From Podarcis vaucheri (lineage: Eukaryota): DNA of 64,000 bases. Under the pieces are notes generated by a model. That model had not been told where the DNA came from. It worked only from the letters and a program-made list of their open reading frames with translations, and did not search any database. This document shows, piece after piece, positions 1 through 64,000 of the stretch. Each line of letters opens with the position of its first letter. The first letter of the stretch is position 1. The DNA is taken from assembly GCA_965113315.1 (NCBI GenBank), contig OZ220367.1; one strand, 5' to 3'. The position numbers and the translations under genes were made by a program.

Positions 1-2128
1 TTTGTCGTATTACGCCCCCCACACCCTTTCTAATTCAGGGATTTTTGCTTTTTAATCTTCTAATAATAAAAATGTTTATACAACTATATGGCATGGCAGG
101 ACAGCACAGCCCCTGAATTAGTGAGAGAATAAATTTGCTTGATATTGCCATTATAGTATTCATTCTAGTGGATGATAAAGACTTCCTTATATCTAGTGTT
201 CAAAAATATTGATCTGGTTGTTTAGCCTCGTCATTATTGTTTTATGTCAATTCCTATTGTTTTATGCCAAATCCTATGAAATGGAACAGTATAAATTCAG
301 CAAAAGAACTTAACTATCAAAGGTGAGCACAAAGAGGAGTGTCTTCTTCAGCATATGGTGAAATCTGTATAGTGAAGACCCTAGATGCACCCCTATGGGA
401 AGGAAGTCCATAATTTAGGGGCCACCACAGAGTAAGCCATCTCCCAAGCTGCCACTTCTCACACTTCTAAGCATGGCAGAGCTACCAAGAGAGCTCCCTC
501 TGCACATCTTAACACCTGAGAAGATGAGTATGGATAGAGGCTATCTTTCAGATATCTAGGATCTAAGTTGTTTAAAAGAAATGGTAAAAATAAATCATAG
601 AAATATGCATAAGCGTGCTGAGAGCTATATAGAAAACTCTCTGGATCTGCTTGAGTAACCTTGTGTTGCTGTGTGCCTGTTTCATTGCACTGAAAGTAGA
701 ATAAGCCCTTTTATTTTTTCTGAAGGGTGATATATATTTTCTAGCACATTTTAATCTAATTATTATTTTTGTTATTTGTTAAATTTCACTCCTGCTGTTT
801 CTTTGAAAGGTGCTCAAGGCAGCAATTAACCAACCAATAAAACAATATAATGAAAATTGAAAGATGTGTTTCAAAACATTTAAAAACAATTAGAAGATCT
901 AAAAAAAGTTAAAGCCAGTCAAATAGCCTCATATCTAATGATTTCAGGGTTGCCAAGAACTGTTTCTTTCAGCCACTATATGCCTGGGTGGACAGGAATG
1001 TTTTTTCACTTCCTCTTGCATTTTAATAATGAAGAAGACAGACATACCTAACTGGGGAAGGGTATTCCACACATGGGGAACCACCACTAACAGCACCCCC
1101 CCCTTGCCAGTTGTAGGGCCTGAATGGTTGATACTGGAGGAAGCGAAGATTTACCATGCTTTTTCAGCTAGGGGCTCTCTTTAAATTCTATTTTCAGTGA
1201 TATTCAAGTGGGGGGAAAATATGTGATTGTGTTTGGAGAAATGTGAATTCCCATAACTTTTACCTAATTATGTTCTTGTAACATAGGTTGAATTTGCTGT
1301 GATTGGCATGGATGTCTGAAGGCCACTTTTTTACAAGTATGTTCCAGCTCTTGGCAGCACCATCTTGAGTGTCTCGTAAGTGTGGCTGGATTTTGTTAAC
1401 TATCTTGCGGTTTTCAGTCTAAAGCTGCAATCCTATGCATACCTAGCTAGGAGTAAATCTCCTGGAACTCAGTGGGATCTACTTATCAAGTAAAACATGC
1501 TTAGGATTGGGCTAAATATAATCTTAGGGGTTGACTTAAATGTAAAGGCATGGGAGAAAATGTGTAAAAATGGTGGGGAAGAGAGAACTGTTCTTTTCCA
1601 AGTCTCAAATGTCCAGAAAATTTAATCTCCATGCTGAATTTGTAGTCAGCACAAAAAATTGTCTTGCACAAAAAAATCCTTTCAGATTTGCCATTTTGGT
1701 GCTTTCTAGCCTGCTGTCATTACTGGTTTCGTAAATAGTTCTGGTTTTGCCTTTTCGCATCTTACTCGCTTGTAGAAGTAACACACAGCAACCACATTTG
1801 GCCTGCAAGAAATGTTTGCAATTTTGATATTTAGAGGTCCAAAAATACTAGCTCTAGCAAAATACTTATTTAAAATTAGATGATTAATATTTTAGAGAAC
1901 ATGTAACAGTCATATTTACATTTTTCTGCTGTAGAATTCTTCTAATGAGACGTGAAATTCTTGGTGTTTTTGTTTGGGCTAATCACAATAATTGAGAGAT
2001 GAAATTTGTGAATCCTATTATAAATACCAAATCACCTGTATTCTAGTACTAACTTATTTTCTACTCTATTACAGTGATGCTGGACGTTTGAATGCTGAAG
2101 CTGGCAGATCATTGAGAGGGCTGGCAAC

Positions 2129-2354
2129 ATGTTATGTTGGGGAAATGCCTCTTTTGGACAGCTTGGATTGGGGGGCATTGATGAAGAAGTTGTCCTAGAA
2201 CCCAGAAGATGCAACTTTTTCATAAACAAAAAGGTTCGAGATGTAGGCTGTGGACTAAGACACACTGTGTTTGTCTTGGATGATGGGACTGTGTATACAT
2301 GTGGATGTAATGATTTAGGACAATTAGGACATGAAAAATCCAGGAAACGACCAG
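2129..2354 (+). CDS. HERC4: HERC4 coding exon 1
   Basis: Acceptor ttacag at 2074, ATG 2129, MLCWGN...KSRKRP, donor gtaagt. Confidence 0.95.
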
Positions 2355-5300
2355 GTAAGTTAAAACAGTGCCTGTTAGATAATCGTATTGCTTTAGGTTC
2401 TGTATGTGGGTGCCAGTTATACTTGCAGCAGCAGTTTCTTAGATTATGGAAGTGTTTCTAGAATTAGTAGAGCTTCTAGGACCTGCTCTTTTTTCCCTTC
2501 TGACTTTTGTACCACTGCTATTGCGTGAAAGCCTCTATTTATATGGAACTGAAAACGCAACAAGATATTTTGTTAAGAAATTGTTGGAGATCTGTTTTTT
2601 ATATTATTTTTAATTTCTAGAGAACTGTAGCCCATTCAGAGGCAGTATTTAAAATGTATTGTTGATTTTTTATTTTTGTCTGAGAAATTATGTATTAACA
2701 TTAGTTGATCATTAAGTGTATTATATTTTAAATTCTTAAAGCTGCAGCAGCTTGATTTCAGTGCTTGGAACCACTGAGGTACTTTTTTCTATTTATGCCA
2801 ATGACACACTACTTGGACTAAACATGAAGTAATTTTTGGTAATACAAAGTGGGGTCTCTAGAAATAGTTTTATTGAAAATGCTTTAGTCTACAAAACTGC
2901 ATAGTCCTCAGTTGCCACTGTGTCTACCTCATGTACTTTTGCTGATTGATAGCACTGTAGTGTTCAACTCTGTTCTAAAATAGAATTCACTAGATAGCTA
3001 CTAAGGTGCAACTACATATGATTCAGGAGATAGAATCTTCGATTTTTATTGGGGCTCCCTCAATTGGATAGGGACCATGGCACTGAGAGACAGCATCCGC
3101 TGTGTCACTTTAGTGATTAAAATTACCTCCCCCACCAATGCAGTTACTTCACCCAAGGATGAAAATATATAGGTAGCATAGGTTTGGTTCTTAAGAGAGG
3201 AAGAAAAACTACAATCCTTATTAGACACAGATTAATAGTGAAGTGGTTTCCTACAAGCCAGTGAATTGTGGCTTGTAGCACCTCTGACCTCAGGTAAAGG
3301 AGATCTGACATGTTTGTAGGAACACATTTTTGCTAGTTCAGTTGTGCAGTCCATCATGGAAATGTTTGGGCAAGAGCAATGTAACATTATGCTGCTTTTT
3401 CTCTTGATTACAGAGCAGGTGAGTGCCTTGGATGCTCAAAATATTGTAGCTGTTTCATGTGGAGAAGCCCACACATTAGCATTAAATGACAGTGGTCAAG
3501 TCTATGCTTGGGGTTTTGCTGCAGATGGACAACTTGGCTTGCCTGGAACTGAGGAGTATACCAGAGTGCCCAGGTAAAACTAAATGATAACATAAGCTTT
3601 TTTGTTGTTGTTGTTTTGAATAAAAAAAACTTTCATCTTAGAAAAATTGTTCCTTTTGCTTTTGTAAAAAGGGCTTATTGCTTCATCTTTGCATCTTTGT
3701 AATTTTTCAAGCTCAAACTAGTATGGCTAGTTTAACAAGTCAACAGTAAACTATTAGTAGTTTATGAATCTGGCTTGTTTAAACTAGCCATAGATAATGT
3801 TAATCCCAGTTCTGGGTGCAGATGATATGGCAAGCTGGGGTTTACTAAAAGTGAGAGTGGAAGCTTCCAAATGACTCTTGAGCTATTCAAGCAGGAGGTG
3901 GGTAGCATGTGAGTCCAACACTTCTGCAGCTCATTTACATCACACTGAACTGTAATGTTGAAACATTAAGTTGCATTTTCTGTAAGGAAATAAAGCTTTG
4001 TGTTTTTATAGCATTTTGTGCAAAGGCTGTTCATTTAATTATGTCTTGTTATTTCTACAGAAACATAAAAAACTTGTCAGACATCCAAATAGTGCAGGTT
4101 GCCTGCGGCTACTATCATTCCCTTGCACTCTCCAAAGGTAATCAATCTCTGGACTGTCTGTTTGTTTTTCTGTATAAATTTAAAATACTCTTACAATGAC
4201 AATAGAAAAAAACACACTAAACATTTCACATCGTAAAATAGCCAGTGTTCGATAGCTTTGAGAGGACAGAAAGAGTAAACAAGTTTTCAGCTTTGCTCAT
4301 GTTAAGGAAAGGAAATGTGTGTATTATGAGCATTTATGTTTGCCACTGATCTCCAAATTCTAAAATGTACAGAGATTCCATGCAATACCTGGAACTATTA
4401 ATATATTGAGAATTGGGCTTTATTTGGAAATATGTGTGTAGGGTAGGACTTGTTGCCTACCCTACTTCTTTAGCATTTAATTTCAAAAATACCCCTTTTT
4501 CTTGGCTGAAAAATTATTGCCACCATTTGAATTCTGTCGCGTATGATAGTGGAGTAATTTTAATTCTTAGAGTGATGTAAATTCCTACAGTTATTCTTCA
4601 TCTTAAATGTGTGTCTTTTCTTCAACAGGTAGTGAAGTCTTTTCCTGGGGACAGAACAAACATGGTCAACTAGGTTTAGGTTATGAATTCAAAAAACAGA
4701 CTTCCCCACAACGGATAAAATCTTTGCAAGGGATACCTTTTGCGCAAATTACAGCGGGCGGAGCACATAGCTTTGTGCTTACTCTTTCTGGAGCAGTTTT
4801 TGGGTGGGGACGCAACAAATTTGGCCAACTTGGTCTTAATGATGAAAATGGTAAGTACACAAAATTTAAAACTATGAACTATATTACTTTCCATTTTAGT
4901 TATGATCAGATAATGTGTGCTTATTTTTGTAAAACCAAATTATGCTCCTCTGCTGAATTGATGCTTGGAGTGTCTATGTTAGTGGATGAGAAATCCACTG
5001 AACTGAAAGTTGCTGAAAGGAACCGTGGATATTACTGCAGTGCAGAACTACAATAACTTTGAAATGCTTTGCATGCTTTAATTATAGGAAATAACGGTAC
5101 TTTCAAAATAGTGAATAAAATACTACATAACTTCCGGGCGCTTTTCTATTTGTTGCACTGTAGTGCTTCTCTGAACAACACGTACTGTGGAATTATAAAC
5201 CTCAAAGTGCAACAAAGCTATTTGTTATATAAAATAATAATAGTTTATAAACTAAATCAGTAGTTTATATTATTTATTTTTATGTAATTTTATGTAATTT

Positions 5301-8300
5301 GTTGCAAAGTGTATATTACACTTCCTGATTTATTACAATTTTCAGATAGATATGTTCCCAATCTTCTAAAGTCACTAAGATCCCAGAAAATTGTTTACAT
5401 CTCCTGTGGAGAAGATCATACTGCGGCTCTTACAAAGGTACTGTAGTAGAAATACTGTATTTCACACTCTTAACTAATTAGTAGATTTGATAGCTTTTCA
5501 CATGCAGGCTGACTGCTTCAGTAGTGAGGGATTCAGCAGTCTGTAGGAGAGAAAACATGTTCATGTCACCAGTTGGTCTGCTTTTTTGTAACCCTCACTC
5601 TTGTCAAGAGAGAATGGTTGCCCAATATTGGGTGTGAACTCCTCCCGCACCAACCCCTTCATCTGAGGGACGATTCACACATTGGAGTTGTACTGAGCCA
5701 CTAACTTGGGCAACGTCAGTGAACCTGCCAAGATCACATGTTGCATCGGCCTGCTCACACCAGCATTTATATAAGCTCGGGGGGCGGGGGGAGAGCTGCT
5801 GAAATGTAATGTGTCACTTGCTGCTGACTTGCAGAGGAGGGGAGAAAGAAAGGAGAATTTGTGCTTATTTTCCTTCAGAGCTTTACAAGTTCATGTTTAG
5901 AAATATTCCATTGCATTCAGCCAAGCTCTAATAACCATGTGGGCGGCTGCTCCGCTGATGGATGCCATCTCTCTTGCTACTGCTGAAGCACAGTTTATAG
6001 TCTTGTGTGTGTGTTGATTTAATGCAACATACTTTGGTTTATTTACACAGCTGTCATTACATTCAGAATTGGAATATGACATTTACAGTATCTGCAAGCA
6101 GAAGAATAATTTAGGTTTTTTTGTAAACAAATACTGTTTGCTTTCTCAGTACATAACGTAAAGCTTATATTTAAAAACCTGTGGGATTTTAAATTCAAAA
6201 TTGAACTCTTGCTTCAGGTAATATGGAGAAATGCACTTTCTATTCTCTTGAGCAATTCTTGCTCTGCAGTTGAAGTCATTCTTGAAACAAATAAATATGA
6301 AAGTGAAAATAGTAGTCCTACTATATTGGGCAGGGCGCAATGTCCACTAATAGCATTTTACATTATCTTGTTTATCAGTCTGATATTATCACTAATTTAG
6401 GATTTTTTAAAATCAACTATGTGTTTTTAAGTTGGAACTCAGCTAAAGATTACATGATTTTTTTGCATGGGTATTTTTTATTACTTGAAATTTAAAATCT
6501 GTGTTTTTTAAAAAAAGTTTATGTGATTTATTTTTGGTGTACAGGACTACTGTGAATTTATTTTATTGTTTATAGTCTTACACAGTGAGGATGTTGTGCA
6601 GAGACTAAACTATCTATGAAGATAAGCATGTTTGTAAAGGCAATTTATTTTTTATATGTGTAGGGCAAATATCTAGTGCTTCTCCACAGTTGTAACTATT
6701 AATTTTTGTACATAAAAAGTATTGGAGTCATCTACAAGTTGCATTCTAACTTCAAATGTTTTTTAGGAAGGTGGGGTGTTTACTTTTGGAGCTGGAGGCT
6801 ATGGGCAATTAGGTCATAACTCTACTGGCCATGAGATAAACCCAAGAAAAGTTTTTGAACTTATGGGGAGCATTGTCACACAGATTGCTTGTGGAAGGTA
6901 AGACCACAGAATGGAATAATTTTATGGGGTGTTTAGCAACTTGAAAAGTGTAAGAAGCAAGTTTACCTCTAGCTGCTGTGGAATTCTCAAAATCTTGTTG
7001 GGCACCCCAATTATGTGCCATTATAAAGATAAGACGCGGGTGGCGCTGTGGGTTAAAGCCTCAGCGCTTAGGACTTGCCGATCGAAAGGTCGGCAGTTCG
7101 AATCCCCGCGGCGGGGTGCGCTCCCGTCGTTCGGTCCCAGCGCCTGCCAACCTAGCAGTTCGAAAGCACCCCCGGGTACAAGTAGATAAATAGGTACCGC
7201 TTACCAGCGGGAAGGTAAACGGCGTTCCGTGTGCTGCGCTGGCTCGCCAGATGCAGCTTTGTCACGCTGGCCACGTGACCCGGAAGTGTCTCCGGACAGC
7301 GCTGGCCCCCGGCCAATAGATGTGAGATGGGCGCACAAACCCCAGAGTCTGTCAAGACTGGCCCGTTCGGGCAGGGGTACCTTTACCTTTACCTTTTATA
7401 AAGATAAGACTGCTGTAAGTTAGCTAGCACATTAGTTTATGCAGCCCAGTGAATTACTTAATTGGATTGGCATGAAGGCTGTTCTATAGGCATAGTAGCC
7501 TTCCATCTCAATGCATTACAAGTTCTGTTTTAGAGGCCGCTCCCTCTTAATACCTGGAACAGAACATTGCAACTGTCTTCTCTTAAATTACTGGGGATAG
7601 ATAAGTCACATATAGCATGTGTAATATACTACAGCATTCTCAGTTTCTTACTTCTTGAATTTCTATTCTTTCTTTGCACTAGGCAGCACACATCTGCATT
7701 TGTCCCTTCAACTGGAAGAATTTATTCTTTTGGCCTTGGAGGTAATGGACAGTTGGGCATGGGATCAACCAGTAACAGGAAAAGTCCCTTCCCAGTGAAA
7801 GGAAACTGGCTTCCTTATAATGGAGACATCCCACTAAATTCAGGTAATAATGCTTTCTTTAGTAGTATATATATTTTTGGAGTGTTGGGGGGAATTATTT
7901 TAAGAATAGTTATATTGTGATAATGGGTAAGGGTTTGCCTCATGAGATTTTTGTGTTTACTATAGAAGCAATAAATGCTGCACCAATATGTTGCAAATTG
8001 GAAACAAGGACCCCTAACATATCATAGCAACTGCTGCAAGAACAACTATTGCCAGGATATGGAAACCATTACAGTTATTAACTATGGACCAATGGTATAA
8101 TGCAGTTTGGCAATCAGCATTATTAGAAAAACTGAGAGCAAAATTAAAAGTAGCAAGAGGCCAAAATAAACACGACAGATTTTTGCAGTCTGGTGTGACT
8201 TTATTGATTACAGAAATAATGAGACATAATGTAGAACAGTACCCATAGTTTACAGCACAGTCTGGTGTGCGTGAAGTACAAGTTTTATTATTCCCCCCCT

Positions 8301-11300
8301 TCCCATAAATTCCTATAAATTCTGATAGTTGTTGATACAAAATACCTTTGAATTTTGATCACTGATCTAAGCAATACACATAATAACTAATAATTTTGGT
8401 ATATACACTGACAAAATTTTGTTAATATATTCAGAAATGTGTATCTGTTTATTGTTGTGTTGTTTTACTTTTTTACTTTTAACTTTAATTATATATAATC
8501 ACAGCATGTTATGCTCTAATGTAAACAAAGATATATCTCAATGCAACTATGGTAAACAGTTTAAAGATGAAAATGAATAAAAATTCTTACCATAAAAATA
8601 AATAAATGCCGCACCATTTTCCATACAAGTCAACTCTAGTTTTTCTCTGAATGAACTTGTTGATCTATGAGAGTGCAGAGCAATAATTGTGAATGTGATT
8701 CGAAAAGGAAGGTTGCTGTGTGTGGTGTAAAATGCTAGTATGCAGACCTGCTATTGGCAAAAGTTACTTGATGTTCTTGCAAAAGTGGCATCCCTCAATT
8801 TCATTCCTACCTAAATAAAAGACAAATTCTTTTCAAGCTATCCTCTTGATGTTAACATCATGCTATTTTAATTATAGATCGTGAAGAATATTATTATGTA
8901 CATAGGATTTTCTCTGGTGGAGACCAAAGCTTTTCACATTACGTTACTCTACAGGTAGTTCATCTCATTTTAAAAATCCATAAGCTGACTTCTGTGTTTA
9001 CTCAGTAAAGTGCTTAGAACTGAATCTGATACTTGGAACTTTGACTTTGTATTAGTGTTGCTTTCCATTTGCTTCACTAGAGTATTCTTTAAAATATAGT
9101 GCAACTAGTGTAGCTTCAGTTGTGTATTATTGTACCTTAAGATAAAACTTTTTTCCATATTTTAAGTGGTCAAAATGCTTTAGGATTTGGTGTTAAAGTA
9201 TCTGAAATTTGTTATTTGTAAATTGTTTAGAGAAAATTAAGCTTCATTTTGTTAGCTGATAAAGCAAAACTCAGTTCCTAAACAAAGCAATCTTTCTTTT
9301 TGAGGATTGGTGTGCATACATAATATTTAGAGTTTAGTGACTGAGACAATCCTTATTTTAAGTTAGGGAAAGCTGTAAACTAGAAGTATGGATTCATAGA
9401 AATACAAAGTTTTTTTGGAACTGTCTGCATTCTTTAAATATAATTTTATAACCGTTTTAAATTTGATGTATTTTTATCTGCTTTGTTTCATCACAGTATA
9501 TTTTATGTTTTATTCATCACCCTGGATGAAGTGCAGAATATATTTTTTTCAAGCAAATAAAATAAAAATGCCTTCTATATCACACACAGGATATGAATGT
9601 CCATCATGGTGATGTCAGCTTGTTATGTACATCCTGGCTCTCCACCTATGAGGATGGGAAACTTTTGACCCTTCCAAGTGTTGTGGGACTTTAACTCCCA
9701 TCATCCCTGACCATTGGCTATGATGGTGGGGGCTGGGGGGAGCTGGAGTTCAAAAAGACCTAAAAGACCACATGTTCCCCATCCCTGTTATATCATATTG
9801 TTAAAAACAGCCCATTCAGCCTTTAATTTAGATGGAGGATACCTTGCCCTGAAATGCCCTACTGCAGCAAGGGAAATCTGTGAAGCACTGATGTGAGTGT
9901 ATTGAACTTAATGAATTAATCTGTGGGTGATAGTTGCATGCAGGAAAGCATGACTACAGCTGGATTGGGGCCATTATGTATGCTGAGCTCCACTTAGCAC
10001 TCCTTAAAAAAGGGAAATTTTAAAACAATTTTTTAAAAAGCATTTTATATAAATCTTCTCAGATAATATAGAAACCAACCAGCTTGTGTGCATAATGCTT
10101 ATTTGCAACAAGTTCAGAAGCAAAATGTGTGGACTGCTCAAGAGTAAACATGAAACAAAGTTGTATGGTGTAGCAACTCTAAATATAGGGATTTCTGGAA
10201 ATTAGCCATAGTTAATAGGGGGAAATATTTCTATGTATAATTTGCCACTCAAAATGTAGGATTTGGAACCTCCAGATGACTTCAGATACCCATGTGCTTC
10301 GAAGCAAATCTGGACTGTGAATGAAGGCTTCATTCAGAGGTTGCTGCACTGCTCATCTTCAGGATCAGGGAGGCTCCCTGCAGAGATAGCAAAGTAAGAA
10401 TGGTTGTTGTTGCACTTTTGGGCATATCTTGCAGATGGTGGTGTTGTGTGCTTAACTTTACAGAACCATCCACTTGGCTCCTGCGTTTGAATGTATTACT
10501 CTTACCTCATGGACACTCAGCTTAGTTAACATAGGAAGAGCTCTGCTTAAAGGAAAGGATTACAGTAGGAATGGGAGAGGGAAGGAAACACACTTGACAA
10601 TGTCCGTTAAATTCACTAAGAAGTATGATTGAGCTTTGTAGAAAGTTTCTCTCCTTTTAGTCTTTTCAAGTGTAGTGTATGTTAAGCTATGTTTTCTTGT
10701 AACATAGGATGTTTCCTTTCAGTATGGCTATCTGTATGTACAGTGGTGCCTGGCAAGACGAACGCCTCGCGAGACGAAAAACTCGCAAGACGAAAGGTTT
10801 TTTCGTTTTCGAGTTGCTTCGCAAGACGAATTTCCCTATGGGCTTGCTTCGCAAAACGAAGCTTGCCCCCGCACCCTGGACCTCTTTTGAGGTCGCGCGC
10901 CTTCCCCTCTGTCCCCCCTTTTGAACCAAGGGGCGGCAACGGGGAGAAGCGATCTTCTCCCCTCCGCCCCTTGCTTCAAAAAAGGGGACAGAGGGGAAGG
11001 CGCGCGTGCGCCTTCCCCTCTGTCCCCGGAGATTGCGGGGCTGGCAACAGGGAGAAGCGATCTTCTCCCCGCCGCCCCTTGCTTCAAAAGAGGGGACAGA
11101 GGGGAAGGCGCCCGCGCCTTCCCCTCTCTCCCCGGACCCCTTTTGAACCAAGGGGCGGCAACGGGGAGAAGTGATTCTCCCCGCTGCCCCTTCCCTTGCT
11201 TTAAAACAGGTCCCCTCTGTCCCCGGACGGTCTCCATAGGAATGCATTGATTGATTTTCAATGCATTCCTATGGGAAACCGTGCTTCGCAAGACGGAAAA

Positions 11301-14300
11301 CTCGCAAGAAGAAAAAACTTGCGGAACGAATTAATTTCGTCTTGCGAGGCACCACTGTATTGCTACCTTTATTGGTTGATCTGCCCTTTGCAGAACTGAA
11401 CTATTTTTTAAATGAAATTGGAATTTTTTTTATAAACGTGTGAGAAGTGAAAAGGTGTCCCCTTAATTCTACTCCTGTACTGTCTTCTAGTGGTCATGAT
11501 TCCAGTATCTCTCAAGCATATCATAGCTCTATAATGAATTGATAGGTGTCTCACTCTAATAATAAATAGAAATATGCTGAATTGATGCTTTTCTGTAAAC
11601 ATTGGCTTACATGCTCCATTTCACCTATTAATATACATACATTCTTCATTTTGATCCAGAGACTCACAAAAACATTTTCAAAAGCAAAATAAAACAGAAA
11701 TACAGGGAAAGGATTCCAAGGCGGTTATTATGTTTTATCCAGAGCATGTAGGTTTCTGTTTCTTATTCTTTCCAAAAGGAACTTAGCCATAGCCAGGATA
11801 GTATCATTTGACATATCTCCAAGGAGGTACTTAAGATAGAAGGTTTTGGATTTTCCAGTTTACCAAAAGGGGTTTAATTAATTGATCCCTGGCTTGTTTG
11901 AATTGCTCACAGTGTAGTGGGATATGTTTCATAGAGTCAACACCCTGAGAGCATAAGGAGAGCCTGTTCTGATAGGGTATACCAGACAGTCTGCCGTTTA
12001 GTACTTCTGAAGGGACTACATTTAATCTGGCTTTGGTGAATAATTGGCAATAGTTAGGTTCAGACAGATTCATGAAATACGATGGTAACTGAAAATCATG
12101 GCCATAGTGGATTCCAGTTGCAAACAGTCCACAGGTTACATAAGATATGGAATGAAGATTGCTGTATAAAATATCCCATAACCTTTGCCTCAGGGATTTA
12201 AGGGCAATGTTGTAGCTCAAATGATGTAAAAAGGATGGTGAAAGACCAGTTGATGAGGCTTTTCGGATCATAGTTTTCAACCATGAACTGACAGACTCTT
12301 TTTTGGTTAGATGTAAAAGTAATCCCTTCCCCAGGCCAAATACCAGTATTTCAAGGCAGCCCACCACACTTTATTGGAGAGTGGACATTCACATGTTTCC
12401 AACAATAGAATTGAATTAGGGACACAATTTGGGACCTGAAGTAGGAGCCAAAGGAACTTAGTCTGGAACCCATCTAACTTAGAAAATAGACCATTGTACC
12501 AGACATTTGAAGCATAAAGGAGTTGGGAAACGGATTTTGTGTTAAAGGCCCTTATGGCTGATAGAACATAGTGAGCTCTCTTTGTGAAAAAGAAATTGAC
12601 TATAGCAACGGAATACAGTATTGCTCATCTCCGCCTTCTGACAGATACTCTGCCAGTGGCAATTCCAGGACTTTGTGTGGTGAAACAACTGCCGTTGACT
12701 AGAATGTCAACAGTGATTATTACAGACTGTTAGAACATTGTAGTAAATTTAACTTTGTGTATATATTTTTTCTTATTCTTTTTTTAATAGTGAAATCGAT
12801 GGAACATTTTCCTCAGCTGGCTGTCTAAATGGAAGTTTTTTAGCTATCAGGTCAGTGGGTGATACACAATATTTTAATGCCCAAGCCACAAGATTTAATG
12901 AAAGTTTGGAAATAATTAAGAATTACATATTCATTTAACAGTCTAGAGAATAAGTAGTGGAAAGCAGAATTTACTTACTGCTTTTTGTTTTCATAGCCAT
13001 GATGATCATTACAGAACTAGTGCCAGATACTCAGGGATTGACATGAATACTGCTCGACTTCTGTTTCACAAACTTATACAGCCGGAACATCCTCATATAT
13101 CTCAGCAGGTTTGTCCTGAAATCCTTACTGCACCTAGTTTCAAACCCCAGGTATTACACTGTGTTAAACAGTTGGTGGTTCTTTTTGCACAGAACTGGTA
13201 AATTTAGGTTTGTAATGCAATGCTTGATGCTTTGTTGGAATATTCTATACTTTAAAAAAAATGTAAATTGTAGTAGCTCCACAGAGTTGTCAACATTTTG
13301 AGATTTTTAAAATGTACTTCAGTTAGTGTTTCAGTGGCTGGATTTGGGAATAACACTCAGCCATGGGTTGTTCAGGTGAGTTCTGCCTATGCCTGTGAGC
13401 ATCCTAGCCAACCATTTATGGTTTGTTTGTGCCCAACAAATCATGATCTCAAACTATGTTTTGAAGTTGGCTTGTGAATCTCTGCTTTTAGTTACCTCTG
13501 AACTTCAGATCCTTAGATTTGAGCTTAGTTTGTCACATCGCTCAGAAGCCCTTGCCTGGCAACAGAGGTGTAAGGGAAAAACAGCTAGAAAATGAAATTG
13601 TTCATGCAACTAAGAGGTTATCATTGATACTTTTAACAGATCTCTCCATCCTTCACTACTGTGCCCAGTAACAGGCTCATTACCCTGCATGCCTCATTGC
13701 TGATGAGCCCTATGAGAAAGAAAAGTAGTAAGAGACCACGAGCATTTCCCCCTAATATCTAATGAGAGATATATGTGTAAAAGCTCACCTTTGTTCTTAG
13801 GAAGGACTATACTAACAGTTCAACAAATGCAGTTGCAGATTTTGATCTAAAAGCTTCCCCTGTCACCCATTCACTTCCTGATAAACTCAGTTCATTCCTA
13901 GTTCTGAGAAACACTTGTTGTTACTGAAAGAATAGCTAGAGCAGACAGAACTTTTGCTCAAGAGGATTGCAAGGAAAGGGTTGGTTGATAGTACCTTTAG
14001 GACTATTACTTTGCTCAGGGGCTTTTGGAGCCATTAAAGGATCTTGAGCAGAATGTTCGTTTCATGTCTGCAGTTGGCCAGTGGCAAAAGAAGTGGTAAG
14101 TTGATAAGTTGATTGTCACAAAGGCCTTCTGCTCAGCAACCATCTATTCACAAGAGGATTGGGGGGGGGATCACCAGGCAAAACAAGCCACAGTTTCTTT
14201 GATCATCTGTGGTTGGGGTCCTCGTTTCTTCAGCAAACCATGGTGATAGCAAACTATGGCTTAGTTTTATGTCTGACTAGAATGGCTCCAACCCCTGAGC

Positions 14301-17300
14301 AGAAACACACCATAGTATGAAACTGTGTTTCAGGGCCGCATTTCTCATGTTGTAATGTGTGTTGTACTCCAGAACAGATATGAAAGGTAACTTTCATCAT
14401 TCTTGTAAAATAGCTGTTATAAAAAAACATTTATTGTGATTAAGGAGCTCTGGGTTTTGTTTTGTTTTTTAAAAAAACAAGTTTATGTTCAAACTCGTTT
14501 TTTTAAAAAATGTAAAATGAGTTATTATAATAGAAAATGATTTTAGTTTAAAACCAGAATCTATTTTGTACCACATTCCCAGGTTGCAGCTAGTTTGGAA
14601 AAGAACCTTATTCCTAAACTGACTAGTTCCTTGCCTGATGTTGAAGCCCTAAGACTGTTTCTAACCCTGCCAGAATGCCCACTAATGAGTGACGCAAACA
14701 ATTACATGACACTAGCTATCCCATTTGCAACTGCTATTGTGAATCTAGAAAAGGCTCCACTGAAAGTACTTGGTAAGGTTTCTTTTGTTTAATTTGTATG
14801 TCTTAATCTGCTGCAAGGGTGTGGCAGCTTGCAAAACTAACTGTGGGCATATATAATCTCTCAAACTGTTCTTGCTATCAGTTTTCACCTTCTGTTCATT
14901 GCACTACTAAAGGGAAGTGCTGTTGCATATAGATATTCTTGTGTAGCTCTATGAGCAAGTGTTGCTTTGTTTGCATACCACTGTAAACCTTTATTAATCG
15001 TTTGCCATGAACACACTGCCTCTGGCCACTTATTCCTCCACATTCACGATGGGTGGAAACAGTGATCCCTGGCATAGCATTAAATGCAAACTAGAAATTG
15101 TGGTTTATGTCAGTCCTAAGGTTTGTTTTTTGCTTACTGATAGTGTTTGTTGGAGTGAAAAATGCGTAATGTATTTCCTCTTGCCATTAGCAGGTACAGT
15201 GGTACCTCTAGTTGTGGACTTAATCCATTTCGGGGTGCCGTTTGCACCCCAAAAAGTCCGCAACTAGAGTGCCTCTTCTGCGCATGTGCACGGTGCGATC
15301 AAGCACATGCGCAAAGTACGCAGGTCGCTTCTGAGCATGCACAGGCAGTGAGCCCGGAAGTAAACACTTCTGGGTTTGCCACGTTCGTAAGCTGAAAGTC
15401 CGTAACAAGAGCGGAATGCAACACGAGGTATGATTGTACGAGGCAAATATACCAGAAAGGCATAATAGTAAATTATAAATAATAGTAAATTATCAACTAT
15501 GCTCTACTGTGATACAGATTTATAATTTTGAGGCCAAGTTATTTTTTGAATCCGAAATTGCTCAAGTGTCCAATGAAATTTCTTAAACTGTCTTTTTGAA
15601 TTCATGATAGTTAATAAGCAGGGTTTCTTGCGACTGTTTGAGAGATATCTCCTCAGGGATAATAAACTTTGCACTTCCCTTTGTAACATCCAAAAAACTA
15701 TGTCTCCTATTCTTACATATTAAAAGGATGTTGATATGGAGTGGAAAAATGGATGGTCTAATTTATTCATTGCTGAACAGCAAATGAACTTGAGATCTAG
15801 ACAGTATTAGTTACATATAAGTCCTGTTAAGTTGTGCAATGTTTTCGTCTGCTAGATTTGCTTTTCCCTTTTATTGATAGAAAACTGGTGGTCTGCATTG
15901 GAGCCTCCATTGTTCCTTAAAATAGTGGAACTTTACAAGGATGTTGTTGTCCACCTTCTTAAATTGTACAAGATGGGCATTCCAACTTCAGAGCAAAGAA
16001 TCTTCTCTAGCTGCCTGCACTCTTCTCTCAAGGTTTTGGAAATTTTGCACAGGGTAGGTCTTTGCAGTTTGTATCCTTATTTCTGCTGCCAGATACATTT
16101 TGGCTGATGTACTGTATCATTGATGCAATTGATTTTCACTGAGTCTAGAAGTCTAGAGTTTAGAAGTCTGAACTTTCACAGTAAGTTGTGGCTGTGTGGA
16201 CCATTGGGATTTGTTTGGAATCCGTATAATCATTGGATGGAGTATTTCCTCATGTTCTCATGAAGAGACATGCAAGACCATTCTTTGATTTAATGTAACA
16301 TCAGAACTGAGATCAAAGTATACGGCTCTCAGTATATGGACTCACCCAAACCACAGAAGTTGAAAGTTCATGCCAATATTACAAATGGAGTAAAAATTTA
16401 TTTTGTGAACAACATACCTTCCTTTAGCAAAGGCAGAACCACAAAAGAGAAATCACTAAGGCTGCAATTCTATGCATACATGCATGCATTCTGGTTCAAT
16501 GTCTTAAGATCTGACACTTCATATCGAAATAGCTGACAAGAAACATGTGGAACCCCACTTTTCAAATAGTCTTACTCACAGGCTGCCTGGTAATAGCAAG
16601 TACTTTTATTATCAAGTTGGTTTTTGGAGTGCATCTTGGAATAAAATGCATGGTTGTTTTTACACTAACCTCTTAATGTTTACAACTTAATATATATAAA
16701 CAGTATCATTCTATAAATAAATAATTTAAAACACATTTTCTCTTGCTGCTTATCAGTTATAAATAACCTTGGTCACATTCAGCAAACAAATACCAACCCC
16801 TAAAGTGGGAGGGAGAAAGCATCATATCAAAAATGTCCTTAAAACATCAGCCTGTTCCAGCCCCTCCCCATTCTGTGGCTGAAAGTGGTGCACACAGAAA
16901 ATGGCTGTTCCCTGTAGTTTATAACTAAATCATTGTGTGACTCTGACATATTCCAGTCTTGTTATGCTTTGGGAAAGGACATATATTTATAAATGAAAAT
17001 AGTTTTAAGAGTTCAGACAAATTATTCCTCTTTGTGAAGAAGACTGGCTAATGTAGACAGCAACTTCCAGACTCCATAGTATGGCAATACCTTTATTAGG
17101 CCAGCCAAAATATTGCAAATAGCATTTCATATACAAGTCTGAAGAAATAGTTTTAATAGAAGAGAGTGAAATGTAAAATATTCTCAGTGACAAACTGCAT
17201 TCTCTTTAAAATGCAGGTAAATGAAAGAGGTGGGCAAATCATACAATATGATAAATTCTATATACATGAACTACAGGATTTGATAGACATAAGAAGTGAC

Positions 17301-20300
17301 TACTTCCACTGGATTCAGCAGCAGGCATATGGAATGGTAAATGTCCCATTTTTGTTTTCACTATGCGTTATAAAATACACTGCATGGGCTTGAATTCACA
17401 TTGCATAGCTGCTCAGTTGGATGAATTGTATGGCTCAGTGTTCCCAATACAATAAATAAATTCCTGCAAACAGATAGCTAGGGGTGGGAGAGAAGGGTGT
17501 TCTGCCTAACATGCTAGATTTCTATGGATGGTATTCAACCAAAATTTCACTCAACAGTGTACCCATTGAAATTAATGAACATGACTATGTTAGGTCCCCT
17601 GCTCCTCCACCACAGTCTGAAGCAGTGCAGGCCAAGAACAGTTTAGGTTGTGACAAGTGCTCTATTTAGAGTGGTTCTTAGTGTATGTCAGTTTTGGGTT
17701 GTGGGTTTTCTTTTTCTTTTTAGTTTTTCCTAGACAATGTCCTTTTTATGAAGTTTTCTGAAACATTACATCCATGCAGAGTAAAAAAGTTGGTCTTTGA
17801 TAAGCGTTAGAGAGAGGGCTAGTTTTTCTTCTTTTCCTTTAAAGAATACAGAGTGTATATCAAATGATGCACTGCTTGGTTTGGATATACTGGCAAATCA
17901 TGCTGTACCACAGTCACATCTTGGCACATGAGTTCTTCCTGAAGCTAACCGCCAAAATCCCTAGTCCATTCATTTGCACTGAGCCTAGACTGTTCAAAAG
18001 CAAAACCAGACTTGGTGCAGGCTTTTCTCCTGGCCTAACAAGAATTGGTGAGGCGAGCATGCAGGCCAGTGCTTTGCTCAGGGTTCAGGGAGATTTGTTC
18101 ATGCGGCACTAAGCCATGGTATAGTGACAGACATGAATAACCTGAACTACGACTCACCACTGATCATTGGTGATGCTGTCTGAGGCTGGTGGGACTTGCA
18201 GTTGAGCAACAGGTTAATCACCCCTGGTTTGGTGTGAACTGGACCATAGGGTCCATAAGGTAGTAATAGAGTTGGGCTTTTAAACAAACAGGAATATTTT
18301 TGGAAACTATTTAAGGTAGGCAACAGGAACCAAAATTCCAGGTTTATTAAATGATGGTGATCAAACACTAACACCTTTTTAAAATGTCATCTGCCCTCAT
18401 GCATCTCTCCTCATGAGTTACTCAAATATATTACTTTTATGGGAGAATACCTGTATTCTACATCCCACCATTGCAATTGTGCATATAATTCATTGTTCCT
18501 CTACTTCTTCTATTCAGTAATCGTGGTGTTCTCAAAGGAAAGGTCCCCACCCTTATTTAAAACTACTCCCTAAAGTATCAATTTTATTTTTAGCTCAGAA
18601 GTGTCTCTTTCCCTGCTCATATATCTCAAGTCGGGCATCTGAAGTATTTTTGTAATGGCTTGGAGCAGAGCCCAGAAGCAGTGTAGGTTAAATAGGATCT
18701 GTGGTTTCGGAATACTGATTGTGAAAAATGCAATCTGCTTTTTAAGACTTTGAAAATGAAAAAGATTATTCATAAATGTATTAAATGAATAGATAAGTTG
18801 TGCTCATGAGTGCTCTGTGTCCATTATCAACATGTTGATGAAGGATGAAAAGAACTAAAAAACTACCTAGGCTAGATTTTTGCGCCTGTGACATTTGGTT
18901 TTTAGGCACATTAATAGTTTAGTCATAATTTGGAGGTGGGCCACAATAAAGTTTTAGAAATGAGCTGGGATAGATGTTTGAATAAACCAATCGTAAAGTT
19001 GGAGAATTGCACAGTTTAGGACCAAACCTCTCTGTGAACTTTTATTTATCCCTGTTTTCTAAGGTGCGACCACTGCATCTTGTGGAAGTGAATGTGTGCC
19101 AGGCATGACTTTGGTAGAGGCTCCATGCATGTATTAGCAGTGAATCTGTATGTGGGCACAGTTATGCCATGTACCTCCCTGAGATCCATGTGCATTAGCA
19201 TACATTGTTCTCTACACTGCTCTGTGTACATAGGACATAAAGGTAAAGGGACCCCTGGCCATTAGGTCCAGTTGTGGCAGACTCTGGGGTTGCAGTACTC
19301 ATCTCGCTTTATTGCCCGAGGGAGCCGGCGTACAGCTTCCAGGTCATGTGGCCAGCATGACTAAGTCGCTTCTGGCAAACCAGAACAGCGCACAGAAACG
19401 CCATTTACCTTCCCGCCGGAGCAGTACCTATTTATCTACTTGCACTTTGATGTGCAAATTGCCACCCTATCTACAGCGCCACCCGCGTCCCTGTACATAG
19501 GACATAGAGAGAGGTATTTAACTAAATTTTGCTCAAAATAGACCCATTGACATTCATGAAAGTGACTTAAGTTAGGGCTCGTCCACACTTAGAAAGCATG
19601 GGTCCAAGCAGTTTCCCATACTTGTCCCGCTCCTTTCCCAGGGAAAACCGGCTCTTAACTTTAAATTGGAACAAAGGGCAATCCACGGAAAAACCATTTG
19701 CTATTTGCTCCATTTGAGTACTAAAGAGCAGTTTTGCTTGGGGTTGGGCAGGGAAGCAGCGGGACAAGAGGAAGCTCTTAGGTGCATTAATTTCAATAGC
19801 TCTACTCTGAATGCCACACAGGCATTAGTCTGTGCCCATCTTTTTTTAAAAAAATGCAGGCATCTGCATGAAGGCTTTTGGGGGTGTGGAGGAAAGTGGA
19901 GAGGAACCTAACAGTGTTTTTTTCCTTTTAATTACTGCTGCCTCTTATGCACTCTTTTGGTAGGATATCAGCCATGGATTAAATGAGGTAAGAAGTTATC
20001 TGATTTCCACAGTAAAGTTTTGGAAACTAGACCCAAAAATTCTGACATCAGGTTTATCCATGGGCCTTGAATTCTGATAATCTTGAAATAAATTCATGGA
20101 TTAGTTATATCTAAAACTGTTTTAAAAATATAAACCTCTTCATAAGCTGGATATCCTGTATTATATCTCTCTGTCAAGTAAATGTTGCATAACTGCCAAA
20201 AGAAAATTTATATATACTGTTGCTAATACTGCACATGCTAACAGCTTTTTCTATTGCCTTTCTAGCTAGCAGATGTGCCAGTTACAATTTGCACCTACCC

Positions 20301-23300
20301 ATTTGTGTTTGATGCACAGGCAAAGACAACACTCTTGCAGACAGATGCAGTCTTACAGATGCAGGTAAAACCGTAATTTAAAAATAAAATACTTTAAAAC
20401 ACTGTAGTTATTCCTGGATTGATATAACTCAGGCCCTGTTTATATTAACTGGCTTGTATCACAGTTGCACAGTTATTGAGAAAAACTGTGTCTTTGGATA
20501 TCAAAGATTCAGGCATTACTGCATCAGTATAATCACAAGCTGGAAATATTACTAGGAATTGTAGATTCTCTTGAGCATCCAGTGTTTATTACTACTGCTG
20601 CTGCCACTAAGGTTTTTACTTGGTTTTCCCCAGATGGCTGTTGACCAGGCTCACAGACAGAATTTCTCATCTATTTTTCTCCCAGTATTTGAATCTGTCA
20701 ATCCATGTCTGATCTTAATTGTGCGCAGAGACAATATTGTGGGGGATACCATGGAAGTCCTAAGAAAAACAAAAAACGTTGACTACAAAAAGCCTCTTAA
20801 GGTATAGCCTATATGCATGCATGTTTACCTTTTTGTGATGCACACCTGGCCTTTAGTTTTCTCTTCTTCTCCACCCCCTACCCCCTGCTTTTCCCATGGC
20901 AAATATTTGTCCTAGAACTGGGTGAAGGGAGAATTCTGAGCAGAAAACAGCTGGCCAAGAAAGGGTTCAGCACTCGCTTCCTCCCATCATTCAAAATCAC
21001 AACTACCTAAGGCTCCTTTTGGTGCATTTTCTTTCTTTTCAATTGTTGGAACTTTAGTATACACACTTGCATATAATTCATAACTTGCCCCTCAACATTC
21101 ATTCATAGAGTTGAGGCTGCTCCAGGTTAATGAAAAATGTACCTGTATAACCTATATACCTGTATAACATATGTCTTTACAAATATACATTTGCCATGTT
21201 CATATTTTATTTATTTATTTATTATTACCCCACCCATCTGGCTGGGTTTCGCCAGCCACTCTGGGTGGCTTCCAGGACATAAATAATAAAAAAAAACATT
21301 TATAAAAACTTAAAACACATTTTACAACTTTAAAGTACAATGTATGAAGTGGCCTTTAGTCAGACTCCTTACTGTAAATGTCATTAGCCAAGTAATAAAT
21401 TGAGCACTTGTGGATAGCTCAGTTGGTCAGAGTCTGGTGCTGATAACGCCAAGGTCGCAGGTACGATTCCCTTACAGGACAGCTGCATATTCCTGCATCG
21501 CAGGAGGTTGTTCTAGATCAGCATTTCCCAACCTTGGGCCTCCAGCTGTTTTTGGACTACAACTCCCATAATCCTCAGCTAGCAAGACCAGTGGTCAGGG
21601 ATGATGGGAATTGTAGTTCGAAAACAGCTGGAGGCCCAAGGTTGGGAAACACTGTTCTAGATGATACTCAGGGTCCCTTCCAACTCTACAATTCTATGAT
21701 TCTATGAGTATGTGTGGTATTTTATTTTTTAAAAATGTAATGTTCTAACTGCATTGCCAATGTTAGGTTATTTTTGTAGGGGAAGAAGCTGTTGATGCAG
21801 GAGGAGTTCGCAAAGAATTTTTCTTGCTTATCATGAGAGAGCTGTTAGATCCCAAGTATGGAATGTTCAGGTACGATGAACAATCGAGGCTCATCTGGTT
21901 CTCAGATAAGGTATGTAATTTGTTGGGTTTTGTGTATTTATAGTGGAAATGGCTATCTTGATTTACTTTCAGCCTATGGTATCTTTGAGAATATTACTAC
22001 TATGATATAATTGCACCAGTGCACACTGCATCCTTTAGACTGTGATAGCATTTGTTATGTTAGCCCTTTGCTCTTGATCCTGAATGTGCTCATTTCTGTC
22101 CCCTTTCCCTGGTGGTCACAGAAGGCCATGAATACAACAGCACTTGATTAAGTCAGTGTGTTTTGTGGCTGCTGCATGGCTGTGTTTTTGTAGAGTCTGT
22201 TGGGGCCAAAATAAAAGTATCATTGCATCTTAAAGTCTTATGGCACAAGTTTTCATGGAGTACAGATCACTTCATTGGGTACATGAAGTGTTCACCTGAG
22301 TTGTTTGGAGGAAGGATTGTAAATCATGAGGTGAGAGAGAAATGAAATGTAGAACATATGATGTCACAATTACATTTTTAACGGTGGCCATTCACAAACC
22401 TCTTGTTGGTGACAAAACAGACACACTGCATGTGTCAAAAATGCTAGGGTAATAAAAAAATCCAAATGTAGTGTGATAAAAAGCATTCCCACAGAAATAT
22501 TCTACACCAGATGTGCCGCAACAAAATACCCTTTTCCTTTGTCATAACTGGCTTCACCAAGGTGTCTCAGAGAAAGGACTTCAAGGATGATCTTAGAACT
22601 TGAGCTGTAGGTTTCTGCAGAACAAAGCAGTCTTCCTAAGCTGATTAAAGTTCTAAAGACAAGAACCAGCACCTTAAACTGTGCCAGAGATGCAGCTACT
22701 GCAGTTTTCTGTTGAGTGAGATATATTGCATTCAGTTGGTCTCTGTTAGTAACCTAGGCATTGTATTCCGTACTAGGGCCTCTCCTTCTTCCGGAGGGGA
22801 GGAGTTGTGAGCAGGAGGCGATTTCCGCGTCACGCAGGGGGCGTTCTGCCCCCTGCCCCATTCACATGGCTGGTGCGCCACGCCCCCGGTCGAGCACCCA
22901 ATGGGGGGCTCTTGGCGGGGGCATGGTTTGCTGCTCAAATGCAGCTGCGCCAGCCATTCTGCCCATTGTGCTCACCTTTTCGCATCGAGTCTAGCTGAAG
23001 TTTCCTAGTTGCTTCAAAGGCAGCACCCAGGACTGCATTAATACAGGATGTTACCAGATCATAGATAACAATCATTAGGACATCTCTCTCTAGAATGCCA
23101 ACCCTCAAAACACTGGTTGCTTGCCACTTGAGTTGTTGTCTCGCTACACTAGAGGGGATTGCAAAATCAAATACAAAGCAATTAAACACCCTTTTCTGTA
23201 ACCCTTGAAAAAATGGCTTGATGAGTTTTTAACCGTATAGATCCCAACCTCAAACATATACATGAGTAATAACTGAGTGTACTAGCTTGCAAAATTATTG

Positions 23301-24862
23301 TGATTCCACTTGAAGTCTAGCAGCAGTTGAATGCAAGCATGGCCTCTAAAGCAATGTGCATGTTTTTGTAAGCTTTTAAAAGTTTAATTTCAGTTTTTTC
23401 ATATTTGCAGACCTTTGAAGACAGTGACTTGTTTCATCTGATTGGTGTTGTCTGTGGGCTAGCAATATATAATTTTACTATTGTAGAGCTTCACTTCCCC
23501 TTGGCTTTATATAAGAAGCTCCTGAACAAGAAACCTTCCCTGGATGACCTCAAAGAGCTAATGCCTGATGTTGGCAGGTGAGCACATTACAACTGAAAGT
23601 ACAGTAAGTAGATTAACATTTCTGTGCATCCTAACTTCTTTGACAGTGCAAAGAAATAATTCAATACAGTGGTGCCCCGCAGGACGAATGCCTCGCAAGA
23701 CGGAAAACCCGCTAGACGAAAGGGTTTTCCGTTTTGGAGGTGCTTCGCAAAACGAATTTCTTATGGGCTTGCTTCGCAAGACGGAAATGTTTTGCGAGTT
23801 CCTGCGGGTTTTTTTTCCTCCCCCCCTTTCCCCAAGCCGCAAAGCCGCTTATCAGCTGATCCTAAGACGCTAAGCCGCTTAACAGCTGATCCGCTAAGCC
23901 GCTTAACAGCTGATCCGCTAAGCCGCTTATCAGCTGATCTGCTAAGCCACTAAGCCGCTTATCAGCTGATCCGCTAAGCCCGCTAATAGCGCTAAGCCAC
24001 TAATGGGCTTGCTTCGCAGGACGAAAAGAACGCAAGATGAAGAGACTCGCAGAACGGATTCTTTTCATCTTGTGAGGCACCACTGTACCTTGTTAAGGAG
24101 ATGAGATACAAGATTTAGAGTGTCTTTATTTCTAGCTGACACACTTGAAACAAATGTAGGTTTTTTAGGATTGAAATCCTTTCAGGGCAAAAAAAACTTG
24201 AACAGATATTGACTTCTCAGTAGCTGCTAGATTTTTTGTTAATCTAAACTGTAAATTTCTGTGGAAGAATATAAAACCATTTCAGTTCTGTAAGTTTCTG
24301 AATAAATTGTGCTGTTACAACTTGTGATGAGAGACATTTTATTCTCAGGAGTATGCAGCAATTATTGGACTACCCAGAAGATGATATAGAGGATACCTTC
24401 TGCCTCAACTTTACAGTAAGTGTGAGATCATCCATTGCCACCTTTTTAATGCCGGTGTAATGAGTAATAATATGTAATCGAGTCTCTCTTTTCCTGTTAA
24501 AATGCTATACTTTGTATAGCATGCTTCACTTTCCTGTATTGAATTATAGATTCTATTCTGCAACAAAAAGTAAAATACACTCTCATGTTCTAAACAGATC
24601 ACTGTTGAAAATTTTGGTACTACGGAAGTTAAGGAGCTAATTCCTAATGGTACTGATATTCCTGTTGTCAAACAAAATAGGTAAGTTTTAGCATGGTAGG
24701 TTGACAGAAGTTTCCCTTTGCTTAATTTTATCAGGGAGAAATGCTTTTTTCGTTTCATGCAGGTTCTTAACTCAGAATTGAACTATAAGGGGTGTGGGTG
24801 TGGTGGGGAGTTATACCCAACTTCTGAGATATTTATTCCAAACCTGTAATCTTGCAAAAGAA

Positions 24863-24920
<58 letters not shown>

Positions 24921-27699
24921 TTGTGGTGATAAATAGGCAAAATATTTTAAGAAACGAGTTTTGCCCTCCTTCTGCTTCTCTTCTTGGTGGTTCCTTACTG
25001 CAGCCACCAAGACATTGGCAGCATTTGAATTATCTTTCCTGGCTTCATAAACCATATCTTAAGAAGTCAGGAATTACAGTGGTACCTCGGGTTAAGAACT
25101 TAATTCGTTCTGGAGGTCCGTTCTTAACCTGAAAATGTTCTTAACCTGAGGTATCACTTTAGCTAATGGGGCCTCCCGCTGCTGCTGCACCGCTGCCACA
25201 CAATTTCTGTTCTCATCCTGAAGCAAAGTTCTTAACCTGAGGTACTATTTCTAGGTTAGCGCAGTCTGTAACCTGAAGCGTCTGTAACTCGAAGCGTCTG
25301 TAACCCGAGGTATCACTGTAGTGTCAAACTTGCCTGTTCCTTTCTCATGCCTCCCCTCTTTGCTTTGTGTGCTGGATTCAGTGTGACATTCATGTTATAG
25401 TTCTTAACTAGGAGCTATCTGAAGATAATTGTTGGCAGTGCTAAATGGTTGCTGTTCATTGCTAGTGGAGTTGTGGTTGAACATTCTCATCTTCTGAAAA
25501 CATGGTGCCTTTTCTTCTCATTTGATCTTTAGGCAAGAGTTTGTGAATGCCTACGTGGACTACATCTTCAATAAATCTGTGGCTCCTCTCTATGACGCAT
25601 TCCATGCAGGCTTTCACAAGGTGTGTGGAGGTAAAGTTCTGCAGCTCTTCCAGCCCAATGAACTGCAAGCAATGGTGATTGGGAATACAAACTATGATTG
25701 GAAAGAACTAGAGAAGGTATGTTACTAGTCTAGACATTAGCAGCTACTGAACACTAAAGAGCCCTGTATAATTAAGCGATTGCCCAAAATAGAGCTTTTC
25801 TGTATTGTGTAGAAAAACACTACATAAAATTCTATAAATACGTTTACACATAGGTATTTTTGTTTGTTCAATATACAACATTTTATTTGTAAATTTGAGG
25901 CAGATATATTGTGATTTTGATTTGTTGTTCTTAGAATACTCAATACAAAGGAGAATATTGGGCAGAGAATCCAACAATTAAAATGTTCTGGGAAGTTTTT
26001 CATGAGTTACCACTGGAGAAGAAGAAACAGTTTTTATGTAAGTATACAAAACTGTGTAAGAAAATAAGAAATCTAAATAGAAACTCTAGAGCAATTGTTA
26101 CCATTGGCTTATTTTTCATGTAACACTAGGTCATAATTTAGCACTATATGCTAAGCAGCAGTGAGCCTCGGGCCTGTGGAGCTTCCTTCAGCATAGCCGG
26201 CTATCGGAATTATCTACCTATGGTTTTAAACAACCTACATCCAAACTTGGAACTGTGGTTTGTTTAGCTGTGGTGTGTTCAGACAAGCCAGGATCAATAT
26301 GTAGTTTATGATCCTGTCTTGTTATCAAGTTATAGTGTAATCTGTCCCCAAATTTGGAAGTAAGAACTCCAGTTTAAGAGCAGCAACAGCAGTTTCTTCT
26401 AATCACTTCAGGGCTGGAGGTTAGGGGAAAATGCAGGCAGCCCCCTTCATGGGAATTTTGTGGGTTGTCAACCACCCAGGGCCCCAGGGAGTTGGCACCT
26501 ATGAATGTGAGTGTAAGGCTCAGTGCTGTTCATGGTTTACATGTCATGCTAAGCCTAAGTGTTAGTGTTGGGTTTGGTTTTTTTGAATGGTTAAAATGCT
26601 AAGTTGACTTTGGATTCTGTCCAAGGGAGAATTTGCATTTTCACTTTTTTAAAAAATGAATATTTTAAACAGAAATAAACAACAACTACTAGGATCAGGT
26701 CTGCAAGTTGCTTATTCACTTATGTTTCAAATACTATCTGTTGGATCCAGACGTTTTTTCGGCTGGTTTCAATGGGAATGAAGCACAACATGCATCATGA
26801 TTTGGCTCACTTGATTGATTTCAGTAATAATAATAATAATAATAATTTTTTATTTATACCCCGCCCTCCCCAGCCAAGGCCGGGCTCAGAGTAGGACCTA
26901 AGTTAACTTAAGTCTGGATTCTGCCCTGAGTTTTGAATGTGTGAGCACCCTAACATGCATACAGGCACATATATGAATAGATTAACTGCAGCTGTTTCTG
27001 GTGAAACACATCATACCAGTTGAAAGCACCCATGCAGCTATTCTGCTTGATTTGATGATTCATTAAAGGTTGAAAACCTTACTTTAGGTGCAAGCACACC
27101 TGTTTCCAAGCAAATAATTATTTATTTAGCCAAGAGAAACTGTTAACTTAATTAAATCACTTCACACCACACTTGTTTTTTAGGGTTGGACTCAGGAGTG
27201 TTATATGGATTTTCTGTTTTTAGTTATATTCCCCCCCCCCCCAAAGAACCTCTGGGTGAAGCAATGAACAAATATAATAAATAAGTTCTCTAAACTATAA
27301 AATTTGTTTAGAATAACTTTAAGCAAAAACAGTGAACTATAAACAATTTCATATGGCTATAACTGCCTTACATTTTCAGAATTTTAGATTTGGGTTATAT
27401 CAGTCTAAAAAGTAAAATGAAAATTATAGCACAGCACTAAATTTTTGGCTTTTGTACCCAGCTTCTTACTTATTTATATTTTCTTGGTAGTATTTTTGAC
27501 AGGCAGTGATCGTATTCCTATTCTTGGGATGAAGAGCCTTAGTCTTGTCATTCAGCCGACTGGAGGTGGTGATGAGTATCTCCCCGTGTCTCATACATGT
27601 TTTAATCTTCTTGATCTTCCAAAATATACAGATAAAGAAATACTCAGATCTAAGCTGATCCAGGCTATTGATCACAATGAAGGTTTCAATTTAGTATAA
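2129..27699 (+). CDS. HERC4: HERC4 E3 ubiquitin ligase (RCC1-like domain + HECT), whole coding span, 24 coding exons, 1060 aa
   Basis: Starts [16 protein letters not shown], ends ...[17 protein letters not shown]...[13 protein letters not shown]. All exons bounded by AG/GT, phases close, total 3183 nt. Catalytic HECT Cys in SHTCFN. Promoter and first non-coding exon(s) not identified in the window. Confidence 0.97.
3414..3573 (+). CDS. HERC4: HERC4 coding exon 2
   Basis: [21 protein letters not shown]...TRVPR, AG/GT. Confidence 0.95.
4061..4137 (+). CDS. HERC4: HERC4 coding exon 3
   Basis: [29 protein letters not shown]. Confidence 0.95.
4629..4850 (+). CDS. HERC4: HERC4 coding exon 4
   Basis: [17 protein letters not shown]...GLNDEN, AG/GT. 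Confidence 0.95.
5346..5437 (+). CDS. HERC4: HERC4 coding exon 5
   Basis: [35 protein letters not shown]. Confidence 0.95.
6767..6897 (+). CDS. HERC4: HERC4 coding exon 6
   Basis: [18 protein letters not shown]...TQIACGR, AG/GT. Confidence 0.95.
7036..7395 (+). mobile_element. Sauria SINE, full length, young
   Basis: GGTGGCGCTGTGGGTTAA A-box, GTTCGAATCC B-box, (ACCTTT)n tail, 15-bp TSD ttataaagataagac at 7021-7035 and 7396-7410, CpGs intact. Confidence 0.92.
7683..7843 (+). CDS. HERC4: HERC4 coding exon 7
   Basis: [25 protein letters not shown]..., AG/GT. Confidence 0.95.
8878..8954 (+). CDS. HERC4: HERC4 coding exon 8
   Basis: [30 protein letters not shown]. Confidence 0.93.
9652..9787. 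mobile_element. Decayed hAT-type MITE
   Basis: ggatgggaa ... aactcccatcatccctgaccattggc ... ttccccatccctg; related to 21519 and 63904 copies. Confidence 0.6.
10260..10393 (+). CDS. HERC4: HERC4 coding exon 9
   Basis: [23 protein letters not shown]...PAEIAN, AG/GT. Confidence 0.9.
10741..11357. mobile_element. Non-autonomous Tc1/mariner-pogo-type MITE (family A) with internal hairpin repeats
   Basis: TA|CAGTGGTGCCTGGCAAGACGAA ... TTCGTCTTGCGAGGCACCACTG|TA. Confidence 0.88.
11700..12680 (-). mobile_element. Degenerate non-LTR retrotransposon ORF2 3' fragment (RTE-X-like)
   Basis: ORF 11831-12367 has [11 protein letters not shown]...[12 protein letters not shown]...[10 protein letters not shown], a decayed C-terminal CCHC-type LINE motif; boundaries approximate. 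Confidence 0.55.
12791..12850 (+). CDS. HERC4: HERC4 coding exon 10
   Basis: [24 protein letters not shown]. Confidence 0.94.
12997..13108 (+). CDS. HERC4: HERC4 coding exon 11
   Basis: [41 protein letters not shown]. Confidence 0.94.
14583..14772 (+). CDS. HERC4: HERC4 coding exon 12
   Basis: [24 protein letters not shown]...APLKVL, AG/GT. Confidence 0.95.
15197..15436. mobile_element. TA-TSD MITE family C
   Basis: TA|CAGTGGTACCTCTAGTTG ... CAACACGAGGTATGATTG|TA. Confidence 0.8.
15881..16053 (+). CDS. HERC4: HERC4 coding exon 13
   Basis: [20 protein letters not shown]...LEILHR, AG/GT. Confidence 0.95.
17217..17336 (+). CDS. HERC4: HERC4 coding exon 14
   Basis: [18 protein letters not shown]...QQQAYGM, AG/GT. 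Confidence 0.95.
19240..19491 (-). mobile_element. Sauria SINE with internal deletion
   Basis: AAAGGTAAAGGG tail end, 5' end acagcgccacccgcgtccc, 15-bp TSD tgtacataggacata (19225-19239, 19492-19506); B-box region missing. Confidence 0.88.
19964..19987 (+). CDS. HERC4: HERC4 24-nt micro-exon (probably alternatively spliced)
   Basis: ctcttttggtag|GATATCAGCCATGGATTAAATGAG|gtaaga = DISHGLNE, phase 0/0. Confidence 0.85.
20266..20364 (+). CDS. HERC4: HERC4 coding exon 16
   Basis: [37 protein letters not shown]. Confidence 0.95.
20634..20801 (+). CDS. HERC4: HERC4 coding exon 17
   Basis: [11 protein letters not shown]...DYKKPLK, AG/GT. Confidence 0.95.
21412..21707 (+). mobile_element. tRNA-Ile-headed SINE with CR1-type (ATTCTATG)n tail, interrupted by a MITE
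   Basis: TAGCTCAGTTGGTCAGAG...TGCTGATAACGCCAAGGTCGCAGGT head; ggtcccttccaactctacaattctatgattctatga tail. Confidence 0.8.
21519..21654. mobile_element. hAT-type MITE nested in the SINE
   Basis: TIR cagcatttcccaaccttgggcctccagctgttt / aaacagctggaggcccaaggttgggaaacactg; perfect 8-bp TSD ttctagat. Confidence 0.9.
21767..21910 (+). CDS. HERC4: HERC4 coding exon 18
   Basis: [19 protein letters not shown]...IWFSDK (HECT N-lobe), AG/GT. Confidence 0.95.
23411..23577 (+). CDS. HERC4: HERC4 coding exon 19
   Basis: [21 protein letters not shown]...[12 protein letters not shown]. Confidence 0.95.
23667..24085. mobile_element. MITE family A with internal 24-bp tandem repeat
   Basis: TA|CAGTGGTGCCCCGCAGGACGAA ... 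GAGGCACCACTG|TA; repeats of ccgctaagccgcttaacagctgat. Confidence 0.88.
24349..24415 (+). CDS. HERC4: HERC4 coding exon 20
   Basis: [26 protein letters not shown]. Confidence 0.95.
24598..24680 (+). CDS. HERC4: HERC4 coding exon 21
   Basis: [32 protein letters not shown]. Confidence 0.95.
24865..24917. repeat. (TTTC)n microsatellite
   Basis: About 13 tandem units read directly. Confidence 0.95.
25077..25318. mobile_element. TA-TSD MITE family B
   Basis: TA|CAGTGGTACCTCGGGTTA ... TAACCCGAGGTATCACTG|TA. Confidence 0.88.
25533..25716 (+). CDS. HERC4: HERC4 coding exon 22
   Basis: [16 protein letters not shown]...[12 protein letters not shown]. Confidence 0.95.
25935..26037 (+). CDS. HERC4: HERC4 coding exon 23
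   Basis: [38 protein letters not shown]. Confidence 0.95.
26825..26845. repeat. (TAA)n microsatellite next to a retroelement tail fragment
   Basis: taataataataataataataa followed by tttatttataccccgccctccc. Confidence 0.8.
27491..27699 (+). CDS. HERC4: HERC4 last coding exon
   Basis: [15 protein letters not shown]...[13 protein letters not shown]...EGFNLV-TAA. Confidence 0.96.
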
Positions 27700-27873
27700 C
27701 TTGCAGAAGCTAAGAACACAGCAATTCTTTAACGTGGGAAGATTGAACTAATTTTGCATCTATCTTGCAGTGTCACATAAGGTGAAAAGCCTGGCAGCGG
27801 AGCTATTATAAGAAATGCTTGTAAACATGTTCAGTGATCGGATCCTCTAATGGCAGCCAAAAATCCTTACACT

Positions 27874-28807
27874 AATAAACTGTCTTGATATGAATGCTGG
27901 AGCCACATTTTGCCATCTTAATAAAAATTCAACTTTGGAATAAAAGCAATGGTTTCACTAACTAAATTTTAGTACTTCACATATTGCAAAATGACTTGCT
28001 GTGTGTGTGAAAGGTGTGCTTACTCCCCCCCCCCCCCAATCACTGCAACAGTCACATTAGGTTTTTCTTTTTGTAAATATATTTTTTTTGTAATAAAATA
28101 CCTGTGCTCCAATAGCAGTAGAGTATCTATTGCTTGTAACTGAATTGGGGCTTATTTTATAAAAAGAGACACACACCCAAAAGGCGTTAACATTTGAGCT
28201 GATAAATTAAGAGATATGCATCTCTTGTCTTTTTGTAAAAATCTAATGAGGAGCCATAAATTTTATGTCAACCCTTTCATACCGGAACAAATATGGCTCC
28301 AGTTAACATAAAAAAAAGAGATCAAGACAATGTGAAAGATAATTTGTCTGATAATCTCATGGCAGCATGAAGCAACTATCAGTTGTTAAAATTATGAATG
28401 GAACCCATTATTTAATCTTGGAATTCAATCCTTGGCAACTGTTGGTAATTAGAATAATCAAGGAATGCCTGGCTTCAGCTCCACTTTTTGCCTTTTACCT
28501 TCAGTAGAGCTGAGAATTTTATCCTTTTGTTCCCATTCACAAATGTTGAAAGAGCAGTTTTGCAGTTCTGGTTCAGTTTACACTTTTTCAGATAATTGTT
28601 AAATGCTCTCTTTTTAAAAGACTTTTTGGATTTCAGTAAGACATCTCTTGATGATATTGAATTAAACATGAGGATTGAGGGGGTGGGGGCTAGCTTAAGT
28701 TCCTGAATGTTTACATGTTAATGGATAGTATGTGACTTTCAGCTGTGAAATATTTATTTTTTTTTAGATTTATAAACTGCAGTGAAACAATTCAAGCATC
28801 AAATAAA
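27874..28807 (+). terminator. HERC4 candidate poly(A) signals
   Basis: Several AATAAA hexamers downstream of the stop (about 27874, 27920, 27939, 28092, 28802); which is used cannot be told from sequence. Confidence 0.5.
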
Positions 28808-29193
28808 AAAATTCTTGAATGAATTATGTACAAGTGTGCATGTAGGTGTTTCATTCTTTCAACAAATTTGATTCTGTGCAGGAGTTAGCATAGCAGTGTG
28901 TCACTTAGCACGCATCTCTGTGATAATTATTTTGAGGTTCATATGAGGTTCAGCCTTAACTCCCAGTTCTGGCTGGACTGCGTCTGCATAATTGACAAGA
29001 CCCATGTAGGCTCTGTAGTCTGCATGACTGAAGTCCATCTGGCAATGTCACATAAGAGTGAAGCAGGGATACTGTCAATGCAATACTGTCAATTTATATT
29101 GATACACTGAAATGACAGGACATGGTTTAGCAAAGGATCAGATACACATGGACCATGCTTATGCATATGTTCAGTACTTTGTATGTTATAATA

Positions 29194-29549
29194 CAGGGGT
29201 TGGCAACGTGTGGCCCATGGGCCGGATGCAGATCATGAAGACCATTTGACTGGTCCCCGAGCCACCCGCTCAGCGAGTCCCCTGCGCGCTGTGCAGGGAG
29301 TGTCCGAGCATCGCTGGAAATCACGTCTGCACACATGCAGATACTGGAAATCACTTCTGCACATGCCCAGACGCTGAAAATCACTTCTGCGCAGGTACGA
29401 TTTTTGGCGTCTGGGCATGCGCAGAAGTGATTTCTGGTGCCACGGACACGCGCAGATGTGATTTCCAGCATTGCACTGTGCCGGTCTGGCCCACGGCAAT
29501 TTCTACAGGAGTGATCCGGCCCGTGGCCGGTAAGCCTTGCCAACCCCTG
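29194..29549. mobile_element. hAT-type MITE
   Basis: TIR CAGGGGTTGGCAA / TTGCCAACCCCTG; TSD ttataata / ttataatg (7 of 8); internal direct and inverted gaaatcacttctgcgcatg repeats. Confidence 0.87.
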
Positions 29550-29916
29550 TTATAATGGAAGTGGGGAAAGCAGTAACCCAAGTTACTCGTTACAATGAAT
29601 GGGTTCTTCCTTGCATATACCTTGTTAAGTAAGCTGTCTTTCCTTCCTACTAAGTTCCCAACATATAACTACTTCCCTTGCAGATGTTTGTTCCATAACC
29701 ATGTGTTACATTGTAATAATGCTCAGCCTAGACATCTGTTACTTTGACCAAGCGTGCCATGTGAAGCTAGGTTCTTCTACCATTCTGTTGGTTGCAGTTT
29801 GGATCATCTCCATTTTTGTAGTTCACAAATAACTTGTTGAAGTAGTTCCTGTGAAAATGATGAGCTTTTTGAAGGAATATTTTGTGTGTCAGCAGGAGTT
29901 TTAAGAATGAAGGCAG

Positions 29917-29919
<3 letters not shown>

Positions 29920-29988
<69 letters not shown>
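29920..29988. repeat. (TG)n-GCGCGC-(AC)n palindromic microsatellite
   Basis: Read directly; perfect inverted repeat 29920-29983. Confidence 0.95.
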
Positions 29989-29992
<4 letters not shown>

Positions 29993-30316
29993 TTATTACA
30001 CTTGAGGTGGTAGGAGATTATGAGCAATGCGGGTGCATGCATTGCTATCAAGGTCCTAATTGTACCTCATCCACCAGCATATAGGCACTTGTATGTTTCC
30101 CCTAATGGGGTAAATAGCAGCTATAGGACGGTGGGAGTGATTTTAAAAATAGAAAAAACAGCACAGCTGCAGCCATAATCCAAACCAGACCTACTTTGGC
30201 TGCTTTGATCCCAAAAAAGGGATACTGTTCAGAGCTCTTGTATGGTATTTCTGTCTCAGCTTTTAGATGCAGGTGCAATAAAGTAACTAAGGTTGATGCA
30301 GCTAAAGGCAGGCAGA

Positions 30317-30322
30317 TTTATT
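30317..30322 (-). terminator. Poly(A) signal of COX5B-like gene
   Basis: tttatt on + = AATAAA on -, about 52 nt after the TGA. Confidence 0.75.
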
Positions 30323-30374
30323 TAAGTCTACAATGAAAGAAAGAAAGAAAAAAACCTTTTCTTGGTATCAGTTC

Positions 30375-30487
30375 TCAGTGGGGGAGTTCATAATGAGTTA
30401 GCTTGTAGTAAGACCCACACTGAGGGCAACGGTGGCTGTCTCCTTTGTGTACCCAGAACCAAATAATAGTGGAGTTATCTTCCTCAC
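30375..30487 (-). CDS. COX5B-like exon 4
   Basis: ttttttctttctttctgcag|(C)[39 protein letters not shown]. Confidence 0.95.
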
Positions 30488-33400
30488 CTGCAGAAAGAAA
30501 GAAAAAATTCCAGTATCTGTTAATTAAGAACCCACATTTTAGAAAGCTTGAAGGACTTTAGAGAAGGACCAGTTACATTTGACAACAGTTTTGGTTCCCT
30601 AGAATAGTGGAACAGCAGCCTTTGAAGCTGGTCTATTTTTGAAGTTGGTTATGGCATCTTTCCTACCAGATCAGTGGGAAGTAGTTTTGCATGTTGCTGC
30701 ATCTTTTGTGTAGTTATCATTGTAGGACATAACTACACGTGGACTCTGGGAAAGAGACTCCCAAATGCATGAATGTGGGGGAGAATTGGCAGGAAATGTT
30801 TAACTTGTCACCCTGCTGACTGTTAGTGTCAGACAAGAAAACAAGCCCAGAGAGTGAAAACAACCTGGGAAAGAGCCAATAGCTCCTTGGTGTTTCAAAG
30901 CAAGAATCATAGAAAATGCCATGTTTGTATCTTAATATAGTATGCATCTTCTACCAAAGACTCAGGCTGTGCATATTTTTCATGCCGCTTCATTTGTAGC
31001 AGGGTCAATAAGTATGCCTTTACAGTATTTTTAAAATTTCTTAAAGCACTCACACCCAACTCAGCGAGAAACCACTGTTAAAAATCAACACGATTACCAC
31101 AGAAATTTTGCTGTAGGTAATTTATAAGATATGGATGGAACACTTACACCCACTCTTACCCTCCTCAGCTCCCCTTGGGTTCAGTGGATTCTTCCCCTTG
31201 TGCATGCACACAGGCAGCCCAGGACAGGGAATGGGAAGTCTGAGCATGCTGCCTCTATAATTATCCCACTTTGAGTGCATGCATGCACTGAGGGATGTGT
31301 TGAAGGGGAAAGGATCTACTGTTTGAATCAAAAGACGATTGCTTCACCATGGTGGGACGGGATTGCACCTGAAATGTCTGGTGCTTAATAGGTTTTACAA
31401 GACTATGCAATATGAGAATCAGGAAGACAGTATGTACTGAAGTCAAATGAATTCTGATACCTACAGATACAACCCACTAGTCTCTTGTCCCCAATTGATG
31501 GAACAATATGAGGCTCTTCTCTGGTTCCTGGATATTTCTTGGGCTTCAAGACGTTGTATGGATCCTTTATAAAGAAAAAATGTGTTAGTTCCTTTACTGA
31601 ATGACCAAGGGTTGATTTTTAAAGAACTAGAATACAGTGGAAGAACAAAAAAGTTATAAATCTTGGGTGACTGAAGTAAGAGTTTAAGGCTGTATTCCAC
31701 TCCAACCTTGGTTCATCCGCATGAATTTCATTGCTTTTAAATTCAGCTTGATATGTAAATTAAGTGATGCTGAGAAAAATCTACAGGGCCCGTAAAGACT
31801 TGAGACCTCTAAGTCACAGTGCATGATGAGACCACAGCCAATGGCGTAGTCAACAAAAGCAATGGGAGATGTGTTGGGTTGGTGGTTAAATTTCTTTTTA
31901 AAATCTTCCACTGATAGTGATAGTTATTAGTCAAGAGTGTGAAACCAAACAAAATCATATTTCAGTGAAACTCTTCAATTGCTTTAAACTTACTTCCCCT
32001 CTCTTCAAGGCTTGCATACTTTTCAGTTCAAGCCCAGTAGCTTGCTCTTCATCTGTAGGGATACCTGAAAAGAACAATGGAAACCCCCAGATTTGATTGC
32101 CTATCTGACACTATGCACTGATATGCAAACTTAAACCCATTTAAATCAACTGTTAAGTGTAGGGTCAACTTGGGCTTAAGTACGCAAATCTCAGGCCTTC
32201 ATAGCAAATGCAGCTAGCTCTTTCTTTTGTAATTGCCATCTCTCTTTATGCACTGATTGAGATTCTCTCTATGTGTCTTTCTACATTCTGCTTTGTTGGC
32301 ATTGATGATAACAACTACAGTCATACCTCTTCTTGTGAATGCTTCATGTTGCATTTTTTCAGGTTAAGAACACAGCAAACCCAGAAGTTTCGCCACACAC
32401 GCAGATGCATTCTGCACAGTTCGCATATGCGCAGAAGCGCTGCTCTGGTTGCGGACTTTTCGGGGCGCGAATGGTACCCCGGAACGGATTGTGTCCACAA
32501 CCAGAGGTACCACTGTACCTTTGGGCAGAGGCATAACTAGGCCCCCTTGTGTCCTTAGCAAGGAGACACATCAGTCTGCTGCCTCCCCTGTCCCTTGCGC
32601 TTTTGGCAAGGAGCTGTATTGGGAGAGACCATGGACCAGAAACTCAAAACGGTTGCTTTTCATTGGCTTTTGCACTCAGCCAGTGACTTCCTCCACAGAC
32701 ATTGGGGTTGAGTCTGCTCTGCCCTGCCTCCCCACCATCTCCATTAGTCCATCTTCCTGACTTCTGCCTCTTTTCCTTCTGCCTCCATTCCACTCTTGCC
32801 CTCTCCCTGTGTTCTGTTCCTCTGAGTCCTGCTGGGTGCTCTACTCACACTTCTAATAGCGCTGCCAGCCACCTGGGGAGGGGGGCCCTCAGGGCTGCAG
32901 CAATCTGATTTCTCCATCCTGGCACCCAGAGGAGCCTGCATATCTCACCCAGCCATCCAGAGCAGTGGAGGAATGGCCTGAGGTGTACATGGATGATCAG
33001 GCTCCCAGCCACTCTGAGCCAACCTATCCAGTCACTAGGCATGCCTCCGCCTCTGGGTAACTAACAGGCCATGTGTGAGGGGATTCTATATGAGCAAAAT
33101 CCCTGCCATCAGTGCCTCTTCCTCTTAATAACTGCTGTAGGAAAAATTCTAGCACCAAACTGGAGTCTGCTGCTGTCATAGTTTCCAACTCTTCTTTTAC
33201 ACACCTATTTGCATGCTTAGATATATCTATCCTTAACTGCTGAGCAGGTACTATGCTTCCCAGGCCACTGGCTGAAAAAAAAGTCTTTAAAAACCCTGTA
33301 ACTCACACATTAAATCAAGGACAGCCAACTTGATGCCCTCCAGATACTTTGGACTATAATTCCCAACAGCCCCAGGCGGCATTGCCAATGATAAGGGATT

Positions 33401-35365
33401 ATGGTAGTTGTAGTTGAAAACAACTGGAAGGCACCATGTTGTCTATTCCTGTTTTACAGAATCCCCACTTGAGGGCCCCTGCATTATGGTTTGACGAGGT
33501 GTACTGAGATATTAATGAAAAAGAGTGTGAAAAGAGAAATCCATGCACATTCCCACCTACTGGGTATACCACTTCTCTTGAAGGTGCCACCAAACTCAGC
33601 TGTCCTGTGTATTTCCCAGTCTTTTCTGTTTTCGCTTCAGGCAAATTGAAAATTTGTTTTAATTTCCAAAATCTGAGCTTCATGGGCCCTTGGAGGATGT
33701 AGCAATTTAATATTAAATGTTGAACCAACTAAATGAACCCCAGGAAGAAGTGGAGAATGAAACAATTCCGATAAAATTATGCACTTCTAAATCATACTGG
33801 TTTGAAGGTGATATTTTAGGATGTACTACATATTCTTTACTACCACCCCTGCTAAGTACACTGATCAGATGGGATATAGCAGGGTCTAATTAGGAACCTG
33901 GGGGTCATGGCAGAGAGCTCAATGAAATTATCAGTACGTTGCAGTGAATAAGACAGCTTCAGATGATAAAGAAATGGACTGAAATGAAAACTGAGAGTAC
34001 CACAATGTCCTTACACAATACATTATAGCTTAGTCGGTAGAGAACGCAATTCTTAATCTCAGGGTTGTTGGTTTGAGCCCCACCTTGGGCAAAGGTTTCC
34101 TGCATTGCAGCAGGTTGGACTACGTTGTCCCTTCAAACTCTATAATTCTGATTCTGTGATCTATGGTGTTGCCACATTTAGAATGTTGTGTACAGCTTTA
34201 GCTGTAGATCGAAAAGGATGTTGTAGAGGTAGAAACAGTGCAGAAAAGGGAGCATATTTCCATCACTAGTTACATCAGAGAAAGTATTCTATTGAATCCC
34301 AGTTACTGGGCTATTGCCTTCAGGCTCTGTTCAGGGACATGATGTTTGCAATTTGGTAAGTGGGGTGGTGGGACACGGGTGGTGCTGTGGGTTAAACCAC
34401 AGAGCGTAGGACTTGCCAACCAGAAGGTTGAAAATTCGAATCCCTGCGACGGGGTGAGCTCTCGTTGCTCAGTCCCTGCTCCTGCCAACCTAGCAGTTTG
34501 AAAGCACGAAGTGCAAGTAGATAAATAGGTACCGCTCTGGTGGGAAGGTAAATGGCATTTCCATGCACTGCTCTGGTTCGCCAGAAGCGGCTTAGTCATG
34601 CTGGCCACATGACCCGGAAGCTGTACGCCGGCTCCCTCGGCCAGTAAAGCGAGATGAGCGCCGCAACCCCAGAACTGTGGTGAGAAGGGGCCATTTCGTA
34701 ACCTTTGGCTTCCACCCACAGGTCAAACGAGAGTTACAACAGAGCCTCAGCAGAAAAGAAACAAACAACCCTTTTGTTTTGGGCAATTGTCAAGTTTAGA
34801 TAATAATTATTAATCATTAGCCCGCTGGTCGCCAATGGTGACTCCCTCCGCCCTCCCCCCAAATCTCACGTGCAGCTCTGCAAACAGACTATTGCCTGCC
34901 TCACTTCAAAGGCCATTTATGGGGGGCTGTTCCACGTGTCTTCCCCACAGGGCACGTGATTCCCTTCAAGAAGAGGGAAGCAAAGGGGCCTGGTGCCAGG
35001 GGCGGCTCTTGCCTGCCATACGCCCGGGGTAGGGGGGTGGGCTTTGGTTTCTTGGCGGAAAAGCAGGCAGGAGCGCCCAGCACGACCTCATAACCCCGAG
35101 GAGGCGCCTCCTGGACGGGGCGGGGGGTGCCGCGCTTTGGTTTGAGTTGAGGTCACCTTGCCGAGGTCTGCGAGCGCCAGGCAAAAGCAGCCCCTCGCTC
35201 CCCCGGAGCGCGCTCTCGCAAGCCCAGCAGAACGCGCCCAGCCCCGCCGCCGCCGCCCCTCGTCGGCCTGTACGCACCCCCGGCGCTCATGGCTCGGATG
35301 GAGGCGGGCGCCGTGGCCCGCACAGCTCGCGGGAAGAGCCGGAGGAGCAGCAGCCTGGTCGCCAT
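30375..35365 (-). CDS. Cytochrome c oxidase subunit 5B family paralog (COX5B-like / cox5b2-type), 4 exons, 123 aa
   Basis: Exons 35365-35278, 32064-31994, 31564-31465, 30487-30375 (88+71+100+113=372 nt) splice via GT-AG to [126 protein letters not shown]5B hallmarks: [27 protein letters not shown], CxxCG. Strong Kozak context ccgccATGG. Confidence 0.95.
31465..31564 (-). CDS. COX5B-like exon 3
   Basis: ttttttctttataaag|[33 protein letters not shown](C)|gtaggt. Confidence 0.95.
31994..32064 (-). CDS. COX5B-like exon 2
   Basis: gttcttttcag|[24 protein letters not shown]|gtaagt. Confidence 0.95.
32318..32515. mobile_element. TA-TSD MITE family C, inverted, in COX5B-like intron 1
   Basis: TA|CAGTCATACCTC ... 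CAACCAGAGGTACCACTG|TA; homologous to the 15197 copy. Confidence 0.8.
34026..34165 (+). mobile_element. tRNA-Lys(CTT)-headed SINE with CR1-type tail
   Basis: TAGCTTAGTCGGTAGAG...TCTTAATCTCAGGGTT head, ttcctgcattgcag body, decayed attctrtg tail. Confidence 0.78.
34370..34673 (+). mobile_element. Sauria SINE, 3'-truncated
   Basis: Clearly homologous to the 7036 copy from the 5' end to ...gcaaccccaga; no ACCTTT tail. Confidence 0.88.
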
Positions 35366-35600
35366 GGCGGAGATGCGGGGATCCGACGGCGGAGCAAGGT
35401 CAGCCAGCCTTGCAGCTGTCGCCGGCGCTCACGGGAGGCGGCCACTCCCACCAGAGGGAGGGGCAGCGGGCCACCGCCGGCAACACCAGCCCGAAGCGGG
35501 GCTGAGCGCCCCCAGGCTCAGGGCTGTGGGTCATTCATGGGCCTCCCCCCCCCCAAGTTTTCGCCAGCTTGGTGCTCCCCCCATCGTGAAGAGCACGACT
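34820..35600 (-). promoter_or_regulatory. CpG island / promoter and intron-1 regulatory region of the COX5B-like gene
   Basis: Abrupt GC- and CpG-rich stretch; GC box 35117-35126; CAAGGTCA 35395-35402; TGAGGTCACCTTG 35148-35160; CACGTG at 34867, 34933, 34953. Confidence 0.8.
35278..35365 (-). CDS. COX5B-like exon 1 (mitochondrial presequence)
   Basis: [29 protein letters not shown], Arg-rich with no acidic residues; donor G|gtgcgt; lies in CpG island. Confidence 0.9.
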
Positions 35601-35610
35601 CCCATCATCC

Positions 35611-36050
35611 CATACCTGCCAACATTTCTCCGGTGACAACAGGGACGTCCCATTTCATAAGGATAATTTTACTATTTATACCCCACACATCTTACTGGGC
35701 TGCCCCAACCTATAGCTGTCAACTTTCAGATTTGAAAATAAGGGATCAGCAGCCTCACCTGTCCCGGGGACAGTCTACGGGATATCTAACATCCGGGGAA
35801 GCAGCGCTGGAATAAGGGAATTTCCCACAAAAAAAGGGAAGGTTGACAGCTATGCCCCAGCCGCTCTGGGCAGCTTCCAACATATATGAAAACGTAATAA
35901 AATATTAACTCCATACCCTCCAAGATTTCTCCCAATGGAAATAGGGCCGTCCTAAAGAAAAGCGGGATGTTCCCGGGATCAAAGCAGAAACCAGGACGGC
36001 TTCACTACATCAGGGACGTCCCTGGAAAACGGGGACACTTGGAGGGTCTG
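35611..36050. mobile_element. Cluster of nested small elements (hAT-type MITEs and a retroelement 3' tail)
   Basis: MITE 35711-35854 (tatagctgtcaac / gttgacagctatg, TSD ccccaacc / ccccagcc) splits a tail fragment like that at 21210-21290; cataccctccaag ... cttggagggtctg at 35912-36050. Confidence 0.65.
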
Positions 36051-37113
36051 TCATCCCCAGTGTCTGGAGGTTACCAGGCTGGGGAAGGCTTGGTTAACCC
36101 AAGGAATGGAGGAAGGGGGGGGGGGATTTGCAATGCAGCACCTGCGCAGAGGCAAGAGCCAGGAAGGGTTGCACCAGTGCTTTCTTTCTAGAAAAATAGG
36201 TGCTGGTACTCACAAAGAAGTTGTTACAGTAAGTGCCACACTTTTTAACAGGAGGTGACAGTTATCTGTTTCAGAAGATGAGCAACCGCCTCCAAAATTG
36301 GTCTTAGAACTCAGGTATGTCGGTGTGGAATAAGATGACCCTTACTGGGTGTTTCACATGGCAAGAGGGCTCACAGAACAGTTTGCTATGAAATACAGCT
36401 AGGGCCAGAGAAAATGACAAGTCAAAGGTCTCCCCACTTAAAAAACAAACAAAGTCATTCATGCTCCTTCACATCATATGGGAATTTAGGCAGGTGCACC
36501 TGTCCAAATGCTCAGAGCTTTGTTATTATCCTGCCCATATTAACTGTCCTATTTTCTACTCTACAGGAGTCTCACTCCTAAAAAAGACAGGCAATCCTTG
36601 ATCACACAACTACATGCTCCTTAAGTCACTAGGTCTTTTATAGTTGCAGTTGCACAGCTGCTCTTAGGGTTTCATAAATACAAGGTTATCAGATTAAAAT
36701 ATTTACATACAAAGTATTAATTGCATTTTATCATTTTATTAATGAGCCACCCAGTGAACACTGTTTTTGAGTGGCCTTATATATTATTAAAATAAAAATC
36801 AGAAAGAAAATTTCCTTTGTTTTTACTTTGAAAGTTACATTGCTGAACTGTGGCAGATTCTCCTCCATCTGTTGAGTTGTAGTCACCTGAAGATGAGTAT
36901 CTTAATACACTTTTGCTCACACAATAATATGAATTAAAATACTTTTAAGTGGATTACATACTTCCCTTTCCTCACATGCAAGCCTCTGCCCTTGTGTAGG
37001 CAGCCAGTAGAATAACTGTTGAACATTAACTTTAGGTTTGATATGGAAAGATGACTATTATAGGGAGATGGCTGCCAAAAGGAACAATTAAGCTATTTCT
37101 AGCTTGTAGGGTG

Positions 37114-37367
37114 AAGTTGAGGCTCCAATACTTTGGCCACCTCATGAGAAGAGAAGACTCCCTGGAAAAGACCCTGATGTTGGGAAAGATGGAGGACACA
37201 AGGAGAAGGGGACGACAGAGGACGAGATGGTTGGACAGTGTTCTCGAAGCTACAAACATGAGCCTAACCAAACTGCGGGAGGCAGTGGAAGACAGGAGTG
37301 CCTGGCGTGCTCTGGTCCATGGGGGAACGAAGAGTCGGACACGACTAAACGACTAAACAAACAAAAC
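37114..37367 (+). mobile_element. RTE/Bov-B LINE, 5'-truncated 3' end
   Basis: Encodes KLRLQYFGHLMRREDSLEKTLMLGK...RRRGRQRTRWLD...KSRTRLND*, short-repeat tail, TSD agcttgta(g/a)ggtg at 37101-37113 and 37368-37380. Confidence 0.92.
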
Positions 37368-38159
37368 AGCTTGTAAGGTGTTTGGATGGTGCATGAGTGA
37401 TTTTCTGGGGCAAAACATAGGGAGAAAAAACTAACTGGCATGGCGAACACTTGGCAATTCATGTAGTGAACCAGCAGTCAGAAATGGCTTGCTACATGGA
37501 GGCAGCTAAATTCAGTTATCCTAATGAATTGAGATATTCTAGCAGCTCCTTTTAATGCGTAAAACATACATAGGGAAAGCTTCTTATGAAGGATGGAAAA
37601 CATTTAAGGTCCAGTCAGGCTGCTCTTCTCTGTTCATTTGTAAATAATCATTGTTGGCACTACTCATGGGTTAGATCAAATCAGGGACTGCAAATTCACT
37701 GTGTGAATTCATGCTGTGAATTATAGCATGGCAGTAACAGTAGGCAAAGTGAAGAAATAGCATAATTGGCTTCAAGCATTAAAACAGGATGGGGTGTGTT
37801 TGCATCTCACATGCAGGATCTGAAGAGAGCAGCACAGAAGTAATAGGCCACCTTATGCACAGGTAAGAGGAAGTTGGCTGCATTGCATCTGCAGTGGTCC
37901 TGTTCGTTTTTTAATATGAAAAGTTAAGACATTTGATGGAGGCTTGGTCTAAATTGCTCAAAAGATCATATTGGTCTCACATTAAGCTTAGACTAAATTT
38001 AAAGCCAGCCATGGTGTTGTTCACATCCATTAAAAACCCTAAGTGGAGAAACACCATAGTATACTTTCCACAAGCTGTATTGTATTTCATATCTGTTGGT
38101 AAAACAAGAAGTTGCAAGAGAGGAGTGAGAGGCTTTCCACACACATTATTAACAGCAAC

Positions 38160-39883
38160 CAAAATTTAAACGACAATTTAATAGACCTTAAAACAGACTA
38201 TACGAGTATAAAACACTGGTTTTGTATTTCAAAAGTTGCAGGAAGAGAGCCAGGTCATTTTAAAACAGTTTTCTACAAAACATTTGCCAGTTGGTTACAT
38301 AAAAGACACTATATACAATATAAAAGCATAAAATAATCCACACTGTAAAAATAATTTAAAAACAAAATATTTTCATTTTAAAATATCTCCTATAGCACAA
38401 ATACATTTTGACATGCAAGCAAAGCTAAACATATTGCATTCTTTAGTGTAGTCTAGCAAGTTCTGCTATTTAGAACCTGGACCATGAGAAAACATGCCAA
38501 TGTTTTTCAGATGAACACAGAAGGCCATTCTTAACACTTTTTTATGCTATTGTTATGGAACAGATGTATTAATTGCTTAAAAAGGACAACCACTTTACAT
38601 ATTTCAAAATGGAATAAATATTAAAGCAATGTACATGAATGAATGATCAATAACTGGCAGAGCTCTCTTGGGATACGGCTGAAAAGTGGTTTCACAAATT
38701 AACATAAAACTTACTATTAAATACAGGGTGAGGAAACACATTGTGGAAGATGGAAACAATCTGCAGCTGGAAGTATGTGTGACATCCACTTTTAAAAGGC
38801 AGCCTTGAAGAAGCAGCATTGTGACCAATTTCTGTAGCTGCTTTTTGTATAATTCAGTACCAACACGTGGTATTAAGTTATCCAAAACAGAAGCCCGTCC
38901 TCAAACAGCATATTTTAAACTTATGCTTAAACTGAACTTTCTGTTTTATATTGGAAGTTTAAGTTTATCCTTTTAAGGGTTTGTGTTGGGTACAGAAGCT
39001 CTTTTGGAGACTGCTCCCATATCCTGAATATTATATACACACCTTCAGTACATTTACATATTCACATTTTGGCAGCATTCACAAAAGATTTTATACATTA
39101 AGTGCTAGCTTTGTATACTGACTTCCTGTTCCACCTACACTCTGTGTGTCGCAAAAAAGTTTAATGAGCTACTATTTAACTGAACACCATTTTGCTATAA
39201 TTTTGCAAGCCAATAGGCACTATTACATATCCACAGGAAGTTTTTTGTTTTACAGTAGCACTTTCTAATAATCAAAGTAGTCAGGGATTTCCAGGTATTC
39301 ACTATGATGCCTAATTTCAATATGCTCACATGCATTTCAACATGAAGACTAATGTTAGAAACATAGCTGCCATACTGACTTTTGGGGAAATACCAGTGTT
39401 AAACAGATTATGCAGTAACAGAGCTGGGGGGGGGGGGGAGGAGACTAAATAAATCAAAGTGTTACAAAGCAAGAGGCGTGGAAATACCATTCTTTGGTCT
39501 AGATTAGCTGTTCCCTTTATATTATATTAACATTCCAATGGCTTTTTCAAAACGGTTCACACAAAAAAAATGTTGAAATTTGTTAAGCAAAAATACTGTA
39601 TATGTACACACACACAGCTCACACAGATTAAACTTAATAAAAATGAATGAGTGACAGTAAAAAGATACTTAGTACCTTCAAAATTCAAAAAGATTAGTGT
39701 TGAGTGTGCCTTTATAGAATTTAATTGGAAAAGTTAGAAAACTATGCATGAAAATCTATTCTAGTTGCTTATAAACACTACATCCTTATATTTTCCTTGC
39801 TCTAAATTCAGTACACATTCATTCCAACATGCCAAAACTGCTAATGCTGGTGGGAAAGTTCCTGAAACCAGTCAGTAATTACT
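38160..39883 (-). promoter_or_regulatory. SIRT1: SIRT1 3' UTR (about 1.7 kb) with miRNA seed matches and ATTAAA poly(A) signal at 38177-38182
   Basis: AU-rich; terminal block (CAACTTTTGAAATACAAAACCAGTGTTTT...GTCTATTAAA) resembles the end of mammalian SIRT1 mRNA as I recall it. Confidence 0.8.
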
Positions 39884-40194
39884 TTATAGTTTGTCTGTCG
39901 AATGGTCAAATCCTACAGCTTCGTTTACCGACACAGACTCAGATTCCTGAAGCTCAATTCCATCTTCTCCATATCCATTCTCCTCTTCTCTGTCAGGAGT
40001 ATCTTCTTCTATACCGTTATAGAACTCTTCAATTTCACTCTCGTCTTCTATGTCTAAGCTTGGACTATGACAGGACCCACTATCGCTGCTACTTCCACAA
40101 GAGCTGGAGGATATGACATCATCTTCAGAGTCCGAGTATACCTCAGCACCATGGAAAATATAGCGATTTGGTGGTAAAAACAAGTATTGGGTAC
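39884..40194 (-). CDS. SIRT1: SIRT1 exon 9 (coding part)
   Basis: [26 protein letters not shown]...STDKL-TAA. Confidence 0.95.
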
Positions 40195-43100
40195 CTGAAA
40201 CATGTTTGATTAGCAAGAATAGTTATTTCAGCATTAATAATCCCAAGAAGTCCTAAATGTGATACATTAATGCTTATGGGTTGTCATTATTTTAAGCACT
40301 ACTGTTTCTAGGTAAGGAAATAGGTATACATAAAATTTATTACACTTTAATTTCACATGTTGTGGACTATGGAATCCCTTTTTAAATGCTCACTACACGC
40401 TGCTATGTGCTTAACTGGATTCAGCAACATATGAAGGCATTCACTATTCAGCACCCCCCTCCAAGTTTCTCACTGTACACATAATGTACACATTCCAATA
40501 TTGTCTCAAAGAAAGAGCTCCCTTCCACTCTCATTTACTGGTGGCCACAGTCAAAGATCTTGAGGGAAGGGAAGCAGTTATGAATGTGTAACTAATTTCT
40601 GTGGTTTAATTATGAAGTCTACAATCCACTTCTTTCCCTTCACTTTTCTCAAAGATACATCTTAATAAGCAATGACGTCAGACTGTGCCAATGACTGTTA
40701 TCAAAGAAATACAGCAATCGCTTCAGAGCTTACTGCCTAAAGGCTTATTAAAAGCAAGTTGACTGAAATACCATTTTTGATGGGCTGTGCAATTGAAAGC
40801 TACACTAAAAGGCCTGTACAACTCTTGGTATTGCTGCAACCTGTTCGTGCTGCAAGTCTCTCCCATTCCAGGCATCTAAATGAGATTTTGTTTTACTCAG
40901 AAAATCATATTTTTATCTCCAGTATACTATTAGACATTCTGAACTTGAGGAAAGCATACTGTTCTATATTAATACAATTTGTAATGCAAAAAACATATCC
41001 ATGCATCACATCTGGCAGACATGTACCAGAAGCTTGGTGCTGGTGTGCATACTACAACTTCTACAGGCAAGCTGCCACAAATACCAAGTCAATTTCTATA
41101 TGGCACTGCAAAAAAAAGAAGAAATTGGATGGTGTGGAGAAAACTCACATAGTCCATATAAGGAATGGTTGCATAGAAATAGCTTGGCACTGAAAACTAC
41201 TGCCATGTGCACCAATCCTTGTAAACTGAGGGGAAAACAAGTTCCCCAATTCTTTTCAGGTTTTTCTTGCAGCAATTTAGTTGATTTGGATGCTTAAAAG
41301 CAGTGGTAATAACAGAAGTCTGCATCTTAAAATTTGGGTTGGTTTAGATAATCCTTCAAACCTTGTTTTAGATTTTCAGGAGTGAGACTTTGCCTCACAT
41401 GTTCTCCCCGCCCCCGCCCCCTGCACTCAAGATCCCTTTTCTGCTTAAAGCAAAACTTAATTTTGTCATGATGTCCTAATCAGGCAAACAATGCTGCTCA
41501 AATGTGTAGAAGTAATTCCGAATCCTGCAAATCATGTTTGAGGATTACCTGAACTGACCCTTCCCCCTCTTGCTGCTTCTGGATTTTGTGAAAAGACGAG
41601 GGAGTGGGAAAGAAGAGAGAATAGGGGGAAGAGAAACAAAAGATGTGCATATTTCCTGTGGGGAGATGCAGGGGGGAAATATCCACAGGGATATGTAAAT
41701 TCCCCTCCCCTTCACACGACACACAGAAGTGCCATTTCCATTGCCACTTTTTAGATTGTGTGGGATCGCCCATAATGTACTTGGCAGCACAATCTTATAC
41801 ACGTCTTTTCAGAAGTAAGCCACATTGAACTCAATAATCCTTACCAGCCTGGAGTTGGTGTGAGGGTTAAGTGATGTCAGTGGGGCCAAGCTGGGATCCA
41901 GGGTATCCCTGGTTGGCTCAACCCCTCCCTGGCACATCCTGTTTGGGGGCTTTCCCCCAGTACAGCTGTTTTGGGCTGGGTGGAGGGATAGTGCTGCCCC
42001 TGTCACCCTACCTGTGGCAGATCAGAGGTCTGGACTGCAGCCTACTTGCTGAAACCAGTGGTAACCTATGTGATGCCAGTTATTGTGGACTACATCTCCC
42101 ATCATCCTTGACCAAGTCATGCCAAATGAAGGTGATGGGAGTTGACTTAAAGGCACTGCACAACTTCATCAAGTGTTTATCAGTGTTTCACGTCCGATCG
42201 CCTTTCTAGATTTGTTGCATTTTAGAACAAAACAAAGATTACTACATTGTTTTATTACAAATATCCTAATTTGGATTTTGCCCACAGCCATGGGTAGGAC
42301 CACCTTCAGGGACAAAGTGGGATATAATTATAAATAGATATCTCATTTCATATGGGTCTGACAATAGCTTTGTAAGGCAGAAAAGCAAAGAGATAAAACA
42401 AGTATATTAGAAATGCAGACATTCGTTTTGAAGGCATACAAAGTAAATTCAGTTCATATTGCCTACATGTAGTTTGAAAGCTTGCAAACATTTGAAGTAA
42501 TCAGCTGGTTCAGTCAGAGGAATTCTTTCATTTGTTCAAGATTTCCTATTGTACTGCACCAACATAAATCTAAGTATTTCTTATTGAAGTGGATGTACAT
42601 GTTTTCATTTCTCTGGTTGCAAGATCAGATCATTTTTACAAAATGCTCTTCACTATTGACTGAATTCCTTCAAAACAAAATTGCTGTGTTTAATACTTTG
42701 AAAGTATTGTTTAATTTGAATGTAGGTGTTTGCAAATTATTTAAGCACTTACCATCAAGCCGCTTGCTAATCTGCTCTTTTGCACATCTATTAACCCAAC
42801 ATTTTCTTAGTGTTTCAACAGATGTTTTTTCACTTCTCTCTTTGTTTTCCTCTTGGTTAGATCCATTTTCCTTCACATGTTCTGGGTTTTCTAGATGGTC
42901 AGAAAGACTTTCAACATTCTCTAAAGAGTTTTGAACTTCTTGAAATTTTTCTTCTACACAGTTCTCTTTAGACTCCAAGGAAGCATCAGAATTTCCTGCT
43001 TTATATTCAGAAGATTGCTCTGAACGTACCACCTGAGAATGTTGTGGTGCAATTCTTTCAGGTGAACTAGAATATTCAGAAATGTTTAGAGGAGTAGGTG

Positions 43101-46100
43101 GTAATTCAGCTGAATGTATTTCAAATTCTTTGTGAGGTCTGGGAGGCTTCTCTGTTATTTCTGAAAGTTTGACTGAATTGCTACAAAGTTTTGTATATTC
43201 ACCACCTAATCTATGACATAATTCATTGATAATGACATCACAGTCACCAAGAAGCTCCACGTCGAAGTGTAGATGAGGCAATGGTTCCCTATTAATTAGA
43301 ATCTGAGGCACTTCATGTGGGATAGAACCTACATGTTTACGAAAAATAAAACAAAATGTATGTTACAGAAATATAATGTCAACTGTTATTAACAAATGTG
43401 ACAACTAGTTTTAGGAACTACTTGTAAATGCACTAAAAAGTGGCCTAGAATTCTGCTTCTGCAATATTACTTAATAGTATGTAAGATAAATACACTCCTT
43501 TCTCTTATATTCCTCCCAGATCTAAAAAACTCTCTAAATTCAATAATTACAGCACTGTACAGCATGACAGTTGTATGGAAGCTCCGTATATATTTATTCT
43601 GAAACAGAGACTCCCCTCCATATGCCTAAGAGATGAGCAATCAACACTTACTTGGAATTAATGCAACTGGTCTTACTTTAAGTGAAGACCCGATAACAAT
43701 GAGAAGATCAACCTCATCTTTGTCATACTTCATGGCCCTATGAAACTGCTCAGGTAGATTTTCACCAAAGAACACTATTTCCGGCTTCATGATGGCAAGT
43801 GGTTCATCAGGTGAACATCTGGGACATCTAGGAACAACCTGCATACAGAAGGTTGCATTTTTAGTTTTATAGAAGCTAAATTCAATTAGCAAATCACTGG
43901 GTCAAAACATTAGCTGCAACAGATTTATTAAGAAGTTCAGATTGCTATAAAAAATGACTGATGTTATAATCCACAGCTTTTCTAAATAATATTCCAAGTG
44001 TAACAAAACTGATGATGACATGCAAGTATGAATTGAAGACTAATACTTTAACCAGTTTTTTCCCCATGAAGCACCTGAACAAATTATTTTTAAACTCGTT
44101 AAAACGTTAATTACAATTTTCCAGAGAACTATTCTATGAATAATTTACAAATATTTCCTCTCATCTGTCCCAACAAAGAGAAGCACAGCACATGTTGCAT
44201 ATTTATCAGCTTTTGTGAAGGATTGCCTCACATATGTATTCTCTCTCTATTGTACAGAAACAAATTATGATGCATACAATGAAGATGCATCAATTAAACA
44301 TTAGAGTCATGTGTTTCCATAGCCAGCATGGAAACCCAGGTTACTAGCCTCTTAGCAAGCTTATAATAATTTTTGCAGGGTAGCAGTTTCCAGGGATGCC
44401 TTAGTTCCTCCTTTTCTAGTCTCACAAAGCCTTTCCTCCAAATTCTCAGTCTACTGTCACTATGCATCCTTGATTCAACCACCTTGTCTCCAGACCCCCA
44501 TCCTTTAGTTTCCCTCCTCCTAATCTTCCCCAAAGAGCTTACAAATTATATCCCTGCTTCTTTCCCTAGAGCTTACAAATTATATCCCTGCAACTTTCCC
44601 TTCCCAAATGGAAGGTGGACTGAAATCATTCTGACACTGCTAGCTCTAATCTTAGGCAGCTGAGCTAAAATACTTAGGGAAATAAAAGTGTCCTCCAGTG
44701 AATGACAGGTCAAGCGTCACATCTGAACTAACCTACAAGAAATATTCTACTTTGAAGAATCTTTCCAAGCTGCTTTGAGCTCAACTGAAGAAATGGTGAA
44801 ATATAAATATAATGTTATGAGATTTGGGATTGGGAAGATTCCAGACCCCTATAAGCCCTGGATCCAGCAAGTGTTAAAAGCTAATCAAACCAAGCTAGCT
44901 TTCTGAACCCCTAGGTAAGCATCTGGAACCTCTGGAATTTTGCACTGCTTGGAGATTGGAGTGGCATGCAACAATGATAATAAATAAGAACTGCACTTGT
45001 CTGGAGAACTACAACTGTTTCTATGTAAACTGAATTCTTGAACTGCTGCAGTTCACATTTCTAGATATAAGGATAACATTTTATCTGATAGTTATTAACA
45101 CTCATACTTTTTGTTCATTAACAGTGCATTCCTAATCATGTTTGCACAGAAGATCAGTTAAGCTTAGTGAGCCTTACTCCTTAAGCCTGTTTATGAATGC
45201 AGCCTTAAATGTACCTGATAATATTTATGGTTTTATTCCTACCTGATTGAAAATGTCTCCTCGAACAACTTCACAATCAACTTTGTATTTACAGATGAGG
45301 CAAGAAGCTGTTGCAAAGGAACCTGAAACACATGCACACACCAGAAAGCAAATAAGGATGTATGCAGTTGTCTGGATTCATATATTAACCGACCTAGTTT
45401 ATTCTAGTCATACTGATCTGAGCATAGGAACACATACAAACATATATGACTTAATTTGCACGTTCACATTTAGCTGATAAAATTCACTGGATTATATCCA
45501 GTTAGTCATACTTAGAGTAGGCCCACTGTAAGCAAACCCTTGGATTCCAATGGGTTCACTCCAAGTATTAATTAGTTGAATACTACCCATTGTTGTTGTA
45601 TTTCATTTGTTCATCCTGAAAATCTATGGGGGCACTGCAATAGAATTCACTGTCAGGGAGCGGAAGCACAATCCTCTTCAGATGTATTCATAAATGTACA
45701 GTTCAAAACATTTATCCTATTCTATATTCTCCAGGAACTAACCAAGTGAGAGATATGCAAAATGCTGAAAGATTCCACATATCCCTTAAAATTAACATGA
45801 GATCTAGATAGAATTTAAGATTGACTAACCATGACATTGGATTATCCTTTGAATTCCTGCCACTTGTTCCAGTGTATCTATGTTCTGAGTATAATTGCGA
45901 AGCAGTTTTTTTTCTTTATCCATCAAAGCTATAAATTTATGACAGAGAGATGGTTGAAACTGTCCAGGATATATTTCCTGTAGAATTTTTTAAAAAGCGA
46001 AAAATAAATTTTGCTAATATCACATTTCAGTTTTTGTTTTAAAGATCAGCCACCATACATTAGCTATTGCTTGCTAGAACCAACATTTTCTTAAACTGAT

Positions 46101-49100
46101 TGTAACTTGTGTTAACCTTTCGGCTTGGAGAAAATACTACTAATATACATCATTAACTTAAATGGGGAAAATGTATACACCATCTCCTGCCACCCCCATT
46201 GAACATATGACATGCTATGCACAGCTTAAATATGGAATCATGTCCAGTGCTGCTGTTCTGATAGCACAGCATACTTCCACATGCAACAGAACTTCCCCCT
46301 CCTATCCTTTCCTTTGAAGACCTCCAGGGATTCTCAAAATCTGCTCCAGAGGGCTGCAGGAGCCTTCAAAGGGTATTTTGAGGCAGCACAGGGAGAAGAG
46401 AGAAAGGGGAAGTCCAACTTTGTGAACAGTACTCTGCATGCGCACAACCTTAATACAACCCACTCCTCTGAAAAAGTATATCTTCCAAGCCCCGAAAATG
46501 TTGATCATTACAACTGTTGATCAGTGTTAATCTTTAAAAGTATGAATGAAAAGAAAAGCTATTTAGCATGCACAATCCTACATCCAGAAAGATCCCCAAA
46601 TGAATTATAGGTTGTACTAAAAAAAGTATACAGACAGCCCCCTTTTATGTGGGAGTTATGTTCCGAGGCACCACGTGCATCAGTGAAATCACATATAATT
46701 GAAACCCACTGAAAAATCTTTGATTTTACATTTTACTAGCATTGTACATATTTATGTTGGTCAACTTAGCTTGTGCCATTTTCATTAATTATGTTATTAA
46801 ATTTATGAAAGATACAATTTGTTTATAAATTGGAAAGCTTCCAAAACAATATTATTGCTTTTTCAGCGGACGCCTTAAGTTTAAGCCAAAAATATTTATG
46901 CCATAGCTTGGCATATAAATACACCGTCAGAAAATTAGTTTTCACCACCCGCCACCATCAAACAAGATTCAGTATATGCAATGCTATTGTAAAGTCATAA
47001 ATCATAATGGCATTTAAACATTTGATTGTATTCAGAACTGTCCATGAGTGGAATAGACTTTTAGTCACACTGAAGTATTTCACTTTCCTCTTCCCATCCA
47101 GACACCATCAAAATCTGATTCAGAGTAGGGAAGGAGATCATCTTAAACTTTTTTTTTGGGGGGGAGGGGGAACCCAGAGGCAGGAGGAGGGCTGGAGAGG
47201 AAGATGAAGTTCTACTGTGTAAGCTAAAGTTCACTCACACATTTGACTCCACCTATTTGTTATAAGCATATCGCTACTGTATCAAGTAAAAAAAAAAAAA
47301 AGAGTGGTGCCTTCTTAATAGGAGAAGCAACAGTGATAGTTACTCTATGAACTTTGGCTTCTTTAGTTTCTTTATATCCCATAAAAATAAGAACCACTAC
47401 AAGAGAAAGAGAGCACTGATTATTACTCAAACACACTACACAGCAAGCATGACATCATTATTTGCAATTTTATATTGGTGCAATAATCAATGTGCACCTT
47501 TGCTCATGTAAGGGCATAACAGCTTTGAGGAAAACTGTCTTTGTTTTAGATACATAAAGATTATAGGTTGTTTAAATGTATCTGTTTTTCATACAAGCAA
47601 GAGAGAAAAGGCACCTTTGCAAACTTAAAAAACGGCCTTGGATCTTTCCTGAAGTAATCAATATCAAACATTGCTTGAGGATCAGGAAGATCTGGGAAAT
47701 CTACTGCAAGGCGTGCATAGATACCGTCTCTTGATCTGAAGTCAGGGATTCCACAAGAAACAGATACCTGAAATAGGTTACATACCATAATAAATATCAA
47801 TTGTATATTATAACAACATTTGTTGCTGTAAAATATTTGGACTATACACTGTAAAATTTAATGTTTAGAGATTTTTAAAAGTGAGAGGTTTATAAATGCT
47901 TTTAATAACTAACTAAATAATTAACTAAAAATAGTCACACACCCCAACTGTTTGCTTATTTTCTTTCGGCAAATAAATTATTACTTTTTTTTAGAACTAT
48001 CCATTATTCAGGTACCTAAAAAACTGCAGATTAGGAAATTCCACTTACAACTATAGCAAAACTACTTATGAGAACCCAGCACAATATGCATACAGGCTAG
48101 AGAACTGCAGAGTTAATTAACGTTTCAGTTCAGTCACTTTAAAATCAGTAAGACTTTTCTTAACAGGTATCATCTTGGTTCCAGACAAATGAAAGTAGGT
48201 AGTGTGATTCTATTCAGGGCATTAGTTGCTGCAGAACAAGCTTCTGCTTGCACTCCAACTAAAGTCATTGTATATGATGCAAATGACCATCGCTGCCAAG
48301 TTCTACCACTTACTTCCTAAAACTCTGTCAAATGCTTTACTAGTAGTGTCCAACTGTAAAATTCTATGATACTACAATGGTTTGGAAATAGGCTGAAATT
48401 ACACTGCTTCCTCAGTCTCCGAGAGGCTGGCCAACAATAGTGGGTTACCAGAAATTAGTTATTTTCCTTAGTCTTTCTACCTACCTTTGAAGATTCACTT
48501 GCATATACTTGAACTACTGAAACAAGGGTAGCTGCTTGTGCCTCAATGAAAGGTCAGTGCTTACAGTATCAGAGCGAGGGAATTAAATGTTTCTTCGTGC
48601 TAGTGATAGAAGTTAGTTGCTCATCCCTTTGCTCAGGTGCTCTGCAGGATGCACAATGAGACTCTGTCTGCTTGTTTGGATGAATGCTCTCCCCTCCACC
48701 ACCACTGCACACTGTTCTAGGAGTTCTCCCACCCCTCCAAATCTGATGGGGGGGGGGGAGAGGACACGAATGGCACTTGTTGCACTGGCTCCCACAAGTG
48801 CAACTAGTTTAATCTGGGCCGCAGTACAGAATTGTTGCCCACGATGAAAGGTCTTAAAATCATTGCATTTGCTACAACATTCACATTCCACTAGGGCACA
48901 CAGGTATCTTTCCTTCAGCATATTTGGGCACATGGGATATAAATATTTTCTTAAGAACTGTGAGCTTTGTGATATGGACAACCATCCCTTGCTGGTGTTG
49001 GATATAGAAAGACATCTGCCCAGGAGTGACTCTAGCATTACTGTAGCACAGCAGAGAGCAATCCATTCACATGATCCACATACTTGCATCAGAATAATTA

Positions 49101-51897
49101 AAATCTCAAATAATGTTCTACTTATTCTATTCAACATTAGATACATACCCCAGCTCCTGTTAAGACAATTATTTTTTTGCACTCTTGTAGTAGTTTCACA
49201 GCATCCTCTATTGTATTGATATCTTTTCTCTTTTTTCTTTTAGGTGGTTCTGACAGGATATTAATAACAATTTGCCATAATGTCATGTCATCAAGTTCAG
49301 GAGGCGGAATAGTTTCTGGCAACAAGTCTTTCAGAATTGCACGTGGATCTGTGCCTAGCATGAGATGTTGTTGGACAAAAGTGTATGGGCCTGTAATAGA
49401 AAATAAAGCAATTGTCATCTGACTGATGCAGAATATTCAGCTGATGGAGAAAATTCTGCAACATTTTTTGTTTATCACATTTTCAACAGAGCAAGTAGCA
49501 TACCAATCTGAAAAATGTGTAATGTACTGCACACAAAAGGGCATGCATTGGCATCATGGGTGAGGCATCCTGTGAGCAACAAATAACCACAGCATTTTTG
49601 TATTAATCCCATGAATAGGATAATTGGTTCCCATATCTTTTTTCCTTTGTGGGGTAAAAGCAGCTAAGGAGATTATTTTCAGTAAGAAAACAATTCAAGC
49701 GGTAGGGCAGAATTAATCCCCAATTCAGATTGCAACCTCAGTTGCTGCATAAAACAAAGGGAAAAATCGGTGGAAAAAAATTACAGAACTACATGTAATG
49801 TGAAAAGGCTTTGGGAGTAAACCCTAAGGAACAATCTGTGCCTGCTGCCTTGCAGGACATCCTTGGGAGAAGAAAAGGCATGGGAGTAAACCCTGCAAAA
49901 ATTAGGAGTGGAGTCTCTAAGGCACTTGGATGGTGTCTTGTATGCCTCCTTCCCGCAACTCCAGCCACCAAGCTGGTGCCAAATGTATTGCTTTCCTTTC
50001 CTTTGGACCACATGAGCAAGTGTGAGAGAGGGTCTTGTTGTCTGGGCAGCCCAGGACCTCCATACACACTGCTCAGGCTTGCACCTCGGATTGCCCTCAA
50101 CTGCCAATTCTGGATTTAGATCTGAGGAAAGAGATAGAGCACTCCATAGTTCTGTGCAGTGTAGAGGTGATAATATGGAAGGATAAAAGCAGGGGCAATT
50201 TGCCACTCAGCTACTCTTCCAAGGTGAAACTCATGCCAAGGTAAGCAGCAAAATATACAGGCACCTCAACAAACCACTCAGAGTTCAGATTTACATGAAG
50301 GAAAGACAACAGTGTCACAAATATATAGATATGACTTGCCCAAGAAAATAAAAGCAAGAATGAAGGTGTAATCTTACAAGATATTTAATTGGAACCCCTA
50401 TATTGAATTCTAAACATCTACCTATACGTGGCCTTGGAGTCCAATCACTGGAGCTTGCATGAGAGGCTCTATCATCTTCATCACTCTCACAGGAATGGAA
50501 GCCGTTTGCAATTATTTCATCATTAAAAAACATATTGTCTGAAAGACATTAAACAGAGAAAAACTATTATCAGATAAAAGTAGGGCCATCACATTTAGAA
50601 CAAGTTATGCTGTACTTCACCTACAAGAAGTTGCAAGATTCCTTTTAAACTGGGATTTAATCATGTTTACATCATTCATACTCATTTATGTAAGCTTTAG
50701 GTACCGTTGAAATAATAGGTGTGTAAGATTTGTTTTAACTTCTGTATCTTCAAGAGTTGCATAGAAGAGGGTGCTTCGCCTCCACATGATGCACTTGCCA
50801 TAGAAGTCAAAAAAACCTAGCTTGCCCAAGATCCCTGTATTCTGCACGGGATTACTAGCTTTTTGCTACTAAGCAAACCGTCAGCCCAAGTGAAACTGGC
50901 TTCGGTCAACTTTATCCTCCTAGGCACAGGCTGCTATTCAAGGCTGCAAGTTATATGCAGTTACAGCAAACTTGTATAGGACCAGGCTGCACGTTTAGTC
51001 GCCTTCTCCCAGCTTTCTTCCCCCACCCGCTCCCGCGGTGACAAGTGGATGGGATGGGAGGAGCCACAGATGACTGCAAACATTAAGACTGTGTTTAGGA
51101 GGATTTCCCAAGGCCTTCGGCTCTTGAAGATCGAGGGAGGGAGAAGGACTAAGCAGTGCCTTGACTTCCCTCAGCCCCGACTGCGCGAATCCCATTGAGC
51201 TGGGGTTAGAAGAGGATGCCGGTGTTCTCGGGTCCCTCCCTCCCGTGCCGCTAAAGGGCAGGCCGAGCGGTGCTGATGCTGCTGCTCCTCCTCCGTGACC
51301 CGGTCGCTGCCCTGCGCCCACCTGCCGCCCCCTCCGCCTCTGGAGCGGCTCCTCACCTGGGCGCGCGGCTGCCTCCGCAGCGCCGTTCGAACACTGCGCC
51401 GCCCCGCAGCCAATGGCCGCCTCCGCTGCCTCTCCGGCGGGCGCCGCCTCTGCTCCCTCCCCTTGGCTCGGCCACCACCTCGGCAGCGGCGGCGGCGACA
51501 ACTGCTGCAGTAGTGGCTGCGGCGGCGGCGGCACCTCCTCTCGGGCCAGGCCCCACCGCCTCAGCCCAGCGCAGCCCCAGCCTTCCTCTCCTCCTCTTTC
51601 TCCCACCGCTGCCGAGGCCTCTCCCGGGTCGCTGTTGCCAGAGGAAGCAGCAGCGACCTCTTCCTCCTCCGCCAGGGCCTCCTCTGCGGCGCCTCCTATG
51701 TAAAGAGGCGCCTCCGCCTCTCCGCCGGCTTCCTTCGCGGCCGAACAGGCCCGGCCGGCGCTGTCAGTGGAGCCCCGGCGTTGACGCTTCACAGCTGGCT
51801 CCGGGCTCTCCGAGGCGCCTGACACAGCGCCGCCGCCGCCGCTGCTGCCGCGGCCGCCGCTCCGGCACTGGAGGAGCGGCGTCTCCCCGTCCGCCAT
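39884..51897 (-). CDS. SIRT1: NAD-dependent protein deacetylase sirtuin-1, whole coding span, 9 exons, 784 aa
   Basis: Exons total 2355 nt with consistent phases; motifs [29 protein letters not shown] (catalytic His), CxxC/CPRC zinc site, [15 protein letters not shown]. Confidence 0.97.
42753..43328 (-). CDS. SIRT1: SIRT1 exon 8
   Basis: [17 protein letters not shown]...EQISKRLD. Confidence 0.95.
43652..43838 (-). CDS. SIRT1: SIRT1 exon 7
   Basis: [26 protein letters not shown]...RPVALIP. Confidence 0.96.
45243..45322 (-). CDS. SIRT1: SIRT1 exon 6
   Basis: [27 protein letters not shown]. Confidence 0.96.
45830..45977 (-). CDS. SIRT1: SIRT1 exon 5
   Basis: [49 protein letters not shown]. 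Confidence 0.96.
47615..47767 (-). CDS. SIRT1: SIRT1 exon 4
   Basis: [15 protein letters not shown]...PFFKFAK; donor gtgcct is weak. Confidence 0.95.
49149..49390 (-). CDS. SIRT1: SIRT1 exon 3
   Basis: [17 protein letters not shown]...PPKRKKRKD...IVLTGAG. Confidence 0.96.
49808..50125. mobile_element. Probable old retroelement fragment in SIRT1 intron 2
   Basis: Duplicated gggagtaaaccct motif and composition unlike the flanks; family not determined. Confidence 0.35.
50422..50538 (-). CDS. SIRT1: SIRT1 exon 2
   Basis: [39 protein letters not shown]. Confidence 0.95.
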
Positions 51898-52210
51898 CTT
51901 GGAGAAGGAGCAACTACTCCCTCCCTCTCTCTCTCTCCGCCCGCTTGCTCGCTCTCACCCCCACCTTTCCCCGTAGACGGAAAAGACAGCCCCCCCCCCC
52001 GCACCTCTCGCTCACACACACAGAGATTTAAACACGTCACGTGACCCCGTCGACGCCCACGCGGGCAGCCGCCCAGCGTAGGGCCGCAACAACAACAAAC
52101 TGGATCACGTGACGCCGAGCAGGCGCGGGCAGGGGGTGAAATGACGAGGCGGCTAAATTGCGGGGTCCGCAGTCACGTGACACCCCCCCCGAATTTTTCT
52201 GACGTGCCCA
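51150..52210 (-). promoter_or_regulatory. SIRT1: SIRT1 CpG island and core promoter with three TCACGTGAC E-boxes and a TTTAAA TATA-like box
   Basis: GTCACGTGAC 52036-52045 and 52172-52181, TCACGTGAC 52105-52113, TGACGT about 52200, TTTAAA about 52027-52033. Confidence 0.85.
51357..51897 (-). CDS. SIRT1: SIRT1 exon 1
   Basis: aagATGG start, [10 protein letters not shown]...PAVKRQRR (NLS-like)...EAAARP, donor gtgagg. Confidence 0.9.
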
Positions 52211-53702
52211 CCTTTATATGTTAAAAAAAGATTAATTCACCTATATTTTGTCGACTCTTTTATAATAAAACTTGAAACTAAAAATACCGTAACGAATTCC
52301 TTTGGATTCTAACGTAACTTATGGAGTGCGGAGTAGGGGGGAGAGGAATCCCTTTGAATTCAGTGGGATTTATTTCTGAGTGAATATGGATAGGGAGAAG
52401 ATCGTTATATGCTTTTGTAGTGTTTGGTGTGTTCCCTCCCCCCCCCCCAAAAAAAATGAATAAAAGCGAAAGGAGGATAAACAAAAGAACTGAGGGAGGA
52501 AAGAGGAAAGGCGCCGACGCAGCAACTCGTTGAAGGAGCAGCGAAGGCTGGATGGGCGAGCAGCTCCCGGGTTCTGCTCTGCCTGGGCAAAGACTGTAAA
52601 GAAGGGAAAGGGCGCTAGTGGGCCGGGAGTCGCAGCAAGCTCTGGAAAGGGGTCGTGAGGGGAGGAGCCTTAAGAGGCAGCAGAAGGCCGCCGCCTTCGG
52701 CAGAATGAAATACTACACACATTAAGGCAGTTAAAGGTGGGATTTAATAATGCACTCATTAAAATAAGCATCAGCTTGTAGATTGGAAACACACTGAAAT
52801 GCTTACAGTACCTGTTTTAAATACTTTAAAGCTTTACATTTCATGCAAATGTAAAGCAAAGCTGCAAAGTTTAAGCACCACAACGCTATACATAAAAGCA
52901 GATAAAAATAGGTAGGTAACTAATTCAGCATCCTGTGCGAGTCATCTACACGACGCCAAACAAATTGGGGCAGGCTTCAGAAGGAACGTGTTTAGGAATG
53001 CAAGTGATTTTTCATGGTGTTCTGGGTTTCCTTTTGCTTTTTAAGTAACGTTCATAGCTCCTGTTTTGGCATCTCTATAAATATAAATCTGTAATCAAGA
53101 CAGAGTGCAGTAGAAGTCAACCTCTTTTTTCCACTCTTAAACATACTTTTCAGGTTAAATTTGTTTGTAAAGGAGACAAAGGAAAGCACCCTTGTCCCTA
53201 CAAGTCAATTCAGGTTAAGAGCCTGATGTATTTGCTGGTATTGTAAACACATTTTCCATACTTGTGGACATAGCAATTCATTTCAATGCATCATTTACCT
53301 GTTTTTCAGGTTTTTTTAAAAATGGTTTCATAAAGATTATGGTATAGCTATAGTCACATTGGGTGCTTTCCAAAGGACTCATACACTCACTAAAATTGCC
53401 TTAGGGTATGTCTGTGCCAGCTGTTTTTCACTTGATTTGTTCCTGAATTTGGTGTATAAAGAACCTATCTTTTTCACTTCTAGCATGACCTCAGTAAATA
53501 GATATCTGTCACCTTAATATATAACACAGACATCTCAACATACTCTTCAATGCAGATGCTGCATTTTCGTTCTTTCCTAAATAATCAGAATTCCAGCATA
53601 ATCCTAACCCAAGATCTGTCAGGGTAAGAGAGTTTGGATTTGGTGGGCTTGGGGGTCTCTTGGCTCAGCCATGGCTGAGGTGGTTATATGCTGGCGCAAG
53701 TA

Positions 53703-53928
53703 CAGTGGTACCTCGGGTTACATACGCTTCAGGTTACAAACTTTGCTAACCCAGAAGTAATACCTTGGGCTAAGAACTTTGCTTCAGGATGAGAACAGAA
53801 ATCGTGCTCCGGCAGCGCGGTAGCAGCAGGAGGCCCCATTAGCTAAAGTGGTGCTTCAGGTTAAGAACAGTTTCAGGTTAAGTATGGACCTCCGGAACGA
53901 ATTAAGTACTTAACCCGAGGTACCACTG
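53703..53928. mobile_element. TA-TSD MITE family B, opposite orientation to the 25077 copy
   Basis: TA|CAGTGGTACCTCGGGTTA ... TAACCCGAGGTACCACTG|TA; interior is the reverse complement of the 25077 copy. Confidence 0.88.
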
Positions 53929-56337
53929 TACTTCACCCCAGCACAGCCAATGTGGAGTGCAAGTTCCCCAAAAGGGATGTTCTGGGAGTGGGGCAGGAGC
54001 ATGACAGGATAAAAACCTGTCACAAAGGGTGTCATAAGGCAAATTCCTCTGAATTCACCCTGAACAGAGTTTGCCACTAGTAACCTAATTTGGTGTAACT
54101 TGCATTACTTTCTATAGTTAATATTGCTCTGTAACTTGCTTCTCAATTTCTACCTATTCACCCATCCCCATGCTTAGATATACCTCATTCTCTCCCCTCC
54201 CTTTTCTTCTTGGTTAGTTTAGAATTGCATTCAGACAAAGGTGTTGGTTTGGGGACGGGGTTGGTCTTCTTTATTTGTTTCCATTCTTGAAGGCTAACAT
54301 TCAAATAAGCTAAATCATTTCTAAGCACAATGTAAACAATTATGCTGCGATTATTTTCACAGGAATACCAATTGTTTCAATATTGCATGTACTTTTTATA
54401 AAGAGCAAAACTATGTTTCTTATTTGCAAGTGTTACAATGGTTCAGTGACTAATGTTGCAATCCTGAACATACTTGCATAAGAGTGAGCTCCACTGAATG
54501 CAATGAGACTTCGAAATAAACATGCATGGTTCAGATGGTATTCTTACTGGGGGACGTGCACCTTACTCCTAGTAAATATGTGAAGGATCGCACTGCTCAA
54601 GGCAGCTAAGATCCTCAATAAATAGTATTCATTAACATATTTTTTAAAACTTTGAAAAGAAAACAGAGAATTAATAACTGTTTCAATGGGACTCATTGGG
54701 GGCCATAGAATGAAAAGGCTGGAGAGGAACCTTAGTGCCATCTAGTCCTCTGGAAAAGAGGTGGGAAGCAGTATTCTGTTCCCACAGAGACCAAACAGAT
54801 GCCTATGGAGCACCCCCCCCCCCCTCCAGCAGGACATGAGCACAAAAGCTCTTCCTGGTATTCATACACATTATTTCCCTGATACTGGAGACAGCACACA
54901 GCCATCATGACGAGTAGCAATGTCTTCCACCAATTTGTCTAATCCAGTTTTAAAGCCATCCAAATTGGTAGCAACCACCTTGTGGTAGCAAATTGCATAG
55001 GTTGATTATGTCCTGTGGTAAGAACTGCAACTTCGTCCTCTACAAGAATTTGAAGGGTTTCCTCTGTTGTAAATGTGGTGCTTTTGAATGGTATGGACTC
55101 CATCCTGTTCTGCTTCTTTGATGATCCACACTATAGCTGGTGACCAGTATGAGACACCTGTGTACTGTTTTTTCTGTATATAGGGTTCAGTGCATAAATA
55201 TTTGCCCAAGGCCTTGTGATTAACTGTGGGACAGTTATTTTGGTACATGATGAACTAAATCAATGAAGCATTTTCCAACAAGCTGGCTGAACTGGTCCTA
55301 TTATACTATAACTGGTGATAGATATTAATGACAGCAGTGTCATTAATTAATTAATTGCAGTGTATGGCTTTCAGTGAGAGTAAACTCCACCTTCTAATTC
55401 TTCTTTCAAATCAATACAGAAATCTAGGCCATTCAGGGATGTTACCTTGCCCACTGCAAACTAGACTAAAGTTAGGTTGGTCTGTTCCTTATTACTGTAT
55501 TTGTGGATGTTACTCTGTAAACCAGAACTTTAAGCACAGGAGGTTTTTTAAAAAAATAAATGAAGCTGGGGAAAACATAATACCCACATCTGTCAGAACT
55601 TCAAATATTAGATTTCATCATCCTGCACGTCATGCTAGTACTCTCACTTGTAAAAAGATTGGGCAAACAGACTTGTACACAGTGTTTTGCAACTACATAG
55701 GCAAACTAATGGCAAGAATCCATTTAGATGTTGGCACTAATTCCTCGCTGTTATTTGTTGCATCATCTTTTAAATTGCGTTATGTGCCCTTTATAAATTC
55801 TTTTTAAATATATAGTTCTAAATTATCTGGATTTGATTTTCTTATTCTCACAAGTGAGAAGGAACATACTTTGTAGCTCCATTAAATAACTGTTATAATA
55901 CCTATTAAAACAAATAAATGTGAACGAATCGTAACAATGCCTTATCAAATCAAATTTAATCAGGAATTACAGTTTATATCAAAACTGTTTATTTGCAAAA
56001 CTAAGATTATGGCAAAAAATATTTCTTATGCTCTGAAACTTCCCTCTTTATTTATCTTAAAAATCCCTATCATGCCTAGTTTTCCAAAGAAAGTCAAGGT
56101 GGCTAACAAATCAGCAGCAAAACAATATAAAACAAACAACAACCCCCAAATTAAGCACATACCCGTGGCCAAAATATTAAACTAAAAGCAATTTTAACTG
56201 TTTCAAAACAACCATTAAAAAGTTAAACTCTTTACAGGTGGAAACATGAATCATAAAGCTGGATTCCCCCCCCACTCTGTAAACTACAAATCCCAGAGAG
56301 CTTTGCAATTGTAAACTGTGATCAGAATTCGCTTCCA

Positions 56338-56403
56338 CCAATAAGAGCAGGCTCATTCGAGGGTGTGCTTACAGAGTCTCGGGTGACATCTCAGTGTATA
56401 AAA
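56338..56403 (+). promoter_or_regulatory. Candidate DNAJC12 proximal promoter (CCAAT + TATA)
   Basis: CCAAT 56338-56342 and TATAAAA 56397-56403, about 150 nt upstream of the ATG. Confidence 0.45.
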
Positions 56404-56549
56404 CCATCTGTAGAGAAGCTTCGGCATCACTGCACCTATCGGTTTCTCTCTAATCACTTTAAATAGCTCTGAACTGGTTAAAAGACGCATTTAAGCTTTT
56501 TGTGTCTCTGTTTTCAGAAAGTGGGAAAGCGCTTGCCAGATTGAAGCAG

Positions 56550-56627
56550 ATGGATGCAATTTTGAACTGCAGACTGGAGGACATGGAAGATTTTTACAGC
56601 TTGCTAGGCTGTGATGAATTGTCTACA
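56550..56627 (+). CDS. DNAJC12: DNAJC12 coding exon 1
   Basis: MDAILNCRLEDMEDFYSLLGCDELST|gtaaga. Confidence 0.94.
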
Positions 56628-59600
56628 GTAAGACTAGTTAATTATGATTTTACTATTCTCCTCCTTAGTTCATTACAATTTTTTTTAATGTTCTTTCTTT
56701 GTTAATTGGTTTGATTTGGTGTATTTGTGCTGTTTCTGTTCTTCCCTAATTTCCCCATGTTTTCTGTACATATTTTTAGCAGTTGATCTGTTTTTCTCCC
56801 CCAGTTCAGTTTTTGTTACCTATGCAACATTAAGCTGTTGAACACAATTAACTGTTCACACAGCTTTGTTTCAATAGAATAGTTTGAATTTTTTCATTTT
56901 GCAGTGAAGGAATACAATTATCTGAACAGCACTTGAATAACCTTTTAATTGGTATATACCTAAGGAATTCTCTGCATTCTCTAGTTGTCCTGTGTTAACT
57001 TAAATAGTCCAGTTAATATCCAAAGCCTCAGTAGATTGTTTGAGGTTACAATGGCACAGAATGTAGTTACAGTTGTTCTGTTTAAAAAGATCTATGTTGA
57101 TGTAATCCTTGCTGACTTTGAAAAGATAATGTCCCTTCTCACAGTAAATAAAAAGTTACCGTGAGTGTGCACATTTTGGGCTTGTGGATTTCACTTGCAT
57201 TTTACTAGAACTTAGAGATCCACCAAGCAAAGTGAGGTGAAAAAAGCACAGACTAAAAGAATGCTGAGCCCAGAAATTTGCTTTGAGTACCAGAGAGGAA
57301 TGGAACTGTTTCAGGCAAAAATCCACTCTGTTACCACAAACTTTCTTCACCTCAGTAGTTGAAGAAGGAAGAGGGGAGATAATTTTATTGCTGCTATTGT
57401 TAAACAAGTTGAGAGTTGCAAATCCTTTCTGATCTGCAAACCACCAAGAGATCTACCAGTAGATTCAGATCTGCCTTCTGCCCACCCGCTAAAGGTTTGC
57501 TGAGATGGCTTCCAGCAAGGGGCCACTAGATTTTGCCTGCATGAAAAGTCAGCGTGGTTGATTTTTGTAATGAAAAGCTGTGTCAATGGGATAGCCATTT
57601 TGAACCACAACAAGTGGGTAGCATCCTAAGTGAAGTAAACAGAAATAACATTTTATGAAAAAGCTGTCTGCTGGCTTTGAAAGCTGATCCACTGCACAAA
57701 AGTGATTTATGTTAGGGAGACAGAGATGTTTCACATTACAAACCATGAGCAGTAGACACAAGAGATTGCTGATAGCCATGGTATTGTGTGAGTCTGCAAT
57801 TTTCAACAGAACCTATGTATGTTTTAGAATTAAAGAAATCTAGATATATGGAAAATGTTTTGCACTCAAACAGCTTTGGGATTAATTTACCATATTTACA
57901 CATATAGTGGACTGCTCCCGTATATCCCAACGTTGGTGGAGACGATTTCCAAGGAAATCTGACCTTGACTTCCATGGATCTTCTGTGGAATAAATGGTGC
58001 ATGAACACATGCATAGACTATTTTGCTGTGTACTGAGGCTCTAGTGTCAACCTATAGCAAAAGAAGAGTTGCTTGACGCAGGTATTTGTAAGGGAAAACA
58101 AATATATTCCCATATGCACTGCTGCCTGTATCAGGTAAAGATGGTGTAAGTGGCTGCTTCACTGTGAATACCAATTGCCAGTTTAGTAAATCTTACATTC
58201 AGTAAAATGGATAATACAAATCCATGAGTTTTACACATGGTGCCACACACATACTTGTGTAAGAAACAAGTCCATAGGTATATTTTTCGTAAGAAAACAA
58301 GTTCCATCCATTCTTCAATTGTTTGTCTAGGTTGAACAAATTATTTCAGAATTTAAGGTTCGAGCCCTCGAATGTCATCCTGACAAGCATCCTGGAAACC
58401 CTCAAGCTGGTATGTCTTTTTTCCTTTTCTCTCTCAAAATGAAACAGGTGACGTTACACAGAACAGTGGATTCAGGCTTTTGAGAGCCGTTGGCCAAACA
58501 CACCCTAGCCCTAACCCTGACAAAGGAGTGGGGCATAAATCAAAAATTCCAAAACATGCTCCCTTTCCTGCCTTCTTGTGAAAGGTGAGACTGGTAAGCC
58601 TGCTGTGGAAGTTCACCCTCAGGCTCTACAAATATCTGGGCCATAGCAAATGCCCAGCCTTGTCACTTGCTGGCACTGGCTACGAGAGAAGAAGGCACAA
58701 GTATCCTCAATTTCCTGCCTAATACTTTGCCCTATTTATATATATGCAGCACACTTTGTTTTATTTTTATTTGTGTGGCACACTTCCTTTTCAGCAGCAA
58801 GTTGAACTATATTGCCCTAATGCTTATACAAACATTGATTCTGGAGGAAAATCATAGCTACTCTATTCTTTAGTGCAGTTGTTTGGCAACGTAGGTTTAA
58901 TAGGGTGGCTTACAAAATCAAATGCTTCACTTCCCTTTTTTGAAACAAATCACAGCCCAGCTTTCTTTCTCCAAATGATCTACAGCTAAAGAAAACCATT
59001 AAGCAAACAGATGCGGCTTTATGAAGTTGCAACCCTGTTAACACGTGCACTTATGTTTTGAACAAGAAATAGTTATAAGAGACTATGCAAACTCAGGGTG
59101 TTTAATATTGTATAGATTTATTTGCATTTCAATAATTTCTTACACATTTAGGTTTTATCCAATGTTAATCCTACACATAGTGGACCCATTGAAGTTGTAG
59201 GTGTGACTCATTTAGATTCATTAATTCCAAGGGGTCTAAGCTCAGTAGGACTTAGTTGGATATAACCCTTTGTTTTAAATATTAAAATTATATTTGGCAG
59301 TGCATTGTTTCTGGACCTCTGCAGAGTAATAACTTGGGAATAACTAAAATGTGGAAAGGGGGTAATGGGATTCTGTTTGTGTTAAATGTGGTTAACCCCT
59401 TTCATGCCCACTGTTTATCCACACCAAATTGTCCCCAAGTGAAACATATTTTGAACCTCATGGAGGAAATGTTGCCAGAAGGGACATTTTGGAGTAAAAA
59501 TAAAGTAGAGTACCTGCCTTCCCACTTAATCACTCAAAATCTCTTTCCAAATAGATTTCCTAAAATGGTGTTGGGTCACTGCTAACACACATTTCCATGT

Positions 59601-62600
59601 AATATGTAGTTAAAAAAATCAGGGGCAAATGACAAAATTGTATATTATGCAAATAAGAATGAGGAGTAGTAGGTTTTCCACATACAAAAAAAATTAATGT
59701 TTATGGGTCTAGTGAATGTATATTTATTTTTCATATGATTTACGTCATGACTAGATGTTAAAATACTAACTGCCTTGTCCCTTTTATCTAAATTGCTTCC
59801 TGTAAAAGAATTATCAGCTTGCCAATCAGGGGTGGGGGAGAAACATAACTGGGAAACTAAACTGTATGACGTTTTGTTTGTGTTTGCCAGTCCCTGTTAG
59901 CATTTTAATTCAGTGCCTTTCAAAAGATCTATCTAGTATAGTAAACTGGCATAAATGAATATAATAATAACGATCATATAATAGAAAGGTGACTCATAGA
60001 TAAAATATAAATCTCCATAACCTTTACACAGATGGTTACTAAGGATGCGGACTTGTGTTTCTATTATAGTATGGAAACTTTTATATCCACTGGAAAAAAT
60101 GAGATCACCCTAATACGATCGGGAAGTTTTTGTTTTGTAGTAGACCTAATATGTGCATATCACTGCTCCCATGATGCTCTTGGAACTATTTGTTCTGTTT
60201 CACTTGTATATACCTGGTTGCCTTTGATGACTAATTCTTTTTTAGTCATCGTGATTGCATTTGAAATATTTAAAATCAAACTAAGGGTTCCTCCAGGTGA
60301 CCTATTTATTGGGTATTCATCCTGATTTGCTTGTGCAATGCTTTTGTGGAGGGTTAGACTATATTTATTGAGCATTTGTTCTGATTAGCTTTTGGGATGT
60401 TTGAACGCTTTCCTATAATCATTCCACACCTGTCAATATATGTCTCCTGTCACTTCCCAAACTGCAATAAGTCTGATTTTTTAAAAAAAGAATACAGTGG
60501 TGCCCCGCAAGACGAATGCCTCGCAAGACGAAAAACTCGCTAGACGAAAGCGTTTTTCGATTTTGCGTTGCTTCGCTAGACAAATTTCCCTATGGGCTTG
60601 CTTTGCAAGACGAAAACGTCTTGCGCTTTTTTCTTAAAGCCGCTTGAAGAGGCGCAGTTGCGACGGACCGTGCTTCGCAAGACGAAAAAAATCGCAAGAC
60701 GAAAAGACTTGCGGAACGAATTATTTTCGTCTTGCGAGGCACCACTGTAAGTGAATTTGTCATGCTAAGGAGACAGCGTGCTTTAATAATTTTTAACTGT
60801 ACAGTACAAACCTACATTTTTATAATGCACTTGAATCCCTTCCGCAAAATATTGACAGTGGATATATCTTTCACACTGGGTGATCTCCAACAAAGGATTA
60901 TTGTTATTATTATTGCAATTAATTTATTTATTGCCTTCTAAATCACTGACTGAAAGTCATTTACACATAAAATAATTAAAAGCAGAAAAAGCAACACATA
61001 CATTTCAGTAAAATTTTCATAAAACTTTCTTCTGTCTCTGATTTGTAGTAGAGAATTTTCAGAAGCTACAGCAAGCTAAAGAAATCCTCACCAATGAAGA
61101 GAGCCGATCTCGCTATGATTACTGGCGGAGAAGCAAGATTACCATCCCGTTCCAGCAGTGGGAGGCTCTGAGCAACTCAGTCAAAACTGTTAGTTTTGGT
61201 TTATGCATCTATAATTATTGGGGAATAGAAAGAAAGAGGCCATTCTGTGGGTGGGGAAGTTCTCTGCTAGCTAGCATTGTTCAGCAAGGGGAATGGGAAT
61301 CAGTGAGGATACCATTCATCCTTGATCAAGCATGTGTAGCTGTTTTACAACTCACAAATGCCACCAATTTGTTTGTTTTTTGTCTAGTCAATGCACTGGG
61401 CTGTCAGAGGCAAAAAAGAGCCAATGCTGGAAGCTCCCGATTTAAATCTTAATGATAAGATGGCTGACAATTTCCCCCAGAAATCTGAAAACAACAATCA
61501 TGAACTGTTGGATGACCAAAAGGGGCTAGAAGACTTTGACCCCACTACTGGGAAGCTGCTGTCACCAAAGAGCCCTGATTCCCCAGGTAAATAGTTTGCG
61601 GTACCGGTGCTAGACACAGAAAAAAATCCAGATAATTGGGGCTGGCACCAGATAAGTGAAATATGCAGCCTTCTTTTATTCTCAGGAGTGGGGTTTGTCC
61701 TCATGTGGGTTTGCATGAATATCAGGTATACTTCTTGGTGTACCTGACCCCTTCAAGCTGCATGGCACCTGTGCACAGCTCATTTGAATCTCCTACATAG
61801 CACACCCAAGAAATTGTAGGGTGTTCAGATGGTGTAGTCCATATAGGGCATCATGCTGCACATGTCTTTCTGAGTGCTGCGCTTCATACCTCTCATGTTT
61901 CAGCTGGGACTAGTTCACATGTGCATGAGTGTCCCTTGAAGACTGCAGGATCCAGTGCTAACGTCGTGTGTGAGTGTGAGATTGCAGGTCAAACATCACA
62001 GATGGAGCTTCCCTGTCATCTCAAACACAGTGTAGCAGGCCACACATTCAGGTGGAATTTTCAGATGATTTTGAAGAAGAGCAGAATAGCTTTTGTTAAC
62101 AGTACAGTAACAAATGCTGAGAAATCAAGTGATGTGCATGCGTGGATGAACTAGGTGGCAGAATAGGAAGGGCAGGAAACTTCCTCAAACATTTATCTCT
62201 GAAGGACAGCTGGTGAGAGAGATAAAGTACCATAAAGATTGGGGATACTAATCCTAGGGAGAGTGGGAGCCAGTGCTGCTGATTTACTGGCCCAAAATAT
62301 ATGTATGGACAAAGAAACCCAACAATTTGGCAAGCGTCGCTCCTTAAACCTCAAAGTGGCTTTACTATGCAGGTTCTCTTTGGGATACATTGTGATGCTG
62401 GTTTCTTATTATTGTGTGTGCGCGCATGGTACTGAGCCAACCCAGGACTAGGTTTAGTTGTGTGCACAGCTTGAATGCACCCCCCTCCACCAAGTTACCT
62501 AAGCTTCATCTGTAGTTTTTGGCCTTTCCTAAATGAATGGATAAGCAAGGAGTTGGTGGTTTTTGTATTAAAGGAGTTTTACTTTATAAACCCAAAGTAC

Positions 62601-62762
62601 CATTTCCTCTCTACTAGCTGATTCTTCTCTCTCTGTCTCTCTCTCAATTTTCCCCACCCCCTTACAGGATTTTCCGATCCAAACTGTTGGCATTTGCGCT
62701 TTCGCTGGTCTGGTGACACCCCATCTGAACTCTTGCGGAAGTTTAGAAACTATGAAATATGA
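56550..62762 (+). CDS. DNAJC12: DnaJ homolog subfamily C member 12, whole coding span, 5 exons, 196 aa
   Basis: 78+79+140+199+95=591 nt; J-domain with HPD motif (ECHPDKHP), SMHWAVR, C-terminal LRFRWS...KFRNYEI*; neighbour of SIRT1 as in other vertebrates. Confidence 0.96.
58331..58409 (+). CDS. DNAJC12: DNAJC12 coding exon 2
   Basis: VEQIISEFKVRALECHPDKHPGNPQA|gtatgt. Confidence 0.95.
60495..60747. mobile_element. MITE family A, short form
   Basis: TA|CAGTGGTGCCCCGCAAGACGAA ... TTCGTCTTGCGAGGCACCACTG|TA. Confidence 0.88.
61049..61188 (+). CDS. DNAJC12: DNAJC12 coding exon 3
   Basis: VENFQKLQQAKEILTNEESRSRYDYWRRS...SVKT|gttagt. Confidence 0.94.
61388..61586 (+). CDS. DNAJC12: DNAJC12 coding exon 4
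   Basis: SMHWAVRGKKEPMLE...KSPDSP|gtaaat. Confidence 0.94.
62668..62762 (+). CDS. DNAJC12: DNAJC12 coding exon 5
   Basis: GFSDPNCWHLRFRWSGDTPSELLRKFRNYEI-TGA. Confidence 0.95.
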
Positions 62763-63430
62763 AGCAGAAGACCAAATACCATGCAGAAGACCAAATATAT
62801 GTTGAACACAGTGTTCACCATTTCAGTATTTTGCATATGTTCATAAAGAAGTGTCTTTGAATATTATTTAACTAGGTAGTTTTGTACTATTGATGCCACA
62901 ATTTCCCATGCAAAATACCATGTATAGTTGCTTGGTTTTTTGTTTTTTTTAAAAATGTTGGCAGGTACTTTCCTTTTATTCATTATTAGCATAAGTAATA
63001 TGTGAATACAGTTAACCAGTTTTTCCAACATTCAAACTTAATGTATATGTGAGCTGTTTCCTATCATTTTTGAACAGCTGGGAAAAGCACATGTTGCTCA
63101 ACATCCTTGATCCCTTATATCTTTCTGCCCTATTTTCCTGCTATCTTCCTTCAAACAGCCTTTAGCCCTTTAACTTTACCACACTCAGCCAGCCAAAGGT
63201 ATCCTGTATTCTTCCTATTTTCTCTTGCCACCAGCTGTTGATACCTGGTTCCCTCTCTCTCCCAATTAACTTTCTCATGCTACCACTCAGTATCATTTCA
63301 AAACCCACCTTTCCTGGAATATAACCCTTTGAGTCTTTATCCCCCACATAAAAAACAGCATCTACTCATATTTAGTTCTTGTTGTCCTATCGTCTGAGGG
63401 ACAAACTACATGTTAATTTGGATAGCCTAA

Positions 63431-63590
63431 CATAGAATAATAGAATTGTAGAGTTGCAAGGGAGCTCAAGGGTCATCTAGTCCAATCCCCTGCAATGCAG
63501 GAATCTTTATGCCCAGTGTGGGCATAAATCTTCTTGCTCGAACCCACAATCCTGAGATTAAGAGTCTCATACTCTACTGACGGAGCTATC
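63431..63590 (-). mobile_element. tRNA-Lys(CTT)-headed SINE with CR1-type tail
   Basis: Reverse strand GATAGCTCCGTCAGTAGAGTATGAGACTCTTAATCTCAGG...ttcctgcattgcag...ctacaattctattattctatg. Confidence 0.8.
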
Positions 63591-63903
63591 TTTAAATTTT
63601 TCTCCAATGTAACACATATTTTCCTTTCCCTCATTTGCTTCCTCATTGCCAAAATTTAGAACGGAAGTTTGTTGTAGCTGTTATCTGCCTCTTTCTTTCT
63701 TTCTTTCTTTCTTTGCTTGTAATACTCTGTAAACATCATGTACAGTACATTGATGGCACTACAGTATATAAAAAAATAATATTTACTATAACATAATTGT
63801 AACTCATAGTTAACAGTTGAAGACTGATCTGTCTTATATGCAGCTCTATGTTATTTCTCAGATGTTTTGTTCTTGCTCTTCCATGGACTCACATGTAGTA
63901 TAG

Positions 63904-64000
63904 CAGGCATCCCCAAACTTGGACCTCCAGATGTTTTGGGACTACAGCTCCCTAGCTAACAGGACCAGTTGTCAGGGATGATGGGAATTGTAGTCCCAAA
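63904..64000. mobile_element. hAT-type MITE (same family as 21519), cut by window end
   Basis: caggcatccccaaacttggacctccagatgttttgggactaca...cagggatgatgggaattgtagtcc. Confidence 0.75.

Follow-up and report, generated by a model that had tools for sequence, protein, structure and literature searches.

A probable COX5B2-type gene between HERC4 and SIRT1 in a wall lizard

Results

A four-exon gene in the HERC4–SIRT1 gap

The DNA analysed here is a stretch of 64,000 nucleotides from Podarcis vaucheri (contig OZ220367.1 of assembly GCA_965113315.1), which we refer to as the window. An initial annotation, made from the letters alone, had placed an intact COX5B paralog between HERC4 and SIRT1, and the ORF translations show these neighbours as claimed. 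HERC4 is the downstream neighbour and lies tail-to-tail with the COX5B-like gene. SIRT1 lies upstream of the gene and shares its strand. The features of the locus are as follows.

2129..27699, plus strand: HERC4, with RCC1 repeats from 2129 and the C-terminus of the HECT domain ending at 27699 (peptide segments recognised in ORF translations)
30297..30487, minus strand: exon 4, with CDS 30487..30375 behind the acceptor ...CTGCAG and a 3′ UTR to ~30297 (PDB COX5B match; RNA contig ends)
30317..30322, minus strand: AATAAA polyadenylation signal, ~20 nt upstream of the RNA contig ends
31465..31564, minus strand: exon 3, 100 nt, acceptor ...ATAAAG, donor GTAGGT (PDB COX5B match; RNA junctions)
31994..32064, minus strand: exon 2, 71 nt, acceptor ...TTTTCAG, donor GTAAGT (Pfam COX5B positions 30–46; RNA junctions)
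35278..35443, minus strand: exon 1, with a 5′ UTR to at least 35443 and CDS 35365..35278 (RNA contig; junction 32064/35278 in runs X23, X21 and X6)
35100..35600, no strand: CpG-island promoter, GC 0.73, CpG observed/expected 0.79
39884..51897, minus strand: SIRT1, first exon 50995–51897, last coding exon to ~39884 (ORF translations read by eye)
56550..61594, plus strand: DNAJC12 exons, exon 1 from 56550 and a later exon at 61391–61594 (matching a turbot gene model)

Exon-by-exon translation showed that the four minus-strand coding exons, joined by GT-AG introns in phases 1, 0 and 1, form a single frame of 123 codons, just as first described. Exon 1 carries the ATG (35365–35363, in the context CCGCCATGG) followed through to 29 codons and one base before the donor GTGCGT; it encodes a predicted presequence of about 26 residues, the start of the mature protein and base 1 of a split Gly codon (G|GT). 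Exon 3 ends with the first Cys of a C-I-C motif and then base 1 of the second, split Cys codon (T|GT). Exon 4 finishes the C-I-C, carries the C-P-Q-C and terminates at TGA (30377–30375). The AATAAA (30322–30317) and the CpG island were also found as described, the latter coinciding with a peak in GC content and a CpG observed/expected ratio well above the 0.32 of the entire window.

DNAJC12 stands two genes from the COX5B-like gene in the window. The single clue to this linkage from outside the window is a turbot gene model (P0099), in which a DNAJC12 J-domain is fused to a 5B2-type COX5B; its DNAJC12 part matched the PDB 2CTQ DNAJC12 J-domain with E 5e-40. Human COX5B adjoins ACTR1B at 2q11.2. 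Three evenly spaced CACGTG motifs were noted upstream of SIRT1, behind which we looked for a tandem repeat and found none, and a CACGTG cluster was noted in intron 1.

Transcription and splicing

The three predicted junctions are all present in RNA. Junctions 30487/31465, 31564/31994 and 32064/35278 were covered by 28, 17 and 26 reads, respectively, in the bulk RNA run X23, and by 17, 20 and 11 reads in the single-cell run X21. In addition, a single contig of 529 nt assembled from run X6 corresponds to the entire mRNA (35443–35276, 32062–31993, 31563–31463 and 30485–30297), and RNA contigs stop around 30297–30303. The share of sampled words from the stretch that occurred in nine RNA-like runs (X6–X14; four studies, three organism labels) was 0.11–0.13, close to its exonic share (529/5301). 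This share was higher in the five RNA-like runs X1–X5. The RNA reads and the window DNA are a few bases apart, at synonymous or UTR positions; within the coding sequence there are three differences (at 32045, 32054 and 35329), all of them synonymous when the codons were read by eye.

With three GT-AG introns, an intact frame of 123 codons and all junctions present in RNA, the gene is not a processed retrocopy, which bears out the initial annotation; together with its conservation, the same features led us to reject a pseudogene as well.

A COX5B protein with a complete zinc site

Family searches were made with single exon pieces, and then with the database protein P0053, which is identical to the peptides of the four exons once both split codons are added. 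Exons 2, 3 and 4 each matched Pfam COX5B (PF01215) on their own, and P0053 scored 91.7 bits, above the curated cut-off of 31. Against COX5B chains in the PDB, exon 3 (E 1.4e-10) and exon 4 (E 3.9e-15) were colinear with residues 60–92 and 94–129 of the mammalian precursor. The complete protein matched bovine COX5B with E 1.5e-46, its residues 27–123 aligning with mature residues 2–98. All four Cys residues of the zinc site, which had been predicted from the motifs C-I-C and C-P-Q-C, align with those of the bovine protein (GCICEEDN/RCPQCG in the lizard, GCICEEDN/RCPSCG in cattle). Residues 1–26 include five Arg and no acidic residues. Residue 27 lies opposite residue 2 of mature bovine COX5B, and both proteins have Arg at −3.

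The gene is already known in public annotation and is no new discovery. P0053 is listed as XP_028585251.1 (P. muralis), CAI5774530.1 (P. lilfordi) and XP_053244380.1, and XP_028585251.1 is identical to the window protein at 123 of 123 residues, so it is the same gene. Close orthologs are present in Lacerta agilis and Zootoca vivipara. The gene had been called hidden, which is correct for an ORF track but not for the annotation, where an identical protein is listed; the accompanying caveat, that an anonymous COX5B-like locus might already exist, proved apt. The public name is generic ('COX5B-like') and carries no paralog designation. Our literature search for COX5B paralogs, cox5b2 or cox5b.2 in reptiles or amphibians returned only papers on fish and plants.

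Position of the gene among COX5B proteins

To what extent do trees separate this gene from canonical COX5B? In each of three trees (alignments of 93–128 columns) a canonical COX5B clade, running from sharks to mammals and including ray-finned fishes and coelacanth, was recovered with starred support (99/98, 99/96 and 98/89), and the window protein fell outside it. This placement was stable after removal of the presequence. The window protein belongs to a clade of squamate '-like' proteins, again with starred support (100/97, 100/98 and 99/90). The squamate clade was joined to turtle '-like' proteins and amphibian cox5b.2 in trees 2 and 3 (93/84 and 88/84), a grouping that tree 1 did not resolve. 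Teleost and shark cox5b2 proteins (Cynoglossus XP_008325812.1, Carassius, Denticeps and the 'subunit 5B2' of Scyliorhinus) share the window protein's side of the starred branch. Taken together, the 5B2-type sequences are left as an unresolved grade close to the lamprey root and not as a supported clade, although the data would accommodate a monophyletic 5B2 group (p 0.35).

One alignment column near the C-terminus is diagnostic. It holds Pro in 78% of canonical sequences compared to 5% of the other group, and His in 81% of 5B2-type sequences compared to none (0%) of the canonical ones. The His occurs in lamprey and in the window protein. In squamates, canonical COX5B proteins also lack the terminal His.

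From the topology, the taxon distribution and this one residue, we favour a duplication that would predate tetrapods and probably jawed vertebrates. The alternative that survives best is that this is a real second COX5B that arose by a younger, DNA-level duplication within tetrapods, amniotes or squamates, and that it groups with cox5b.2 and cox5b2 artefactually, the protein being short and slow to evolve. Approximately unbiased (AU) tests on the 128-column alignment did not reject a recent duplication, as the p value for holding both types in one clade was 0.09 within squamates, 0.175 within amniotes and 0.107 within tetrapods; with such values, the sequences alone do not prove an ancient date. 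Raw identity points no more to the 5B2 types than to canonical COX5B: in BLAST the window protein was 70–73% identical to canonical lizard COX5B over 80–83% of its length, and 62–65% identical to turtle and frog 5B2-type proteins over its full length. However, the constrained trees were 13–26 log-likelihood units worse, and a duplication within tetrapods has to contend with a starred canonical clade that excludes the gene in all three trees and yet holds sharks, ray-finned fishes and coelacanth. Amphibians, turtles and squamates have two-gene sets, whose '-like' members group across classes in trees 2 and 3; the His/Pro column agrees with the 5B2 grouping; and the 5B2-type gene of turbot is linked to DNAJC12. 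We therefore regard a younger duplication as quite unlikely. The ancient second isoform proposed in the initial annotation is thus backed by tree topology, with the gene outside the canonical clade and beside turtle '-like' and amphibian cox5b.2 proteins, but its age is not secured by the AU tests.

Retention, constraint and coexistence with canonical COX5B

A word-indexed search of annotated proteins found no 5B2-type protein in mammals, birds or crocodilians, in keeping with the absence from mammals that had been claimed. If the duplication is as old as we favour, the gene would have been kept by squamates, turtles, amphibians and fishes, and apparently lost in mammals, birds and crocodilians.

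Could the gene be a transcribed relic without function, or encode a protein that has dropped out of complex IV? Its read depth in the raw data is moderate (~6–17x in exon bins of X23 and X21, at ~2 billion letters read per run), which would suit such a relic. Set against this, an unbroken ORF is found in at least 10 squamates, three turtles and many amphibians, and the protein is as conserved as canonical COX5B, with a mean pairwise identity among six squamates of 0.84 compared to 0.83. The zinc ligands are all kept, as is the predicted presequence, splicing is clean, the k-mer depth of RNA contigs is 100–675, and the coding differences noted above are silent throughout. Either reading is therefore very unlikely.

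Canonical COX5B is present in the same genus, as judged from the annotated proteins of congeners. In P. muralis it is XP_028596451.1 (P0210), which stands alongside XP_028585251.1, so that the second COX5B on which the initial annotation had staked its claim does exist. The canonical lizard protein has 132 residues, and its mature part is 71% identical to the COX5B-like protein. It is also annotated in P. lilfordi, Lacerta and Zootoca, and probably in P. raffonei, going by the accession series. Both types coexist in Lerista, and both are found on sequences of different length within each of Lacerta, Zootoca, Elgaria, Varanus, Hemicordylus and Carettochelys. That the COX5B-like gene is the sole COX5B of the species, moved from the neighbourhood of ACTR1B into the SIRT1–HERC4 gap, is thus scarcely credible and was rejected: we found nothing in its favour, and the same Podarcis species are annotated with a distinct canonical COX5B, as are Lacerta and Zootoca, where the two types are on sequences that differ in length.

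Discussion

Comparison with known COX5B proteins and isoform pairs

One named counterpart is Xenopus cox5b.2 (NP_001037898.1, 'cytochrome c oxidase subunit Vb, gene 2'; cox5b.2.L of X. laevis, NP_001085056.1). It shares with the lizard gene the tetrapod '-like' clade of trees 2 and 3, the diagnostic His and the cleavage context ...RAMS-GG, and it too coexists with a canonical cox5b. It differs in sequence (~65% identity) and in its zinc motif, which is CPSC rather than the CPQC of the lizard.

In fishes, a protein labelled COX5B2 is reported to rise 7.7-fold in the liver of anoxic crucian carp (PMC10007964). The teleost and shark cox5b2 proteins share the His with the lizard protein, and in turbot the gene adjoins DNAJC12 (from the fused model), but they form no supported clade with the tetrapod genes and are 58–63% identical to the window protein. 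We know of nothing in reptiles comparable to the rise in the carp. The extra COX5b copy has reportedly been counted as teleost-specific.

Canonical COX5B (bovine chain F, 1OCC/2Y69; Podarcis XP_028596451.1) resembles the COX5B-like protein in Pfam family, length and the pattern of zinc Cys residues, and the two mature proteins are colinear. In contrast, it forms a separate, strongly supported clade, is encoded at another locus, and has Pro at the diagnostic column and CPSC in the zinc motif, where the COX5B-like protein has His and CPQC.

With the mammalian pair COX4I1/COX4I2 and the yeast pair Cox5a/Cox5b the likeness is one of concept only, that of interchangeable nuclear isoforms. These pairs belong to a different subunit from 5B (yeast Cox5a/b being homologous to mammalian COX4), and it is for them that regulation by oxygen is established; for 5B, the isoform switch suggested in the initial annotation would be an analogy.

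A second 5B isoform in lizards

We consider it likely that the gene is functional, nuclear and broadly transcribed, encodes a second 5B isoform of complex IV and represents the COX5B2 paralog group in lizards. Members of this group go by cox5b.2 in Xenopus and by cox5b2 in teleosts, and RefSeq calls those of reptiles 'COX5B, mitochondrial-like'. The spliced mRNA of ~530 nt encodes a precursor of 123 residues. Its Arg-rich, acid-free presequence of ~26 residues would be removed after ...IRAM, by homology, leaving a predicted mature protein of 97 residues that aligns end to end with mature bovine COX5B, including the four zinc Cys residues. By the same homology, this protein would be imported into mitochondria and built into complex IV, taking the matrix-face position otherwise filled by canonical COX5B.

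More speculatively, COX5B2 may be an ohnolog of 2R age that ectothermic vertebrates (fishes, amphibians, turtles and lizards) have kept as a complex IV isoform for particular tissues or conditions, for example hypoxia or a change of temperature. Its loss in mammals and archosaurs would then mean a simpler regulation of complex IV, and the CACGTG cluster of intron 1 could be part of the switch. We would give this scenario, taken as a whole, an outside chance.

As the gene is already publicly annotated, the value of the present analysis lies in its naming, its orthology and the experimental question it raises, rather than in discovery. As mammals possess a single gene for it, subunit 5B of complex IV is usually taken to have one isoform, and studies of respiration in reptiles and amphibians may, as a result, overlook a second. 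Frogs, fishes and lizards with the 5B2 gene are well-defined taxa for asking whether 5B isoforms are exchanged with oxygen, temperature or tissue.

Structure and identity of the COX5B-like gene

The COX5B-like gene comprises four short exons on the minus strand (35443-30297 of the window) in the gene order HERC4(+), COX5B-like(-), SIRT1(-), DNAJC12(+).

Features of the COX5B-like gene
35365..35279, minus strand: exon 1, translated part; 29 residues with an Arg-rich, acid-free N-terminus
32062..31994, minus strand: exon 2, translated part
31564..31466, minus strand: exon 3, translated part; 33 residues, the last being G-C-I
30485..30375, minus strand: exon 4, translated part; 36 residues including C-P-Q-C, then the stop
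30322-30317, minus strand: AATAAA polyadenylation signal
35100-35600: CpG island; GC 0.73, CpG observed/expected 0.79 versus 0.32 window-wide

Introns interrupt two codons, one for Gly (G|GT) and one for Cys (T|GT), and the coding sequence thus comes to 88+71+100+113 = 372 nt (123 aa; intron phases 1, 0 and 1). The splice donors are GTGCGT, GTAAGT and GTAGGT, and the acceptors are all pyrimidine-rich AG. A more obvious AG|GT is found 2 bases downstream of the third donor; splicing at GTAGGT alone preserves the reading frame. The start-codon context is CCGCCATGG. The GT-AG model of the initial annotation, with its phases, protein length, CpG island and AATAAA, was correct in every detail checked. 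A long (GT/CA)n microsatellite (29880-30010) separates the 3' ends of HERC4 and the COX5B-like gene.

Exons 2, 3 and 4 each separately matched Pfam COX5B (PF01215). PDB COX5B chains matched exon 3 (E 1.4e-10, colinear with precursor residues 60-92) and exon 4 (E 3.9e-15, colinear with residues 94-129). The exon 4 peptide was scanned against a representative library, and a subsequent homolog search gave P0053, a public P. muralis protein named 'COX5B, mitochondrial-like' (XP_028585251.1), which over its 123 residues is identical to the exon translations with the two split codons added. P0053 scored 91.7 bits against PF01215 (cut-off 31) and matched bovine COX5B with E 1.5e-46, its residues 27-123 pairing with residues 2-98 of the mature bovine protein and the two Cys pairs lining up. 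Judging by this alignment, the presequence is probably cut after ...IRAM. Near-identical proteins, a few residues different, are filed for Lacerta agilis and Zootoca vivipara. The gene is therefore already annotated: it had been described as hidden, which holds for the ORF track but not for public annotation, as the initial annotation had itself allowed. For the Anolis carolinensis ortholog (database proteins P0001, P0002 and P0049) there are only truncated or mis-started models with unrelated N-termini, which suggests that the anole annotation lacks the first exons or did not recognise them.

Transcription and splicing

RNA evidence over 30200-35500 came from two runs of raw reads and two sets of contigs. 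The three predicted junctions were all found exactly at the modelled boundaries (30487|31465, 31564|31994 and 32064|35278; CT..AC on the plus strand), with 28, 17 and 26 reads in bulk run X23 and 17, 20 and 11 in single-cell run X21. Reads were oriented as expected for a minus-strand transcript if the library was of the standard stranded kind. A single 529-nt contig of RNA set X6 spans all four exons from 35443 to 30297, and its ends thus define the least extent of the 5' UTR and where the poly(A) region lies. In X1, a run with contigs only, the sole trace of the exon 1-2 junction was a 27-letter loose end at 35276, which on reading is the reverse complement of the exon 2 start, with differences at 32045 and 32054. 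Window and RNA reads differ at three coding positions (32045, 32054 and 35329), all synonymous when placed on codons. RNA from the gene was detected in every RNA set looked at. For the nine RNA-like runs X6-X14, the share of sampled words was 0.11-0.13, approximately the exonic share of the stretch; it was higher for X1-X5.

RNA depth was very high at 34271-34801 in intron 1 (k-mer depth up to ~126,000, with many loose ends). This segment is a dispersed repeat, probably a SINE; similar peptides occur in ORFs at 7152-7355 and 19312-19500. The spike inside the gene is due to this repeat and is unrelated to COX5B expression. A second repeat family, with like ORF peptides at 32324-32677 (intron 1) and 15162-15446 (a HERC4 intron), is transcribed in X6 at a depth of 25-60 and takes part in spurious contig 'joints'. 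The window contains 12 copies of the motif CACGTG where 3.5 are expected, a count reached in 0 of 100 shuffles. A 92-bp part of intron 1 (34867-34958) holds three of them, and three more, spaced exactly 68 bp apart (52038, 52106 and 52174), lie just upstream of the first SIRT1 exon in the SIRT1-DNAJC12 intergenic CpG island, where Tandem Repeats Finder reported no tandem repeat.

A second, canonical COX5B in the same lizards

Could the gene be the single COX5B ortholog, relocated? This is ruled out because a separate canonical COX5B is annotated in the same lizards: in P. muralis, P0053 coexists with P0210 (132 aa, XP_028596451.1), which is also filed for P. lilfordi and, as the accession series suggests, for P. 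raffonei. The canonical gene is present in Lacerta and Zootoca too. In each of Lacerta, Zootoca, Elgaria, Varanus, Hemicordylus, Lerista and the turtle Carettochelys, a single species has the two types annotated on sequences that differ in length, and several amphibians carry both. Between the two lizard paralogs, identity over the mature part is 71-78%.

Outside the window, canonical-type COX5B appears to have more than one copy in Podarcis (P0210, P0117 and P0211): P0210 was seen on 5 contigs, P. lilfordi has three accessions, and for P. raffonei a 127-Mb sequence carries an 88-aa 'like' model. These additional copies may be duplicates or retrocopies of the canonical gene.

Phylogeny and age of the duplication

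Three maximum-likelihood trees were built, two from 81 and 79 proteins on ~128 columns and one from the mature domain alone on 93 columns. All three strongly supported a canonical COX5B clade (99/98*, 99/96* and 98/89*) of sharks, rays, bichir, sturgeon, bowfin, teleosts, coelacanth, amphibians, every amniote 'COX5B' and the canonical Podarcis copy. The window protein fell outside it each time, in a squamate '-like' clade (100/97*, 100/98* and 99/90*). This clade joined turtle '-like' proteins and amphibian cox5b.2, whose Xenopus member bears the official name 'cytochrome c oxidase subunit Vb, gene 2', in the second (93/84) and third (88/84) trees, but the join was unresolved in the first. Teleost and shark 'subunit 5B2' proteins lay on the same side of the starred branch, forming an unresolved grade close to the lamprey root. 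The types were split almost cleanly by a single alignment column: Pro in 78% of canonical proteins, and His in 81% of the 5B2 type and in no canonical protein. Lamprey and the window protein both have His.

Cartilaginous fishes, ray-finned fishes and tetrapods are present on both sides of the split, which is most simply read as a COX5B/5B2 duplication older than the jawed-vertebrate radiation. A younger duplication was left standing by AU tests on this short protein, in which forced squamate (p 0.09), amniote (p 0.175) and tetrapod (p 0.107) groupings were not rejected. A single 5B2 clade, although not recovered, was compatible with the data (p 0.35), and raw identity lacks the power to separate canonical from 5B2-type affinity. 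Thus the proposal of an old second COX5B isoform is favoured by topology, short of being statistically nailed down.

Gene order provides one indirect clue. In turbot, gene model P0099 (Scophthalmus maximus KAF0027245.1) fuses DNAJC12 to a 5B2-type COX5B. Its first 100 residues are the DNAJC12 J-domain (PDB 2CTQ, E 5e-40, versus ~1e-11 for other J-domains), the N-terminal part also matches the DNAJC12 exons of the window, and the C-terminal part is a 5B2-type COX5B. P0099 almost certainly arose when two neighbouring genes were merged in error, and therefore places a cox5b2-type gene beside dnajc12 in a teleost, in keeping with a conserved block. Human COX5B lies at 2q11.2 beside ACTR1B, and human SIRT1 and HERC4 at 10q21.3. 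The regions 2q11 and 10q21-24 have several paralog pairs in common, such as ACTR1B/ACTR1A and ARID5A/ARID5B, a pairing that would fit an origin of COX5B2 in the early vertebrate genome duplications.

Homolog searches found 5B2-type proteins in squamates (lacertids, Elgaria, Varanus, Hemicordylus, Salvator, Lerista, Phrynosoma and Anolis), several turtles, many frogs and caecilians, lungfish, bichir, bowfin, sturgeon, teleosts, catshark and chimaera. Among annotated proteins searched by word index, where absence is not proof of loss, no bird, crocodilian or mammal protein was among the 120 best matches of the window protein, and geckos and snakes likewise yielded no protein of the 5B2 type. All bird, crocodilian, mammal and tuatara proteins included in the trees belonged to the canonical clade.

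Possible function

Across six squamates, the COX5B-like paralog shows the same degree of conservation as canonical COX5B (mean pairwise identity 0.84 versus 0.83), and it keeps its zinc ligands and presequence. The best-supported mechanism is an ordinary one: the precursor would be imported into mitochondria and its presequence removed, and the mature protein would stand in for the canonical subunit at the 5B position, on the matrix face of complex IV. A proteome study of anoxic crucian carp reports that a protein labelled COX5B2 rose 7.7-fold in liver, and that COX5B1 fell in heart (PMC10007964); for a hypothetical exchange of the two subunits in lizards, by tissue, oxygen or temperature, this is a lead rather than evidence. 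Our literature search found no published work on tetrapod COX5B2. The value of the gene lies mainly in pointing to an unstudied pair of COX5B isoforms in ectothermic tetrapods.
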